Part shown: positions 1 through 64,000 of the stretch, one piece after another
Numbering within the stretch: position 1 is the first letter of the stretch
Layout: every line of letters starts with the position of its first letter
NCBI GenBank assembly: GCA_046583095.1
Contig: JAYGDB010000008.1
Coordinates: 33,164-97,163, forward strand
Source: Myxococcota bacterium
Lineage (GTDB): Bacteria; Myxococcota_A; UBA9160; UBA4427
Length of the DNA: 64,000 nucleotides
Direction: 5' to 3'
The notes under the pieces: generated by a model
The model's input: only the letters and a program-made list of their open reading frames with translations
Told to the model about the DNA's origin: nothing
Database searches by the model: none
Translations under genes and position numbers: made by a program

Positions 1-756
1 CCCCAGCGGCTTGATCGCCGCGCTGATCTTCTCTGCCATCTCGGGATCGAACGCGCGCTCCATCTCCTCGGGTGCGACCTCCACGCGGGCGAGGTCGCCG
101 TGATGCCGCAAGCGCACCTGGCGAAACCCGAGTGCCCGAAGCCGCTCTTCCCCCTCTTCTACCTGGGCAAGACGTTCGGGGGTCACCTCGGTTCCGTAGG
201 GCAGACGAGACGAGAGGCAGGCGGAGGCAGGGAGATCCGCAGTGGGGAGGCCGACCTCGCGAGACAGCTCTCGGATCTCGGCCTTCGAGAGGTCGGCGTC
301 GAGGAAGGGCGAGAGCACCCGGTGCTCGGCGGCCGCCCGGTGGCCCGGACGGAAGTCACTCGTGTCGTCGGTGTTGATGCCGTACGCGATCGCGTCGAAG
401 TCGAACTCTTCGACCACACCCTCGAGGCGTTCGAAGAGCTCGCTCTTGCAGTGGTAGCAGCGATCCGGCCCGTTGGCGCGGTAGTCCGCGCGGTCCATCT
501 CGTGGGTCTCGACGAAGCGATGGGGAATCGCGAAGTCCGCGACGAGCTGCTCGGCCATACGCCGGTGGCTGAGCGGGTAGGAGGGTGAAACGGCCGTGAT
601 AGCAAGGCAGGAGTCGCCGAGCACCTCGCGAGCCGCCCACGCCAAGTAGCTCGAATCGACGCCGCCCGAGAACGCGACCACGAGACGTCCCGCCGCCCGA
701 AGGCGGTCGAACAGGGCATTCTGCTTGGTCAGCAGCTCGGGGGAGGAGGGCGACAT
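1..756 (-). CDS. larE: PP-loop ATP pyrophosphatase of the LarE / TIGR00268-like sulfur-transferase family; C-terminus runs off the window start
   Basis: Not in ORF track (no stop inside window). Own translation from ATG at 756-754: MSPSSPELLTKQNALFDRLRAAGRLVVAFSGGVDSSYLAW...DRCYHCK...ACLSSRLPYGTEVT...LGFRQVRLRHHGDLARVEV. SGGVDS PP-loop and CLSSR motifs fit this family; high GC3 in this frame. Confidence 0.7.
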   Translation of the reverse strand, partial: MSPSSPELLTKQNALFDRLRAAGRLVVAFSGGVDSSYLAWAAREVLGDSCLAITAVSPSYPLSHRRMAEQLVADFAIPHRFVETHEMDRADYRANGPDRCYHCKSELFERLEGVVEEFDFDAIAYGINTDDTSDFRPGHRAAAEHRVLSPFLDADLSKAEIRELSREVGLPTADLPASACLSSRLPYGTEVTPERLAQVEEGEERLRALGFRQVRLRHHGDLARVEVAPEEMERAFDPEMAEKISAAIKPLG

Positions 757-887
757 CTAGACGAGGTTACGGAGGGCCTCCGGGGGGGTCAACAAGCGCC
801 CGCAGCGCGTCCGGAGAGAACCCGAAGGGAGAGCTGGGGGTCGCACGGTATAGTCGGGGGCGGCTGCTCCATGGTTCGGGGGGACAA

Positions 888-1985
888 ATGGGCAAGATCC
901 GGGTCGGGCTTCTCTTTGGCGGGCGTTCCGTCGAGCACGAGGTGTCGCTCAGCTCGGCGACCTCGATCTGCCACGCCCTCGATGCCGAACGCTACGACGT
1001 CAGCCTGATCGCCATCGATCACGAGGGGCGCTGGCGACTCGGAGCCGGGTCGGACCTGCTTCCCGAGCAGGCCATCCAGGGCGAGGAGGTGAATCTCCCG
1101 GCAGTGCCCGGGAGTTCGTTGATCCCCGTCGACCCGGGAGTTGCGGCTGACTCGACGCACTCTCTCGACGTCGTCTTCCCGATCATCCACGGGCGCGGCG
1201 GCGAAGACGGCCAGCTCCAGGGCCTTCTCGAGATGGCCGAGGTGCCCTACGTCGGCTCTGGGGTGCTCTCGTCCGCGGTCCAGATGGACAAGGACGTCGC
1301 GCGACGTCTGCTGGCCGCGTCCGGCTTGCCGGTGGTGCCAGACGTCGTGCTGCGCACCGTCGATCCGTCGACGCCGCAGGAACGAAGGTCGGCAGCAGAA
1401 GCTGCAGTCGATGCACTCGGCCTGCCGGTCTTCGTGAAACCCGCCAACTCGGGATCCTCCATCGGCATCTCGAAGGCGAGCGACCTGTCGAGCCTGCTCG
1501 AGTCCATCGACAGGGCCGCTCGCTTCGACACCAAGGTGGTGATCGAGAAGGCCCTTGATGCTCGCGAGATCGAGGTCGCCGTTCTCGGGAACGCGTGCCC
1601 CGAGGCATCGGTTCCCGGCGAGATCGTTCCAAACCAAGAGTTCTACGACTACGAGGCCAAGTACCTCAACGAGAGCACCGAGCTGCTGGTTCCGGCACCG
1701 CTCCCGGAGGACCTCAGCAAACGGATCCGCAGCTTGGCCCTGGAGGCGTTCCAGGCTCTCGAAGGCGAGGGCATCGCGCGGGTCGACTTCTTCCTCGAGA
1801 AGGAGACGGGTGAGATCTACATCAACGAGCTGAACAGCCTGCCGGGCTTCACCGAGGGCTCGATGTTCCCTCGGTTGTGGGCGGCGTCGGGCCTGCCGTA
1901 CCCCAAGCTGCTCGATCGCATGATCGATCTCGCCATCGAGCGGCATTCCCAGCGTTCGAAGCTCGTGACGCGCTACAGCCGCTAG
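888..1985 (+). CDS. ddl: D-alanine--D-alanine ligase
   Basis: 365-aa ORF from ATG 888: MGKIRVGLLFGGRSVEHEVSLSSA..., IIHGRGGEDGQLQGLLE, ELNSLPGFTEGSMFPRLW; classic Ddl ATP-grasp signatures. Confidence 0.95.
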   Translation: MGKIRVGLLFGGRSVEHEVSLSSATSICHALDAERYDVSLIAIDHEGRWRLGAGSDLLPEQAIQGEEVNLPAVPGSSLIPVDPGVAADSTHSLDVVFPIIHGRGGEDGQLQGLLEMAEVPYVGSGVLSSAVQMDKDVARRLLAASGLPVVPDVVLRTVDPSTPQERRSAAEAAVDALGLPVFVKPANSGSSIGISKASDLSSLLESIDRAARFDTKVVIEKALDAREIEVAVLGNACPEASVPGEIVPNQEFYDYEAKYLNESTELLVPAPLPEDLSKRIRSLALEAFQALEGEGIARVDFFLEKETGEIYINELNSLPGFTEGSMFPRLWAASGLPYPKLLDRMIDLAIERHSQRSKLVTRYSR

Positions 1986-2035
1986 CCCGCGAGTCTGCCG
2001 GCTAGCAGCGCCGACCCGACCTTCGGCCCTCGCGA

Positions 2036-3496
2036 CTAGGGCTGGGCGGCGGGATTCTGGGGAAGCTGCGGGCCCTTCTCCTTGAACTCGCGCCCGACCA
2101 CGTAGCCGAGGGCCCGGAGCTGCGCCTGGTGCATCTCGCTGAGCTCGACCTCCGGCGCAGCGTCCCAGTTCGTCTTGGGCTGAGCGAGGAAGGCGTCGAC
2201 CTCGGCGCGGAGTTCCCGGACGACCTCGGGCCGAGCGAGCGCGATGTCCCGCTTCTCCTTGGGATCGGTACTGCGGTCGTAGAGCTCCAGGCGGGCCGGC
2301 AGATTCGACGGGTAGTTCAGCCGGTAGAAGCCCTTCAGAACCGAAGTCGTCGGCTTCGGATCCGAACCCACGGTGCCCCAGCTACGGTCGAGCTGGGAGT
2401 ACAGCGGCCGGTCGGTCTCCGCGCCCCCCTCTTCCCGACCGGCGGCCGCGTCCAGGATCAGCGGCACCAGTGATCGCCCCTCTGCTCCGGGGAGTGACTG
2501 CAGCCCCAGCATGTCCAGTATCGTGGGCCACACGTCGATGTTGGCGACCCGCTGCTCGACCACCACTCCCTGCTCGAGCTCCCAGGGCAGGAGAATCAGC
2601 CATGGAGTTTCGAGCACTTCTCGATACAGGTTGCGGGCGTGGCCCTCGATCCCGTGCTCGAAGAAGGCTTCGCCGTGATCCGAGACGATCACCACGATCG
2701 TCTTGTCGATAATCCTCAGCTCCTGCAACGCCTGCATGATCCGGCCGACGTTGTAGTCAGTCCAGAAGATCGAGCTGTCGTAGAAGTCGGAGAAACTGGT
2801 CCCGAAGTCCGGAGAGAGATCGGTGTACAGGTATTGGTGGATGTCCATGTAGTGGAGATACAAGAAAAATGGATCGTTGACGGAGCCTGTCATGAATTCG
2901 ATCGCGGAGAGCGTGGCGTCCATGTCCGTGCCGGGGATCGAGCGCGAACCCGGAGGAAGGCGCTTCACCTTGTGCTCGGGCTTCGCCTGGCGCGGACGGA
3001 TGTAGAGGTCGAAGCCCTGGTCGAAGCCGAAGTTGTTTGCCACCCAGCCATTGCGCCAGACACCGGCTGTCCGGTAGCCGGCTTGCTGGAAGATCTCCGC
3101 AGGCATCGTGGCTTCCTGGGGCATGGCGTGGAAGAAGCGCTGGATCCCCGTTCGCTCCGGGTACATCGCCGTCCAGATCGATGCCATCGACGCCTTCGTC
3201 CAGCTCGACTGAGCTTCGACGTTCGCGAATCGGATTCCCTGGCTCGCGAGCCGGTCCATGACGGGACTGGTCTGCCTCGAGTAGCCATACATGGAGAGAC
3301 GATCGGCCCGCAGCATGTCGATCACAATGAACACGACATTCACGGGGTCGCGTTCGTCGAGGGTCTCCAGTTCCTGGATCGTGCCCGTCGGGCGGCCGGG
3401 TGGATAGAACTGGATCTGGGAGTACAGGCCACCGGCAAGCAGCAGCCCTGCAAGGCCGAAGTAGAGCCAGGGAGAATCCAGGATCCGACGGAACAT
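2036..3496 (-). CDS. Membrane-anchored sulfatase-fold (alkaline phosphatase superfamily) protein with Thr-type active-site motif
   Basis: 486 aa; N-terminal TM (WLYFGLAGLLLAGGLY). VNVVFIVIDMLRADRL, SSWTKASMASIWT at the position of the CxPxR motif, VSDHGEAFFEHG. Start ATG 3496 overlaps the upstream stop by 1 nt. Confidence 0.8.
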   Translation of the reverse strand: MFRRILDSPWLYFGLAGLLLAGGLYSQIQFYPPGRPTGTIQELETLDERDPVNVVFIVIDMLRADRLSMYGYSRQTSPVMDRLASQGIRFANVEAQSSWTKASMASIWTAMYPERTGIQRFFHAMPQEATMPAEIFQQAGYRTAGVWRNGWVANNFGFDQGFDLYIRPRQAKPEHKVKRLPPGSRSIPGTDMDATLSAIEFMTGSVNDPFFLYLHYMDIHQYLYTDLSPDFGTSFSDFYDSSIFWTDYNVGRIMQALQELRIIDKTIVVIVSDHGEAFFEHGIEGHARNLYREVLETPWLILLPWELEQGVVVEQRVANIDVWPTILDMLGLQSLPGAEGRSLVPLILDAAAGREEGGAETDRPLYSQLDRSWGTVGSDPKPTTSVLKGFYRLNYPSNLPARLELYDRSTDPKEKRDIALARPEVVRELRAEVDAFLAQPKTNWDAAPEVELSEMHQAQLRALGYVVGREFKEKGPQLPQNPAAQP

Positions 3497-5190
3497 CAGC
3501 GGACCGGCCGCTGTGTCTGGGCGCCGGCCTCACGACGGGCACGTGCGAGAGTCAACGCAATCACATTTTCGTCCGGAGCCATTCCGGCTGCCCTCTCCAG
3601 AAGTGGGATGGCTCTCGCGGGTTGCCCGCTCTCGAGCCACCCGCGACCCGCACGGAACAGCGCCGAGACATCGTCCGGCTGCAGAGCCAGCGCGGAATCA
3701 TAGGCGGTCGCCGCGAGCTGCCACTCCAACGCCTGCTCGTGCAACAGGCCCAGGGACTGAAACCCGCGCGCGGTCGGCGCGAGTCGAAGGCTTCGCTGGA
3801 ACGCGCTGAGAGCCGCTGCGCGCTGGCCCTCCCGCGCGAGGCGACGGCCGAGCTGGGTGTGGCGGCTGGGCCCGTCCCGGCCGATCCAGGCCAACCGGTC
3901 GAGCGCCTGTCTGGACGAGGCAAAGTCTCCTCTCTGCAGCGCCTCGGAGAACCCGAAGTCCCCGGCCCAGAAGGCGAAAGCCCCATACATGAGACAGGAG
4001 ACTCCGAGTGCCTGGAGACTGCGCCGGAGCCAGGGCACCCGGGGACCGCCAAGGTCGGGCTTGGGATCGGGCTGCACGTCTGCCCGAGAGCGCAGCAGCA
4101 CCCGGGCCACCCGACCGTCGCGCAGCTTCCAGACCGCGCCGTCGAGGATGAAGTGATGGAGGTTCACGACCGCTGCCACCATCAGCGCCAGCCCGGACTC
4201 GTGAGGAAGCCGTCCGAGCGCTCCGGGGGCGAAGACCAAGGCCGGCAGAATCCACACCGCATACCCCATCAACGTGGCCTTGACGAGGAAGAACAGGCGT
4301 CGCCGGGCAGCCGATGGTTGCACCCGGACCGCTTGCTCGGACTCCGTCCCGTAGTACGTAGTGATCCACAGGTACTGGATCGCGTGGCAGCCGGCGATCC
4401 AGAGAAAGCCGTACGCGGTGTAGATACTGAGGAAGATGCTCCCATCCCCCGCCAGCCCCCAGTAGCGGACGGGCACGGGAACCGTGAACCACAGCGCCTG
4501 CGTGGCCATCAACACCAAGGAGGGAAACGCGGCCCGGAAACGCCCGCCCCGGACGAGTCCGCCCACACCAACCACCGTCGACACCGCGTACACGACGCCG
4601 ATGAGTGCGATAGCCACGCCGACCCAGTCGTGCGGAATGCCGATCGGAAGCAATTTGAAGACGGAGTCTCCGTAGGAGACCGGTGCGTATCTGCCGTCCG
4701 GTTGGGCGCTGTGGAGAGCAAGGACGGTCAGCAGGTAGGAGGTGGTGAAGGACGCATGGACGAAGCGCTTCGTGGTGGACGAGATCACGACGCCCCGTCG
4801 AGCCGCGAGCATCAACGAGATTCCGTAGTTCTGACCGGTGTAGTGCCAAGGGCTCCAGGTCAGGTAGACGGTGAGGAGGAGAGATCCGACCCAATGGCCG
4901 TACAAGCTCGCAGCGAACGCCACCGCCACCAGGAGCGTCGCACCGACCGAGAAGACCCGGTACTTCCGCCGGTCGGCGGGGTCCTCGTACACGCGGACCA
5001 AGGTGGCGCCGTAGTGGGGCAGCGAGAAGAGCAGGACCAGCAAGGCCCCCGGCACCCAGCGTGCCAGGCCGTCCTCCCCGAGGCCCGCCTGAACGACCAT
5101 GATCGCCATCGAGCCGAGCCCGCACCCGAGAACCAGGTCGGTTCCAGAACCGAAGAGCCAGCCTCGCTTGTCCGGTCCCGCGTCACTCAT
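3496..5190 (-). CDS. Polytopic membrane protein with C-terminal TPR domain; membrane-domain family not recognised
   Basis: 564 aa. About 370 aa of hydrophobic helices, then TPR-like repeats (ALQRGDFASSRQALDRL..., LEWQLAATAYDSALALQPDD...). Conserved-looking His motifs LPHYGATL, WSPWHYTGQNYG, NLHHFILDGAVWKLRD. Confidence 0.7.
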   Translation of the reverse strand: MSDAGPDKRGWLFGSGTDLVLGCGLGSMAIMVVQAGLGEDGLARWVPGALLVLLFSLPHYGATLVRVYEDPADRRKYRVFSVGATLLVAVAFAASLYGHWVGSLLLTVYLTWSPWHYTGQNYGISLMLAARRGVVISSTTKRFVHASFTTSYLLTVLALHSAQPDGRYAPVSYGDSVFKLLPIGIPHDWVGVAIALIGVVYAVSTVVGVGGLVRGGRFRAAFPSLVLMATQALWFTVPVPVRYWGLAGDGSIFLSIYTAYGFLWIAGCHAIQYLWITTYYGTESEQAVRVQPSAARRRLFFLVKATLMGYAVWILPALVFAPGALGRLPHESGLALMVAAVVNLHHFILDGAVWKLRDGRVARVLLRSRADVQPDPKPDLGGPRVPWLRRSLQALGVSCLMYGAFAFWAGDFGFSEALQRGDFASSRQALDRLAWIGRDGPSRHTQLGRRLAREGQRAAALSAFQRSLRLAPTARGFQSLGLLHEQALEWQLAATAYDSALALQPDDVSALFRAGRGWLESGQPARAIPLLERAAGMAPDENVIALTLARARREAGAQTQRPVR

Positions 5191-5218
5191 GATTCCATAA
5201 CCAAAACAAGAGCTTAAT

Positions 5219-5626
5219 TCAGCCCCACTGCCTCCGCGAACACGTTCCCAGAACCCCGCGCGACCACCCCCGAGCGGGTGGCGCTTCCATCACACCCGGG
5301 AGTTCGGGCCGCCAGTTCTCGTACGCCGGACCGCCCGCGATGGAGGCATCGCCACCCTGGCTCGACGGCCTCATCGCCTTCTCGTTCGGCGTCGGCTGCA
5401 AGGTGAACGCAACACCCTGGAGAGTTCCGCGAGCCGGGATCGTGATGATGTTCTCCGTGACTCCCGTGATCACCCACGCGTTCGTCATGAAGGGACCGTT
5501 CTCGAGCGTGATGTTGCTGCCGACCATCGAGCAGCAGGCCGAGCGTACTGTTCGACGAATCGAATTCGCCCGCCCGAACCGAGCTGGCAACTTCGAACCG
5601 AAAGACAGCGGCGACACGCAAACCAA
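5219..5626 (-). CDS. Hypothetical small protein (weak call; may start at internal MVGSNITL)
   Basis: 135-aa ORF with high GC3, but it shares third-codon positions with the plus ORF 5340-5870, so strand is ambiguous. Same orientation as the downstream operon, 28 nt upstream of it. No motif recognised. Confidence 0.25.
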   Translation of the reverse strand: MVCVSPLSFGSKLPARFGRANSIRRTVRSACCSMVGSNITLENGPFMTNAWVITGVTENIITIPARGTLQGVAFTLQPTPNEKAMRPSSQGGDASIAGGPAYENWRPELPGVMEAPPARGWSRGVLGTCSRRQWG

Positions 5627-6033
5627 CCCTTCGCTCGATCGTGATCTGTTGCTGGCCGAGCTGTCCAGAATCGGCGCGAATCCGAAGGATTTACAGCGAA
5701 ACAGACCCGCGGCAAGCGAGGCGCGGATGCCCCCACAGCCACATCGCAGAAGCCCATCGGCGAACCCAACGGCACTGGGCGGGCTCCAAGGATGGAGGAA
5801 GTGCGAAGCACGAGGGGCCCGGAACTGTAGCCCCCCGGGGGATCAAACATCGAGTCAGGGAGCTGCGTAGCGCTTTGAGGACATCCGCAGGTCGGTTCCT
5901 CGGCGTACTTCACCTTATGGCCCACGCGGGCACTCACCTTGGCTGCCGAGACCCACGCCCAGAGTTTCCTTGGAAGCCCGCCAGCTTGCACCTAAGCTCC
6001 ATCGTCTCGATTTTCCGGAGGATTTGGCGCCCC

Positions 6034-8421
6034 ATGCCCCGTTTCACCCGCGCTTGCCTCGTGGCCGTACTCGCCGTTCTGCTGGCCGCATTCACAACGG
6101 CGTGTCAGTACGACCGCGAGTCTCGACTTGCCGAGATTCGGGCCCTGCACGCTGCCGGTCAGTTCGACGAATCGATCGCGCCGCTGCGCGTTCTACTCAC
6201 CGCCGACGCGGAGCATCCCGAGGCCAACTATCGGCTCGGTGTCTCGCTCGTGCAGACCGGGCGACCGAGTCTCGCGGTCTGGCCGCTGCAGAAGGCAACC
6301 CGATCCGAGGAATTCAAGATCCTGGCGGGCCTGCTGCTCGCGAGCACGCTCCTCCAGAGCGAGTCCTTCGAAGAAGCGATTCGTGCGGCGGACGGTGTTC
6401 TGGCCGTCGAACCCGACCGTGTCGCCGCCCTCTACACGCGAGCCCGGGCCAACATCGGCGCCGGTCGCCCCACCGAAGCGCTGGTCGACTCGGAGCACGT
6501 CCTTCAGCTTCGTCCGGACGACTTCATGGGAACGACCCTGAGGGTCGCAGCGCTGATAGATCTCGAGCGCTTCGACGAAGCCGAGGCCATGCACGTTCAG
6601 CTCAAGGAAGGCCGGGAGGCGGCCGGCGACGACGACAGCGCCGCGCGCGCTTGCGCGGTCCTCAGCCGCTTCTACGCAAGTCAGGATCGCATCGACGAGG
6701 CGACGGAGACGGTCCGCTCCTGCATCGAGCGTTACCCGACGCACGACTACGTGCAGCAGTACGCATCGGACTTCTTCACTGAGCTCGATCAGCCCGACGA
6801 GGCGGTGAAAATCTGGCGGGATGCGGTCGAGCAGACACCCGAGAACATCGGCCTCCGCTCGAAGCTGGCGAACCTCCTGCTCGCAGCCGGCCGGACAGAC
6901 GAGGCCGAGGCCGCTTACAAGGAAACCGTCGAGCTCTTCGATACCAGCCAGTCCTGGCAGTTGCTCGGCGTCTTCTATCGCCGCACCGGGCGAGTCACCG
7001 AGGCCCGGGAGTCCATCGAGAAGGCCTTGGAGCGGTCGCGCAAGGAGCCGGCGGTGCTTCGCTTCGCGCTCGCCGACATCCTCATCGCGGAGGGCAAGTA
7101 CGACCGCGCCGAGGAGGTCGCAAGCAGCATGAAGGAGCCGAGCTATCGATCCCTGATCCGGGGCAGCCTGAAGCTGGCGAAGGGCGACCCGGCCGGGGCA
7201 TTGAAGCAACTCGAATCCGGCCTGCGCCTGTGGCCCAACAATGCCGGCGCCCGCTACGTGGCAGGCCAGGCGGCGCTTCAGCTGGGCAATCTCGAGCGCG
7301 CGCTCGCGGAGTACCGCGAGGCAACCCGGATCGCAGACGATCAGACAGACGCGGCCCTGGCGATGGCCCGAATCTACTATTCCCTCCACAAATACAAGGC
7401 CGCGCTGCAGTTCGCCGAGCGTCACATCAAGACGCGGCCCTTCCAGAACGGTGACGCCTACGTGATCGCAATCCGGGCGGCCGCCGCTGAGAAGAATTGG
7501 GCGAAAGCCCAGAACCTTCTCGCCAGCCTCAACGCCCGCGAGGGCGCGCGCAACCTCGCCGTCGTCGAGCATGCCGGCGTCATGAGAGAGAAAGAAGGCT
7601 ACGAGGCAGCCGCCAAGATTGCCCAAGACAGCGGCCTCGATCTCACCAACTCGGAGAACGCCATGGCTCTCACGTCCCTGGCGCTCGACCTCATCTCGTT
7701 GGGACGCCCGGAGGAGGCGCTGAGCCGGGTAAACAAGGCGCTCGCAAAGCACGCAACTGATCCCAGGCTGCTCGACATCCAGGCGCGACTGCTAGCCCGA
7801 ATGGGCCGCGACGAGGAGGCCCAGGCCGCAGTCGCAAAGGCACTAGAGACGGATCCGAACTTCAGCCCAGCTCTCGAGGTGCGGGCCATGTACGCGGAGC
7901 AAGCGGGGCAGCTCGACGTAGCTCTGACTCACTACGATGGCGCGGCCGCAGCAGACCCGGAGAACGCCGACTACGCGTACCGCGCAGCACGCGTCGCGTT
8001 GAGGCTCGGAAACGCCGACGAGGCCGTCAGCCGGCTTCGAAAGGTCGTGAGTCTGTCCCCGGGTCATGTGGGCGCGACGAACGATCTAGCCTGGCGATTG
8101 GCCGAGCAAGGTCGGGAACTCGATTACGCGCTCGACCTCGCAAACCGCGCCCTTCAGCTGGACCGCGGGCCGGAGACCCTGGATACGCTGGGCTGGGTGC
8201 AGCTCAAGCGTGGCGAGGTCGACGCAGCGCTGAACTCTTTCGAAGCCGCCCTGAAAACTCGCCCCGACGCGCCATCCGTGCGGTACCGATTGGCCCTTGC
8301 GCTGGCGCAGAAAGGTGACTCCGACGGTGCCCGCGAGAACCTGAGCCGAGCCCTCGAGATGGATCCGTTCCCCGAGGTGCAGGCCGCCAAGGCGGAACTC
8401 GCTCGCCTCGAGAGCGACTGA
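6034..8421 (+). CDS. Large TPR-repeat protein with signal peptide (probable lipoprotein)
   Basis: Track ORF 5641-8421 trimmed to in-frame ATG 6034: MPRFTRACLVAVLAVLLAAFTTAC (Cys after the hydrophobic core); GGAGGA upstream. The remaining ~770 aa are TPR-like repeats. Confidence 0.8.
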   Translation: MPRFTRACLVAVLAVLLAAFTTACQYDRESRLAEIRALHAAGQFDESIAPLRVLLTADAEHPEANYRLGVSLVQTGRPSLAVWPLQKATRSEEFKILAGLLLASTLLQSESFEEAIRAADGVLAVEPDRVAALYTRARANIGAGRPTEALVDSEHVLQLRPDDFMGTTLRVAALIDLERFDEAEAMHVQLKEGREAAGDDDSAARACAVLSRFYASQDRIDEATETVRSCIERYPTHDYVQQYASDFFTELDQPDEAVKIWRDAVEQTPENIGLRSKLANLLLAAGRTDEAEAAYKETVELFDTSQSWQLLGVFYRRTGRVTEARESIEKALERSRKEPAVLRFALADILIAEGKYDRAEEVASSMKEPSYRSLIRGSLKLAKGDPAGALKQLESGLRLWPNNAGARYVAGQAALQLGNLERALAEYREATRIADDQTDAALAMARIYYSLHKYKAALQFAERHIKTRPFQNGDAYVIAIRAAAAEKNWAKAQNLLASLNAREGARNLAVVEHAGVMREKEGYEAAAKIAQDSGLDLTNSENAMALTSLALDLISLGRPEEALSRVNKALAKHATDPRLLDIQARLLARMGRDEEAQAAVAKALETDPNFSPALEVRAMYAEQAGQLDVALTHYDGAAAADPENADYAYRAARVALRLGNADEAVSRLRKVVSLSPGHVGATNDLAWRLAEQGRELDYALDLANRALQLDRGPETLDTLGWVQLKRGEVDAALNSFEAALKTRPDAPSVRYRLALALAQKGDSDGARENLSRALEMDPFPEVQAAKAELARLESD

Positions 8422-8432
8422 GCGCGGAAGCG

Positions 8433-10667
8433 ATGAGGGACTGGTCGAGGGGCAGGACTGCGCGGATCGCAGCCCTGCTGGTGATGTTATCCGCTCCCGC
8501 CTGTACCTCCGACGAGCAGCGTGCGCTCGATCATCTCGAGAACGGGAACGCCTACTTGCAAGACGGACGCCGAACCGAAGCCGCGCTGGAGTTTCGGAGC
8601 GCACTGAGGTTCGATCCCGAGAGCCTGAAGGCCCACAATCGACTCGCCGAGATCGACTTGATGAACGGCGCCTATGCGGCCGCCCTGGCCCACCTCGCAG
8701 CGGCCTATCAGCTCGATCCGACGGACGCACACACAGCCCTGTACCTGGCCTCCCTGGTCCGGTCCGACCAACCCGAACGCGCGGAGGCCCTGGTCGAGGC
8801 TGTCATCGAGCGGGAGCCCAACAATCCGGCCGGCTACATCGGACGCTCCGAGCAGGCTCTCTCGCAGGGACGCAGCCAGGCCGCGACCGCCGCCGCCCGC
8901 AAGGCGATGATGCTGGCTCCCGATGATCCGAGCGGCGACTGGCAGTATGGACGCGTCATGCAGGCCTTGATTCGCGAAGGGCAGGTGAAGGCCGAGCCCA
9001 TCGAGGAGACCGTCTACAGCTCCGCCATCAAGGCGTACCAGAGGTACATCGTCAAGGGCGGCGCCGCTCCGTGGAACGCGCAGGTCGAGCAAGCCAGGGT
9101 GATGGCTGCAAGACCGGGCAAGGGTCGAGAGGCGGCCGCACAGTCCCGCGTCGCCGTCGAGCACGCCCTCGAGAAGGGTCCGCAAGAGGATCAGCTGCAT
9201 GCCCTGATGTGGGCCGCCGACTTCGCGCGCTCCGTGAGAGAAAACGACCTCCTCGAGTGGTCCATCGATCACCTGATCGAGATCGAGCCTCGCGACCCTC
9301 GCTTGTGGCGCGACCTCGCACGCCTCTATTCGTACAAGAAAAGGGACCCGGAGGAGGTCTGGCTGCGGTTTCGCGAGAGGCTCCCGAACGAGCCGCGGCC
9401 CCACATCGAGTACGCCCGCTACCTCGTTTTCGACTGGAAGCTCGACGAAGCCCTCGCGTACCTGAGCGAGAAGGCCAGCGAGGGAGTCGACCCGCCCATG
9501 TTGCTGGGCGCCATGGCCAGCACCCAGATCGCGGCCGGTCGGATCAGAGACGCGACGGCCACCGTCAACCGGCTGGAACGAGAGCACCCGCGGCACCCGC
9601 GGACGATCGTCGAGCGAGCGCAGCTCGAGATGCGAAAGGGCCAGGTCGCGCAGGCCGGACGCTCGCTCCGCAGGCTCGTCGCGGAGCAACCCAACTACAA
9701 CGCCTATCTCCTGCTCGCGCGCGTCGAGGAGGTCTCCGACGACAACGACGCGGCCCTGGCAGCGATCGAGGCAGCCATCGAGTCGAGCCCCTTCTTCAAT
9801 TACGAAGCCGAGCGCATGCATGCGCGGCTGCTGGCGGCTGGAGGCAACTACCAAGAGTCGATCCGCCGCCTGCTCTTCATCCGGGATCGGATGGAGCTCT
9901 CTACGGCCGACCGGCTCCTGCTTGCACGCTGCCGCTACCAGACGGGCAGGGACGCCTTCGGCCGCGAGATCCTGAAGGAGCTGCTCGGGTCGCACCGTCC
10001 GCTTCCCGAGGCGGTAATCGAGTTCGCCCGCCGGGAGGGCGGCAACCCGGAGAGCGCCAACCTCGCGAGACGCGAGCTCGAAGCCTTGGTACGACGCTCG
10101 CCGCAGAACTGGGACGCAGTTAGCGAGCTCACACGTCTCGACGTCGGAGCGGACCGCATCACCGCGGCGCTGGAGCGACTCGACCGACTGGTAATCACAT
10201 GGCGGGACACCGTTCCTCCTCGGATCCGATTGCTGCGCGCCCGGGTGAGCGCCGATGCGGGACGCGAAGCCGGAACCCTGGCCGACGCGAAGGCGGCCTT
10301 CGAGGGCCAGCCTCGCCTTCCCGGCGCCCTCGAGCTGCTCGTAGCGCTCCACGTCCGCAAGGGTCAGATCGACGAGGCCATCACCTCCACCGAGGAGGCG
10401 CGACGGGCCGGAGCCTTCGATCCCGACCGTCGACTGCTGCTCGGACAGCTGTACCGCATGAACGGGCGCGACGACGACGCCTTGACGACCTTCGAGCAGG
10501 CGATCAAGGCCGGCCCAGAAGATCCGATGCTCTACTACCAGATGGGATTGGCCCTGCGTTCTCTCGATCGACGAGAGGAGGCTTCGCAAGCTTTCGAGAA
10601 GGCCCTCGCCCTCAGCTCGACCTTCCCGGAAGCCGACGCCGCACGACGCGCTCTCGAGGGAACCTAG
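8433..10667 (+). CDS. Large TPR-repeat protein with signal peptide (lipobox-like or AxA site)
   Basis: 744 aa; MRDWSRGRTARIAALLVMLSAPACTSDEQ then TPR repeats throughout; 11 nt after the previous TPR gene. Confidence 0.8.
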   Translation: MRDWSRGRTARIAALLVMLSAPACTSDEQRALDHLENGNAYLQDGRRTEAALEFRSALRFDPESLKAHNRLAEIDLMNGAYAAALAHLAAAYQLDPTDAHTALYLASLVRSDQPERAEALVEAVIEREPNNPAGYIGRSEQALSQGRSQAATAAARKAMMLAPDDPSGDWQYGRVMQALIREGQVKAEPIEETVYSSAIKAYQRYIVKGGAAPWNAQVEQARVMAARPGKGREAAAQSRVAVEHALEKGPQEDQLHALMWAADFARSVRENDLLEWSIDHLIEIEPRDPRLWRDLARLYSYKKRDPEEVWLRFRERLPNEPRPHIEYARYLVFDWKLDEALAYLSEKASEGVDPPMLLGAMASTQIAAGRIRDATATVNRLEREHPRHPRTIVERAQLEMRKGQVAQAGRSLRRLVAEQPNYNAYLLLARVEEVSDDNDAALAAIEAAIESSPFFNYEAERMHARLLAAGGNYQESIRRLLFIRDRMELSTADRLLLARCRYQTGRDAFGREILKELLGSHRPLPEAVIEFARREGGNPESANLARRELEALVRRSPQNWDAVSELTRLDVGADRITAALERLDRLVITWRDTVPPRIRLLRARVSADAGREAGTLADAKAAFEGQPRLPGALELLVALHVRKGQIDEAITSTEEARRAGAFDPDRRLLLGQLYRMNGRDDDALTTFEQAIKAGPEDPMLYYQMGLALRSLDRREEASQAFEKALALSSTFPEADAARRALEGT

Positions 10668-10673
10668 AGCCGG

Positions 10674-13600
10674 ATGCGCGCCAGAAGTTTCGGGCTGCTG
10701 CTGCTGTGTTTCTTCCTGTCCGGGCTTGCGGCCCTGATCTATCAGACCGCCTGGACGCGACAGTTCGCGTTCGTCTTCGGTACGTCGGAGCTCGCCGTCG
10801 CCAGCGTGCTCGCCGCCTACATGGGGGGCCTGGCGTTGGGCGCTGCGGTTGCGGGACGCCTCGTCCCGCGCATCCGCAGGCCGATCCTGGTCTACGGGCT
10901 GTTGGAGCTGGCCATCGGCCTGACCGCGCTCGCGGTTCCCTGGGGTGTCTCCGCCGCGACACGTCTATACGTAGCCGTCTTCGGATCCCAGGGCGCACCC
11001 GCGGACGAGGGGGGGCTCCTGTCAGCGCTCTTCTACCTCGCGTGCTCGTTCGCGATCCTACTGATTCCCACATCGCTCATGGGCGCCACCCTGCCGTTGC
11101 TCGCGCGTCATGCCGTCCGGCGTGAAGAAGATATTGGGCGGCGTATCGCGCACCTCTACGCGACGAACACTGCGGGTGCAGTGGTGGGAACCGTCCTGAC
11201 GGCCTTCGTGCTCCTGCCCGCCTTCGGACTCGCCACGACCGTGTGGCTCGCCGTGGGGGTCAACCTGGCGGTGTTTGCAGCAGCGGCCGTTCTCGCGCGG
11301 GTGTCCCCGCCGGTCGCAGACTCGGCATGGACCCCTGCCAACGCTGACCCGCGCGATCCCAATCGCTGGGTGCTCCCCCTGATCGCGATCTCCGGCGCCG
11401 TCTCGTTCACCTACGAGGTTCTCTGGACGCGTCTTCTCGGCCACGTCCTGGGCGGCAGCGTGTATGCGTTCGCGACGATGCTCGCGACCTTTCTTCTCGG
11501 CATCGCCATCGGTTCCTGGCTGGCTTCCGGGCGCCTGGTCTCGGATCGGCGCACAGCGGCGACAGCCTTCGCCTGGGCCCAGGTGGGCGCGGGGCTGCTC
11601 TCTCTCGTGGCGTATCTCGGAATCGACTCCACGCCCGGCTGGGTGCAGAGCACGGCGCTCCGGAACGAGCTGCGACTGTTGTTGGATGCCGGCATCAGCG
11701 CCGCCATCCTGCTCCCCGGAACTCTCTGCATCGGCGCCACCTTCCCGCTGGCGGTTCGCGTTCTTGCGCGCAGCCAGGACGAGGCAAGCCAGGCGAGTGC
11801 CCGGGTGTATTCCTGGAATACCGTGGGCGCCATCACGGGAGCGGTGGGAGCCGGCTTCTTCCTGATTCCGGCGATCGGCTTCGCCTGGACCCTGGCCATC
11901 GCAGTCGCCACGAACGCGGGCCTTGCGGTGGCCGCGGGACTTCGGACGCGCCCCCGTCCCCGGCTCGCGATGGTCGGCGCGGCACTGGTCCTGGCGGCGC
12001 TCGTCATCACCCAACCGGGCCCTCCCTGGCAGGTCCTTCGCATGGGAGGCATCGCGTCCCGGGTGAAGCAGGCCAAGGTTGCCTACTACGGCGTCGGTCG
12101 CAGTGCGACGGTGCTGCTGCAGCATTCGTCCGAGGGCTGGCAGCTCAGCTCGAACGGGCTCGCCGAGGCCCAGATCACTCGCCCAGGGGTGCGAATCGGG
12201 CGCTACGTCATGGTGCAGTGGATGAGCAACCTGCCGGCTTGGGGACGACCCGACGCGAAGTCAATCCTCATCGTCGGCTTCGGAGGTGGGCTCATCGTCG
12301 CAGCGGTGCATCCGAATTTCGAGAAGATCGATGTGATCGAACTCGAGTCGAAGATGATCACCGCCAACGAGCTGATTGCCGACGAGCGGCTGAAGGATCC
12401 GCTCGCGGATCCCCGCGTCGAGCTCATCATCAACGATGCCCGCAGCGCCCTGCTCCTCACCCAGGAGCGCTACGACGCAATCGCCTCACAACCCTCTCAT
12501 CCCTGGACGGCCGCGGCCGCGCATCTCTACACCCGCGAATTCTTCCAGCTGGTCCGGGATCATCTGGCAGACGACGGCGTGTTCGTGCAGTGGATGGGGC
12601 TCAGCTTCATCGATGAAATGCTGTTCAAGACATTGATCGCGACGCTCCATGACGTCTTTCCTCACGTGCGTGTCTACCGTCCCTCTCGGGGCGGCCTGCT
12701 CTTCACGGCCTCGCCGATGCCCTTCGAGCCGGAGCACGAGGCCGGAGCGGTCCTCGCGGCGGCCCCCGAGCTGGCTAAAAAGCTCGGCGTGCGGGGCGGG
12801 GCGGACATCGTCGCGCACATGTTGCTCGACGATGACACGAGTCGCGCGTTCGCCCGCGGTGCACCGATCAACACCGACGATCGAAACATCCTCCAGATGA
12901 GGTCTCCGGCAATCGTGCGCGGAAAAAATCGCTTCAATCCGAAGGACGTAATCGGCCCGTTCGATCCACTCGCGGTCTCGGCGCTGGACTGGGATCGCAG
13001 CTACCTGATTCGAAGATTGCTCGCGACGGGGCTGGACGACCGAGCCAGGCGGATCAGCGACGCCGCGACGAATCCGGTCGAGCGCCACGTCGGCCAGGGC
13101 TTCCTGGCGCGCCGCAAGGGCGACCGCGGCAAGGCGATGCAGCACTTTCGGGCGGCTCTCGAACTCGATGCGAACAACGCGGAGGCGCGGATCGCGATCC
13201 TCGAGCTCTTCCGAAGCACGGGTGTGGCCGAAGCCGCGCTTGCCGAGAGGCTGAGGCAGGAGCTCACCCCTCTCGAAGAGAAGCTCGTCTCGGGATGGCT
13301 GCTCGAAAGAGAGAAGAAGTGGGATGAGTTGCGTGAGTTGGAGAACGACTTCCGGAGCGTGCTGCCCCAGCACCCCGCCTTCCCGGCGGCGGCGCGTCTG
13401 CGCGCCGCCTGGCGCCTCGGGGAGGCGTCGAAGAACCGCGCCGAGCAGGCGATGGCGATCCTCGACGAAGTCCTGCCCCTGACCGACTCACTCAACGATC
13501 TCGTCGCACGCGCCGAAGCGAGCGGACTCGCCGGCTACCCAACCGGCGCCAGCTCGACGATCTGGGAGCTGATCCGAAGGGCCGACTCCCGCCCCCGCGG

Positions 13601-13718
13601 CGAAATCCGGCCCACCCTCCGCCGCGCAATCGTCATGCTGAGCAAACTCCCCCCCTCGGCCCTGCTACCCGGAATCCGCAAGGGGCTCACCACGAAGCTG
13701 CGCCAGAAGCTCCGCTAG
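10674..13718 (+). CDS. Fused polytopic membrane / spermidine-synthase-like / TPR protein
   Basis: 1014 aa; N-terminus LLLLCFFLSGLAALIYQTAWTRQFAFVFGTSELAVASVLAAYMGGLALGA typical of fused MFS/spermidine-synthase proteins. Middle domain ILIVGFGGGLIVAAV...IDVIELESKMI...INDARSAL...ASQPSHPWTAAAAHLYTREFF; C-terminal TPR. Confidence 0.85.
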   Translation: MRARSFGLLLLCFFLSGLAALIYQTAWTRQFAFVFGTSELAVASVLAAYMGGLALGAAVAGRLVPRIRRPILVYGLLELAIGLTALAVPWGVSAATRLYVAVFGSQGAPADEGGLLSALFYLACSFAILLIPTSLMGATLPLLARHAVRREEDIGRRIAHLYATNTAGAVVGTVLTAFVLLPAFGLATTVWLAVGVNLAVFAAAAVLARVSPPVADSAWTPANADPRDPNRWVLPLIAISGAVSFTYEVLWTRLLGHVLGGSVYAFATMLATFLLGIAIGSWLASGRLVSDRRTAATAFAWAQVGAGLLSLVAYLGIDSTPGWVQSTALRNELRLLLDAGISAAILLPGTLCIGATFPLAVRVLARSQDEASQASARVYSWNTVGAITGAVGAGFFLIPAIGFAWTLAIAVATNAGLAVAAGLRTRPRPRLAMVGAALVLAALVITQPGPPWQVLRMGGIASRVKQAKVAYYGVGRSATVLLQHSSEGWQLSSNGLAEAQITRPGVRIGRYVMVQWMSNLPAWGRPDAKSILIVGFGGGLIVAAVHPNFEKIDVIELESKMITANELIADERLKDPLADPRVELIINDARSALLLTQERYDAIASQPSHPWTAAAAHLYTREFFQLVRDHLADDGVFVQWMGLSFIDEMLFKTLIATLHDVFPHVRVYRPSRGGLLFTASPMPFEPEHEAGAVLAAAPELAKKLGVRGGADIVAHMLLDDDTSRAFARGAPINTDDRNILQMRSPAIVRGKNRFNPKDVIGPFDPLAVSALDWDRSYLIRRLLATGLDDRARRISDAATNPVERHVGQGFLARRKGDRGKAMQHFRAALELDANNAEARIAILELFRSTGVAEAALAERLRQELTPLEEKLVSGWLLEREKKWDELRELENDFRSVLPQHPAFPAAARLRAAWRLGEASKNRAEQAMAILDEVLPLTDSLNDLVARAEASGLAGYPTGASSTIWELIRRADSRPRGEIRPTLRRAIVMLSKLPPSALLPGIRKGLTTKLRQKLR

Positions 13719-15493
13719 GGCTTCCGACTTTCCCGAAGGCGCGAGAAGCGGATCGCTCGCTCCACCTCGGCGAGATCGACTTCCAGGTTCGCGGTGATGG
13801 GACCCCCGCGCTCGATGGCACGGAGGATCGTGTCGCGTGCGGAGTCCAAGTCATCGAGAACCAGCTGCGCCTGGGCGATCAGCTGCAGCTCGTGCTGGGA
13901 CGGCGAGTCGTTGCGGGAGAGACGCTCGATCCACTCGCGCGCCCAACGCTGCTTGAGTTTCACGAAGGCCGGGTCACTCTGAATCGCCGCATAACCCGCC
14001 ATCAACAAGTGATCCAAGCGGTTGTAGCCCCGCCGGTGAGCCCGCTCGAGCAACTCGACGGCCGTGTCGGCATCGCCGGCCTGGGCGGCACGGGTTGCGT
14101 CCTGCGTCTTGGCCGCGACGCCTTCCGGGTAGTGCTTGACTGCGTCGGCCATCACGAGGGACGCTGAACGCCAGATCGTCGCCCGGTCGAAGCTTCGCGC
14201 GGCGAAGACCACGAGCAGCAGCGCAGCAGCGATCCGCAAGCCGCGCCGGAAGGCGTCCGGGTTGGCGAGCTTGCGGCTGGCAATCCACTCGTGACCGGCC
14301 AGCGCGACGCCCCCGATCAAGCCCGGCAGGATGAAATAGAGATAGCGATCGGCCAGTGGGAAGGGGAGGGGGATCACGCCGCAAACCGGGGCGAACGAGA
14401 CCAACGCAAAGATCCACCAAGCTGCCTCCGGGCGGCGGTTGCGCAGCATCGCGAAGGTGCGCCAGCCGACGGCGGCCAGAATCGGGAGCGACGCGAGCCA
14501 CCACGGATCCAGCCATCCCGCGGCGTCGGGCTCGTGAAAGGCCGAGAGGCCATAGGAGGTCGACGCCATCACGAGGTATCGCATGGCGACAGCGAGGATT
14601 CCGCGAATCCGATCGCCAAAGTCTGCGTAGAGGGTCGGCGCCTGGCCGGCCGTCTGCCCAAAGGCGAAGAATTCGGCGACCGCAAACAGCGCGAGGAGCA
14701 CCGCCCAGCCGGCCAGCCAACTCCACCTCCAGTCGATCTCGTCCTTCGAACGCGCCCAGCCCAGGGCAACCGCAAAGAAGAGCGCCACAGCGGCCGTCGG
14801 CTTCGCCATCAGGGCCAGCGCGAACAGCAGGGCTCCCCAGCCAGGGCGTCGCGGGTGCATGAGCAGTCCGGCGAGGCATAAGACCATCGCCGAGGACGTC
14901 TTCAACTGATTGATCCATGCGACGGCCTCGACGTTGCCCGGATGCACCAGGAAGAAAGCCCCACCGATCACCGCCGCCGTCGCGGAAATTCCCGTACGTC
15001 GGAAGAGCGACACGAGCAACAGCGACGCGACGACGTGCAGGAAGACATTCACGACGTGATAACCAGTGACGTTCGGCCCGAATACCTGCCATTCGAGGGC
15101 GTGCAGCAGGATGTGGACGGGTGCGTAGTTCTCGACAATCACCGCCAACACGCTCGTCGGGTCGAGGATCGCGATCACGTTCTCGGGGGTGAGATCGTGA
15201 ACGAAGACGTTCCGCTGGACGTAGTGCTCGTCATCGGAGATGAAGCTCCCACCGAGTGCGGGCCAGTAGACGAGCAGCGCGATGACCAGGAAGCCGACGA
15301 AGAGCAGCCGCGAATCGACTCCCGACGACGCAGCCGGACGCGTCTCCCCGGTCCTCCGCCTTCCCTGCGCGCTGGAACTGGAGCTGGAACGAGCCAGGGG
15401 TCGACCTACTCGGAAAAGCCGTCGGGCTTTCGCTGCAGGAAGTTCCAGGCATCCCCGATGATGTCCTCGAGAGATGTCCGGCGGGCCTCCCAC
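13715..15493 (-). CDS. TMTC/PMT-like GT-C membrane protein (DUF1736-type) with C-terminal TPR domain
   Basis: 592 aa; LLVYWPALGGSFISDDEHYVQRN..., YHVVNVFLHVVASLLL, FFLVHPGNVEAVAWINQLK match bacterial TMTC-like O-mannosyltransferase homologs; TPR tail. Only canonical start is GTG 15493, inside the galE 3' end. Confidence 0.75.
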   Translation of the reverse strand: MGGPPDISRGHHRGCLELPAAKARRLFRVGRPLARSSSSSSAQGRRRTGETRPAASSGVDSRLLFVGFLVIALLVYWPALGGSFISDDEHYVQRNVFVHDLTPENVIAILDPTSVLAVIVENYAPVHILLHALEWQVFGPNVTGYHVVNVFLHVVASLLLVSLFRRTGISATAAVIGGAFFLVHPGNVEAVAWINQLKTSSAMVLCLAGLLMHPRRPGWGALLFALALMAKPTAAVALFFAVALGWARSKDEIDWRWSWLAGWAVLLALFAVAEFFAFGQTAGQAPTLYADFGDRIRGILAVAMRYLVMASTSYGLSAFHEPDAAGWLDPWWLASLPILAAVGWRTFAMLRNRRPEAAWWIFALVSFAPVCGVIPLPFPLADRYLYFILPGLIGGVALAGHEWIASRKLANPDAFRRGLRIAAALLLVVFAARSFDRATIWRSASLVMADAVKHYPEGVAAKTQDATRAAQAGDADTAVELLERAHRRGYNRLDHLLMAGYAAIQSDPAFVKLKQRWAREWIERLSRNDSPSQHELQLIAQAQLVLDDLDSARDTILRAIERGGPITANLEVDLAEVERAIRFSRLRESRKP

Positions 15494-16404
15494 CCCAACA
15501 ATTCGCGAGCAAGAGTGCCGCCGCTCACGAGCCGGGGCGGGTCACCGCTGCGACGCCCGGTGACCACCTCGGGGATCGGGTGCCCCGTCACTCTTCGCGC
15601 CACCTCGATGACCTCGCGCACCGAGTAGCCGGCCCCCGTGCCCAGGTTGCAGGCGATCCGCGGGGTGCCGTCCTGTAGCAGCCTCAGCGCCCGGAGATGC
15701 GCATCCGCGAGGTCGTCAACGTGGATGTAGTCGCGAATGCACGTACCGTCGGGTGTGTCGTAGTCGTCGCCGTAGATCGAGATCGACTCCCGCTTGCCTA
15801 GCGCCACCTGCAGGACCAGGGGAATCAGGTGCGTCTCGGGATCGTGGTCCTCGCCAAGGCTCGAATCGAGCGCGGCGCCCGCGGCATTGAAGTAGCGCAG
15901 CGCCGCGACGCGGAACCCGTAGGCCCGCGCGTAGTCGTCCATCATGTGCTCCATGTGGAGCTTGGTACGCCCATAGGTGTTGATCGGGGCCTGCGGGTGC
16001 GAGTCCGAAATCGGGATCTCTATCGGGTCGCCGTAGGTCGCGCAGCTCGAGGAGAAGACGATTTCGACACAGCCCGCCGCGCGCATTTCCTCGAGCAGAT
16101 TGAAGGTGTAGAGGACGTTCTGCTCGTAGTACTTCGCCGGATTCTCCATGGACTCGCCGACCAGGGCCTTCGCGGCGAAATGGATCACCGAGCGCGGAGC
16201 ATGCTCGGAGAAAAGTCGGGCCAGCGCCTCACGATCCCGAAGGTTTCCCTTCACGAAGGGCACCGACACGGCCTCTCGATGCCCATCCGAGAGATCATCG
16301 AAGACCACGACCTCGATGTCTCGCTCCTGAAGGGACCGCACGCTGTGGCTGCCGATGTAGCCGGCACCTCCGACGACGACGACCGGTCCTTCCGGATGCT
16401 CCAT
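15406..16404 (-). CDS. galE: UDP-glucose 4-epimerase
   Basis: Track ORF trimmed to ATG 16404 (MEHPEGPVVVVGGAGYIGSH), preceded by GGAGG. YGRTKLHME (YxxxK); overall GalE-like sequence. Confidence 0.9.
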   Translation of the reverse strand: MEHPEGPVVVVGGAGYIGSHSVRSLQERDIEVVVFDDLSDGHREAVSVPFVKGNLRDREALARLFSEHAPRSVIHFAAKALVGESMENPAKYYEQNVLYTFNLLEEMRAAGCVEIVFSSSCATYGDPIEIPISDSHPQAPINTYGRTKLHMEHMMDDYARAYGFRVAALRYFNAAGAALDSSLGEDHDPETHLIPLVLQVALGKRESISIYGDDYDTPDGTCIRDYIHVDDLADAHLRALRLLQDGTPRIACNLGTGAGYSVREVIEVARRVTGHPIPEVVTGRRSGDPPRLVSGGTLARELLGWEARRTSLEDIIGDAWNFLQRKPDGFSE

Positions 16405-16462
16405 CTCTCTGCCTCCAACGTTCGGGTCCGGAGCATACAGAAGTCGACTCGCGGGGAGACCG

Positions 16463-16729
16463 TTGTACCCTGAGTCGATGCAAACCGAGCCGCTCGAACT
16501 CTCGGTGGTGACGCCCTGTCTCGACGAGGCGGACACCCTGGGCATCGGCTTGATCGGCATCGCCGCTCGAAAGTGGCAGCTCGAGGGCTTCGGCCCCCTC
16601 GATTACGCGCAGACGATGCGCTGGGTGATCCCGGGCGTCACGCTCGCGGCCGTCGGCTTCCAGACCCTTCTCTCGGGTTGGTTCGTCAGCATCCTGGGGA
16701 TGAACCGCGTGGAGATGAAGAGCAGGTGA
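16463..16729 (+). pseudogene. GT2 glycosyltransferase remnant with in-frame loss of the catalytic domain
   Basis: 83-88 aa (ATG 16478 or TTG 16463). The N-terminus LELSVVTPCLDEADTLG is the first strand/helix of a GT-A fold. It joins directly to a C-terminal TM tail GFGPLDYAQTMRWVIPGVTLAAVGFQTLLSGWFVSILGM. Confidence 0.55.
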
Positions 16730-17334
16730 AGCTGGCGGAACGCCTGCACGAAGCCTCCGGCGGCGCGCGACGTCTCGAGGCCCTGAGCGAGCACGTGGGA
16801 GCGCTGCTGCCGGAGGGCGCGAAGGTGCTCGACGTCGGCTGCGGCGACGGCATGCTCGACGAGCGGATCCAGCAGCGCCATTCGCATCTCGAGATCACCG
16901 GGATCGACGTTCTCGTGCGGCCGGAGGCGCGTATCCCGGTGAGGTTGTTCGACGGACGCACGATCCCGCATGCGGAAGACAGCTTCGACGCGGTGCTCCT
17001 GATCGACGTCCTCCATCACTGTGACGATCCGGAGGCGATGCTCGCCGAGGCGATCCGCGTCGCACGCCGCTGCATCGTCCTCAAGGATCACATCCTGAGC
17101 GGTCCGCTCTCGGGTGCGCTTCTCCGCATCATGGATGACATCGGCAACCGCCGCTTCGGCGTGGCCCTGCCGCACAAGTACTGGAGCGAGGCGCGTTGGC
17201 AGCAGACATTCGAGCGGCTGGGTCTTCCTGTCGAGGCCTGGATCACGGATCTCGGTCTCTACCCCGGCCCCCTGGATTGGATCTTCGGGCGGTCACTGCA
17301 CTTCGTGACGCGCCTCGGGATCTCATCTGAATGA
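16726..17334 (+). CDS. Class I SAM-dependent methyltransferase
   Basis: Track ORF trimmed to GTG 16726 (GTGA overlap with the remnant stop). VLDVGCGDGMLDE motif I, DAVLLIDVLHHCDDP. Confidence 0.8.
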   Translation: MKLAERLHEASGGARRLEALSEHVGALLPEGAKVLDVGCGDGMLDERIQQRHSHLEITGIDVLVRPEARIPVRLFDGRTIPHAEDSFDAVLLIDVLHHCDDPEAMLAEAIRVARRCIVLKDHILSGPLSGALLRIMDDIGNRRFGVALPHKYWSEARWQQTFERLGLPVEAWITDLGLYPGPLDWIFGRSLHFVTRLGISSE

Positions 17335-18968
17335 TCCGCTCCCCCACGGCGCGGGTCTTCGCAGGCTGGCTGCTGCTCTCGGCCATCGTGCTCGGCATCG
17401 AAGCGCCGCCGGCTGGCGAGCCGGGCCTCTACTACGACGAGGCGTTCCTCGCCCAGCAAGGTCGGGATTTTCTCGAGCCTGATCGCCTCACCCGGCACCC
17501 GCCTGGCACATCGTCAACCTACGTCCTGGGCCGGCGTTTTCCCCTGAGCAACTCCAGCTATCTCGGCTCGCTCAAGAGCCAGCTTCTGATTCCGCCCCTC
17601 GCACTCTTCGGGGCGAGCGTCACGACCCTCCGGATAGCGACGCTATCTACCGCCCTGATCGCCCTGCTGTTCACGCTGCTCTGGGCGCGCCGGATCTTCG
17701 GGACCCCGCAGGCCCTGGCAACCGGAGCCCTGGTGGCCCTCGATCCCAGCTTCGTCTTTTTCGGGGCGTGCGAGTGGGGTCCGTACACGACGATGCTCCT
17801 GTGCCGGAGCATCGGCCTATACAGCTTGACGGTTGGCTGGCAGAGGCGACGAACGGGACTTCTCGTGTTGGGCGGACTCGCGCTTGGCCTCGGGGTCTAC
17901 GCCCGGGCCGACTTCGTGATCATCGGGATCGCCTCGGCTGTCGGACTCGTCGCAGCGCGCGGCCGGCACCTCCTGCGCGAGGTTCGGGAGCGTCCCCTGC
18001 CGATCGCGGCGGCGCTCACGGCAGTCGTGGTGGGCGCGATCCCAATGCTGATCGGGGCGCAGGACCTGCTGGCCACCCAGGCGGGCATCGCCGATCGGGG
18101 CGATCTCGTCTATCGGCTTCAGGTCTTGTGGAGCACTCTCGACGGCTCCCACTTCCATCGTGTCATGCACACCGGCGGGATCTTCGAGCGTATCTTCGAC
18201 GCCCCGGGCCCGGCCAGCCTCTTCGGGCTCGCGACCGCCGCAGCCGTGGGCGTCGCAGCGGGCACGCTGTTGCGGCAGTCCGAGCCGCGCATCACGTTCC
18301 TGCTCGTCACCGTCGTCGTGCTCGGGGTGGCGATGGTCCTGCTACCGGGCGCCGTTCGAGCGCATCATATGTTGAACTTGCTGCCGTTCACGCACCTCCT
18401 GGTCGCCGCAGTCGGGACTCACCTAGCCGGCACGCGGGGCGCTCGGATCGCGGCCAGTGTCGCGCTCGTCCTCGTGCTCGCGAGCGAAGCCCGCGTAACG
18501 TGGCAGACCCGAGAGGAGATCGCCGAGACTGGCGGTCGCGGGCGCTGGTCGAACTCACTCGACGCATTCGCCGCCGAGATCGGGACCGATCCGGACGCAG
18601 TCGCGGTCTCCCTCGACTGGGGGTTTCACGAGCCGCTGCTGTTCCTGACGACGAAGCAGAGCTTGATCGAGCCCATCTGGACGATTCCACAGCTCCTCCG
18701 ATTGGGCCGCAGCTGGATTCACCCGGGCGACGCGAACCACCGCTACCTCGTCCGCGAAGTTCCGTACGATCTCTTCCGACTCGGCCCGAAGCTCCTGGCC
18801 ACGGCCCGCGAGCTCGGGCCGGACCTCGCCGAGATCCGGACCCACACCGACCGACGGGGAGACGTCGCGTTCTATAGCGTTCGCTTCACCGCGCCTCACC
18901 AACTCGTCTTTTCGGGCGAGTTCGAGGTCCGCTTTCAGGGAGAAAGACAACCGAGGAGGCCTCGATGA
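17331..18968 (+). CDS. GT39/ArnT-like (PMT_2-type) GT-C membrane protein
   Basis: 545 aa, polytopic; first loop GEPGLYYDEAFLAQQG; ATGA overlap with the methyltransferase. Confidence 0.7.
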   Translation: MIRSPTARVFAGWLLLSAIVLGIEAPPAGEPGLYYDEAFLAQQGRDFLEPDRLTRHPPGTSSTYVLGRRFPLSNSSYLGSLKSQLLIPPLALFGASVTTLRIATLSTALIALLFTLLWARRIFGTPQALATGALVALDPSFVFFGACEWGPYTTMLLCRSIGLYSLTVGWQRRRTGLLVLGGLALGLGVYARADFVIIGIASAVGLVAARGRHLLREVRERPLPIAAALTAVVVGAIPMLIGAQDLLATQAGIADRGDLVYRLQVLWSTLDGSHFHRVMHTGGIFERIFDAPGPASLFGLATAAAVGVAAGTLLRQSEPRITFLLVTVVVLGVAMVLLPGAVRAHHMLNLLPFTHLLVAAVGTHLAGTRGARIAASVALVLVLASEARVTWQTREEIAETGGRGRWSNSLDAFAAEIGTDPDAVAVSLDWGFHEPLLFLTTKQSLIEPIWTIPQLLRLGRSWIHPGDANHRYLVREVPYDLFRLGPKLLATARELGPDLAEIRTHTDRRGDVAFYSVRFTAPHQLVFSGEFEVRFQGERQPRRPR

Positions 18969-19699
18969 TCGAGAAGATTTGCAACGTCCGGACCGCCGAC
19001 GGCGAAATGGAGACCTTCACGGCGCGCCCCGCCGGCGATGGCCCGTTTCCGGCGGTCGTGCTCTACATGGACGCTCCGGGAATCCGGGGGGAGCTCTACG
19101 ATTTCGGACGCCGGATCGCCGGAGAGGGCTACTACGCCCTGGTTCCGGACCTCTACTACCGGCGCGGCCGTGTACGGCTCGATATGACCCTCCGAGGGGC
19201 CCGAAAAGTGATGTACGGCCACATGGAGAGCCTCTCGAATGCCCGCGTAGCGGCCGATACCGAGGCGCTATTCGAGCTTCTGGCGGACGAGCCCAGCGCC
19301 GCCTCGGGCCCGAAGGGTTGCATCGGCCACTGCATGAGCGGGCAGTTCATCGCCACGGTTGCAGGCACCTTCCCGGACCACTTTCGCGCATCGGTCTCGT
19401 GCTACGGCGTACGCATCGTGACCGACGAACCCGACAGTCCCCACAACCTGCTTGCTCAAGCGCAGGGAGAAATCTTCTTCGCCTTCGCGGAGCGGGACGA
19501 TCACGTGCCGGACGCCGCGATCCAGGTACTGCGCGATACCCTCGAAGAGGCCTCGGTCGAGAGTGTGGTGGAAGTCTATCCGAACACCGAGCACGGCTTC
19601 TGCTTCCCGGAGCGGAAACAGGTCTATGCCCCGGCCGCGGCCGAAGACGTGTGGAAGCGCAGCTTCGAGATGTTCCAGAGACAGCTGCGTCGGAGCTAG
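18965..19699 (+). CDS. Dienelactone hydrolase family protein
   Basis: 244 aa; DGPFPAVVLYMDAPGIRGEL, GCIGHCMSGQF nucleophile elbow, NTEHGF; ATGA overlap with the upstream gene. Confidence 0.85.
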   Translation: MIEKICNVRTADGEMETFTARPAGDGPFPAVVLYMDAPGIRGELYDFGRRIAGEGYYALVPDLYYRRGRVRLDMTLRGARKVMYGHMESLSNARVAADTEALFELLADEPSAASGPKGCIGHCMSGQFIATVAGTFPDHFRASVSCYGVRIVTDEPDSPHNLLAQAQGEIFFAFAERDDHVPDAAIQVLRDTLEEASVESVVEVYPNTEHGFCFPERKQVYAPAAAEDVWKRSFEMFQRQLRRS

Positions 19700-19724
19700 C
19701 TGCCGAAGCTGGCGCTTCACCCGA

Positions 19725-21920
19725 CTAGGAGTCGGATAGAACCACCACCCGTCCTTCCTGCACGTCCGCCTCGCTCACCGCGACGGCGTGTACCTCATCG
19801 CCGATCCGCACGCGATACGGCCCTTCCGAGGCCACTGCCTCTTCGTGGAGGGGTGGCCCAGTCGCGTACGGGACTCGCAGCCGGGCCACGCCGTCCGCGC
19901 CCGCGGTCGCATTCGACTCGTAGTCGATCCGACGACCCGAGGGCGAAGCCAGGCGAAGCGTGACGATCACGACTTCACCTTCCGTCGCCCGGACCTCGAG
20001 CATCGCACCTTCGACTCTCTCGAAGAGCTTGTAGGGCAGCGTCGCTGACCCCGTCACGCGCTGGCCCGACAACTGGAAGGAGCGGGCGAAGTGCACGCCA
20101 CGCTCCGGCCCCTCCGCGACGAGTCGGAAGTTCTCGCTTGCGGGGAAGCGCACCACTGCGGTGCCGTCCGCATGGTGCAGCCAACCCTCGACGGTATCCG
20201 GATCGGCGCTCGAGAAGGTGATCACGTACCGCGCCTTCAGCTGTCTTGCGAGGGCGACGGCCCTGGATTCGGAGGAAGCCCCCAGGAGTTGGAACGCCGC
20301 GTTCCAGTTTTCCAAACCGATGAAGGCCCAGAACGGATCCGTCGGCGTCGGGCGGCGAGCGACGTTCTGGATCGCATGTCCCAGGTTCGCGTGTGCGACC
20401 ACGCCGTACTCGGGGGCCTGTCGGATGTCGAAAGAGCCTGACGTCTCGGGCGTAACCCTCCGCACTCGCTGCATGAAACGTGTGAGGCTCCCAGCGACAG
20501 TGAGGAGCGCCCGGTCGCGGCCCGCGAGTTCGCCCCGCCACACACGCAGGGCGCTGCCCAACCGCGGTGCCATCTGCAGTGCGATCGGAGGCGCGAGCAG
20601 GACGAGCCCGATCCCCACGCAGGCCGAGACGACTGCGAGTCGGGAGCCACCGGCCCAAGCCGCGAGACGCCGTCCCACTGCGGCAATCACGATCGCGAAG
20701 CCCACCGCCGCCGCGGGACCGAGATCGTTTCCGTACCGGCGCTGCACGAGGGCGAGCGCACCGAACCAGAAGCACCAGGCTGCAACCACCCAACCGATCG
20801 CACGCGTTTCCTTCGGGCATGCCCACAGGACCGCGAAGGGCAGTACCGGAATCAGGTATCCGAACAACCCCCAGACCTGCCAGACCGGCCGACCCGTCGC
20901 GCGCCCGAAGATGGCGAAGAGCGGAAGCTGCTCCCCGGTTCGCAACCCGACTCCGTCGCTCATGGTGAGGAAGCGCAGCGCCGGCTCGAGGCCCTCGCGA
21001 ATCGCGGGAAGCAGCAGCGCGAGACCGACCGCGGCCAGGCCGAAGCCGGCCGTCCAACCGAGACGCACGAGCGGAGGGCGTTGGCGGCCGCTCCCTTCAA
21101 GCCACCACATCCCGGCCGAGACGATCGCGACGAGAAGTACGGCCAGCACATGGAGTCGGGAGAGCGCGATCGCCGACCAGGCGCCGCCGAGCGGCTCGGG
21201 GAAGAACCAGACGAGCGGCGCCAATACGACCCCGGTCGCGAAGGCGCTCGTCGCCTGCACCCGGTAGAGATCCCGACGACCCGTGCACGCCGCCGCCAGC
21301 CAAAGGATGCCCTCGACGAGTGCGAGATAGAGAAGGCTACCGTGCCAGGTGAGGAGCATCGCGAGGCGGCCCGCAGACAGACCGACACCCAATCGCGCCG
21401 GAACTCCCTCGCTCGAAACCAGGCGTGCAACGACCCACAGCAAACACGCGCCGATGAAAGCCACTGCGCAGTGATGGTCGAGTTGTCCGACACGGCTGTA
21501 GTTGACGTGGATCGGCAGTAGCGCGAGGAATGCAGCGGCACCCACGCCCACGCCGGGACCCCCGATGCGGCACCCGAGCGCATACACGGGCAACAGGGTT
21601 GCGGCGCCGATGAACGCAGGCACCCAGGCCGCGAACACCTCGAAGCCGTGCGGGTCAGCAGCCAGGACCCGCCCGAGGGCGGCAACCGTGAAGTCGAAGA
21701 GCGGAGGCCAGGAGATCGCCGCCCCTCCCGGGTAGTTGATATACGGGTCCGAGAAGAGAATCGTTGGAAAATTCACCCAGGCGTAGAGAGCCCGGCGAAC
21801 GTGGTACTGGGCGTCTCCCGGCGCGAAGACCACCGTCTCGCCATCGATGAAGACCCACTCGAAGCCGAGGGCCCGCAGGCCGAGGGCCAGCAGGAGGGCC
21901 GCTCCCAGCCAGGTCTTCAA
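19725..21920 (-). CDS. AglB/STT3-family oligosaccharyltransferase homolog with divergent WWDYG motif
   Basis: 731 aa, TTG start in a TTGA overlap. GDAQYHVRR, SDPYINYPGGAAISWPPLFD, VGQLDHHCAV and RTGEQLPL align with AglB EL1, DxH and EL5 motifs as I recall them. The WWDYGHWI position reads AHANLGHAI; KARYVITF follows. Confidence 0.75.
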   Translation of the reverse strand: MKTWLGAALLLALGLRALGFEWVFIDGETVVFAPGDAQYHVRRALYAWVNFPTILFSDPYINYPGGAAISWPPLFDFTVAALGRVLAADPHGFEVFAAWVPAFIGAATLLPVYALGCRIGGPGVGVGAAAFLALLPIHVNYSRVGQLDHHCAVAFIGACLLWVVARLVSSEGVPARLGVGLSAGRLAMLLTWHGSLLYLALVEGILWLAAACTGRRDLYRVQATSAFATGVVLAPLVWFFPEPLGGAWSAIALSRLHVLAVLLVAIVSAGMWWLEGSGRQRPPLVRLGWTAGFGLAAVGLALLLPAIREGLEPALRFLTMSDGVGLRTGEQLPLFAIFGRATGRPVWQVWGLFGYLIPVLPFAVLWACPKETRAIGWVVAAWCFWFGALALVQRRYGNDLGPAAAVGFAIVIAAVGRRLAAWAGGSRLAVVSACVGIGLVLLAPPIALQMAPRLGSALRVWRGELAGRDRALLTVAGSLTRFMQRVRRVTPETSGSFDIRQAPEYGVVAHANLGHAIQNVARRPTPTDPFWAFIGLENWNAAFQLLGASSESRAVALARQLKARYVITFSSADPDTVEGWLHHADGTAVVRFPASENFRLVAEGPERGVHFARSFQLSGQRVTGSATLPYKLFERVEGAMLEVRATEGEVVIVTLRLASPSGRRIDYESNATAGADGVARLRVPYATGPPLHEEAVASEGPYRVRIGDEVHAVAVSEADVQEGRVVVLSDS

Positions 21921-23014
21921 GCGCCCTCGAGCAACGACGCCAAGACCGATACGACGTGCTCCTGCTGGTCCGGACGGATCCCCGGATAGATCGGAAGCGA
22001 GAGCAATTCGCCGGCCGCGCGCTCGGCCACGGGGAAGTCGCCGAGACTGTGGCCCAGGTGCTGGAAAGCCCCCTGCAAGTGGATGGGCCGCGGATAGTGG
22101 ATCCCGGCTCCGATTCCCGCTCCGTTCAGTCCAACCAGCAGCCGATCGCGCTCGGGAACGCGAATCGTATACAGGTGCCAGACGTGGGCGTTGCCCTCGA
22201 GGGTCTGGGGCAGGACGACATCGGGAACGCCGCTGAGCAACTCGTCATAACGGCGCGCCGCTTCCGCGCGATGTTCGTTCCAGGCGTCGAGCTTTCGCAG
22301 CTTGGCTCGCAGCACGACCGCCTGCAGGGTATCGAGCCGCGAGTTGAAACCCTGTTCGGGGTGATGGTACTTCTTCTCGCTTCCGTACTGGCCCAGGCTG
22401 CGAACTCGCGCGGCCAGGTCCGGGTCGTCGGTGACGACCGCACCGGCGTCACCGTAGGCGCCGAGGTTCTTGCCGGGAAAGAAGCTCGTCCCGGCCACCA
22501 CCCCGAATGAACCCGAGAGCCGACCCTTCCGGCGCGCGCCCTGGGACTGCGCGGCGTCCTCGATGAGCGGCACGCTTGCGTCGGCAAGGGCCTCGAAAGC
22601 GGCGACCTGGCCGAAGAGGTTGACGGGCATGATCGCGCGGGTCTTGGGACCGACCCGACTCAAGGCCGAGGCGCTGTCGAGAAGGTGCGTGGCCGGATCC
22701 GAGTCGACGAGCACCGGCGTCGCACCCGTGCGCGCAATGGCGAGCGCCGAGGCGATGAAGGTGTTCGCAGGAACCACCACCTCGTCGCCGGGCCCGATGT
22801 CGAGTGCGCGACAGGCCAGCTCGAGAGCATCCGTTCCGTTCCCGACGCCGATGCAATGACCGACTCCGGACGCCACCGCGAACTCCTCCTCGAAGGCGCG
22901 CACGTCCGGCCCTTGGATGAAGGCGGTGCTCTCGATCACCCGTTCGAGGCCGGCCTTCACCTCGGCGGCGATTTCTCGATGCTGCCAGGCGAGATCGACG
23001 AGCGGAATCTCCAT
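21917..23014 (-). CDS. DegT/DnrJ/EryC1/StrS-family PLP-dependent nucleotide-sugar aminotransferase
   Basis: 365 aa; MEIPLVDLAWQHREIAAEVKAGLERVIESTAFIQGPDVRAFEEEFA...GNGTDALELA...VPANTFIASA; family-typical sequence. Confidence 0.9.
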   Translation of the reverse strand: MEIPLVDLAWQHREIAAEVKAGLERVIESTAFIQGPDVRAFEEEFAVASGVGHCIGVGNGTDALELACRALDIGPGDEVVVPANTFIASALAIARTGATPVLVDSDPATHLLDSASALSRVGPKTRAIMPVNLFGQVAAFEALADASVPLIEDAAQSQGARRKGRLSGSFGVVAGTSFFPGKNLGAYGDAGAVVTDDPDLAARVRSLGQYGSEKKYHHPEQGFNSRLDTLQAVVLRAKLRKLDAWNEHRAEAARRYDELLSGVPDVVLPQTLEGNAHVWHLYTIRVPERDRLLVGLNGAGIGAGIHYPRPIHLQGAFQHLGHSLGDFPVAERAAGELLSLPIYPGIRPDQQEHVVSVLASLLEGA

Positions 23015-24048
23015 CAGCGCCGGTCTCCCCCCACGCGCACCTCACGTCCCCCCTCGGCGATCGATCGGCTGATGGCATCCAGGGTGCGGACGACGGCAAG
23101 CCCTTCACGTCCGTCGGTGATCGGCACGCCGCCGCTCTCGATGCAGTCGAGGAAGTGATCGCATTCGTTGCGCAGGGGCTGGCTTGCGGGGACCTTCGGA
23201 ACGCTGATGTCGCCATCGCGCACGACCATCCGGAACGTCGCGAAGGAGTCGACGAGCGCGGGATGGCTGCGCTCCTCGGACACCTGCTTGTCGTAGATTC
23301 GCAGGGGCTCGGTCAGGCTGATGTCATCGAAGGTGAGCATCCGCTTCTCACCGACCACGGTGATGTCCCGGGTCTTGCGCGGGTGCAGCCAGGACGCGTG
23401 GAGGTGAACGAGCACGTCATTCGGATACTGGAGGGTCGCAAAGACCGCGTCCTCGACGCCGGGATTGATCCAGGCCGTCCCCCTCGCCGAGACGCTCTCG
23501 GGCTGCGCGTCGAGCCAGTAGCTCGCGAGGGCGATGTCGTGGGATGCCAGATCCCACGCGGCGTTCACGTCCACTCGGATCGGCCCGAGGTTCGTGCGCG
23601 TCATCGAGATGTAGTAGATGCGTCCGAGGTCACCGTCGACCAGATAGCGCTTGGCCTGCTGGGAGGCCGCGTTGAAGACGAAGACGTGGCCGACCATCAG
23701 GATGCGGGCACTGCGCTCCGCGATCTCACACAGAGCCTCGGCGTCGCGAACGCTGTCGGCCATCGGCTTCTCGACCAGCACGTGTCTACCAGCCTCGAGC
23801 GCCTGCCGGGCCAAATCGAAGTGGGTGCTCGTGGGGGTCGCGATCACGACGGCATCAACGGAAGCATCGCCGAATGCGTGGGTGGCATCGTCGCTCACGC
23901 GGATGTCGGGAAAGCGGAGCCCGACGGCCTGCCGGCGGCTGGCATCGCGATCGATCACCCAGGCCACCTCGCTGCGCTGGCGGTCGTGGAAATTCGCGAT
24001 GAGGTTCGGGCCCCAGTGTCCGGCACCGATCACAGCGACGCGGATCAT
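23014..24048 (-). CDS. Gfo/Idh/MocA-family NAD-dependent oxidoreductase (WbpB/GnnA-like nucleotide-sugar dehydrogenase)
   Basis: Track ORF trimmed to ATG 24048 (MIRVAVIGAGHWGPNLIANF) with a GAGAGGA-like RBS. Rossmann N-terminus, EKPMA motif. Confidence 0.85.
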   Translation of the reverse strand: MIRVAVIGAGHWGPNLIANFHDRQRSEVAWVIDRDASRRQAVGLRFPDIRVSDDATHAFGDASVDAVVIATPTSTHFDLARQALEAGRHVLVEKPMADSVRDAEALCEIAERSARILMVGHVFVFNAASQQAKRYLVDGDLGRIYYISMTRTNLGPIRVDVNAAWDLASHDIALASYWLDAQPESVSARGTAWINPGVEDAVFATLQYPNDVLVHLHASWLHPRKTRDITVVGEKRMLTFDDISLTEPLRIYDKQVSEERSHPALVDSFATFRMVVRDGDISVPKVPASQPLRNECDHFLDCIESGGVPITDGREGLAVVRTLDAISRSIAEGGREVRVGGDRR

Positions 24049-24071
24049 GGGTTCCTCTCGATCGGTCGGGC

Positions 24072-24794
24072 TCACTTCTTGAGACGAAGTCCGACGAGCA
24101 GGACCGGCTTCAGGATCGACCACCATCCGACGATCGGCTTCATCTTGGTCTGCCCGATGCGCTTCGGAGGGTAGACCTTCGAAACCGGCTCTTCCAGCGT
24201 GCGATGGCCGAGCTGGATGGCCCGGATGTAGAGGTACGGCTCGAGCGCGTACTCGTCGAGCCACGCTTGATCGAGGTCGAGGCGTTCGTCTTCGAGCACC
24301 CGGCGGTGGACCGCCCGGAAGCCGTTGGTGGACTCCGTCACGCGCCGGCCCGTCACCAGCGAGAAGAGGAGGGGATGGATGCGCGTCGCGATCTTGCGGT
24401 AAAAGGGCATCTCGCCGAAGTCAGCACCCGGCTCGAGAAAGCGCGAGCCCTGAACGAAGTCCGCGCGCCCCTCCGCGATTGGATCCAGGAGGCGCGGGAT
24501 TTCCTCCGGCGAATCCTTGTTGTTCCCCGCCATCACGACCGCGACGTCGTAGCCGCCGCGAAGTGCCTCGGCATAACCGACCCGAAGTGCGGCACCGACC
24601 CCCGCGACGCGTCCCATCGAGATCACCCGTGCACCGCCTTCCCGCGCGACCTCGGCCGATCGGTCCGTCGACCCGTCGTCGATGACGAGCAGGTCGTCGA
24701 CGACGTCTCGAGGAGTACGACGCACGACCTCGCCGATCTTCACCTCCTCGTCGAGAACGGGAGCCATCGCGATCACCCGTAGGCCGCGGTACAC
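24072..24794 (-). CDS. GT2 glycosyltransferase, polyprenol-phosphate sugar synthase type
   Basis: 240 aa, GTG start 3 nt after the upstream stop. VIAMAPVLDEEVKIGEVV, LLVIDDGSTDRS, VVMAGNNKDSPEE, FVQGSRF. Confidence 0.85.
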   Translation of the reverse strand: MYRGLRVIAMAPVLDEEVKIGEVVRRTPRDVVDDLLVIDDGSTDRSAEVAREGGARVISMGRVAGVGAALRVGYAEALRGGYDVAVVMAGNNKDSPEEIPRLLDPIAEGRADFVQGSRFLEPGADFGEMPFYRKIATRIHPLLFSLVTGRRVTESTNGFRAVHRRVLEDERLDLDQAWLDEYALEPYLYIRAIQLGHRTLEEPVSKVYPPKRIGQTKMKPIVGWWSILKPVLLVGLRLKK

Positions 24795-24797
24795 CGT

Positions 24798-26165
24798 CTA
24801 GTCCTCCACCGGCGCCGGCGGCAGATAGCCGAGGGCGCGGAGTCGCTCGACGTCTTCGTCGCTCATCGCATGGGCGGGTACGGGGGTGACCGCCGAGGCC
24901 AGATAGCCGTGGATTTCCGGCGGCAACGGACTTGCAGCGGACTTGCGCCAGCCGCCTTCCACTCGCTCGAAGCGCTGCGGGTGGAGTGGCCGGCCTTGGC
25001 CCAACGGACCCTTACCCAGGATCTTGACGGTCAGGTAGCCCCTCGAATCGTAGGCGCTCAGCTCGTGACCGACGTCGCTCAAGACAACGCGATCGGGCAG
25101 CGGCGCTTCTCCGCGAAGAGCGGGGACGAGCGAGATCCCGCTGGCTGCTTCGAGTTTCGCGAGGCCCGCGAGCTCGAGCAGGGTCGGGGCGATGTCGACG
25201 TGGCTCGTAACACCTTCGATCCGGCGCGGAGCGATGCCGGGCGCTACGACGATGAGCGGCACCAACGCCTGCTCGGGCGTCGTCGTGTGACCGTGCTGGA
25301 AGAAGAAGCCGTTCTCGTCGAGGCTCTCTCCGTGGTCTGCGGTGAGTGCGATCACGGCGTCGTCTCCATCCACCGCCGCCAGGAGCTCGCCCACCCAGTG
25401 ATCCGTGAAGGCGATCTCTCCGGCATACAGGGCCGCGTACCGCGGTGCCCGCCGAATACCGACGAGGGCCTGGTAGCTGGGGATGCCGCCGCGTCCCCGG
25501 TTCACCGGCAGTACGGAAAGCACCCGATCCGTCCGGAGTGGAACCTCATCGACGACGTCCGCCCAGGCGCCGGGCGGGGTGTAGGGACCGTGGGGATCCT
25601 GCAGATGCACCCACAAAAAGAAGGGCCGATCCCGGGGCTGTGCGAGCCAGGCGAGGGCACGCCCCGCGGTGTCGTCCGCAGTTCGTTCGAAGTACTCGCC
25701 GCGATTCGCCTCGCTGGAGGGCAGCAGATCGTCGTAGACGTCGAAGCCTTGATCGAGCCCGGTACGGGTCTTGAGAACGACATTGCTCACGAACGCGGCG
25801 GTGTCGTAGCCCGCCGACCGGAGCGACTCCGCCAACGTCGTTACGCCCGTGAGCCGCGTCGCACCGTTCTCGGAACCCACTGAGTGCTCGCGGACGTAGC
25901 GCGAGGTCATGATCGAGGCGTGGGCGGGAACCGTCGCCGTCGAAGCCGCGATGGCAGTCTCGAAGAGGACGCCCCGGGCCGCCAGAGCGTCCATGTTGGG
26001 AGTGATCTCCCTCGAGAAGCCGTAGCTGTGCACGAAGTCGGCCCGGAGGGTGTCTATCGTGATCAGCAGAACGTCGGGATGCGAGCCAGAGCGTGGACTG
26101 CAGCCCAGCTGAAGGATCGCGGCCAGGAGACCCACGACAGTGATGCAACGGACAGACGACGACAT
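24798..26165 (-). CDS. Sulfatase-fold lipoprotein with Thr-type active-site motif
   Basis: Track ORF trimmed to ATG 26165: MSSSVRCITVVGLLAAILQLGCSP (lipobox LQLGC). DVLLITIDTLRADF, ASTATVPAHASIMTSRY at the CxPxR position, LTADHGESLDENG. Confidence 0.8.
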   Translation of the reverse strand: MSSSVRCITVVGLLAAILQLGCSPRSGSHPDVLLITIDTLRADFVHSYGFSREITPNMDALAARGVLFETAIAASTATVPAHASIMTSRYVREHSVGSENGATRLTGVTTLAESLRSAGYDTAAFVSNVVLKTRTGLDQGFDVYDDLLPSSEANRGEYFERTADDTAGRALAWLAQPRDRPFFLWVHLQDPHGPYTPPGAWADVVDEVPLRTDRVLSVLPVNRGRGGIPSYQALVGIRRAPRYAALYAGEIAFTDHWVGELLAAVDGDDAVIALTADHGESLDENGFFFQHGHTTTPEQALVPLIVVAPGIAPRRIEGVTSHVDIAPTLLELAGLAKLEAASGISLVPALRGEAPLPDRVVLSDVGHELSAYDSRGYLTVKILGKGPLGQGRPLHPQRFERVEGGWRKSAASPLPPEIHGYLASAVTPVPAHAMSDEDVERLRALGYLPPAPVED

Positions 26166-26262
26166 CGACGGCGGGCAGCATACCGCGTCCGGCACGCAGC
26201 TTGCGCGCAACCGGCGAGCCACTTCGCTCGCGGAGCCTTCGGGCTTCGGCGATACTCCTCCC

Positions 26263-27288
26263 GTGACCGAACCCGCGGCAGCAACCGGAGCTTGCGTGCT
26301 CTGCGGAGAACCCGGCACGCCCCTCCATACCCAGTTGAGCGATCGCCTCTTCGACGCGACCGGCACGTGGTCGCTGCTCTCGTGCACCGGCTGCTCACTC
26401 GTATGGCTCGACCCCCGGCCCGAAAACCCCCTCGAACTCTACGACCGCTATTACACCCACGGCCGTGAAGGAGATCCCGAAACCAGCTCGCTGCTTCGGC
26501 GTGCCGTGAATCGCGGCATCCCAGCGGCGCGGATGGGCTATCCGGCGGCGCCGGGTGCGCCTCCCCTCGAGCGATGGCTCGGACAGCTGCTCTCCTGGAT
26601 CGGCCCCCTGCGCGAGATCGCCGAGCACGGCGTGATGTGGCTACCCGTTTCGCGGCGCGGACGGCTGCTCGACGTCGGCTGCGGCTCGGGTCTCTTCCTC
26701 GAACGGATGCGCGACTTCGGCTGGCAGGTCGCGGGCGTCGAGCCGGACGCCCCCGCCGCCAGTGCCGCCGTGCAGCGGTTGGGTGACGACGCCCTCGTCG
26801 TGGCCCACCTCGACGATCCGGCGCTCGCATCGGAATCCTTCGACGCCGTCAGTATGTCCCACGTAATCGAGCACGTGCCCGACCCGATCGGCACACTGAG
26901 CAAGTGCCGCGAGCTGCTGGCACCCGCAGGTACCCTGGTCTGCGTCACCCCGAACACGCGAAGCCTCGGCGTCCGATCCTTTGGCGCGAACTGGCTCCAC
27001 TGGGATCCGCCCCGCCATCTGAACGTCTTCGACCCCGCTTCCCTCGAGCGGACGATCCGGGAAGCCGGATTCGAGGTCGAGCGCGTGGCGACCCCCGGCA
27101 GCACCGCGCACTTCGTCTGGCAGGCCAGCAGCCTGATCGAGCGCCACGGCCGGCTCCCCGACATCGATCTCTCGGGAGTCTCGCCGGCGCTGCTGCTCGA
27201 GAGCATCGGCTTCTGGGCACTCGAGTACCTGCTCACCCGAATCGGTCGCCGCTGCGGTGAGGAGGTCCTCGTGGTGGCGAAGCGGTGA
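26263..27288 (+). CDS. Class I SAM-dependent methyltransferase with N-terminal Cys4 zinc-ribbon
   Basis: CVLCGEPG...CTGCSLVWLDPRP, LLDVGCGSGLFLE, FDAVSMSHVIEHVPDP. Start uncertain: GTG 26263 proposed. The track start 26140/26143 would overlap the divergent lipoprotein signal peptide. Confidence 0.75.
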   Translation: MTEPAAATGACVLCGEPGTPLHTQLSDRLFDATGTWSLLSCTGCSLVWLDPRPENPLELYDRYYTHGREGDPETSSLLRRAVNRGIPAARMGYPAAPGAPPLERWLGQLLSWIGPLREIAEHGVMWLPVSRRGRLLDVGCGSGLFLERMRDFGWQVAGVEPDAPAASAAVQRLGDDALVVAHLDDPALASESFDAVSMSHVIEHVPDPIGTLSKCRELLAPAGTLVCVTPNTRSLGVRSFGANWLHWDPPRHLNVFDPASLERTIREAGFEVERVATPGSTAHFVWQASSLIERHGRLPDIDLSGVSPALLLESIGFWALEYLLTRIGRRCGEEVLVVAKR

Positions 27289-28250
27289 GTTCCGCCCGGG
27301 TCTCGGTCGCGATGGCGACCTGCGACGGCGAGCGGTTCGTCCTCGAGCAGCTCGAGAGCATTGCGAGCCAGAGTCGCCTGCCTGACGAGTTGATCGTCTG
27401 CGACGACGCTTCTCGGGACGATACCTTCGCGCAACTCGAAGCCTTCGCGTCACGCGCCCCCTTCGAGGTTGTCGCCACATGCAATCCAGACCGACTCGGG
27501 ATCACCGCAAATTTCGAGCGCGCCATCTCGGCCTGCAGCGGGGACATCATCTTCCTCGCCGATCAGGACGACGTCTGGCTTCCGGAGAAGATCGCGACCC
27601 TCGCGCCGCTTCTCATAGAGCACCCCGACACGGGAGCCGTGTTCAGCGACGGCGAGATCGTCGATGCAGACGGCCACTCACTCGGCGACTCGCTCTGGCG
27701 TTCTCTCGGCTTCACCCGACGCGAGCAGGAGGCGGTCCGTGGGGGGCGGACCGTCGATGTCTTCCTGCGTCACGTCGTGGCCGCGGGAACGACGATGGCG
27801 TTCCGGTCGAGCCTGCGAGACCTGGCGCTGCCGTTTCCGACGCTTCGGAGTTGCCACGACGCCTTCGTCGCTTTCATCGCGGCCGCGACCTCCCGGGTGG
27901 AGATTGTCCCCGAGCGACTGATCCGGTATCGCCTGCACGGCGCAAACCAGATCGGAATTCGCAACCTCGACGTCTTCGGGCAACTCGCGAAAGCGCGCGA
28001 GCAGATCGAGACGGGAGCCTTTCCATACGCGGTCGAGTTCTTCCAGGCGGCGCGCGACCGGCTCGCGTTGGCGCCGCCCCCGACGCTCATGCAGATCGAC
28101 CAGAAGATCCTCCACGCGAGCCGCCGGGCCAGCATGTCCTCGCGCCTGGGCGGGCGCCTGGGAGCGATCCGACAGGAGATTCAGAGCCGGCGCTACTGGC
28201 GCTACTCGTACGGCTGGAAGAGCGTCGCCCAGGATCTCCTGCTGCGGTGA
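27285..28250 (+). CDS. GT2 glycosyltransferase
   Basis: 321 aa, GTGA overlap with the methyltransferase. VSVAMATCDGERFVLEQLESI, LIVCDDASRDDT, FLADQDDVW. Confidence 0.85.
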   Translation: MSSARVSVAMATCDGERFVLEQLESIASQSRLPDELIVCDDASRDDTFAQLEAFASRAPFEVVATCNPDRLGITANFERAISACSGDIIFLADQDDVWLPEKIATLAPLLIEHPDTGAVFSDGEIVDADGHSLGDSLWRSLGFTRREQEAVRGGRTVDVFLRHVVAAGTTMAFRSSLRDLALPFPTLRSCHDAFVAFIAAATSRVEIVPERLIRYRLHGANQIGIRNLDVFGQLAKAREQIETGAFPYAVEFFQAARDRLALAPPPTLMQIDQKILHASRRASMSSRLGGRLGAIRQEIQSRRYWRYSYGWKSVAQDLLLR

Positions 28251-30253
28251 GGTCTTGGGTCGGCCAGAGCGACCGCGTCTGCGACGCCGCCGTCTGCGGC
28301 TTCGCGGTGTGGACGCTGTGCTGTCACGCAGCCGCCTTCGCCGGCGGTAGCCTGGACACTCTCCTCTGGCTCTTCGCCGTCGGAGTCATCGCCCTGGGGA
28401 CCGCAGCCTGGAAGATGCGCGGGGCGGAGCCGGACCGCGAGGCACCCGGGGACGGCGAAGACTCGAGCGCGCCTGCGGGCTGGCAGCGCGCGTCCGTTGC
28501 AGTCTGGGCGCTGGGCTGCGTGCTGGCCGTCTCCCTCGACGCACCACTCCAACTCGTCTGGCTCGCGGCCGCCGCCCTCGCGATCGGTTTGTCGGCGCGC
28601 GAGCTATTCGCGTCGAAGGCCGAAGACGACCGGTCTCGCGCGCGCGAGACCGGGGTGCTCTGGATCGCAGGTCTCGCAGTCCTGTGCGTCATCATCACGC
28701 TCAGCTCGCATCGGCCGGACGCAGACGACGGCTTCTATTTGAATCTCGCCGTTGCGGCCGCTGAGAATCCGGGCGCCCCGGTGCTCGCGAACGACACGCT
28801 CCATCGGATCCCGGACGTTCCCCTGTCGCTACCCGTGTATCGGACACATTCGCTGGAGCTGCTGCAAGCTGCGCTCTCGCGCATCAGCGGCGCACCCGTC
28901 CTCGACGTCGCACACCTGTGGCTCCCGACGTTGGCGGCGCTGTGGGTGCCCTTCGCCTTCGCCCGCCTGACCCGACGCATCCTTCCTAGAGCGTGGCCCT
29001 GGGCGACCGGAATCTGGCTCGCCGTGCTGCTCTTCGCGGGGACCGCGAGCCACGGCTGGTCGAACTTCGGGCTCGTGCGGCTCCACCAGGGCAAGGCGCT
29101 GCTTCTCACCCTGCTCGCCCCACTCACGATCGCCTACGCGCTCGAATTCGCCCAGAGAGGCGGGGCACGGTCGTGGCTGCGCCTCGCGGCCGTGCAGATC
29201 TGCGCAGTGGGCGTGAGTGCGTCGGGCCTGTGGCTGGCTCCTGCGATGTCGGCAACCGCGCTGCTGGCCGGCGTCCGCAGCGTCGGGGAGGCCGCTTCGC
29301 GCAGGCGTCTCGCGATTGGGCTCGCCGCATCGGCCTACGTGCTCGTTCTCGCCCTGGCATTGCGCGGCGCCACCGTCGCCGCGTTCGAGAACGCGCCGAT
29401 TCAGAGCCCGGAACTCGATCTCTCGAGCCTGAAGCTCGCCACGCAGGCCATGCGCACGGTAATTGGCCCGGGACTCCCCGGCGCCTTTGCGCTCTTCGCG
29501 GCCTTCGGCGCCTGGGCGTTCGCCGAGAGAGCCGTCGCGCGACGACTCTGCGCGTTCTCGGCGGCCGCAACGCTGCTGCTCTGGAACCCGTTCGCCGCTT
29601 CCTTCGTTGCAGCGCACCTCACGAGCGCACCGACCTACTGGCGAATCCTGTGGCTGCTTCCGGTACCGGCGATGATCGCGGTCGTGCTGACGGCCCCGAT
29701 CGAGCGAGGTCTGCCCCCGAAGTCAGCAGCAGCAATCGTGATCGCTGCCACGATCCTTCTCTTCGGTGCCTCAGTGGCCTTCACCCCCAAGGCTCTGGCT
29801 CCTTCGGCTGCGAACCTCGTTCGCATCGCTGCGCCGGGTTGGAAAGTGCCTCCGAGCGAGTTCGACGCGGCCCGTGCGATCGCTGAAGCCAGCTCACCGA
29901 CCGACCGAGTACTCGCCCCCAAGCTCGTCGCACCCTGGGTTCCGACCTTCAGCGGCCATCCGACGCCTCTCGTCGTCCGAATCGAGTACCTCCCGGTGCT
30001 CTACGCCGCACTTGGACCCGAGGAACTGGCTCGTCGAATGCACCTGATGCGCCTGGTCTCCGGGGACCGGCACTCATCGCGTGCCGAGGCGATGCTGCGC
30101 GCTGTCATCCTCGAGGACGGCCTCGCGATCGTGTGCCTCGCGAATGCAGCCAAGCGCTGGCCCAACGTTACGCGCATCCTTGTAGAGACCGGCTTTCAGA
30201 AGATCCACGCGAACGCCGATTACGAAGTGTGGAAGCGGTCGTCTACCCTGTGA
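28247..30253 (+). CDS. Large polytopic membrane protein, GT-C-like, family not recognised
   Basis: Track ORF 27479-30253 trimmed to in-frame GTG 28247 (GTGA overlap). About 668 aa, many TM helices, first loop HRPDADDGFYLNLAVAAAENPG. Confidence 0.6.
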   Translation: MRSWVGQSDRVCDAAVCGFAVWTLCCHAAAFAGGSLDTLLWLFAVGVIALGTAAWKMRGAEPDREAPGDGEDSSAPAGWQRASVAVWALGCVLAVSLDAPLQLVWLAAAALAIGLSARELFASKAEDDRSRARETGVLWIAGLAVLCVIITLSSHRPDADDGFYLNLAVAAAENPGAPVLANDTLHRIPDVPLSLPVYRTHSLELLQAALSRISGAPVLDVAHLWLPTLAALWVPFAFARLTRRILPRAWPWATGIWLAVLLFAGTASHGWSNFGLVRLHQGKALLLTLLAPLTIAYALEFAQRGGARSWLRLAAVQICAVGVSASGLWLAPAMSATALLAGVRSVGEAASRRRLAIGLAASAYVLVLALALRGATVAAFENAPIQSPELDLSSLKLATQAMRTVIGPGLPGAFALFAAFGAWAFAERAVARRLCAFSAAATLLLWNPFAASFVAAHLTSAPTYWRILWLLPVPAMIAVVLTAPIERGLPPKSAAAIVIAATILLFGASVAFTPKALAPSAANLVRIAAPGWKVPPSEFDAARAIAEASSPTDRVLAPKLVAPWVPTFSGHPTPLVVRIEYLPVLYAALGPEELARRMHLMRLVSGDRHSSRAEAMLRAVILEDGLAIVCLANAAKRWPNVTRILVETGFQKIHANADYEVWKRSSTL

Positions 30254-30260
30254 GGACACC

Positions 30261-31226
30261 ATGATCGCCGTCGTCATTCCCTGCTACCGGGTGAAGAGCC
30301 GGATCCTCGACGTCGTGTCCGGGATCGGCCCCGAGTGCCAGGCCATCTACGTGGTCGACGACGGCTGCCCGGAGGGCAGCGGCGACCACGTCGAGGCCGA
30401 ATGCCGGGACCCTCGGGTCCACGTCCTGCGGCACGAGAGAAACCAGGGAGTCGGTGCCGCCACCCTCACTGGCTACCAGGCCGCGCTCGACGGGGGCGCT
30501 GCGGTGATCGTCAAGCTCGACGGCGACGGGCAGATGGATCCCACATGGATCCCGCGCCTGGTGCGGCCCATCCAGGACGGCGAAGCCGACTACGTGAAGG
30601 GAAACCGCTTCTTCGACCTGGGCGATCTCGGTGCAATGCCGCGCGCGCGCGTGCTCGGCAATTCGCTCCTCTCGTTCGCCAGCAAGCTCTCGAGCGGATA
30701 CTGGAACGTCTTCGATCCGACGAACGGCTTCACAGCCATCCACGCCGCGGTGGCCCGCCGGCTTCCCCTTGCAAAGCTCTCGAAGGGCTACTTCTTCGAA
30801 TCGGACCTGCTCTTCCGCCTCGGCATCCTCCGCGCCGTGGTCTGCGAGGTTCCGATGCCCGCCGTCTACCAGGATGAGCCCAGCAGCCTGGTGATCCGAC
30901 GGGTGATCTTCCAGTTCGCAGGTAGGCACTTCGTCAACACCTTCAAGCGGATCTTCTACAGCTATTACCTGCGCAACTTCAACATCGCCTCGATCGAGAT
31001 CCTGGCCGGCCTGGCCTTCCTCGCTTTCGGTGTGTGGTTCGGCACTTCCGAGTGGATCGACGGCATCCGAGCGAACGTTCCCGCCACCAGTGGCACCGTG
31101 ATGGTCGCAGCCCTGCCCGTGATCGTCGGAGTTCAGCTCATCCTCGCGTTCCTGAGCTACGACCTGCAGAACGTGCCCCGCGAGATCCTGCATCGGCGTC
31201 TGGAGCCCGCGCCGTCGAAGGTTTGA
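30261..31226 (+). CDS. GT2 glycosyltransferase with C-terminal TM helices (GtrB/ArnC/DPM1-like polyprenol-phosphate glycosyltransferase)
   Basis: 321 aa; MIAVVIPCYRV, IYVVDDGCPEGSG, NQGVGAATLTGY, KLDGDGQMDP, DYVKGNRF; two C-terminal TM segments; GAGGA RBS. Confidence 0.85.
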   Translation: MIAVVIPCYRVKSRILDVVSGIGPECQAIYVVDDGCPEGSGDHVEAECRDPRVHVLRHERNQGVGAATLTGYQAALDGGAAVIVKLDGDGQMDPTWIPRLVRPIQDGEADYVKGNRFFDLGDLGAMPRARVLGNSLLSFASKLSSGYWNVFDPTNGFTAIHAAVARRLPLAKLSKGYFFESDLLFRLGILRAVVCEVPMPAVYQDEPSSLVIRRVIFQFAGRHFVNTFKRIFYSYYLRNFNIASIEILAGLAFLAFGVWFGTSEWIDGIRANVPATSGTVMVAALPVIVGVQLILAFLSYDLQNVPREILHRRLEPAPSKV

Positions 31227-31228
31227 CG

Positions 31229-32230
31229 GTGAGGCGCGCGACCGGGCTCCTGCTGCGCGCGGCCGTGGCTCTGGCAGGGCTGGCGCTGGCGTTCCGGCTT
31301 GCCCTGCCCGCAGGTGAAGACTCCGTCGTCGCCTCCCTGCTCTCGGCCTGGCAGGTGCCCGTGGGCGAAGCGCTTCTCTGGTTCGGCGTCGCCGTGGTGC
31401 TCCTCGGCGCGAACCTGGGGATCGGGGCCCTTCGCTTCCGCGGGCTGCTGCGCGGCGCGGGCCTGCACATCGACCTCGGCACCCTGGCTCGCGCCTACCT
31501 GGTTGCGTCCTTCTTCAACCTCGTCCTCCCGGGGGCAATGCTCGGCGACGTCTACCGCTTCTGGGACGCTCGGCGCGACACCGGCGAGGGCTCGCGGGTG
31601 CTGGCTGTCGTAGTCCTGGAGCGACTCCTCTCCCTCGCGGCGCTCGGGGCCATCGCGCTTGCGGTGGCACCGGTGATTCCGTCACTTCACGAAGACCGGC
31701 AGCTGTTGCTGTGGCTCGTCCTTGCGGGCGGATCCTTCGTCGTGGTCGCGATCGGCGTGCTGCTGCCGAGGGTGAACCAAGTGTTGCGGAGAATCGCGCA
31801 CAGCCTCGGTCGTTTCCACGAATCCCTATCGACCACCGGCGTGCGCGCACTCGAGGCCGTCGGCTCGCTCGCGTCGAAACCCGCTGTCGTCTCACGCGCA
31901 TTCGGATGGAGCCTCGTCAACCAGGCTCTCCCGGTGCTCGCCCTTGTCGTCCTGGCGATTCCCCTCGACGCCTGGGTGCCTTGGTACTGGTTCGCCGTCA
32001 TCGTGCCCTTCGTGACCCTCGTATCGCTGCTTCCGATCAGCATCGGCGGAACGGGCGTCCGGGAGGTCCTCTACGTGTCACTCTTCGGAGCCGTCGGAAT
32101 GCGCGCCGATGTCGCGCTGGCCCTGTCCCTGTCGGTACTCGCGGCTGCCCTCATCTGGGGCGGCATCGGGCTGGCCGTATTCGCCGTGGGACGTCGTGGC
32201 GATTCGTCGCTGGCAACGACGGAGGGGTGA
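31229..32230 (+). CDS. Flippase-like membrane protein (LPG_synthase_TM / UPF0104-type)
   Basis: Track ORF trimmed to GTG 31229 (or TTG 31223), directly after the GT2 stop. FFNLVLPGAMLGDVYRFWDARR and VLERLLSLAALG resemble this family. Confidence 0.7.
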   Translation: MRRATGLLLRAAVALAGLALAFRLALPAGEDSVVASLLSAWQVPVGEALLWFGVAVVLLGANLGIGALRFRGLLRGAGLHIDLGTLARAYLVASFFNLVLPGAMLGDVYRFWDARRDTGEGSRVLAVVVLERLLSLAALGAIALAVAPVIPSLHEDRQLLLWLVLAGGSFVVVAIGVLLPRVNQVLRRIAHSLGRFHESLSTTGVRALEAVGSLASKPAVVSRAFGWSLVNQALPVLALVVLAIPLDAWVPWYWFAVIVPFVTLVSLLPISIGGTGVREVLYVSLFGAVGMRADVALALSLSVLAAALIWGGIGLAVFAVGRRGDSSLATTEG

Positions 32231-33132
32231 CGTTGGCCTTCCTCGGCATCGCGATCCCGTTCTACCGAAACGTCTCCTACCTCCGGACCGCGATCGAGAG
32301 CGTCACCGAGCAGTCGTCATCCGATTGGCGGTTGTGGGTGCTGGATGACTCCGGTGGAAACGAGCCCGAGGAGACGGTCCGGCAGCTGATCGCGTCCTTC
32401 GACGACGACCGGATCCGCTACCACCGAAACCCCGAGACGGTCGGCATGGCCGCGAACTGGAACCACTGCCTCGACTCGGCGGATACCGAGTTCATCACCC
32501 TGCTGCACGGCGACGACCGCCTCCTCCCGAACTACCTGGATGCGATCCAACGCGTCGCCCGTGCCCATCCGCAGGCGGTGGCCGTCTATTGCGATACGAC
32601 GATCATCGGCGCCTCGGGCGAGACTGAGTTCTCCCTGGCCGACCGGGTCAAGGGCTTCTTCTCACCAGGAGGCAGTGGCGAGGTAGTGCTCACCGGCCAG
32701 CCGGCAGCGACTGCGCTCATGCGTGGCAATTTCATCATGTGCCCCACCCTGAGCTTCCGTCGTTCCTTGCTCGGAGCGCGGCGCTTCGACGCCGGTTGGG
32801 AGCAGGTGCAAGACCTCGATCTGACGCTGCGGCTGCTGATGGATGGCGAGACGTTGGTCGGTGCCGCGGAGATCGCCTACGCGTACCGGCGCCACCCGGA
32901 GAGTGCGACATGGGTACAATCCCAGAATCGCCTCCGCTTCGACGAGGAGTTTCGGCTCTTCGACCAGATCGCGGCGCGCGCAGAAGCGCTCGGCTGGAGC
33001 GAGACGGCTCGCGTCTCGCGCCGCAAGCGGATTGTGAAGCTACACCTCGCGTACCGGGCGCTCCGGGCCTTCGCCAGGCTGCAACCGCGAAGCGCCGTCG
33101 AGACCCTGCGCTACCTGCGCTCCCGCTGGTAG
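32227..33132 (+). CDS. GT2 glycosyltransferase
   Basis: Track ORF trimmed to GTG 32227 (GTGA overlap). LGIAIPFYRNVSYLRTAIESV, WVLDDSGGNE, TLLHGDDRLLPNY. Confidence 0.85.
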   Translation: MTLAFLGIAIPFYRNVSYLRTAIESVTEQSSSDWRLWVLDDSGGNEPEETVRQLIASFDDDRIRYHRNPETVGMAANWNHCLDSADTEFITLLHGDDRLLPNYLDAIQRVARAHPQAVAVYCDTTIIGASGETEFSLADRVKGFFSPGGSGEVVLTGQPAATALMRGNFIMCPTLSFRRSLLGARRFDAGWEQVQDLDLTLRLLMDGETLVGAAEIAYAYRRHPESATWVQSQNRLRFDEEFRLFDQIAARAEALGWSETARVSRRKRIVKLHLAYRALRAFARLQPRSAVETLRYLRSRW

Positions 33133-34724
33133 GGCCCGTCGCGCCGCGTCCAGAACGTGCCGGAGCGAATCTGGGCGCCGGAGATTGGAACCAGGACCGT
33201 CACGTCCTCGAAGAGCCACCCCTTCATCTCGTAGTGGCGCTCGAGCAGACCGTCGGGCAGGTAGTTGCGAAGGAAGGCCGTGTTGCTGTCGATGACGACG
33301 GCAAAGCGCTTCTCGCGAATCGCACGCGTGTACGACTCGCGCAGCTCCTCGGCGTCCGCGAGGCCACTCTTCGCGTAGTCGGCGACAGGCATCTGATGCG
33401 CGAAGACGCGCTTTCCCGCGCGTCCCGCCAGGTAACCCTGGACGGGCATCAGCACCTCACCCTCGATTCCGGCTACCCGGGCCGCTAGGGCATTTCCAGC
33501 GCGACGATCGGCTTCGGTCGGCAGGATTCCGTCCGGCACCCGCATCAGGAGGGCTAGTTGCAACAGCAGACCCGCCGCCACCATGACCGCCACCGCCGCC
33601 GATCGTTCAGGGGATACGACAGCGCGGATACGAGCGATCGAGACCCCCAGCACGACAGCCAGCCAGGCGTGGGCCGGGATCAGATTGTTGGCAGCGCCGC
33701 CGACCTTGATACGCGGAATCAGGCAGGCCAGCAGCACGCAGACGAGGACGAGGAGATGGAAGCCGTCCCACTCGTCCTGCTGGCGGCGCCGAAGAACCAG
33801 CCACAAGAGGGGCGCCAGGCTGAGGACCGGCACCGAGAGCAGGAGATCGCGCCAGAGGAACCAGCCCACCATGTGGGGAAGGATCCCGTGCTGCTGCTGG
33901 GCGCCTACGATGTGCAGCAGGAAGTGCTCCTCGAGGATCCCGTTCAGGAGCCCGGTCGCAGTCCCGACGAGCGCTGCGAGCACCAACCCGTACGCGATGA
34001 AGCGATCCCACTCCCGAAAGCGTCCGAGATCTCGCTTGGTCGCCTTCCAGTCCGCCCAGGCGCACCACAGGGCCAGCGGTGCCACCACGACGACGGCGGT
34101 CTGCTTCGTCATCACGGCCAGGAAGGCCAACACCGCTGCGAGCACGAGATCCGAGCGTCCCTGCGCAAAACGAAACCGGTAGAGGGAAGCGAGCAGCAGG
34201 AAGGTGAAGAGGGAGTCGAGCCGGGCGACGTCGAAATAGAGCCCGGAGGCTCGCCATGTCGCCAGGAAGATGCCGGCGGCAATCGCGCCGAAGACCACGC
34301 GGCCCGTCTCCCGGCGCACGAATCGATGCACGATCCAGGCCGTGCCGAGGGAGGCGGCTAGGGAGATGATCCGCAGGGGAAGAAGGCCCGGCCCCGTGAG
34401 CTTGGAGACGATCGCACCCAGGTAGTAGTAGAAGGGCGGGTACGGGAAGGGAACGAACTCGATGGACGGCCTGACGTAGAGGGGGTCTCCGCGTAGCACC
34501 CGCATCAGGTGCTCGAGAGATCCCCCCTCCATCCACTCGAGTTCGAACGGATACGTGAGGCGCTGAAGCGAAGAACCGAGGTAGAGCGCCGCGAAGCCCA
34601 CAGACGCGACGACGCAAGCTGCCAGGATGGTGCGTTCGAGGCGCTCGGACACCGCGCAAGGGTATCGCAGCAGCGTTGACAGACGCGGCATGACCGGGGT
34701 CGATCGCCTACTTTCCGAGACCAT
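33111..34724 (-). CDS. GT39/ArnT-like GT-C membrane protein
   Basis: 537 aa (alternative start ATG 34691). YPFELEWMEGGSLEHLMRVLRGDPLYVRPSIEFVPFPYPPFYYYLG, polytopic. 22-nt convergent overlap with the GT2 at 32227-33132. Confidence 0.7.
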   Translation of the reverse strand: MVSESRRSTPVMPRLSTLLRYPCAVSERLERTILAACVVASVGFAALYLGSSLQRLTYPFELEWMEGGSLEHLMRVLRGDPLYVRPSIEFVPFPYPPFYYYLGAIVSKLTGPGLLPLRIISLAASLGTAWIVHRFVRRETGRVVFGAIAAGIFLATWRASGLYFDVARLDSLFTFLLLASLYRFRFAQGRSDLVLAAVLAFLAVMTKQTAVVVVAPLALWCAWADWKATKRDLGRFREWDRFIAYGLVLAALVGTATGLLNGILEEHFLLHIVGAQQQHGILPHMVGWFLWRDLLLSVPVLSLAPLLWLVLRRRQQDEWDGFHLLVLVCVLLACLIPRIKVGGAANNLIPAHAWLAVVLGVSIARIRAVVSPERSAAVAVMVAAGLLLQLALLMRVPDGILPTEADRRAGNALAARVAGIEGEVLMPVQGYLAGRAGKRVFAHQMPVADYAKSGLADAEELRESYTRAIREKRFAVVIDSNTAFLRNYLPDGLLERHYEMKGWLFEDVTVLVPISGAQIRSGTFWTRRDGPYQRERR

Positions 34725-36222
34725 GGACGCGACCCCTCGCGGATCGCGAAGCGGCTCTCGGATCGCACTGCTCGTCGGCTGCGCGAGCTTCCTCTTCTTC
34801 CTGCTTCTCCAACACGGTCACTTCAAGGGAAGCGACGAACTCGCGGTCTACGAGATGAGCCGCTCGATCCTCGAGAACGGCGACCTCGCCGTTCCGCCAC
34901 TCCGGCACACCGAGGTCGGTGCGGACGGCCGGCGCTACAGCTACTTCGCGCCCGGCCAGTCGGTCCTCGCGCTCCCGCTGTTCGCGCTGGCCGAGCCCCT
35001 GGGCGCCGTACTGCCCACCGCCTGGAGCGAAGCGCTGGCCGGCCCTCCGAATCGGCGTGGCGCCTACCGCTTCGGAGGCGAACTCGAAGCCACCCTGGTG
35101 GGCCTCTTCGGACCGCTCTCTGCCGCAGCGCTGATCGCGCTCTTCTTCGTGTTCCAGCTCGATCTCGGAGTCTCTCCTCGCCGCGCGGTGATCGTCGCCC
35201 TGCTCGTCGCGATGTCGACCCACACCGCGGTGATGTCCGCATATTTCTTGCGGCACACCACCGAGGCAATCACCCTACTGGGCGCGCTGCTCCTCTTCCG
35301 GCGTTTCAGCCAGTCCGGCTCCCTCAAGACCCTTGGCATCGGCAGCGCCCTCGCGTCCCTCACGCTTCTCATCCGGGTTCCCGCCGCGATCGCGGCGCCG
35401 ACCCTGGCCAGCTACCTCGTGTGGGTGCTCTACCAGCGCGGCGAGTGGCGCATGGGCGGCGCTCGGTTCGCCGGCATCCTCGCGGCCATCCTGATGCCGC
35501 TCGGGATCGCCCTCGCGATCCATGTCGGCATCAGCGAAGCGAAGTGGGGAAGCTGGCTGATTTCGCCGATGGTCGAGCAGCAGGGCCGCTTCAACAATCC
35601 CCTGCTGCGCGGCCTCGCCGGTCTGCTGCTGAGCCCGGGATCGAGCATCTTCGTGTACTCACCGCTGCTGCTGCTTGCCCCGTTCGGACTCACCAGGCTG
35701 TGGCGCCGGGAACGCGCCCTGGCGGCGGCGGCCCTCGCCCTGACCGCCACCTGGCTGCTCTTCTACGCGCGCTTCGACGGTTGGAGTGGCCTCTGGTCGG
35801 CGCCCGGCCCGCGCTACCTGTTCCTGCTCGTTCCCCTGCTGCTGCTCCCGCTTGGCCTGTGGCTCGACTCGCCACGACGCTGGGCGGCCGCTTCGCTGCT
35901 CGCGGTCGCGGGGTTGTTCGTTCAGCTGGTCTCGACGCTGGTCCGCTGGGGATCCGTGCCCGGCCTCGCCGATTATCCGATTCTCGGACCCGACCAGGCG
36001 GACTTCCTCTTCCAGATCTCGCGCAGCCCCGTCCTAGTCATGACCGGGCTGCTGGCAAGCGGCGGCCCGATCGACTCCTGGCTGTGGAACCTGTGGCACG
36101 GGTGGGAGGGCTTCGCAGGACAGCCTGGCGCGGTCGTCGCGCTTCTCGGCCTCTGGACTGCGGCGGCGAGCGTCTGCGGAATCGGGCTCCGGCGCGCGCT
36201 GCGCGCAACGCGGGCCAGCTGA
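34723..36222 (+). CDS. Polytopic membrane protein, GT-C-like
   Basis: Start ATG 34723 (alternatives 34690, 34627). HFKGSDELAVYEMSRSILENGDLAVPP...YSYFAPGQSVLALPLFALAEPLG; about 12 predicted TM helices. Confidence 0.55.
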   Translation: MDATPRGSRSGSRIALLVGCASFLFFLLLQHGHFKGSDELAVYEMSRSILENGDLAVPPLRHTEVGADGRRYSYFAPGQSVLALPLFALAEPLGAVLPTAWSEALAGPPNRRGAYRFGGELEATLVGLFGPLSAAALIALFFVFQLDLGVSPRRAVIVALLVAMSTHTAVMSAYFLRHTTEAITLLGALLLFRRFSQSGSLKTLGIGSALASLTLLIRVPAAIAAPTLASYLVWVLYQRGEWRMGGARFAGILAAILMPLGIALAIHVGISEAKWGSWLISPMVEQQGRFNNPLLRGLAGLLLSPGSSIFVYSPLLLLAPFGLTRLWRRERALAAAALALTATWLLFYARFDGWSGLWSAPGPRYLFLLVPLLLLPLGLWLDSPRRWAAASLLAVAGLFVQLVSTLVRWGSVPGLADYPILGPDQADFLFQISRSPVLVMTGLLASGGPIDSWLWNLWHGWEGFAGQPGAVVALLGLWTAAASVCGIGLRRALRATRAS

Positions 36223-36223
36223 G

Positions 36224-37933
36224 GTGCCCGCGACCCCTGATCGGCGGGCCACTGCAGTCGCCCTCGTAGGCGTCACCTGCGCCGCCCTGTTGGCGGGCAG
36301 CGCCCTGCTACGGCCGGGCTTTTACGACTCTCACGACGGCCTCCTCAACGTCCACCGGCTCTTCGAGTTCGAGAAGTGCCTGGCCGATGGCCAGATCCCC
36401 TGCCGCTGGGTTCCCGACATGGGCGCCGGCTACGGCTACCCGCTCTTCAATTTCTATCCGCCGCTTCCGACCGCAGTGGCAGAGGGCTTCCGGCTGCTCG
36501 GCGCCTCGTTGCTCGACGCCATCAAATGGGCGTTCCTGCTGGGACTCGTCGTCGGGGCCCTCGGGATGTTCCGCCTGGCCTCCAGGTTCTTTGGTCCAGC
36601 AGGCGCAGTGCTCGCCGCGGTCCTCTACGTGTTCGCTCCCTACCAGGCCATCGACGTCTTCGTGCGGGGCGCTCTCGGCGAAGCGTGGGGAATGGCGCTC
36701 CTCCCGTTCGTCTTCTTGACAGGCCACCGCTGCCTCACCGAGCCGGGACGAGCCCTCCGTCACGCGCTCCCGTGCGCGCTCTCCTGGGCGGCCCTGCTCC
36801 TCACGCACGACATCGTCGCCTTGATGGCCACCCCGTTCTACGCGGCCTGGTTGTGGGTCAGCTGGCGGACGAGTCGTCGGAGCCCGGGCCCTGCCGTGCT
36901 GGCGCATGCGCTCGCGCTGGGGCTTTCGGCGTTCTTCCTACTGCCGCTCGCGTTCGAGCTGCACCACGTCCACGCCGACACCCTCACTCAGCTGTATCCC
37001 TGGGCACGTTTCGAGAACAACTTCCTCTCCGTGACCCAGCTGCTCGGCGCTCCGAGAGCCTGGGGATACGGCGCCCTCGGCTCTCACAACCCGATGTCCC
37101 TCTTCATCGGCCGGCTCCACTTCCTCCTCGGTGCCGGGGCGATCGGGATATGCGCAATTGCCTGGCTGCGGGAACGGCGAGTCGACACCAGCGGGGCCGC
37201 GGCGCTGACGCTGGGGTCGGCGGCACTCGTGGCCGCGTTCATGATCCTGCCGGCATCGCGCTTCGTCTGGGAGGCGACCCCACCCCTCTCGTTCCTGCAG
37301 TTCCCGTGGCGCTTTCTCGCGATCACGAGCTTCGGCCTCGCGTTTGCCGCCGGCTGGCTCGTGTACTGGACCCGCAACCGCGGCCCCATCCCGCTGGCGA
37401 TCGTCGCCGTCGCGACGATCGCCGCGATCGCCACGAGCTGGGGTTGGTTCCGCCCGTCGGCGATGCACGTCGTACAGGAGCAGGTGCTGGCAAACGAGTG
37501 GGAGATCGCGAAGGCCCGCCACGGACTCTTCGACTTCCTGCCGCGCAGCGTCGATCTCGAGCACTTCCTCGCGAGCCCGCCGGCGCCGCTGCCGCCGCCG
37601 GTCCACGCGCCACCGGGTGTAAGCCTGAGCAAGCTAGAGCGAACCACGAATCGAATCGGCTTCGATGCCCGGGTCCGCGGCGACGAGACGGCGCGGGTTC
37701 GAATCAACGTGTTCGACTTCCCGGGCTGGACCCTCGAGGTCGATGGCCGGCCTGAAAACTTCGCGGCAAGCGACGACCCACTCGGCCGACTCCACCTCAG
37801 CCTGGCGCCGGGCAGCCATAGGGTCGTAGTGCGCTTCGAGAACACGCCGATCCGATCCCTCGCGAACGCCGTCTCCCTCCTCTCGCTCGTCGCGGCCCTC
37901 CTCTGGACGGCCGCCATCATCCGGTCGCGGTAG
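36224..37933 (+). CDS. PTPS-related (6-pyruvoyl-tetrahydropterin-synthase-related domain) integral membrane protein
   Basis: 569 aa, GTG start 1 nt after the upstream stop. YDSHDGLLNVHRLFEFEKCLADGQIPCRWVPDMGAGYGYPLFNFYPPLP matches the N-terminal signature of that family as I recall it. Confidence 0.65.
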   Translation: MPATPDRRATAVALVGVTCAALLAGSALLRPGFYDSHDGLLNVHRLFEFEKCLADGQIPCRWVPDMGAGYGYPLFNFYPPLPTAVAEGFRLLGASLLDAIKWAFLLGLVVGALGMFRLASRFFGPAGAVLAAVLYVFAPYQAIDVFVRGALGEAWGMALLPFVFLTGHRCLTEPGRALRHALPCALSWAALLLTHDIVALMATPFYAAWLWVSWRTSRRSPGPAVLAHALALGLSAFFLLPLAFELHHVHADTLTQLYPWARFENNFLSVTQLLGAPRAWGYGALGSHNPMSLFIGRLHFLLGAGAIGICAIAWLRERRVDTSGAAALTLGSAALVAAFMILPASRFVWEATPPLSFLQFPWRFLAITSFGLAFAAGWLVYWTRNRGPIPLAIVAVATIAAIATSWGWFRPSAMHVVQEQVLANEWEIAKARHGLFDFLPRSVDLEHFLASPPAPLPPPVHAPPGVSLSKLERTTNRIGFDARVRGDETARVRINVFDFPGWTLEVDGRPENFAASDDPLGRLHLSLAPGSHRVVVRFENTPIRSLANAVSLLSLVAALLWTAAIIRSR

Positions 37934-37944
37934 AATCCCCGCTC

Positions 37945-38694
37945 ATGTCGCGGACGTGGATCGTGATCCCCTGCTACAACGAGGCGAATCGGCTTCGCGG
38001 AGACGAATTCTCGCGCTTCGTGAGCGAGCACGCCGACGTTCACTTCGTCTTCGTCGACGACGGCAGTACCGACGCAACCTCGTCCAGGCTGGCCGAGATC
38101 GCGATGTCGAGCCCAGGCTCCTTCGACGTCATCAGCCAATCCTCGAACCGGGGAAAGGCCGAGGCCGTCCGGCGCGGCATCAACCAGGCCTTCGACGGCG
38201 GCGCAACCTATGTAGGCTACTGGGACGCGGACCTCGCGACCCCCCTCGCCGAGATCCCCCGCTTCGTCGAGACGCTCGACGCCCATCCAGACCTCGAGAT
38301 GCTCTTCGGCTCCCGCGTCCAGCTCCTGGGACGCAGGATCGATCGCCGGGCCCGGCGCCACTACCTGGGACGCGTCAGCGCCACCGCCATCTCGCTGACG
38401 CTCGGCCTCGCGGTCTACGACACCCAGTGCGGTGCCAAGCTCTTCCGGGTTTCGCCGGACTGCAAGGCGCTATTTGCCGAGCGCTTCCTCACGAACTGGG
38501 TATTTGACGTGGAGATCATCGCCCGCATGATCGAGAACCGACGCGGTACGGGCCGGCCCGGTCCCGCCGAGGTGATCCGCGAAATCCCACTCTGGGAGTG
38601 GCGCGACGTCGAGGGCTCGCAGGTGAAGCCGCTGGACTTCTTCCGCTGTCTGGCCGAGCTGTTGCGAATCTACCGCCGCTACCTGCGCGGGTAG
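37945..38694 (+). CDS. GT2 glycosyltransferase, Alg5/dolichyl-phosphate glucosyltransferase-like
   Basis: 249 aa; WIVIPCYNEANRL, FVFVDDGSTDAT, NRGKAEAVRRG, YWDADLATP, YDTQCGAKLF. Confidence 0.85.
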   Translation: MSRTWIVIPCYNEANRLRGDEFSRFVSEHADVHFVFVDDGSTDATSSRLAEIAMSSPGSFDVISQSSNRGKAEAVRRGINQAFDGGATYVGYWDADLATPLAEIPRFVETLDAHPDLEMLFGSRVQLLGRRIDRRARRHYLGRVSATAISLTLGLAVYDTQCGAKLFRVSPDCKALFAERFLTNWVFDVEIIARMIENRRGTGRPGPAEVIREIPLWEWRDVEGSQVKPLDFFRCLAELLRIYRRYLRG

Positions 38695-40220
38695 ACGCTC
38701 AGCCGCCAGATCGCGCCGAACCGGCCCGGAGCGAAGAGCGGAGCACGAGTCGCGAGACGAATGTCTTCGTAGAGCGCGTGATGAGCCGGGGCGGCCAGGA
38801 GGTTCGCGTCCTGCTCGAGGCTATCGCGATAGCCACGGGGAACCCGGCGGAAGTAGTGCCCGACGCGCCACCTCGTAGGATCGATCATCGGCATGCGTGC
38901 GAGCAGCGGGTCCGAAAGCGCGCAGCGATCTGCCAGGAAGGTCGCGCGACAAGCGCTGAAACTCTCGTACCCCAGCTCGCCGCAGACGCTGCGAATCACC
39001 ACCGGGGCGCTGTCTTCGCGACATCGAGAACCCGCCGTCAGCTCGCGCTCCGCCTCCCGGGCGAGCAAACCGCGCCGCCGGTAGTAGAAGCCCCGCTCGT
39101 CCGAGATCCCCCGGTCCGCCAGGACCTGGGCCTCGTCGCGGTTCTCGTAGTCCCGGCCCGCGCGAAGCGGCGAAAGCGGGTTCATCAGCGACACCACCAG
39201 ACACAGGAGTGCGAGCCCACCGAACCCCGCCGCCGGCCAAGCGACACGGGCCAACAGGGCGACGGCCGCGAAGAACGGCGGCGCGAGCAAGCGGCCGGCC
39301 ATGAAGTCCCCGCCAATCTCGACCAAGTAGAGGAGTTGCAGGACGATTCCGGCCGCGACGGCCGCCGCCGAGAAGCTCCGCCGCCGAGCCGCTACGACCG
39401 CCGCGAGGCAGAGCGAGATCAGGATCACTGCCGGAGTCACGATGTCGAAACGAAACGAGTGTCCCAGGAAGAACAGGCCCTGTTCGCGAAGGAGCGCGCC
39501 CTCGATGCCCGTCGTCAACTTCGCATAGAAGGTGTTGGGAAGCGGCGTGCCGTAGTAGAAAGTCGCGAAGACGAGCCACGACAGGGCCGGGGTGAAGCCC
39601 AGCAGCAGCGATGCCAACCAGCTGCGCGTCGGCGTCGGGCCTCGGACTTCGCCCGCGATCGAGAGCAGCAGCGGGGGCAGCAGCAGCAGGACCGAGTCCA
39701 TCCGGTTCACGAAGGCCAGCGAGGTGACCAGCGCGAGCGCGCCGAGTCTCCTCGGCTCCGACAGTGCCAGGTGGATACCGATCGCCAGCAGCAGGTAGGA
39801 AAGGGGAGTTTCGAGGCCGGAGGTCGTGTAGTCGACGAAGGCCTTGGAAGAGAGCAGGCAAGCTCCGGCCGCCGAGGCCGCGAGCCAACGCCCCTCTCGC
39901 ACCGGGACGACCAGGAGACCGGCCACGGCCACAGAGGAGACCACGAGCGAGACGAGCATCGGTGTATAGAACGCTTCGCCCGTCGCGAGGTAGACCGGCG
40001 CGAGCAGGAAGAGCCAGAGGGGATGCGTATACGACTGGACCCGTTCGGCCAGGTTGAAGCGAAGGCCGTCGCCATTCACGAAGTGCTCGAGCGTGCGGAA
40101 GGTGATGAGGCCGTCGTCCGACAGCCACGCGCTCTGCACCATCATCCACGCGAGCACGAGCGAGGTGGCAGCAAAGAGGAGTTGCCAGCGGCGCGAGTCG
40201 GGCAAGACGCGGCGAAGCAT
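38679..40220 (-). CDS. Polytopic GT-C-like membrane protein (DD-x-ITFR first-loop type)
   Basis: Start ATG 40220 (MLRRVLPDSRRWQLLF) or ATG 40277. AWLSDDGLITFRTLEHFVNGDGLRFNLAERVQSYTHPLW. 16-nt convergent overlap with 37945-38694. Confidence 0.6.
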   Translation of the reverse strand: MLRRVLPDSRRWQLLFAATSLVLAWMMVQSAWLSDDGLITFRTLEHFVNGDGLRFNLAERVQSYTHPLWLFLLAPVYLATGEAFYTPMLVSLVVSSVAVAGLLVVPVREGRWLAASAAGACLLSSKAFVDYTTSGLETPLSYLLLAIGIHLALSEPRRLGALALVTSLAFVNRMDSVLLLLPPLLLSIAGEVRGPTPTRSWLASLLLGFTPALSWLVFATFYYGTPLPNTFYAKLTTGIEGALLREQGLFFLGHSFRFDIVTPAVILISLCLAAVVAARRRSFSAAAVAAGIVLQLLYLVEIGGDFMAGRLLAPPFFAAVALLARVAWPAAGFGGLALLCLVVSLMNPLSPLRAGRDYENRDEAQVLADRGISDERGFYYRRRGLLAREAERELTAGSRCREDSAPVVIRSVCGELGYESFSACRATFLADRCALSDPLLARMPMIDPTRWRVGHYFRRVPRGYRDSLEQDANLLAAPAHHALYEDIRLATRAPLFAPGRFGAIWRLSVYPRR

Positions 40221-40264
40221 ACTACAGTTGGGCCTCTCCCCTGGATGCCCCCGCTTCCGAGAGC

Positions 40265-42253
40265 GTGCCCGTGACATCCATCAGCCGCTGGCAACTCGTA
40301 CTCGCGTTGGCAGCCGTCGCCGCTTCGGCCGCGTGGATCGTCGATGCGACGCTGCGGAACCCGAACATCCCGTTCCTCCCAGCGGTGGACGACCCCGAAT
40401 GGATCGGTGTGCATGCCCCGACCGATACCGACGCGATCCAGGTCGATCGCAGGAATGTCCCTAGTTACACGTTCTCGACGCGCTTCGCTCTCGACGCGGT
40501 GGCTCCCAACACCGTCGTCCGCACGCGATCACTAGGCAAGCTCGAACTCCGCATCAACGGGGCCCTCGTCTGGAAGTCCGATCCCACGACCAGCTGGAAG
40601 CGCGAGGCGGTCGCCTCCGTGGCCGAGCTGCTCCGATCCGGCGACAACGAGATCCGCGCGCGCGTCTCGAACGCGCGAGGCCCGGCGCTGCTGCAGCTGC
40701 GCCTGGAAGATGGCGACCGCAGGATCCTCGAGACCGACTCGAGCTGGCGGGCGATCGGCCCGGGCTCGAGGAGCTTCGGCAGCGTGCGCGCGAGCGACAC
40801 GCGCCTCGACCCCCAGTCCTCATCGCTGCCGGGGAGCGGCACGATACGGGTCCGCCACGCAGCCGCGCTGGGGCTCTTCTTCGGGCTGGGGGCGCTCGGC
40901 CATCTCGCGATCCGTCGCCGCCTCTCGGAGCGCGCGCTCGCGCGCGCTCCCGAAGCGGTTCTCGCCCTCGCGACGCTCTTCTGGCTGCTCGTCTACATGT
41001 TCAAGAGCACGAGCCTGCCCGTGCTGATGGGCTTCGACATCGTCGGGCATCTCGCGTACATCGACTTCCTGCGCGAGCACGGCGCGCTCCCGCTCGCGAC
41101 CGATGGGGGGTCGATGTACCACCCACCCCTCGGCCACGCGGTGATTGCCGGGCTCGCCGGCCTCTTCGATCTCGCCCGGGAAGAGCCGGCGAGCCGATGG
41201 CTCTACCGCCTCCCGACCTTCGTGGCCGGCCTCGGAAACGTCTGGGCGGTGTGGTTTGTCGCGCGACGCCTCTTCGACCGCGACCCGCTGCGCACGAGCC
41301 TCGCGGTCGGCTTCGCAGGACTGCTCCCGATGAACGTCTACATGAGCGCCTACGTGTCGAACGAGCCTGTCCACAGCTTCCTGGTGAGCGTTTCCCTGTG
41401 CATCGCTTGCGTGCTGCTGCTGACGCCGGGTGCCGCTCGATCCCGTGTCGCCGGTCTCTCCGTAGCTCTCGGGCTCGCCATCCTCACGAAGTTCACCGCG
41501 CTGATTGCGGTTCCGATCGTCGGGCTCTTCCTCGCCGCAAAGCTGTGGATCGTGGACCGCGCGACGCCGCTCCGCGCCCTCGCAACGAGCGCCGCGATGG
41601 GAGTCGGCGTCGCGGCCGTCGGTGGCTGGGTGTACCTGCGCAACTGGCGCCACTTCGGGCGCCCCGTCGTCGGCAACTGGGACCTCCCGGGAGATCTCGC
41701 GTGGTGGGAGCAGCCGGGGTTCCACACCGCGGACTACTACACGAGCTTCGGCCAGTCCCTCTCGCATCCCTTCTTCGCGGGCTACGCGTCCTTCTGGGAC
41801 GGCGTCTACTCGACCTTCTGGGGCGATGGGCTCGTCGCCGGGATGCTGCGTCTATCCACGCGGCACGATGCCTGGAATTACGATTTCATGACGGCGAGTT
41901 ACTGGCTCGCCTTCCCCGCGACGCTCGCGCTGATGCTGGGGTTCGTCCGCGCTCTGCGCTTCTGCGTGGCAGGCAGCGACCTGCGTCGGCGTCTGGCGAT
42001 GAGCATGCTGGTGGTCTTCCTGTACGCGGCGTGCTTCGCACTCCTCGCAATCACGTTCCAGCTCCCCTATTACGCCCAGGCGAAGGCGTTCTACCTGCTG
42101 TCGGCCATCGTTCCGCTGTGCCTCATCGCGGCGCTCGGGCTCAGTTGGGTGTTCGAGCGCTTCTCGGAACCGCGTTGGCTCTTCGTCCAGACGATCTACT
42201 GCGGCTGGCTGGGAAGCCTGGCCGGAGCGCTCATCCTCTCCTTCCTCGGCTAG
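40265..42253 (+). CDS. GT39/PMT_2-like GT-C membrane protein with extra N-terminal extracytoplasmic domain
   Basis: 662 aa, GTG start. One TM, then a ~170-aa soluble-looking domain, then FDIVGHLAYIDFLREHGALPLATDGGSMYHPPLGHAVIAGL and a polytopic region. Confidence 0.7.
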   Translation: MPVTSISRWQLVLALAAVAASAAWIVDATLRNPNIPFLPAVDDPEWIGVHAPTDTDAIQVDRRNVPSYTFSTRFALDAVAPNTVVRTRSLGKLELRINGALVWKSDPTTSWKREAVASVAELLRSGDNEIRARVSNARGPALLQLRLEDGDRRILETDSSWRAIGPGSRSFGSVRASDTRLDPQSSSLPGSGTIRVRHAAALGLFFGLGALGHLAIRRRLSERALARAPEAVLALATLFWLLVYMFKSTSLPVLMGFDIVGHLAYIDFLREHGALPLATDGGSMYHPPLGHAVIAGLAGLFDLAREEPASRWLYRLPTFVAGLGNVWAVWFVARRLFDRDPLRTSLAVGFAGLLPMNVYMSAYVSNEPVHSFLVSVSLCIACVLLLTPGAARSRVAGLSVALGLAILTKFTALIAVPIVGLFLAAKLWIVDRATPLRALATSAAMGVGVAAVGGWVYLRNWRHFGRPVVGNWDLPGDLAWWEQPGFHTADYYTSFGQSLSHPFFAGYASFWDGVYSTFWGDGLVAGMLRLSTRHDAWNYDFMTASYWLAFPATLALMLGFVRALRFCVAGSDLRRRLAMSMLVVFLYAACFALLAITFQLPYYAQAKAFYLLSAIVPLCLIAALGLSWVFERFSEPRWLFVQTIYCGWLGSLAGALILSFLG

Positions 42254-42308
42254 CGCCGAGACCTGAGGTTCGAGGCAAGACAGGTCGCGTTGCACCGGCT
42301 CGCGTCGG

Positions 42309-44507
42309 TCAGGCGGGCTCCAGGTTCGCGTAGCGGACCATCACCGTCTTGATGCCCGCTCGGTCGAACCGGATCTTGAGCTTCTGGTCGAGCCCCTCGC
42401 CGATCACCGCGTCGATGGTGCCGAGCCCGAAGACCGAGTGCCGCACCCGCATTCCGGGCTGGATCCCGTCGTCGTAGGTCTCCTGGGCGTAGGAATGATC
42501 GAGGTGACCTGAATCGGCCGCACGTCGGCGGGATCCGCGAGGGCGCCGCGGCGCGCCCGGGCTCGTCTGCACATCCATCAACTCTTCCGGCACCTCGCGC
42601 AGGAAGCGCGACGGGGACTGGAAGCTGGAGCTACCGAAGCGCCGCCGTTCCCGCGCACAGGTCATGAAGAGCTGCTCCATCGCACGGGTCATGCCGACGT
42701 AGCAGAGCCGACGCTCCTCCTCGAGACCCTCGTCGTCGTAGGAGGACGACGCGTGGGGGAAGATGCCCTCCTCCATGCCGACGAGGAAGACCACCGCGTA
42801 CTCGAGCCCCTTGGAGGAGTGAGCGGTCATCAGCGAGACGCTCTGGGGCTTGTGCTCGTAGTTGTCGAGATCCGAGATGAGTGCGACCTGGTCGAGATAC
42901 AGCTCGAGTTCGCTGCGCTCCTCGTCCTGCACCTCGGCGTTCGCCGTGTGGAAATCCTCCGCACTCGAGATCAGCTCGCGCAGGTTGTCGATACGCACTT
43001 CCGCGTCCGGGTTCTCCTGCATCACGAGCGCCTTCATGTAGCCGCTGCGCTCGAGTACCTCCGACAGGATCTCGTCGACCGGACGCTCCGCGAAGTGCTC
43101 CAGCTCACCGAGCATGTCGAGAAATTCGCGCAGCCGGGTCGCTGTACGCTTGGCTGCGCCCGCTTCGGCAAACAGACGAAGCCCTTCGCGAAGCGACACG
43201 TCTCGCTCGATCGCCAGCGCCTCGGCACGCTCCATCGTCGTCTTGCCGATCCCACGCGTGGGCTTGTTGACGATCCGGCGCAGGGCCTGGGCGTCCTCGG
43301 GGTTCACCACCAGCCGCAGGTAGCAGAGAACGTCCTTGATCTCGGCTCGCTCGTAGAAGCGCACCCCGCCCACGACGACGTAGGGCAGGTCGTACTTCAG
43401 TAGTTCCTCTTCGAAGCAGCGCGACTGCGAGTTTGTCCGGTAGAGGATCGCGTAGTCGCCCAGCGAGCGACCCTCGCTGCGCGCTCCCTGGAGGATGTGC
43501 CCGACCACGTAGGCGGCTTCGTCGCGCTCGTCCTCGGACTCGAAGAAGCGAATCAGCTCGCCCCCCTCCCGCTCGGTGAACATGCTCTTCTTCTTGCGCC
43601 CGAGGTTGTTCTCGACCACCGCCGTCGCGCCGGACAAGATCGGCTGGGTCGACCGGTAGTTCCGCTCGAGCTTGATCACCTTCGCGTTGGCGTAGTCGCG
43701 CTCGAAGTCGAGGATGTTGCGAATGTCGGCACCACGCCACGCGTACACGCTCTGATCCGGATCCCCCACCACGCAGAGGTTCTCTTGCGTTCCCGTCAGC
43801 TGCTTGACCAGGTCGTACTGCACGCGGTTGGTGTCCTGGTATTCGTCCACAAGGATGTACTGCCAGCGACGCTGGTAGTAGGCGAGAACCCGGGGAGCGC
43901 GTTTGAAGAGTTCGCGGGTCTGCAGCAGCAGGTCGCCGAAATCGAGGGCATTCGCGTCGAAGAGGAGCCGCTGGTACGTCGCGTAGAGCTCCGCGGTCAG
44001 CTCATCGTCGATGTCGCTCGCCTGGGCGGCGGCCTGCGCCGGCAGGAGCCCCTGGTTCTTCCACTCGTCGATCCGCCAGCGGAGCTTCTTGGGCTCGTAC
44101 TGCCGCGGATCGAGGCCGTGGCGCTTGAGTACCTGCTTCGAGATGCCCAGGCTGTCGGCGTCATCGTAGATCACGAAACCGCGCGAGCGTTCGAGGGCGC
44201 CGATGTCTCGCCGCAGGATGCGTACGCACATCGAGTGAAAGGTCGAGATCCACAGCCCACCCGGCGTCGGTCCGAGCATCTTCTCCACCCGGTCGCGCAT
44301 CTCGCCCGCCGCCTTGTTGGTGAACGTGACCGCCAGGAGCGACTCCACGGGGATGCCGCAGACGCCGATCAGGTAGGCGATACGACTCGTAAGGACCCTC
44401 GTCTTCCCGCTGCCGGCACCCGCGAGCACGAGCAGTGGGCCCTCGGTGGTCTCGACGGCGCGGCGCTGTTCGGGGTTCAAACCCTCGAGAATCGAATCGG
44501 CAAGCAA
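42309..44507 (-). CDS. uvrD: ATP-dependent DNA helicase, UvrD/PcrA family
   Basis: 732 aa, TTG start. LNPEQRRAVETTEGPLLVLAGAGSGKTRVLTSRIAYL, VTFTNKAAGEM, LVDEYQDTN, C-terminal VRHSVFGLGTI. Confidence 0.9.
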   Translation of the reverse strand: MLADSILEGLNPEQRRAVETTEGPLLVLAGAGSGKTRVLTSRIAYLIGVCGIPVESLLAVTFTNKAAGEMRDRVEKMLGPTPGGLWISTFHSMCVRILRRDIGALERSRGFVIYDDADSLGISKQVLKRHGLDPRQYEPKKLRWRIDEWKNQGLLPAQAAAQASDIDDELTAELYATYQRLLFDANALDFGDLLLQTRELFKRAPRVLAYYQRRWQYILVDEYQDTNRVQYDLVKQLTGTQENLCVVGDPDQSVYAWRGADIRNILDFERDYANAKVIKLERNYRSTQPILSGATAVVENNLGRKKKSMFTEREGGELIRFFESEDERDEAAYVVGHILQGARSEGRSLGDYAILYRTNSQSRCFEEELLKYDLPYVVVGGVRFYERAEIKDVLCYLRLVVNPEDAQALRRIVNKPTRGIGKTTMERAEALAIERDVSLREGLRLFAEAGAAKRTATRLREFLDMLGELEHFAERPVDEILSEVLERSGYMKALVMQENPDAEVRIDNLRELISSAEDFHTANAEVQDEERSELELYLDQVALISDLDNYEHKPQSVSLMTAHSSKGLEYAVVFLVGMEEGIFPHASSSYDDEGLEEERRLCYVGMTRAMEQLFMTCARERRRFGSSSFQSPSRFLREVPEELMDVQTSPGAPRRPRGSRRRAADSGHLDHSYAQETYDDGIQPGMRVRHSVFGLGTIDAVIGEGLDQKLKIRFDRAGIKTVMVRYANLEPA

Positions 44508-44562
44508 GGAGTCTCGCTTCTGATGGGGTGGGGGGGCAGAGTAATCGACCGCCCGCTCGTCC

Positions 44563-46011
44563 TCAACGCAGGGGCATCAACCACCTCTCCGGATCGATCT
44601 GCTGGAGGAACCACGGGAAGTCGCCGTAGAGATAGAAAGCCGCCACGCCGGCGACGAGCCAGGGCCGCGCCTTCTCGGGAGCCAGTTCGCCAATACCGTA
44701 CGCGACGAGACCGTAGATCGGAACCAGCACCGGGAAGATGTAGCGGCCCTGCAGGCCCAACTCGATGAAGCGCGAGGCCTGGTAGTTCGGGTAATTGACG
44801 AACCACATCAGTATCAATGCGTAGCCAGCGGCCAGGAAGGCAGCGTCCGCTGGAACTCCGTGACTCGCGCCGGGACGCCAGCGCCAGGCCAGCAGGAGCG
44901 CGGCGAGCAGGAAGACCGCCGTGTAGGCGTAGATCGCATCGTCGCTCTTCTCGACCCGCCGGTGGCCCAGGTACCCCACGCTGCTCTTGAGAATGCGCCA
45001 GCTCCACTGCCCCACGTACTGGATCCGTCCACTCACAGACGAGGCTGGACGCTGCGCGGCCTTCAGCAGGATGATCGTGTCGCGGCGATCGCCCAGGTGG
45101 CGGATCTTCCGCGAGAGGCGGCGCGCCTCGCCGACGGTGATCTCGCCCGCCCGAAAGCGTTCGAGGATGCGAGCACGCGCGAAGACCCGGTTCTGCATGG
45201 CATTTTCCTCGCCGACGACCTGGTCGAAGGCGGGCGACAGACTTCGGTACTGGAGCAGGTTGCCGCCGAAGAGAGCCAGCGCGAGACCGCCGAGGATCAG
45301 CACCGTCGCGAGCAGTGCCCAGGTGCTCGCGGTCGCAGCCCGGAACGCTGCGGTGGTGTGCTCGACGAGATTGCCGAGGTGACTCCGCTCGCGAAAGAGC
45401 ATCCAGACGACGAGCAGGAAACCCAGGGGCAGAAAGGTGCGCTTGGCGAGACAGCCCGCCAGCACCAGCGCAACGAAGGCCAGCAGCCACTCCGCGCTTC
45501 GCCGGCTGCGGAAGCGGGTGAACGCCAGTACGGAAGCAGCGGCCAGCAGATTCGCCCCGTTGTCGTAGCTCACGCTGCCGGCCAGCCCCGTGAGCATCAA
45601 GGTGTTCGTCACGAGCACTCCGAACAACACCCGCGCCCACGGGCTGCGGCACCACTCCTGAACCCACAGGATGGCGAGGACCGCCGTCGCGAGACCGAGC
45701 ACACCGTTCATCAGGCGCACGAAGAAGAGATCCGGGATCGGAAAGACGTTGAGGGCGACCGTCCGCGCCATCCCCCAGTAGTAGAGCCAGGGGCGGTGGT
45801 CGAGAAGCCCGTACTCGAAGCTCGCGGGGCCGTTTTCAGGCACGCCCCAGGAGTTCGCGTAGGCGAGCACCCGGCCGATGTGGGTGATCTCGTCCGGAGG
45901 CACATAGGGGTGGATGCGCAACGCGAGCCAGACGACGCGCGCCGCGAAGTACGCGAGCAGCAGCCCGTAGACCGCGAGCTCCCACCGTTCGGGCTTGGAC
46001 CGGGAGCTCAA
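44563..46011 (-). CDS. Polytopic membrane protein, GT-C-like
   Basis: 482 aa; first loop IHPYVPPDEITHIGRVLAYANSWG; many TM helices; starts 9 nt after the glmS stop. Confidence 0.6.
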   Translation of the reverse strand: MSSRSKPERWELAVYGLLLAYFAARVVWLALRIHPYVPPDEITHIGRVLAYANSWGVPENGPASFEYGLLDHRPWLYYWGMARTVALNVFPIPDLFFVRLMNGVLGLATAVLAILWVQEWCRSPWARVLFGVLVTNTLMLTGLAGSVSYDNGANLLAAASVLAFTRFRSRRSAEWLLAFVALVLAGCLAKRTFLPLGFLLVVWMLFRERSHLGNLVEHTTAAFRAATASTWALLATVLILGGLALALFGGNLLQYRSLSPAFDQVVGEENAMQNRVFARARILERFRAGEITVGEARRLSRKIRHLGDRRDTIILLKAAQRPASSVSGRIQYVGQWSWRILKSSVGYLGHRRVEKSDDAIYAYTAVFLLAALLLAWRWRPGASHGVPADAAFLAAGYALILMWFVNYPNYQASRFIELGLQGRYIFPVLVPIYGLVAYGIGELAPEKARPWLVAGVAAFYLYGDFPWFLQQIDPERWLMPLR

Positions 46012-46020
46012 GGCCGGCTT

Positions 46021-47871
46021 CTACTCGACGGTGACGCTCTTGGCGAGATTCCGAGGCTGATCGACATCGGTGCCCTTGAGGGTGGCGATGTGGTACGCGA
46101 GGAGCTGCAACGGAACCACCGCCAGAGCGGGCGTCAGGTACTCACCCAGGTCGGCGATCCGGATCACGTCGTTCGCCTTCTTCGCGATTTCGGTATCTCC
46201 CTGGGTCGCCACCGCGATCACCTGGCCGTCCCGGGCCCGAACCTGCTCGAGATTCGAGATGACCTTCTCGTAGAGCGGTCCCTGGTTCGCGATCACCACG
46301 ACCGGCATGTTCTCGTCGATCAGCGCGATGGGTCCGTGCTTCATCTCGCCGGCCGCGTAGGCCTCGGCGTGAATGTACGAGATCTCCTTCAGCTTCAGCG
46401 CGCCCTCGAGAGCGATCGGGAACATGATGCCCCGGCCGAGGAAGAGGAAGTCTGTCGCGCGGAAGTACTTGTGAGCGATCTCGCGGATGGATTCATCGAG
46501 ATCAAGGGTCTCCTCGAGCATCCGCGGCATCCGTTGCAGATCGCGAATCCGCTCCCGCAGCTCGTCGGATCCGAGCCGGCCGCGCACAGTGGCGAGCTTG
46601 AGTGCGAGGAGGTAGAGGGCCACCACCTGGCACATAAAGCACTTGGTCGATGCGACACCGATCTCCGGACCGGCCTGGGTGTAGAGGACGTCGTCGCTCT
46701 CTCGGGCGATGCTCGACTCGCGGGTGTTCGTGATGGAGAGGATGCGCGCGCCCTGCTCTCGGCCTTCTCGAAGTGCCGCCAGGGTGTCTGCGGTCTCACC
46801 GGATTGGGAGACGGGGACGACCAGGCAGCTGGGATCCAGGATCGGGTGCCGGTAGCGAAATTCGCTCGCGAGATCGACCTCGCAGGGAATTCCTGCGATC
46901 TGCTCGATCATGTACTTGCCGAGCATGCACGCGTAGGAGGCGGTCCCGCACGCGACGAGAGCCACGCGGGCGATCTTCTCCACCTGGTCCCGGCTGAACT
47001 CGATGCCGTCCAGATCGATCTCGAGATCGACCTCGTTGATGCGCGTGCCGATCGTATCGGTGACGGCGCGAGGCTGCTCGAAGATCTCCTTCTGCATGAA
47101 GCGGTCGTAGCCGCCCTTCTCGGCGGAGACCGGGTCGAAGTTCACCCTCTTGAACTCGCGGTCCACCGGCCGGCCGTCGATATCGACAACCTGGATCCGC
47201 TCCGAGTCGAGGACCGCGAAGTCGCCGTCCAGCATGAACATCATCTGGCGCGTGTAGGGCAGGATCGCGTGAATGTCGCTGCCGATGTAGGCCTGGCCGG
47301 GGCTCATGCCCAGGATGATCGGAGACCCGCCGTTCCTGGCGGCCACGAGGTGGCTGGGATCGCTCTCGCACAGTGCGCTGAACGCGTAGGAGCCGACGAC
47401 CCGCCGACAGGCCTCGCGCACCGCCGTGAGCAGGTCGGCGCCCGCCTGCATTTCGATGTCGATCATGTGAGCGAGCAGCTCGGTATCCGTCTCGGACTGG
47501 ATCTCGCAACCCGCCTCGTCCAGTTGCTCTCGCAGCTCGCCGTAGTTCTCGATGATGCCGTTGTGAACGATCAACACGGATCCCGCGCGATGGGGATGGG
47601 CGTTGCTCTCGGAGGGCTTGCCGTGGGTCGCCCAACGGGTATGGCCGATGCCGACATGACCTTCGATCGGCGTCTCCCGGAGAAGTGCCTCCAGGTTCTC
47701 GAGCTTGCCGACCGCCCGCCGCACCTCGACCGGAGCGGCTTCACCGTCGCGCGTGCTGGAGATCGCAACGCCTGCCGAGTCGTAGCCCCGGTACTCGAGC
47801 CGGCGTAGCCCTTCGATGAGCACGTCCTGGGCTCGACGTTGCTTTCCGATGGTTCCGACGATTCCGCACAT
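46021..47871 (-). CDS. glmS: Glutamine--fructose-6-phosphate aminotransferase (isomerizing)
   Basis: 616 aa; MCGIVGTIG...LEYRGYDSAG, two SIS domains, C-terminal AKSVTVE. Confidence 0.97.
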   Translation of the reverse strand: MCGIVGTIGKQRRAQDVLIEGLRRLEYRGYDSAGVAISSTRDGEAAPVEVRRAVGKLENLEALLRETPIEGHVGIGHTRWATHGKPSESNAHPHRAGSVLIVHNGIIENYGELREQLDEAGCEIQSETDTELLAHMIDIEMQAGADLLTAVREACRRVVGSYAFSALCESDPSHLVAARNGGSPIILGMSPGQAYIGSDIHAILPYTRQMMFMLDGDFAVLDSERIQVVDIDGRPVDREFKRVNFDPVSAEKGGYDRFMQKEIFEQPRAVTDTIGTRINEVDLEIDLDGIEFSRDQVEKIARVALVACGTASYACMLGKYMIEQIAGIPCEVDLASEFRYRHPILDPSCLVVPVSQSGETADTLAALREGREQGARILSITNTRESSIARESDDVLYTQAGPEIGVASTKCFMCQVVALYLLALKLATVRGRLGSDELRERIRDLQRMPRMLEETLDLDESIREIAHKYFRATDFLFLGRGIMFPIALEGALKLKEISYIHAEAYAAGEMKHGPIALIDENMPVVVIANQGPLYEKVISNLEQVRARDGQVIAVATQGDTEIAKKANDVIRIADLGEYLTPALAVVPLQLLAYHIATLKGTDVDQPRNLAKSVTVE

Positions 47872-47957
47872 GCGATCTCTCCCGCTGCCAGCGACCCCGG
47901 ACCTTGGTTGGTTGCCGGTCGGGGCGCGGCCGTTCCGCCTTTATCGCGTTTGGCCGG

Positions 47958-49325
47958 CTACTTCTGCTCCTGCTCTTCTTTCGCCTTGCCGGCGCGGGCC
48001 ACGCGTCGCGCCACCCAGCCATCGATGTTGCGTTGCTTGGCTCGAGCCACCGCCAGGGCTTCCTCGGGCACTTCCAGGTTGATGGTGGAGCCGGCGGCCA
48101 CGTACGAGTGGTTCCGGACGGTCACCGGAGCAATCAGGTTCACGTTGCACCCGATGAAGACGTCATCGCCGACGGACGTATGGTGCTTGGCGAACCCGTC
48201 GTAGTTCACGACCACACTGCCGCAGCCGAAATTCACCCTCTCGCCCACAGTTGCATCACCGATGTAGGTGAGGTGCGCCGCCTTGGTGCCTTCGCCCAGC
48301 ACCGCGTTCTTCAGTTCGACGAAATTCCCGATCTTCACGCCCTGATCGAGCTGGGTGTCGGCACGCAGATGCGAGCTCGGCCCGACCGATACGTCGTCAC
48401 CGATCCGGCTCGACTCGATCACCGTGTAGGCCTTGATGTGGCAGTCCTCTCCCACGACCGTGCCGCCGAGGATCTGGCAGCCCGGCTCGATCACGGTGTC
48501 GCGACCGATCCGAACGTCCGTGTCGATGTAGGTGCTCGCAGGATCGACCAGGGTGACGCCTTCGTCCATCCAGTGGGAATTGATGCGGCTGCGCAGGACG
48601 GCAACGGCGTCTGCCAGCTCTTCACGCGTGTTGATGCCCAGGCACTCGTTCGCGTCCTCGAGCTGCATCGCCGAGACGCGCTTCCCGCTGGCAACCGCCA
48701 GGCCGACGACGTCGGTGAGATAGAGCTCGCCCTGGGCATTCGAGTCGTCGAGCTTCGCGAGGCAGCTGCGCAGGAGTTGTGCGCCGAGCAGGTACACCCC
48801 GGTGTTGCGTTCGAGGATTGCCATTTCCGCGCGGGTGGCGTCCTGCTTCTCGACGACCCGCGTCACGCGCCCAACGGCGTCGCGCAGGATGCGCCCCGGG
48901 ATCGTCTCGGCCTCGGCGGTCAGGATCAAGAGGTCGGCCTCCCCGTGCTCCTTGTCGGCCAGCATTGCGCGCAGGGTCTCGGGCCGTAGCAGGGGAACGT
49001 CGGCGTAGAGAACCAGGACGTCACCGTCGAAGTCCGACAGCTTCGGTTCGGCCTGCAGGACGGCGTGGCCGGTGCCCTTCTGCTCCGCCTGAAGGACGAA
49101 CTCACAGCGGCCCACGAAGGTCTGCTCGACTTCCTCCGCGCCTTCGCCGACGACGACGATCAGGCGCTCGGGCTCGAGGGCCTCGGCGGTCGTCAGCACG
49201 TGCGCGAGCATCGAGCGCCCGCACATCTCGTGGAGCACCTTCGCCCGCCTGGACTTCATGCGGGTGCCGCTGCCGGCTGCGAGAACGATTACCGCGAGGT
49301 TCGAGGGAGAGTTGCGCATGGTCAT
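47958..49325 (-). CDS. glmU: Bifunctional UDP-N-acetylglucosamine pyrophosphorylase / GlcN-1-P N-acetyltransferase
   Basis: 455 aa; LAVIVLAAGSGTRMKS..AKVLH, left-handed beta-helix hexapeptide repeats in the C-terminal half. Confidence 0.95.
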   Translation of the reverse strand: MTMRNSPSNLAVIVLAAGSGTRMKSRRAKVLHEMCGRSMLAHVLTTAEALEPERLIVVVGEGAEEVEQTFVGRCEFVLQAEQKGTGHAVLQAEPKLSDFDGDVLVLYADVPLLRPETLRAMLADKEHGEADLLILTAEAETIPGRILRDAVGRVTRVVEKQDATRAEMAILERNTGVYLLGAQLLRSCLAKLDDSNAQGELYLTDVVGLAVASGKRVSAMQLEDANECLGINTREELADAVAVLRSRINSHWMDEGVTLVDPASTYIDTDVRIGRDTVIEPGCQILGGTVVGEDCHIKAYTVIESSRIGDDVSVGPSSHLRADTQLDQGVKIGNFVELKNAVLGEGTKAAHLTYIGDATVGERVNFGCGSVVVNYDGFAKHHTSVGDDVFIGCNVNLIAPVTVRNHSYVAAGSTINLEVPEEALAVARAKQRNIDGWVARRVARAGKAKEEQEQK

Positions 49326-49462
49326 CCTGTCATCGGCGCGCCCGTCGGGAATCGTGACCGGGCCGAGGAGATTACCGCGACGCGGCTCAGCCGCCTCCCC
49401 CGGGGCAACTCGCCGCCCCGGACAGCCTCCCCTACGCTCTCGGGGCCGCTGAGGAGCCCCAT

Positions 49463-51160
49463 ATCCAGATCTTTGGCAATACCCATGGCCTGAAAGCCAG
49501 CCAGGTCCGCTCCATCGAGCGCCTCCACAAGCGCCGCCTCCCGGCAGACCGGCTCCTCACGAACGAGTTTGCCCGCCAACTCGCCGAGATCAGCCGCGAG
49601 ATCCGGCGCGAGGTCGGCGTCCTCGTGGACCGCCGGGGTGACGTCACCCACGTCATGGTCGGAACCTCCGGCGCCATCGAGATGCCGGATTGGGGCCGCA
49701 TCCGCGCGGGCCGGGGACGACTCCGGGGCCTTCGCTGCATCCACACCCACCTCTCGGACGAAGGTCTCACGCGGGACGACCTCACCGACCTGCTGCTGCT
49801 GCGACTCGACGCCATCGTGACCGTTGCAGTGCTGGAAGACGGTTTGCCCGGCCTCGCCCACACGGCAGCCCTGCGTCCCGAGGACGGGGAGGGGGGCACC
49901 GACGGGCTGGAACGCGGCGTCCAGAAGCTCGACCCGGTCCACCCCGCGCAATTCGACCTCGACTTCCAGGGCTGGATTCGCGACCTCGAGAACGACCTCG
50001 CCCGGAGCACCGGCGCTCAGCAGGTCGGCGACGGCGAGCGAGCGATCCTCGTCGCGGTCACCGCCGGTCGCTCACAGGATGAGTTCGAGGCCCACGTCGA
50101 AGAACTCACCGAACTGGCGCGCTCCGCCGACGTCAAGTTGGTAGACGTCATCACCCAGCAGAGACGCCGGGTCGACCCCAAGACGGTCGTCGGGAGCGGC
50201 AAGCTGCAAGATCTGATGATTCGCTCGTTCCAGAGCGACGTGGATCTCGTCATCTTCGATCAGGATCTGACGCCGACCCAGGCACGCAACCTGTCCGAGC
50301 GCATGGAGCTGCGCGTCATCGATCGCACCCAGCTCATCCTCGACATCTTCGCCCAGCGGGCCAGCACCGGGGACGGCAAGCTGCAGGTCGAACTCGCGCA
50401 GCTCAAGTACCGCCTGCCGCGTCTCGCCCAACGCGGAGATCTCTCGCTCTCACGCCTGGAGGGTGGAATTGGCGGACGCGGACCGGGTGAGTCGAAGCTC
50501 GAGACCGACCGCCGCCGGGTGCGCGACCGCATAACTCGACTCGAGAAGCAGCTCAAGCAACTCGGCAAACAGCGTAAGAATCGCAGGCGTCGGCGGGAGC
50601 GGCGTGACGTGCCGGTCCTCTCGATCGTCGGTTACACGAACGCCGGGAAGAGCACACTGCTCCGCGCGCTCACGGACAGCGACGTCCCGATCGCGGACAA
50701 GATGTTCGCGACCCTCGATCCCGTCTCGCGTCGGCTTCGCTTCCCGCGCGAGCGCGAGGTGATCATCACCGACACGGTCGGGTTCGTGCGAGACCTGCCC
50801 AAAGAGCTCGTTGCGGCGTTCCGGGCCACCCTGGAAGAACTCGCGGGCGCCAGCCTGCTGCTGCACGTGGTGGACGTCTCGGCGCACGACCTCGAACGCC
50901 GCATGACGGCCGTCCGGAAGATCCTCGACGAGCTCAAGCTCGGCGACGCCCCAGAGCTTCTGGTGTTCAACCAGGCCGATCGCCTGGCCTCCGGCGAGGC
51001 CAGGGCGATCGCGGAGCGGTTCGGGGGCGTAGCCGTTTCAGCCCTCACCCGCGCAGGCCTGAACGAGCTGCTGGAGACCGCGGAGAAGCTGCTCTGGAGC
51101 CACGAGAGTGTCGCAGACGGAAGCCGACGCGCTGAAGATCTGACGGCCAGCGGCCGCTAG
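49463..51160 (+). CDS. hflX: GTPase HflX with conserved N-terminal extension; proposed non-canonical ATC start (conservative start GTG 49625)
   Basis: HflX N-domain and G-domain (VLSIVGYTNAGKSTLL, DTVGF, NQAD). In-frame upstream sequence IFGNTHGLKASQVRSIERLHKRRLP...VGVLVDRRG resembles long-form HflX N-termini. The frame is open only from 49358, with no ATG/GTG/TTG before 49625. GAGGAG at 49451-49456 lies 6 nt before ATC 49463. Confidence 0.85.
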   Translation: MQIFGNTHGLKASQVRSIERLHKRRLPADRLLTNEFARQLAEISREIRREVGVLVDRRGDVTHVMVGTSGAIEMPDWGRIRAGRGRLRGLRCIHTHLSDEGLTRDDLTDLLLLRLDAIVTVAVLEDGLPGLAHTAALRPEDGEGGTDGLERGVQKLDPVHPAQFDLDFQGWIRDLENDLARSTGAQQVGDGERAILVAVTAGRSQDEFEAHVEELTELARSADVKLVDVITQQRRRVDPKTVVGSGKLQDLMIRSFQSDVDLVIFDQDLTPTQARNLSERMELRVIDRTQLILDIFAQRASTGDGKLQVELAQLKYRLPRLAQRGDLSLSRLEGGIGGRGPGESKLETDRRRVRDRITRLEKQLKQLGKQRKNRRRRRERRDVPVLSIVGYTNAGKSTLLRALTDSDVPIADKMFATLDPVSRRLRFPREREVIITDTVGFVRDLPKELVAAFRATLEELAGASLLLHVVDVSAHDLERRMTAVRKILDELKLGDAPELLVFNQADRLASGEARAIAERFGGVAVSALTRAGLNELLETAEKLLWSHESVADGSRRAEDLTASGR

Positions 51161-51198
51161 ACTCCGCATCTCGAACAACCGCCCGGATCGGGGAGAGC

Positions 51199-52215
51199 AT
51201 GAGCAGCAGCGGCAGCTTGCGCGTCAAGATCACGGGCACCGGCATGTGCATCCCCGACCGTGTCGTGACGAACCACGACCTCGCCGGCCGCATGGATACG
51301 AGCGACGAGTGGATCCGCCAGCGTACGGGCATCGTCGAGCGGCACTGGGTCGAAGAGGGCCAACAACCGGCCGACCTTGCCGAGAAGGCCTGCCGCGATG
51401 CTCTCGAAGCAGTCGACCTCGAGCCGAGCGACATCGATTGCATCCTGCTGGGAACGCTGTCGTCCCAGGCCGACTTCCCCGGCACCTCGTTCTTTCTTCA
51501 GGCCGCTCTCGGGCTCGAGGACACCCCCTGCATGGACGTGCGGGCCCAGTGCAGCGGCTTCCTCTACTCCCTGCAGCTCGCCAATGCCCTCGTGCGCTCG
51601 GCCACGTACCGGCGCGTACTCGTGGTGGGCTGCGAGGTTCACTCGACGGGCCTCGACATCAGCACCCGCGGACGCGATGTCTCGGTGATCTTCGGAGACG
51701 GAGCCGCAGCGGTGGTCGTCGAGGCAAATGACGACCCGGCAGATCCGTCGGAGATCCTCGAGATACGCATCCACTCCCAGGGCGAGCACGCCAAGCGACT
51801 CTGGGTCGAGGCGCCGGGATCGGGCATCTCACCCCGGATCAACCACGAGATGATCGACGACGCCCGGATCTTCCCGCACATGGAGGGACGCTTCGTCTTC
51901 AAGCACGCTGTGACGCGCATGCCCGAGGTGATGCTCGAGACACTCGGGGCCGCCAGCCTGAAGCTCGAGGACGTGGATCTGTTCCTGTTCCACCAGGCGA
52001 ACCTGCGCATCAACGAGTTCGTCGCCCAGAAGCTCGAGATCCCGGCCGACAAGATCTACAACAACATCCAGCACTACGGGAACTGCTCGGCCGCCTCGAT
52101 CCCCATCCTGCTCCACGAGTGCCAACGGGACGGCCTGATCGAGCGTGGCCAACTGGTGAGCATGACGGCCTTCGGGTCCGGCTTCACCTGGGCGAGTGCC
52201 GCGATCCGCTTCTAG
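51199..52215 (+). CDS. fabH: 3-oxoacyl-ACP synthase III (KAS III)
   Basis: 338 aa; ITGTGMCIPDRVVTNHDL, SDEWIRQRTGI, AQCSGFLYSL (active-site Cys), HQANLRI, GNCSAASIP. Confidence 0.9.
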   Translation: MSSSGSLRVKITGTGMCIPDRVVTNHDLAGRMDTSDEWIRQRTGIVERHWVEEGQQPADLAEKACRDALEAVDLEPSDIDCILLGTLSSQADFPGTSFFLQAALGLEDTPCMDVRAQCSGFLYSLQLANALVRSATYRRVLVVGCEVHSTGLDISTRGRDVSVIFGDGAAAVVVEANDDPADPSEILEIRIHSQGEHAKRLWVEAPGSGISPRINHEMIDDARIFPHMEGRFVFKHAVTRMPEVMLETLGAASLKLEDVDLFLFHQANLRINEFVAQKLEIPADKIYNNIQHYGNCSAASIPILLHECQRDGLIERGQLVSMTAFGSGFTWASAAIRF

Positions 52216-52334
52216 CTCACCGCGCGGCAGACCAATTTGATGCATCGCGTCCTGCGAGTTCCCCGAAGGGACCTCAATATACGACGCATCGGGTCAAAAT
52301 TAGCCTCTATATCGATTTAAATTCACTTAGCGTC

Positions 52335-52362
52335 TTGACTTTATGACGCACCGTATTAAATT
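52335..52362 (+). promoter_or_regulatory. Candidate sigma-70-type promoter for the phasin-like gene
   Basis: TTGACT (52335-52340), 16-nt spacer, TAAATT (52357-52362), inside a ~240-nt AT-rich island in an otherwise GC-rich genome. Confidence 0.35.
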
Positions 52363-52370
52363 GGCTTCCG

Positions 52371-52389
52371 TTCAACGCGATGCGTTGAA
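52371..52389. promoter_or_regulatory. Perfect inverted repeat TTCAACGC-GAT-GCGTTGAA, candidate operator
   Basis: 8-bp perfect arms read directly; it lies about 9 nt downstream of the candidate -10 element. Confidence 0.4.
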
Positions 52390-52453
52390 AACCCAGGATA
52401 TCAAACCCCACCTACTACGCGCTGGCACACGAGCGAGCACATGGAGAACAGTC

Positions 52454-52819
52454 ATGGAACAGCGAGCCAACTTCATCGACGAAGGGATCGACCGCTTCCA
52501 GGAAGCCTGGAGTTCCGTCGAGGACGAGTTCGAGAAGCGCCGGAAGAGCTTCTCGGAGCAGACCGCGAAGCGCGTGAAGGAGTTCGAGAGCACGACCTTC
52601 GGCAAGCGCGTCGTGACGTTCCGCGGTGAAGCGCAGAAACAGATCGGGACCAACCTCGAGAGCGTCCTCGGCCTCCTGCCCGTCGCCTCCCGCGTCGACG
52701 TGAAGCGGCTCGAGCGCAAGGTCACGCGGCTCACCCGCAAGCTGAACGCCCTCGAGAAGGCGGGCGCTGCCAAGCCCTCCGCCGTCAGCGGGAAGACCGA
52801 GACGCAGGCATCTGCCTGA
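52454..52819 (+). CDS. Phasin-like (PHA granule-associated, PF05597-like) small coiled-coil protein
   Basis: Track ORF trimmed to ATG 52454 (GGAGAA 5 nt upstream). C-terminal LGLLPVASRVDVKRLERKVTRLTRKLNALEK resembles the phasin motif LGVPSRKEIKALSSKVDELTRQIEKL. Confidence 0.55.
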   Translation: MEQRANFIDEGIDRFQEAWSSVEDEFEKRRKSFSEQTAKRVKEFESTTFGKRVVTFRGEAQKQIGTNLESVLGLLPVASRVDVKRLERKVTRLTRKLNALEKAGAAKPSAVSGKTETQASA

Positions 52820-52868
52820 AGATCCACCGAGTACAGAGACGAGGTACTCGTCTCGCTCGCAAGACATA

Positions 52869-52903
52869 GGGCCCGGCGGAACACCGCCGGGCCCTTTCTG
52901 TGT
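52869..52903 (+). terminator. Rho-independent terminator
   Basis: GGGCCCGGCGG-AACA-CCGCCGGGCCC (11-bp perfect stem) followed by TTTCTGTGTT. Preceded by a second hairpin GAGACGAG-GTA-CTCGTCTC at 52836-52854. Confidence 0.75.
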
Positions 52904-52944
52904 TCCGCTACCCTCCGCCTCACCCTTCGATTCGGAGACCCCCT

Positions 52945-54117
52945 GTGCCCGATTACGCCGGCGTCGACTTCCTGCGTCTCGACGACACCCAGTTCTCGAA
53001 CGAGGAGCGGGTCGTCCGGGACTCGATACGCGACTGGGTCTCCAAGGAGTTCCTGCCCCGACTGCAGGAACACATCCGCCAGGACGGCTCCTTCCCGATG
53101 GAACTCGTTCCGCAGATCGCCGAGCTCGGCATGTTTGGCGCGAACCTCTCGGGCTATGGCTGTGCGGGCATGAACAACGTGGCCTACGGGCTGTTGATGC
53201 AGGAACTCGAGCGCGGCGACTCGGGACTCCGCTCCTTCGCATCGGTGCAGGGCTCTCTCTGCATGTACCCGATCCACGCCTATGGGAGCGAGGAGCAGCG
53301 CCAGCGCTGGCTGCCCGAGATGGCGGCCGGCCGCAGCATCGGTTGCTTCGGACTCACCGAGCCCGACTTCGGCAGCTTCGTGACGGGCATGGTCACCCGC
53401 TGCGAGCCCAAGAACGACGGCTGGGTGCTCTCGGGCACCAAGCGCTGGATCACCAACGGTACGCTTGCGCAGCTCGCGATCATCTGGGCGAAGGATCCGG
53501 AAGGCGTGGTCCGCGGTTTCGTGGTGGAGACCGATCGTCCCGGCTTCGAGGCACGCGACATCAAGGGCAAGTTCTCGCTACGCGCGTCGGTAACGTCGGA
53601 GATCTTCCTGCAAGACGTCGAGATCCCCGACGAGAATCGGCTAGCCGGTGTCGAGGGACTCCGCGGACCGCTGGGCTGCCTCACCCAGGCCCGATACGGC
53701 ATCGCCTGGGGGGCCATCGGTGCGGCCATGGCCTGCTACGACGAGGCTGTCGAGTACACGAAGGAGAGGCTCGTGCAGGGCGGGCCCCTCGCCGGCAAGC
53801 AACTCACCCAGCAGAAGCTCGTCTTCATGCTGACCGAGATCACAAAGGCCCAGCTGCTCGCCCTGCAGCTCGGGCGCTTGAAGGACGCGGGCCAGTATGA
53901 CCACACCATGGTCTCGATGGCCAAGCGCAACAACGTGGACATCGCCCTGCGAATCGCCCGGGACGCCCGCGACCTGCTCGGCGCGAACGGCATCGTCGAC
54001 GACTACGCGGCCATGCGCCACATGATGAACCTCGAGACGGTCCGCACCTACGAGGGCACCCACGACGTCCACATGCTGATCCTCGGCGAACACATCACCG
54101 GCATGCGCGCAATCTGA
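52945..54117 (+). CDS. gcdH: Glutaryl-CoA dehydrogenase
   Basis: Track ORF trimmed to GTG 52945 (GGAGA 6 nt upstream; the track start lies inside the terminator). GYGCAGMNNVAYGLLMQELERGDSGLRSFASVQGSLCMYPIHAYGSEEQRQRWLP, GKFSLRAS, ARYGIAWG and YEGTHDVHMLILG closely match GCDH as I recall it. Confidence 0.9.
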   Translation: MPDYAGVDFLRLDDTQFSNEERVVRDSIRDWVSKEFLPRLQEHIRQDGSFPMELVPQIAELGMFGANLSGYGCAGMNNVAYGLLMQELERGDSGLRSFASVQGSLCMYPIHAYGSEEQRQRWLPEMAAGRSIGCFGLTEPDFGSFVTGMVTRCEPKNDGWVLSGTKRWITNGTLAQLAIIWAKDPEGVVRGFVVETDRPGFEARDIKGKFSLRASVTSEIFLQDVEIPDENRLAGVEGLRGPLGCLTQARYGIAWGAIGAAMACYDEAVEYTKERLVQGGPLAGKQLTQQKLVFMLTEITKAQLLALQLGRLKDAGQYDHTMVSMAKRNNVDIALRIARDARDLLGANGIVDDYAAMRHMMNLETVRTYEGTHDVHMLILGEHITGMRAI

Positions 54118-54174
54118 ACACTTCTCGGCACGGCCCAACCTCTCACGAGACTGACCCGGCCAGGCGGGTCGTCC

Positions 54175-55026
54175 TCAGGCGCGATTCGTGGTGTGCGCAT
54201 CGCGCACGGCGCCGGGGACACTGCCCCCATTGCAGTCAAGGAGGCGGCGCGCCTCGTGAGGATCGACGCTGGCGAGTTGCATGACGATGCGCACGGCGCG
54301 CTCCCGCAGCTTCTCGGAGACCGGCGTCACGTTCGTCATCAGGTTTCCCTGTACGCGTCCGAGCTGGACCATCACGGTGGTCGAAAGCAGGTGCAGCACC
54401 ATCTTCTGGGCGAGGCCGCCCTTCAGCCGCGTCGAGCCCGCAATGACCTCGGCACCCGTCTGGGGAACGATCGCGATCTCGGCGGCGTGAACGAGGGGCG
54501 AGTCCGCGTTGCAACTGATCGCGATCCGACGCGCGCCCACCTCCTGGGCGATCTCGAAGGCCCCCAACGCGAAAGGCGTCCGTCCGCTCGCGGAGATCGC
54601 CACGACCGAGTCGGCCATGGAGAGGCCTCGCTCGCGCAACTGCCAGGCGCCATCCTCGGCGTTGTCCTCGGCCCCCTCGATGGCTTCGCGCAGGGCGCGG
54701 TCACCGCCGGCAATCACTCCCTGGACGACATCGGGGGACATTCCGAAAGTCGGCGGGATCTCGGATGCGTCGAGCACACCGAGACGACCGCTCGTTCCCG
54801 CACCCACGTTGAACCAACGGCCTCCGCCGCGGATCGAGCAGGCAAGCACGTGCACGGCTTCGGCGATGGTGGGCAATACCCGCCCAACCGCCGCATGGGC
54901 CGCGGCGTCCTCCCGGTGCATCAACTCGAGGACTTCGGCGACGCTCTTCTGATCGAGGTCGCGGGCGTCGTCGAGGATGCCCTCGGTAGGCGACTCGCCC
55001 CCGCTGATCGGCCCCTCCCGGCTCAT
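54175..55026 (-). CDS. murQ: N-acetylmuramic acid 6-phosphate etherase
   Basis: 283 aa; SIS domain. RWFNVGAGTSGRLGVLDASEIPPTFG, GVIAGGDRALREAIEGAEDN, AISASGRTPF. Confidence 0.9.
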   Translation of the reverse strand: MSREGPISGGESPTEGILDDARDLDQKSVAEVLELMHREDAAAHAAVGRVLPTIAEAVHVLACSIRGGGRWFNVGAGTSGRLGVLDASEIPPTFGMSPDVVQGVIAGGDRALREAIEGAEDNAEDGAWQLRERGLSMADSVVAISASGRTPFALGAFEIAQEVGARRIAISCNADSPLVHAAEIAIVPQTGAEVIAGSTRLKGGLAQKMVLHLLSTTVMVQLGRVQGNLMTNVTPVSEKLRERAVRIVMQLASVDPHEARRLLDCNGGSVPGAVRDAHTTNRA

Positions 55027-55058
55027 GGCTGTTCGTTTCGGAAGGCTACCTTCGGGAC

Positions 55059-57449
55059 ATGAGCTTCCGCGTCACGCAGAAGACGCTCGAAAGCCTGGAG
55101 TGGCCGCAGGTCGCTCGACGACTGCGCGAAGAATGCCGCACCCCCCGGCAAGAAACCGGCAACTCGTTCGCCGACTTCGCGGAGGGCCTGAGCGAGGTGA
55201 AAGCTCGTCTCACCGAGACGAGCGAGGCTCGCGCTCTGCTCGACGGCGATCAGGTCGCGCCCCTCGGCGGAGTGGTCGAGCTGTACGCGGCCTTCCAACA
55301 CGCCGAAAAGGGCGGCACGCTGACGCCGCAGCAGCTCCTCGATGTGCGCTCCACGCTCGTCGCCCTCCACGAAACGAAACGCTTCCTGGAAGGAAACGCC
55401 GAGCAGGCACCGCAGCTCGCCGCGCAGGCTTCGATCCTTTCGGATCGCCGCGCGCTGGAGCGGGACATCGACCAGTCGATCGACTCCGCCGGAGAAGTGC
55501 GCGACGAAGCATCGGCCGCACTCGCCTCGGCTCGGCGCGAGAGCAACCAGCTCGCGGGCGATCTCCAGCTCCGCCTTGCCCGTTACCTGCAGGACCCGGA
55601 AGTCTCGCCGAGCCTGTCCGACGACTTCTACACGGTGCGCAACGATCGCTACGTGCTGCCCGTCCGAGCGGACGCCAAGGGCGCCGTGCGCGGCATCGTC
55701 CACGACGCATCGCGCTCGGGAACGACTCTCTTCATCGAGCCGGAGGCCGTGGTCGAACTCAACAACAAGCTCAAGCAGGCAGAACTCGCCGTCGCTCGCG
55801 AGAGTTTCCGGGTTCTGCGCGATCTCACCGCACAGGTGGCCGAGGAGGCGCCCGAGCTGCTCGCCGACATCGAATTGCTCGCCCACATCGATCTCGCCTT
55901 CGCGCGCGGACGGCTATCGCAACAGATGCAGGCCGTAGAGCCCCGGGTCGAGAGAGACGGCGTATTCCGATTGGTGCAGCTGCGCCACCCGCTGCTGGAT
56001 CCCGATGAGGCCGTCCCCAACGACCTCCACTTGGGAGAGGACTGGCACGTGCTGGTGATCTCCGGGCCGAACGCCGGGGGCAAGACTGTCGCCCTCAAGT
56101 CCCTCGGGCTCGCGGCACTCTTCGTGCGCGCAGGCCTTCACGTCCCTGCGGATCGCGGCGCTCGGGTCGCGCTGGTCGACGACCTGCTGGCGGATATCGG
56201 CGACGGCCAGGACATGCGCGAGAGCCTGTCGACGTTCTCGGCCCACATGGTCAACCTCGCCACCATCGTCGGCGCAGCGGCGCGGAACACCCTCGCGCTG
56301 CTCGACGAGGTCGGCGTCGGCACCGACCCAGGAGAAGGCGCCGCGCTCGCGCAAGCGGTGCTCGAGACCCTCGCCGACGCGGGAACACGGGTTGTCGCCA
56401 CCACCCACTACAACCTCCTCAAGGAGATGGCGGCCGTAGACCCCCGCTTCTGCAACGCGAGCGTCGACTTCGATCCCGAAACCCTGGCACCCACCTATCG
56501 GCTTCACCTCGGTACGCCCGGCGCATCGTCGGCGACGGCGGTCGCAGCGCGCATGGGCATGCCGCCCGCGGTTCTCGAACGCGCGAACGCGCTGCAGAAC
56601 CGCGAGGACCGCAGGCTGGATCGCATGCTCTCAGAGCTCGCCGCGAGCCGCGCCGCCCTCGAAGCGGAGCAACGCGAACTCGAGGCTGCTCGCCTCGCAG
56701 GCGAGAACGTGCGCGACGAGTACCGGGAGAAGCTCGAGCGACTGCAGGAGCGGCGCGACAAGCTCTTCGTCTCCATGCGCGAGGATCTCGATGCCGCCTT
56801 CAAGCAAGCACATGGGGAGGTCGCGACGGTAATCCGCGATCTACAGCGGAAGGGCACCGCCCAGGACGCCGCTCGGGCGAGGTCCAAGCTCGAGGATCTT
56901 CAGCAGAAAGCACGCGAGGCGGAGACTCTGGCCGGCGTCCATCACGAAGAGGGCCCGCGGCCCGACGCCGTAGATTGGCGTCACGCCAAGCCGGGCGATC
57001 GGGTTGGCATTCCGGGCGGTGGCACCGGGGTGCTTTCGGCTCTGCCGGATCAGAAAGGACGCGTTCGAGTGAAGACCGACAGCGCCACGATTGTCGTGCT
57101 CTCCGACAAGCTGGCGGCGGTCGCAAAGCCGACCCCCAAACCCGAGCGCAATCGCGTTCGCTTCGAGACAGCAGCGGGCGCCGAGACCCACCGCGGCGGC
57201 GGTACGCTCCACTGCGACCTGCGCGGGCTACGCGTCGAAGAGGCACGCGAGAAGGTGGTCGAGGCGCTCGATCGCGCTCTCGCCGATGACCGGGCCGCCG
57301 TGGAATTCATTCACGGGGTCGGCACCGGCGCCCTGCGGCAGACGGTTCGCGAAGAACTCGCCGCATCCACCTACGTGACCGACGTCCAGTCGGGCGACCC
57401 GGATCACGGCGGTGACGGGGTCACGACGGCGATGGTCGATCGGTCCTAG
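55059..57449 (+). CDS. mutS2: Endonuclease MutS2 (MutS domain V plus C-terminal Smr)
   Basis: 796 aa; VISGPNAGGKTVALKSLGLAALF, LLDEVGVGTDPGEGAAL, C-terminal Smr (CDLRGLRVEEAREKV...FIHGVGTGALR). Confidence 0.9.
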   Translation: MSFRVTQKTLESLEWPQVARRLREECRTPRQETGNSFADFAEGLSEVKARLTETSEARALLDGDQVAPLGGVVELYAAFQHAEKGGTLTPQQLLDVRSTLVALHETKRFLEGNAEQAPQLAAQASILSDRRALERDIDQSIDSAGEVRDEASAALASARRESNQLAGDLQLRLARYLQDPEVSPSLSDDFYTVRNDRYVLPVRADAKGAVRGIVHDASRSGTTLFIEPEAVVELNNKLKQAELAVARESFRVLRDLTAQVAEEAPELLADIELLAHIDLAFARGRLSQQMQAVEPRVERDGVFRLVQLRHPLLDPDEAVPNDLHLGEDWHVLVISGPNAGGKTVALKSLGLAALFVRAGLHVPADRGARVALVDDLLADIGDGQDMRESLSTFSAHMVNLATIVGAAARNTLALLDEVGVGTDPGEGAALAQAVLETLADAGTRVVATTHYNLLKEMAAVDPRFCNASVDFDPETLAPTYRLHLGTPGASSATAVAARMGMPPAVLERANALQNREDRRLDRMLSELAASRAALEAEQRELEAARLAGENVRDEYREKLERLQERRDKLFVSMREDLDAAFKQAHGEVATVIRDLQRKGTAQDAARARSKLEDLQQKAREAETLAGVHHEEGPRPDAVDWRHAKPGDRVGIPGGGTGVLSALPDQKGRVRVKTDSATIVVLSDKLAAVAKPTPKPERNRVRFETAAGAETHRGGGTLHCDLRGLRVEEAREKVVEALDRALADDRAAVEFIHGVGTGALRQTVREELAASTYVTDVQSGDPDHGGDGVTTAMVDRS

Positions 57450-58813
57450 GAGCCCAGATCGGAGACGATCGCGGTGGCGGCGCGAACCCCCGAGGCTACC
57501 GCGTCTTCGAAGCGCGGCCCTGCCAGGTAGTCGCCCGCGAAGTAGAGCCGGCGCCCGAGTCGGCGCCGGTCCTGCTGAACACGCTGAAAGCGCGCCAGCT
57601 CCCGGTAGGCCCCGACCTCGAATCGCGGCACGCCTAGGGGGTCCCGGTGGAGCGCGGTCGCTCGCAGCGACCGACGCAGCGATGGAAAGATCCGGTCGAG
57701 CGACGACAGCAGCGACCGCTCGATGTGATCGTCGTCGGCGCTCGCGTTCTGCTCGGCCCAGGATTGCCGCGCGCACAAGGTCACGCGGGCGCCTCCCTCG
57801 CGCGCCCGGCCGCCCGGAACCCCGGGCTCGACGAGCAGCACCTCGATCGGGCTGGCCTCTACGTGTGGAACCCGCAAGAGCTGTGGAAGGCCCGTGAGGG
57901 GACGGCTCGTCGCAACGCTCAGCGTGACAAGAGGAGCCGAGCGCACGCCTGCAAGGAAGTCTCGTTCGGCGGGGGTCGCGACTCCGGCCGCAAGTCGTCC
58001 GGCTTCGCCGGCGGATGTCGCCAGCACCAACGCGTCGATCTCCGCGACCTCATCGACGCACTCGAGCGCCAAGCGACCCGATGAGAGCTCCTTGATCTGT
58101 TCGGCGCGAATCTGCATCCGAACGTCGAGTCCTTGCGCCGCTGCAGCCGCCAACTCGCCGAGGGCTCGCGCCGGCATCCCCAGGCGGGCAGCACCGCAGC
58201 GCGACGCCTGCCAGTGCAGCAGAAACGCGACCCGCGAGAGTTCACGCTCGTCACCCAGCGTGTCCGCAGTCACGCGAGGCGTAACGAAGCGCTCGAAGAC
58301 CGAGCGTCCGAAATACAGGCGCGCGAAGTCAGCCACGCTGCGATAGTCGAGATCGGCCGCCATCTCGGGCCGCTCCGGATCGAGCAGCGCCGAGTAGCGC
58401 CGCATCAGCCGCGGAAGCCGCAACAGGCGCGCCCGATCGCGCCAGCGGACACCCGCAGTGCGGCCGATCTCCGCCAGACCGCGGGCTCCCGTTGCGACGA
58501 TCCGACCGGCATGGAGCTGGGCGGTGTGAACCGAGCGCAGCGGCAGGAGCGAGTCGCCGACCTCCAGCTCTTGCATCCACGAGAGCAGACGCCGGTCCTC
58601 GAAGAGGAGCACCTGCAGTGAACGATCCACCGCAAGGCCGTCCCGTGAGACGAGGGCCGCCTTGCCACCGATCTCCTTCGCCTCCTCGACGACGAAGACA
58701 CGCGCCCCGGCGGCGCTCAGCTGAGACGCCGCGCGAAGACCCGCCAGGCCTGCGCCCACGACGCCGACCTGTCGGCCGGCGAGAGGTTGTGTCTGGAGCG
58801 GGGGGGCACTCAC
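57446..58813 (-). CDS. FAD-dependent oxidoreductase, protoporphyrinogen-oxidase/amine-oxidase-like
   Basis: 455 aa, GTG start. VGVVGAGLAGLRAASQLSAAGARVFVVEEAKEIGGK dinucleotide-binding motif; C-terminal LYFAGDYLAGPRFEDAVASG. Confidence 0.75.
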   Translation of the reverse strand: MSAPPLQTQPLAGRQVGVVGAGLAGLRAASQLSAAGARVFVVEEAKEIGGKAALVSRDGLAVDRSLQVLLFEDRRLLSWMQELEVGDSLLPLRSVHTAQLHAGRIVATGARGLAEIGRTAGVRWRDRARLLRLPRLMRRYSALLDPERPEMAADLDYRSVADFARLYFGRSVFERFVTPRVTADTLGDERELSRVAFLLHWQASRCGAARLGMPARALGELAAAAAQGLDVRMQIRAEQIKELSSGRLALECVDEVAEIDALVLATSAGEAGRLAAGVATPAERDFLAGVRSAPLVTLSVATSRPLTGLPQLLRVPHVEASPIEVLLVEPGVPGGRAREGGARVTLCARQSWAEQNASADDDHIERSLLSSLDRIFPSLRRSLRATALHRDPLGVPRFEVGAYRELARFQRVQQDRRRLGRRLYFAGDYLAGPRFEDAVASGVRAATAIVSDLGS

Positions 58814-58825
58814 GGGCGGCGCAGC

Positions 58826-61432
58826 TTAGCGCGGCTCGGAGACAGCCGGGAGCGGCCGGCCTGCGCGAACGGCCTCCAGGCAATCGATTACCTCGTGGAG
58901 GTTCTCGAAGGGCACGAACGGCTCGCCACGCTCGAGCAGGGCCGCCACCAGGGTGTCCTTCTCGCCGTGTCGCGCGAACGTGATATCTGCGGCCCGGGCG
59001 CCGCACAGATCCGAAACCCGGCCGTTGCCGATGTGCACGCACAGCGAGTTCGGATGCCTCGTCCGGAAATCAGAGATGATGCGACCCTTGCAGGTTCCCG
59101 TCCCGCAGCCACAGCTTTCATCCGGATGCCCCGGCCGGATGCTCCAGGCACCTCTCTGGTAGACAAGATGATTCGCTCGATAGTCGAAGTCGATGCGGTG
59201 AATGCTCTGAAACTTCTCGAGGTTGTGATCGAATCCGTCGGACAGGATCTGGAACGGAACCTCGCGCTCGTTGCACCACGCCACCAGCTCCCGGCTGCCC
59301 GGATCGAGTTCGACTCCCTGCAGGAACGCATCGAGAACGTCCTCGGGCAGGACGAAGCCATCGAGCAGCTCCTCCGCATAGCCCCACGGCGTGAGTTCAC
59401 CGGACTCGTAGCGCCCCCAGAGGAGTTCACGCCGATCCGGAATGTGCTCCTGGGCCAGGCTCGAACCGATGTCCTGGATCAGGAACGTGCCGTCGAAGTC
59501 GCAGAAGACCGCGAGCCGACGCACGCCCGAAGCCGTGACGACGCGGCTCTGGTGCGGCCCGGTCGTGTCGGGAAGCCCCTCGATGTGCGGAGCCGCACCC
59601 AGCTCGATCGCTCTCTCCTGGTCACCTCGGTTGAGCAGGCAGACCGTTGCATCGACACCTCGTGACGTGAAGAGCACGCCCGGGCTCTCGTTCGCGAGCA
59701 GATCGCCGACCCGCGTCACGCCGCGCGTGTCCGCGCCGTCCACCAGCGCGGCGCGGCTCGCGCACTCCCGGATCAGCGCGCGGCTGTCCTCGTCGAGTTC
59801 GGGAACGTCGTCGGACACCAGCACCATCCCACCCGTCGCCGCTATCGCGTCTGCCAGGCAGCGGGCCTCGCCGGCGCTGAGCTGGGTGTTCTCCCGGCGC
59901 GCCATCAGGCAGTCCGGATCGTTCAGCCACAGGCGCCGGTGCATCCAGGCGCGATGCACGATGCTCTGGATGGCGGTCTTCGTTGCGGGCACGGTCGGCT
60001 CCAGGCCAGGAATGACGCCCTCGGCATCGGCTTGCCAATACGGCGCCACGTCAGGTCCGATTCGCATGGCATCGACGATCCCGACGGCCGGACCCAGCGG
60101 CGATCCGCAGCCCAGCAGGAAAGCGTCGTCTCCGGCTCCCCTGCGGATGGCGCGGAGTCCGTCGCGCAGGCGTTCGGCGCGGGTCCGTCGCGGATCGTGA
60201 GCTTCCGCGAGCATTGCCGCCACGTGCAGAAAGTCGAGCTTGAGATAGCTGAAGCCCATCTCGACGAGCTGCCGGAAGGTCGATTCGAGGTGCGCGATCA
60301 CCTGCGGGAGGGTCGGGTCCAGCGCGTAGACCCAGAAATTCTCCGTCCAGGCGTTATGGGCCAGCCCGCGAAAGAAACGGTCTCCTTCGCGCAACAGCCA
60401 CTCGGGGTGCTCGTCGTGGATGCGGCTCTCGCTCACGATGCAGAAAGGGGCCGTCCAGATTCCAGCCGTGAAGCCCGCAGCTCGGATCTCCTTGCCGAGG
60501 GACGCCAGGCCGTGGGGAAATTTCTCGTTGGTCTCGAGCCAGTCGCCGATGGCGCGTTGGTAACCGTCGTCGAGTTGTACGATCTCGACCGGGATCTCGT
60601 CACGCGACTTCGCGAGGGCCTCGAGGTTGCGGAGGATATCCGTCTCGGTGACACCGTGGAAGAAGTGATACCAGCTGCACCAACCCACCCGGAACGGACT
60701 CGTCGTGCGAGCATTCGCGGCACGTCCCCACAGCTCGCCAAAGGACTCGAGGAGTCGGTTCGGATCGTCGCCAAGGGCCACCCGTACCGGGTCGAGAGTG
60801 CGAGATTCCCCGGCCGAGAGAGGCGTCTCGACGCGCTGCTCGACCTCGACGAGGACCGCATCACCCTCCCGACGGAGGTAGACGACCCCGAAGGTGTTGC
60901 CCCTTTCGAGCACGCCGGCCAGACACGCGGGGCGGCCGGGACCCGAGCCCGCCACGCTCAGCGTCGCCGATTCATGCCAGCCTGCTCGATCGGACGGGGG
61001 CTCGTTCACGACGTGGTGGATCCCGCGCAGCCAGTGGCCGGACGGGAACTCGGGCTCCCCCGCGTCGTCGAGCTCCTTCGTCGCCGTGAGCGACCAGGAC
61101 TGCCAGCCGTTGCGCAGGAAGCGGAGAACCCCCGGATCGTGTCCCGTCATCCGGAACCCCAGCACGACGCTGTCCACGAAGACGGGCTCGTCCCCCGGAT
61201 TGCGGATCGCCAACTCGAAGGTTGCGGCGTCGCCCTGACGCGCACAGTCGAGTTCCACCTCGAGTCTGCCCACACGCCGCACGCCCGTTCGCAACTCGTC
61301 GCGCGAGAAGTGAGCGATTGCCGTCCGCAGCGGCGGATTCGGGCCGGAGCCGCGGAAGGCCCGAACACCGATGCGAACCGGCGTGAGGCGAACGCTGCCC
61401 CCGTGCGTCAACATCGCGGACGGCCTCGACAT
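58826..61432 (-). CDS. Fusion protein: GH36 alpha-galactosidase domain plus C-terminal MtnX-like HAD phosphatase domain
   Basis: Track ORF trimmed to ATG 61432 (or 61414). GH36: NGWQSWS, GWCSWYHFFHGVTE, VQLDDGYQ, FSYLKLDFL, WLNDPDCLM. HAD: LAVFCDFDGT (59486-59500), ILSDGFDHN, CGCGTGTCKGRI, HIGNGRVSD. Confidence 0.8.
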   Translation of the reverse strand: MSRPSAMLTHGGSVRLTPVRIGVRAFRGSGPNPPLRTAIAHFSRDELRTGVRRVGRLEVELDCARQGDAATFELAIRNPGDEPVFVDSVVLGFRMTGHDPGVLRFLRNGWQSWSLTATKELDDAGEPEFPSGHWLRGIHHVVNEPPSDRAGWHESATLSVAGSGPGRPACLAGVLERGNTFGVVYLRREGDAVLVEVEQRVETPLSAGESRTLDPVRVALGDDPNRLLESFGELWGRAANARTTSPFRVGWCSWYHFFHGVTETDILRNLEALAKSRDEIPVEIVQLDDGYQRAIGDWLETNEKFPHGLASLGKEIRAAGFTAGIWTAPFCIVSESRIHDEHPEWLLREGDRFFRGLAHNAWTENFWVYALDPTLPQVIAHLESTFRQLVEMGFSYLKLDFLHVAAMLAEAHDPRRTRAERLRDGLRAIRRGAGDDAFLLGCGSPLGPAVGIVDAMRIGPDVAPYWQADAEGVIPGLEPTVPATKTAIQSIVHRAWMHRRLWLNDPDCLMARRENTQLSAGEARCLADAIAATGGMVLVSDDVPELDEDSRALIRECASRAALVDGADTRGVTRVGDLLANESPGVLFTSRGVDATVCLLNRGDQERAIELGAAPHIEGLPDTTGPHQSRVVTASGVRRLAVFCDFDGTFLIQDIGSSLAQEHIPDRRELLWGRYESGELTPWGYAEELLDGFVLPEDVLDAFLQGVELDPGSRELVAWCNEREVPFQILSDGFDHNLEKFQSIHRIDFDYRANHLVYQRGAWSIRPGHPDESCGCGTGTCKGRIISDFRTRHPNSLCVHIGNGRVSDLCGARAADITFARHGEKDTLVAALLERGEPFVPFENLHEVIDCLEAVRAGRPLPAVSEPR

Positions 61433-61481
61433 GGCCGCGGAGTATAGGCAGCTGCCCGATTCATGGAGTTCTCGCCTGGGC

Positions 61482-62354
61482 ATGGGCCCACCCATCCTGC
61501 TCGACGGCGCGCTCGGCACGGAACTCGAGCGGCGGGGCGTCCCGTCAGGCTTACCGCTCTGGTCCACCCAGGCGCTGCTCGAGGCCCCGGACGCCGTGGC
61601 GGCAATCCACCGGGACTACGTCTCGGCGGGAGCCGAGGTGTTGACCGCGGGTACCTTCCGAACCCAGCGGCGCACCCTCGCGCGAGCGGGACACGCCGGC
61701 CTCGAAGGGCAGGCCGCCGCGCTGACGAGACAGGCCGTGCTGCTCGCGCGGCAGGCGGCAGAAGCCGCACCGCGGAGCTGCTGGGTGGCGGGATCGGCGC
61801 CTCCTCTCGAGGATTGCTACCGACCGGACCTCGTACCGGACGATGACGTGGCAGCTGCCGAGCACGCGGAGCACATCGCGCATCTGGTCGAAGCCGGCGT
61901 CGACGTGATCGCCGTCGAGACGATGAACTGCGCGCGCGAAGCTCGGGTGGCCGCGCGGGCCGCCGCAGAGACGGGAGTTCCCTTCTGGGTGAGCTTCGTA
62001 TGTGGCGCCGATGGCTGTCTGCTGTCCGGCGAATCGCTGCAGACCGCGATCGAGGGGGTCCGCGACAGCGGCCCAACCGCGGTCGGAGTCAACTGCGTGC
62101 CAGCGTCCGACCTCAGGGCAAGCCTCACGGCCCTGCGTTCGTGCGGTCTCGACTTCCTCGTCTATGCGAACCTCGGCGCACCCGCGGCGGACGGCTCGCA
62201 CGCCGAGAAACCCGGGCCGACCGAGTTCGCAGCCGAGGTCAGCCGCTGGGCGCTCGCTGGCGCAGCCATCGTCGGCGGTTGCTGTGGCACGCAACCGGAC
62301 CACATTCGAGCAGCCGCCGACACGCTCACAGCTCGTACCCCAACAGACGGCTGA
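61482..62354 (+). CDS. Homocysteine S-methyltransferase
   Basis: Track ORF trimmed to ATG 61482 (MGPPILLDGALGTELERRG). LWSTQALL, IHRDYVSAGAEVLTAGTF, GVNCV, GGCCGTQPDHI (zinc-binding Cys residues). Confidence 0.85.
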   Translation: MGPPILLDGALGTELERRGVPSGLPLWSTQALLEAPDAVAAIHRDYVSAGAEVLTAGTFRTQRRTLARAGHAGLEGQAAALTRQAVLLARQAAEAAPRSCWVAGSAPPLEDCYRPDLVPDDDVAAAEHAEHIAHLVEAGVDVIAVETMNCAREARVAARAAAETGVPFWVSFVCGADGCLLSGESLQTAIEGVRDSGPTAVGVNCVPASDLRASLTALRSCGLDFLVYANLGAPAADGSHAEKPGPTEFAAEVSRWALAGAAIVGGCCGTQPDHIRAAADTLTARTPTDG

Positions 62355-62594
62355 ACAGCCCGCGCGCCAGCGGGGACGCAATTTGCGTCACGCACTGCGA
62401 CAGATCTGCGCGGCCCCTGCCGCCTCGACTCGAGCGGGCGGCGACGAGACCCCGACATTTCGCGCAGTTACGGTCCGGACGAGTTTCGGGAGCGTTCTGG
62501 CACACCGCTTGCTTCGACTCTCCCACGGAGGGGCACTGAACCCGCGGGAGCCCGCGCCTGCCAGCCCGCGGCTGCCGCTGGATCGAACTCAATG

Positions 62595-62672
62595 ACGCCC
62601 GGGACGGCAACCCCTCCCTTCGCACTGTGTGCGAGGAGTCGTCCCGGGCGTTTCTCGTTCGCTGCAACGCCC
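62595..62672 (+). promoter_or_regulatory. Extended stem-loop with weak U-tract plus an overlapping alternative hairpin, in the 350-nt gap upstream of the GH20 gene
   Basis: ACGCCCGGGACG (62595-62606) pairs with CGTCCCGGGCGT (62640-62651). Inner helix CTCC..TCGCAC-TGT-GTGCGA-GGAG, followed by TTCTCGTT. GGGCGTT (62646-62652) can alternatively pair with AACGCCC (62666-62672). Confidence 0.35.
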
Positions 62673-62704
62673 TTCCGGGTAACACATGGGGCTAGGCTTC
62701 CGGC

Positions 62705-64000
62705 ATGCCCGCGGCGCGATCGCTCCCGCCCCTCCTCCCGGCCCCCCGCAGCGTCCGGCGCCGGGCCGGTTCGTTCGTGATGCGGGACGGCACGCCGATC
62801 GTTCTGGCTCCCGACGCGGACTTCGTAGACTTCGAGACGGCCCGGGCGCTTTCAGACGAGGCCCGGAGAACGGCAGACGTCGCGCTCCCGATCGAGAGCC
62901 ATCGCGCCGGCGAGGCGCCAGGGCCCCACGTGGTCCTGCGACGGACCGACACGCTGCGGACCCCGGGCGAGGAGGCCTACCGCCTCTCCGTAACTCCGCA
63001 CCGAATCGAGATACTCGCCAGATCGTCCGCGGGCCTGCGCTGGGGTGTGGAGACGCTACGTCAGCTCGTCGATGTCCGGGGACGCGTTCCCGCCTGTACG
63101 GTCGATGACGCGCCGTCCCTATCTCTTCGCGGCATCATGCTCGACGTCTCGCGGGGCAAGGTGCCGCGACCGGACACCCTGCGCGAGATCATCGATCTGT
63201 GTGCACGCACCAAGTTGAACGTGCTGATGTTGTATACGGAACACACCTTCCGCTTCCGGCGACACCCGAAGATCGGTGCCCAGGATTCGCCCCTCGACGC
63301 CGAGACGATGCGTGAACTCGACGCCTACGCGGCCGCTCGGTGCGTCGATCTGATTCCGTGCCTGCAATCCCTCGGACACATGTCTCACGTTCTCGAGCAT
63401 GACGAGTACAAGCATCTCGACGAGACGGACGAGGGCTGGACCCTGTCTCCCGCGGAACCCGGCACCTACGAGCTGCTTCGAGACCTGTACGACGAATACC
63501 TGCCGAACTTCCGTTCGAGCTGGCTGAACGCAAACTGTGACGAGCCCTGGGATCTGTGCCGCGGGAAGTCGAAGGCCCGCGAGGAACAACTCGGTCCCGG
63601 CGGCGTCTATCTCGAGCACGTCGGCCGCCTACAGGAGCTGGCCGCTGCGAACGGCAAGCGCACCATGATCTGGGGCGACGTCGTACACGCGCACCCGGAG
63701 CGGATTCCGCAGATCGATCGGGATCTCGTCCTGCTGGACTGGTGGTACGAGGCCGAGTTCGACTTCGATCGGGTGAAGGTCTTTCTCGAGAACGACATCG
63801 AGTTCCTGGTCTGCCCGGGCACGTCCAGCTGGAACTGCCTGTTCCCTCGCGTCGAGACGAGCAACCTCAACATCGAACGCTGGGCAGCCGCTGCACGCCG
63901 CCATGGAGCGAAGGGCCTGATCAACACCGACTGGGGGGATTACGGACACTACAACCTCCAGGGCAACTCCTGGTTCGCGTACGCCTACGGGGCAGAGCAG
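62705..64000 (+). CDS. GH20 beta-N-acetylhexosaminidase-like protein; C-terminus runs off the window end
   Basis: Not in ORF track (no stop in window). Own translation from ATG 62705: MPAARSLPPLLPAPRSVRRRAGSFV...YRLSVTPHRIEILARSSAGLRWGVETLRQL...VDDAPSLSLRGIMLDVSRGKVP...LNVLMLYTEHTFRF...IPCLQSLGHMSHVL...NANCDEPWDL...WGD. GH20-type N-domain and TIM-barrel motifs. Confidence 0.8.
   Translation, partial: MPAARSLPPLLPAPRSVRRRAGSFVMRDGTPIVLAPDADFVDFETARALSDEARRTADVALPIESHRAGEAPGPHVVLRRTDTLRTPGEEAYRLSVTPHRIEILARSSAGLRWGVETLRQLVDVRGRVPACTVDDAPSLSLRGIMLDVSRGKVPRPDTLREIIDLCARTKLNVLMLYTEHTFRFRRHPKIGAQDSPLDAETMRELDAYAAARCVDLIPCLQSLGHMSHVLEHDEYKHLDETDEGWTLSPAEPGTYELLRDLYDEYLPNFRSSWLNANCDEPWDLCRGKSKAREEQLGPGGVYLEHVGRLQELAAANGKRTMIWGDVVHAHPERIPQIDRDLVLLDWWYEAEFDFDRVKVFLENDIEFLVCPGTSSWNCLFPRVETSNLNIERWAAAARRHGAKGLINTDWGDYGHYNLQGNSWFAYAYGAEQ

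Follow-up and report, generated by a model that had tools for sequence, protein, structure and literature searches.

The locus described here raises the question of whether one sugar-donor synthase can account for the five different membrane glycosyltransferases encoded around it. A preliminary description of the window, the whole 64,000-nucleotide stretch of Myxococcota DNA that was analyzed, had singled out six genes within 9 kb (33111–42253), five of them GT-C-like and one a GT2, and had proposed that the GT2 supplies a common lipid-linked donor for several acceptors or that a chain is built stepwise in the periplasm. The reported coordinates of all six genes hold, and GC3 values of 0.82–0.85, which are of the coding type, mark them as real ORFs. 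They are referred to here as A to F:

A: 33111..34724, minus strand, GT-C-type glycosyltransferase of the PMT_2/ArnT-like superfamily
B: 34723..36222, plus strand, GT-C-fold membrane protein of 499 aa from an unannotated family
C: 36224..37933, plus strand, PTPS_related/YfhO-family GT-C-like protein that starts 1 nt past the stop of B
D: 37945..38694, plus strand, soluble GT2 of 249 aa, candidate Alg5/DPM1-like polyprenyl-phosphate-hexose synthase
E: 38679..40220, minus strand, AftB-like GT-C of 513 aa, an accessory gene between D and F
F: 40265..42253, plus strand, GT-C-fold protein that carries two additional TM helices at the N-terminus and a beta-sandwich in the periplasm

The starts of B (34723) and E (40220) are backed by the lengths of their homologs (499 aa for B), while the true start of A may lie at 34691 (M12) and F homologs start at 40271.

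Pfam matches, Foldseek searches with AF2 models, and a sequence match to AftB bore out the GT-C-like character of A, B, C, E, and F. All five proteins are polytopic, with at least 7–10 hydrophobic segments each by Kyte-Doolittle analysis, and an acidic D/E motif in the loop that follows an early TM helix is kept in all five alignments. In A, a PFELEWMEGG motif after TM1 is invariant among 8 orthologs and includes the invariant acidic residues E50, E52, and E55 within PFELEWME (numbering of alignment A5). The corresponding invariant residues are D38 in the GSDE motif after TM1 of B (alignment A2), H37-D38 after TM1 of C (alignment A3), D36 in the SDDG motif of E, and D258 in the GFDxxGH motif of F (alignment A1). 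The proteins are as dissimilar from one another as had been claimed: no pair was detected by BLASTP with E < 0.1, and profile-profile comparison uncovered only remote mutual links, with hhalign probabilities of 96.5% for A–F (E 9e-10), 91% for A–E, and 63% for A–C. Judged by sequence, and for B and F also by structure models, each of the five represents a separate family of GT-C-type membrane glycosyltransferases.

Single-sequence and profile searches of PDB sequences returned no match for A, B, C, or the TM part of F, and fold comparison was therefore needed. Structure models cover B and F, and the assignments of A and C are based on Pfam together with the hhalign links. A clears the Pfam PMT_2 cut-off (37.4 vs 26.1 bits) and is placed in the PMT_2/ArnT-like superfamily. 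The model of B (pLDDT 94) is a helical bundle whose top Foldseek match is ArnT (5ezm/5f15, probability 1.0, E 1e-6, TM 0.5), with PglB, Pmt4, ALG9/12, and EmbB also matched; 12 of 63 B homologs have PMT_2 matches. For C, the reported PTPS-related identity is correct for the family, in which 48 of 54 homologs match PTPS_related PF10131 (E<=1e-3, best 1.8e-15) and 17 of 54 match YfhO PF09586, but the window protein itself falls under both cut-offs (22.1 vs 26.4 bits for PF10131 and 21.1 vs 28.5 bits for PF09586). The C family comprises more than 1120 homolog clusters, and some of its homologs carry DUF6077 co-matches.

The model of F (pLDDT 93.4) is likewise a helical bundle that matches STT3, ArnT, Pmt4, and AglB (Foldseek probability 1.0, E about 1e-6); PIG-U of the GPI transamidase was also among the matches. 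The extra extracytoplasmic N-domain noticed previously is indeed present and can now be described as follows:

F beta-sandwich: 40382..40804, plus strand, residues ~40–180 of F, GH78 rhamnosidase N-domain/CBM67-like

Its profile matches residues 153–262 of SaRha78A (3w5m) at 1.3e-12, its Foldseek matches include 6gsz, 6i60, and 3w5n, and Bac_rhamnosid_N was found in 2 F homologs. Two extra TM helices and a rhamnosidase-N/CBM67-like beta-sandwich joined to a GT-C domain make up an undescribed architecture. F homologs form 54 clusters and come from 235 species genomes, mostly Myxococcota MAGs. Both B and F are unannotated families that carry the NCBI label "hypothetical protein".

D matches Pfam GT2, with the P. 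furiosus Dol-P-Man synthase (5mlz, 3e-7) and ArnC as its best solved relatives and with NCBIfam matches to PpgS, ArnC, and, weakly, PgfS. The dolichyl-phosphate-glucose-synthase-like motifs attributed to it were recovered in its sequence, and the motifs DAD, DTQCGAKLF, and WxFDVE are conserved in 21 orthologs. D is 29% identical across 264 aa to a provisional yeast Alg5 sequence (E 4e-21) and shares motifs of the DTQCGFKLF and WxFDVE types with it; the other four GT2s score 1e-6 or worse against that sequence. Unlike GtrB, ArnC, and CsbB, D has no TM helix, and it lacks the N-terminal TM anchor that Alg5 has. The sequence matches make D a candidate donor synthase for a polyprenyl-phosphate hexose.

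D is the sole GT2 between 33111 and 42253, as had been stated, but further GT2 genes lie just upstream, and the reading of a single GT2 fails because the box drawn around the genes was too small. The weak point of the preliminary description was thus the limits of its box and not the contents. Besides the two GT2 genes just upstream, a span of 32 kb holds another two, along with roughly five additional GT-C-like genes, which are found to either side of the box. The relevant genes of the window are:

13715..15541, minus strand, GT-C-like candidate, polytopic, SDDE motif, soluble C-terminal region
17331..18968, plus strand, PMT_2-family GT-C (PF13231 at 41.8 bits)
19725..22244, minus strand, AglB-like protein with an AglB_L1 C-terminal domain
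24072..24797, minus strand, third candidate polyprenyl-phosphate-sugar synthase, a 241-aa DPM1/AglJ-like GT2 (72–78% in relatives)
27285–28250, GT2
28250..30253 (start approximate), plus strand, DUF6077 polytopic protein (PF19554 at 8e-18) with a DADDG motif, GT-C-like candidate
30261..31226, plus strand, second GT2, 321 aa with two C-terminal TM helices, ArnC/GtrB/AglJ-like, candidate polyprenyl-phosphate-sugar synthase
31034..32230, plus strand, flippase-like LPG_synthase_TM protein (MprF TM-domain family; PF03706 at 1.7e-33)
~32236..33132, plus strand, WcaA/EpsE/PglI-like GT2 of ~298 aa, convergent with A with a 22-nt overlap
44563..46011, minus strand, GT-C-like candidate with ~8 TM helices, a PPDE motif after TM1, and a weak LIC_10190-family match

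The LPG_synthase_TM gene had been missed; a GC3 frame plot indicated that a longer out-of-frame ORF masks its frame, and its true start is probably near 31230. One reading of the 473-aa ORF at 31711–33132, a GT2 extended at its N-terminus, was rejected, the GC3 plot showing the ORF to be a composite over the separate LPG_synthase_TM gene. The gene at 44563..46011 is conserved in two of the related loci described below (L001 and L006), and genes of the 13715..15541 type recur near F homologs elsewhere. The AglB-like protein has no WWD motif. The locus also encodes LLO-type cytoplasmic GT2s, a DegT, a GFO/IDH/MocA protein, an epimerase, and a methyltransferase, and at least three GT2s of the wider locus look, by sequence, like polyprenyl-phosphate-sugar synthases. 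Pfam scans of the submitted window ORFs, small ORFs excluded, contained no GtrA, SMR, MATE, or Wzx domain, no polymer-export or polymerase gene was identified inside the box, and Rfam and tRNA scans of the whole window were empty. The best explanation for this gene content is an envelope or protein glycosylation locus of at least 32 kb in an uncultured bacterium, within which the 9-kb array has the highest gene density.

Approximately 90 related loci were compared. Four diverged relatives (L001, L006, L090, and L091; F identity 58–78%) preserve the gene order A-B-C-D-(E)-F. On the two points which the preliminary description had named in advance as able to overturn it, the proteins are thus GT-C-like and the genes syntenic. 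Co-conservation was uneven, since the D–F pair and the four complete arrays speak for it, while A tracks the 30261–31226 GT2 and E is optional. D and F were adjacent in 24 of the 85 loci over which this was counted, down to 37% F identity, and the pair lies beside UvrD, usually followed by GlmS and GlmU; D–F is an old, widely conserved pair. In about 19 loci, it is the only part of the array present. An operon that unites B and C with D is confined to the window's own clade, but a B–D pair recurs in L087, where the flanking genes are otherwise unrelated to those of the window, and C is found near a D-like GT2 in L088 and L089. Both are thus plausibly linked to D on genomic context. None of these partnerships is obligatory, because F is found in L013 and L014 where D is missing, and L086 has B and E but neither D nor F. 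A co-occurs with the 30261–31226 GT2 in six loci (L006, L012, L013, L014, L020, and L066), and in all but L006 the two are found without D. The order GT2 / LPG_synthase_TM / GT2 / A is kept in L091 according to Pfam annotation, and the LPG_synthase_TM gene has the same order in L001 and L091.

The history of E was traced in the same relatives. E aligns by sequence with the AftB structure 9dlf (E 2e-13) and belongs to a family of 12,474 representative clusters that is not restricted to Actinobacteria. A true AftB was rejected because E scores 58.2 bits, far under the 1050 cut-off of the AftB equivalog NF041481, and DPA pathway genes are not encoded locally: neither a UbiA-type DPPR synthase nor DprE1/2 was among the window ORFs scanned with Pfam. 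Sequence comparison thus identifies E as a remote homolog of AftB, not an ortholog. The donor used by AftB is not made by a GT2. E is present in L001 (F identity 62%) and L091 (58%) and absent in L006 and L090, the latter (78%) retaining a remnant of the E 5′ end as a deletion scar. On this distribution, a recent insertion was rejected in favor of an ancestral gene that was later lost. No insertion-type repeats flank E. A 14-nt perfect inverted repeat spanning the E and F starts was considered as a regulatory element or insertion signature and dismissed, as it is not conserved in L001 or L091.

Taking these observations together, we lean toward the view, with somewhat better than even confidence and from sequence comparisons, that the array is a composite of at least two periplasmic glycosylation modules of the three-component type and not one hub. 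In the proposed pathway, D would take the hexose of a nucleotide sugar and attach it to polyprenyl phosphate on the cytoplasmic side of the membrane; once flipped, the lipid-linked hexose would be passed by GT-C enzymes to periplasmic acceptors, which may be LPS, a periplasmic or surface polysaccharide, or glycoproteins. D and F would form the ancient pair that B and C joined as one operon in the window's clade, and their placement in the D operon, with spacers of 1 nt (B–C) and 11 nt (C–D), makes a shared D donor probable. A would group with an upstream module made up of the 30261–31226 GT2, the flippase-like LPG_synthase_TM protein, and a further GT2, and E would be a dispensable AftB-like accessory. 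The beta-sandwich of F probably holds the glycan acceptor. A scan of 30000–44800 for promoters and terminators found no more sites than in shuffled sequence and is therefore silent on operon structure. Separately, we note that the only flippase-like candidate, LPG_synthase_TM, sits in the module of A and not in that of D.

The alternative that fared best is that the GT-Cs act in turn on one acceptor to build or extend a single periplasmic glycan, much as in mycobacterial arabinan and mannan synthesis or in the ALG steps of the ER lumen. The presence of at least five GT-C families together with LLO-type cytoplasmic GT2s, sugar-modifying enzymes, and an AglB-like protein in one locus would suit such an assembly line, as would the match of the B model to ALG9/ALG12. 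However, the GT-C set varies among relatives, with D–F standing alone in many loci, E being optional, and L086 and L002 carrying different GT-Cs. This variation is easier to reconcile with optional decorations than with an obligatory ordered pathway, and the box yielded no polymer-export or polymerase genes. We therefore regard sequential action as rather doubtful.

The original proposal, in which no donor synthase other than D is involved and its one lipid-linked sugar is passed to different acceptors by all five GT-Cs, now appears unlikely. It draws on the lone position of D within the box, the common strand and tiny spacers of B, C, D, and F, the inheritance of the whole array in the four relatives, and precedents for one donor serving many GT-Cs in the pgf operon (PMC5856776) and mycobacterial DPA (PMC12041299). 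Against it, A co-varies not with D but with two genes located 1.9 kb upstream of it, a flippase-like gene and a second synthase-like GT2; E comes and goes independently of D and has a homolog whose donor is not a GT2 product; and a third, DPM1-like GT2 is encoded at 24072–24797.

Equally unlikely in our estimation is that functionally independent genes from unrelated pathways have simply accumulated at a recombination-permissive site by UvrD-GlmS-GlmU. The slot upstream of UvrD does hold GT-C sets that differ among L002, L086, L012, and the window, and the presence/absence polymorphism of E points the same way. On the other hand, D–F adjacency survives to 37% identity, B–D adjacency recurs amid the otherwise unrelated flanks of L087, and the short B-C-D spacers together with a 4-nt D–F overlap in L002 imply co-translation.

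A more ambitious version of stepwise extension, which we consider improbable, is that the periplasm of these marine Myxococcota hosts an ER-lumen-like pathway in which B, C, F, A, and other GT-Cs extend a glycan step by step. Alg5/DPM1-like synthases would supply polyprenyl-phosphate hexoses, the lectin-like domain of F would read the growing glycan, and the AglB-like protein encoded nearby would assist in assembling this glycan on a lipid or protein; if true, these bacteria would have their own equivalent of the ALG3/9/12 and ALG6/8/10 steps. Finally, that some of the five are pseudo-enzymes, scaffolds, or transporters with a GT-C-like fold is very hard to credit: non-catalytic GT-C-fold proteins exist (PIG-U is one of the F matches), and A and C were assigned from sequence, C falling under its Pfam cut-off, but the invariant acidic residues at the canonical position in all five alignments argue against it, as do high GC3 and intact ORFs, which argue for selection.

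The composite modules resemble several known systems. In Gtr-type O-antigen glycosylation, a GtrA flippase and a GtrB Und-P-Glc synthase operate with a serotype-specific GT-C, and GT136 pentofuranose systems are related (PMC11127046). As proposed here, a cytoplasmic synthase makes a polyprenyl-phosphate monosaccharide that is flipped and added by a GT-C to a finished periplasmic glycan, the GT2 adjoins the GT-C, and one synthase can serve interchangeable GT-Cs (PMC11127046). The differences are that D lacks the two C-terminal TM helices of GtrB, LPG_synthase_TM is the sole flippase candidate, with no GtrA/SMR or MATE in the scanned window ORFs, and 5–10 GT-Cs are present instead of one. CsbB-YfhO and GtlA-GtlB, which glycosylate teichoic acids in Bacillus and Listeria, are likewise two-gene operons of a GT2 and a GT-C (PMC5836110, PMC7389260), and C is in the same PTPS_related/YfhO superfamily as YfhO, but it is remote from YfhO (21 bits to PF09586) and its host is of the Gram-negative type, without teichoic acids. 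The pgf operon of Streptococcus mutans (pgfS, pgfM1, pgfE, pgfM2) also combines one GT2 with more than one GT-C-type membrane protein; it has two membrane proteins and an epimerase and acts on surface adhesins (PMC5856776), whereas the box encodes five unrelated families and no epimerase. Mycobacteria deploy many distinct GT-Cs on lipid-linked monosaccharide donors (AftA-D, EmbA-C, PimE, and Mpt; PMC12041299), and E aligns with the TM domain of AftB (9dlf), including a DDG-type motif, although its C-terminal part does not align. ArnC/ArnT of the lipid A aminoarabinose pathway supply the top structural match of B, one of the top matches of F (both ArnT), and one of the matches of D (ArnC), but identities are 14–16% with TM-scores of 0.36–0.5, the arnA/B/D/E/F genes are absent, and F adds a beta-sandwich and two extra TM helices.

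Alg5 together with ALG6/8/10 and ALG3/9/12 carries out LLO elaboration in the ER lumen, and archaeal AglD/AglS are comparable. D is closest to Alg5 among the sequences compared (with the provisional Alg5 sequence), the B model matches ALG9/ALG12, and an AglB-like gene lies 11 kb upstream, but the AglB-like protein is without WWD, and the likeness covers the enzymes, not an LLO or N-glycan acceptor. Measured against these systems, the locus is notable for its gene density and its two unannotated families, B and F, and not for a new mechanism. In uncultured Myxococcota, the neighborhood of uvrD-glmS-glmU serves as a variable site for GT-C cassettes, an arrangement that would suit diversification of surface glycans, for example under phage or grazing pressure, and, if the module assignments hold, the locus offers testable donor-synthase/GT-C pairs for several GT-C families without a characterized member.

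All six reading frames of the preliminary description were found, with a third-position G+C (0.82-0.85) that is typical of real genes in this ∼67% G+C window. They are referred to here as A-F:

33111-34724 (-), A, GT-C-like
34723-36222 (+), B, GT-C-like
36224-37933 (+), C, GT-C-like
37945-38694 (+), D, GT2
38679-40220 (-), E, GT-C-like
40265-42253 (+), F, GT-C-like

Homolog lengths favor the shorter starts already proposed for two of the genes, 34723 for B (499 aa) and 40220 for E (513 aa), and homologs of F begin at 40271, giving 660 aa. Spacing across the array is very tight: 1 nt separates the B stop from the C start and 11 nt the C stop from the D start, the 3' ends of the convergent D and E overlap by 16 nt, and the E and F starts lie ∼45 nt apart. 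A and B are divergent, and their start codons share bases within the palindrome CCATGG (window 34722-34725), so that either each promoter lies inside the partner's coding sequence or the true start of A is M12 (34691). Among the NCBI proteins of this MAG (MFP6627513-526), B, C, E, and F are labelled "hypothetical protein" and D "glycosyltransferase".

The proposed GT-C-like nature of A, B, C, E, and F was borne out by Pfam, AF2/Foldseek, family matches, and invariant acidic motifs, with evidence that is uneven across the five. A matched Pfam PMT_2 at 37.4 bits (cut-off 26.1) and carries the stretch PFELEWMEGG after TM1, invariant in eight orthologs. A Pfam search with B itself gave no match; 12 of its 63 homologs matched PMT_2 and seven matched PMT, its AF2 model (pLDDT 94) matched ArnT (E 1e-6, TM 0.5), PglB, Pmt4, ALG9/12, and EmbB, and D38 within a GSDE motif is invariant in the alignment. 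The family of C is very large (>1120 clusters, extending into Patescibacteria); 48 of 54 members matched PTPS_related and 17 of 54 YfhO, and the window's own protein falls just under both cut-offs. H37-D38 is invariant in the C alignment. E aligned in sequence with the solved AftB structure 9dlf (E 2e-13); its family comprises 12,474 representative clusters, and D36 is invariant in the alignment.

F likewise had no match in the Pfam search. Its AF2 model (pLDDT 93.4) matched STT3, ArnT, Pmt4, AglB, and AftA, and D258 in the motif GFDxxGH is invariant. Residues ∼40-180, an added N-terminal domain, form a beta-sandwich resembling the N-domain of GH78 rhamnosidases/CBM67, as indicated by a match to 3w5m (1.3e-12), agreement from Foldseek, and Bac_rhamnosid_N matches in two F homologs. 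In the model, two extra TM helices preceding the GT-C core would keep this sandwich outside the membrane. The F family was found in 235 species-level genomes, of which almost all are MAGs of uncultured Myxococcota or "Deltaproteobacteria". One homolog (P0053, 884 aa) ends in TPR repeats, and this GT-C plus TPR layout resembles that of the eukaryotic TMTC O-mannosyltransferases.

The view that the five are mutually dissimilar and not recent duplicates was upheld by both BLASTP and profile-profile comparison. No pair among ten polytopic window proteins fell under E 0.1 in BLASTP. Profile-profile links were remote only, with the acidic motifs aligning in register: A-F reached 96.5% (E 9e-10), A-E 91%, A-C 63%, and C-F ∼45%, and B matched the others at E 0.003-0.01. 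Judged from sequence, A, B, C, E, and F are five separate families of one superfamily.

D (249 aa, without a TM helix) has the P. furiosus Dol-P-Man synthase (3e-7) and ArnC as its closest solved relatives, and its NCBIfam matches include PpgS, ArnC, and PgfS. Against a provisional yeast Alg5 sequence, it aligned over the whole length (29% identity, E 4e-21), including the DTQCG(F/A)KLF and WxFDVE motifs, and the other four GT2s of the window scored 1e-6 or worse. With the caveat about the provenance of that sequence, the label "Alg5-like" is therefore reasonable. D is indeed the sole GT2 within 33111-42253, but this interval proved too small for a single-GT2 picture, since four more GT2 genes lie upstream. 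The neighboring features are:

13715-15541, unannotated polytopic protein
17331-18968, PMT_2 protein
19725-22244 (-), AglB-like protein with an AglB_L1 C-terminal domain (6e-17)
24072-24797 (-), GT2_24072, 241 aa, similar to DPM1/AglJ and a haloarchaeal Dol-P-hexose transferase
27285-28250, GT2
28250-30253, DUF6077 polytopic protein
30261-31226 (+), GT2_30261, 321 aa, two C-terminal TM helices, ArnC/GtrB/AglJ/PpgS-like
31034-32230 (+), LPG_synthase_TM (MprF-type, flippase-like) gene (PF03706, 1.7e-33), between two GT2s
∼32236-33132 (+), GT2, ∼298 aa, WcaA/EpsE-like
44563-46011, unannotated polytopic protein

The 32 kb contain some ten GT-C-like genes and five GT2s; in most of the nearby polytopic proteins an early TM helix is followed by a D/E motif, and Pfam supports some of them. 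Reading 31711-33132 as one gene (473 aa) was rejected on the GC3 frame plot, which places the end of the LPG_synthase_TM gene at 32230 and the GT2 from ∼32236; the flippase-like gene is hidden in a longest-ORF reading because of an overlapping out-of-frame ORF. The AglB-like protein had no STT3 match in Pfam and lacks the WWD(Y/W)G motif; it could be an oligosaccharyltransferase that has diverged or is non-canonical. At about the expected position of that motif is an APEYG stretch.

Conservation of the array was assessed by tblastn of 24 window proteins against 85 loci, with further contexts added afterwards. The genes are syntenic in relatives: A (-), B, C, D, and F are kept in L001, L006, L090, and L091 (F identity 58-78%). 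L001 and L091 have E; L006 and L090 lack it. In L090, the closest of the four, ∼9 codons from the beginning of E survive in the D-F spacer, as does the conserved element CATACTACAGT; E was therefore lost there. In 24 loci F is immediately preceded by D, with F identity down to 37% and a 4-nt D-F overlap in L002; UvrD follows in 23 of the 24, then usually GlmS and GlmU, and ∼19 of the 24 are without A, B, C, and E. Five loci (L012, L013, L014, L020, and L066) have A adjoining F, together with GT2_30261 and the next GT2, and D is absent. B adjoins a D homolog (44% identity) in L087, where the remaining flanks are unrelated to those of the window, and in L088 and L089 the C homologs are found two genes away from a GT2 that is D-like. 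The latter two (L088 1-15707, L089 1-15749) hold four GT-Cs (three PMT/PMT_2, one PTPS_related), two small GT2s, a DHH phosphoesterase, and a Wzx-like flippase, so multi-GT-C cassettes are a recurrent, uncharacterised architecture. L086 has a tandem of B, an A-like protein, and an E homolog beside UvrD-GlmS, with both D and F absent, and in L002 the slot upstream of D is occupied by another protein (561 aa), which has the motif WQDEGE.

The 300-kb L001 contig (ENA ERZ25039549 contig_19535) has frequent frameshifts, with B, C, D, E, UvrD, and GlmS all fragmented; these are typical of uncorrected long-read assembly, and its gene calls are therefore untrustworthy. CATACTACAGT (window 40216-40230, L090 5640-5665, L001 ∼9797-9810, L091 ∼9965-9978) overlaps the E start codon. 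It is conserved upstream of F across 58-78% F identity, even in the E-deleted L090, and may be a -10 promoter element of F (TACAGT). A perfect 14-nt inverted repeat (window 40179-40192 and 40284-40297) flanks the divergent E and F starts, both arms coding for R-W-Q-L in the N-termini. Since neither L001 nor L091 conserves this repeat, it is probably lineage-specific or due to chance.

The synteny results are consistent with several modules combined at a variable cassette site. D-F would be the conserved core, B-C additions to the operon of D in the window's own clade, and E an optional AftB-like accessory. A would have arrived accompanied by an ArnC/GtrB-like GT2 and a flippase-like gene of its own. 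The earlier proposal that one GT2 serves all five GT-Cs is not supported for A, which is paired with GT2_30261 without D in five loci, or for E, which was lost in L090 while D-F stayed. For the B-C-D-F subset, a hub with one GT2 is possible, as is an assembly line of stepwise chain building; the latter likewise lacks support in the case of A and E. In the modular reading, by analogy, a polyprenyl-phosphate sugar would be made in the cytoplasm, flipped, and used by a GT-C in the periplasm.

The locus is rounded out by sugar-nucleotide genes, which encode an epimerase/dehydratase, a DegT aminotransferase, a GFO/IDH/MocA oxidoreductase, a methyltransferase, sulfatase-family proteins, GlmS, and GlmU. 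The DegT and GFO/IDH/MocA genes adjoin each other (window 21917-24072, -), and relatives (L002) also have a hexapeptide acetyltransferase. Their resemblance to the WbpB/WbpE/WbpD route suggests a 2,3-diacetamido sugar in the glycan. Sulfatase-family genes (2036-3529, -; 24798-26438, -) recur with F and PMT_2 genes in L002, L022, L058, and L086, at up to four per locus, and their products may be sulfatases or alkaline-phosphatase-superfamily phosphotransferases acting on the same glycan. A 1016-aa fusion of MFS-like and spermine-synthase-like domains with TPR repeats (10668-13718, +) adjoins very large TPR proteins (5512-10667, +), and both recur near F homologs and an STT3/AglB gene in the distant MAGs L004/L005.

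What is new here is the membership: families B and F are unannotated, the domain architecture of F is distinctive, and the genes are strikingly dense. Other uncultured bacteria also have multi-GT-C loci (L086, L088, L089), and the mechanism class is already well known, with GtrA/B/C, CsbB-YfhO, the pgf operon, and ArnC/ArnT as the three-component systems for comparison (PMC11127046, PMC5836110, PMC5856776).
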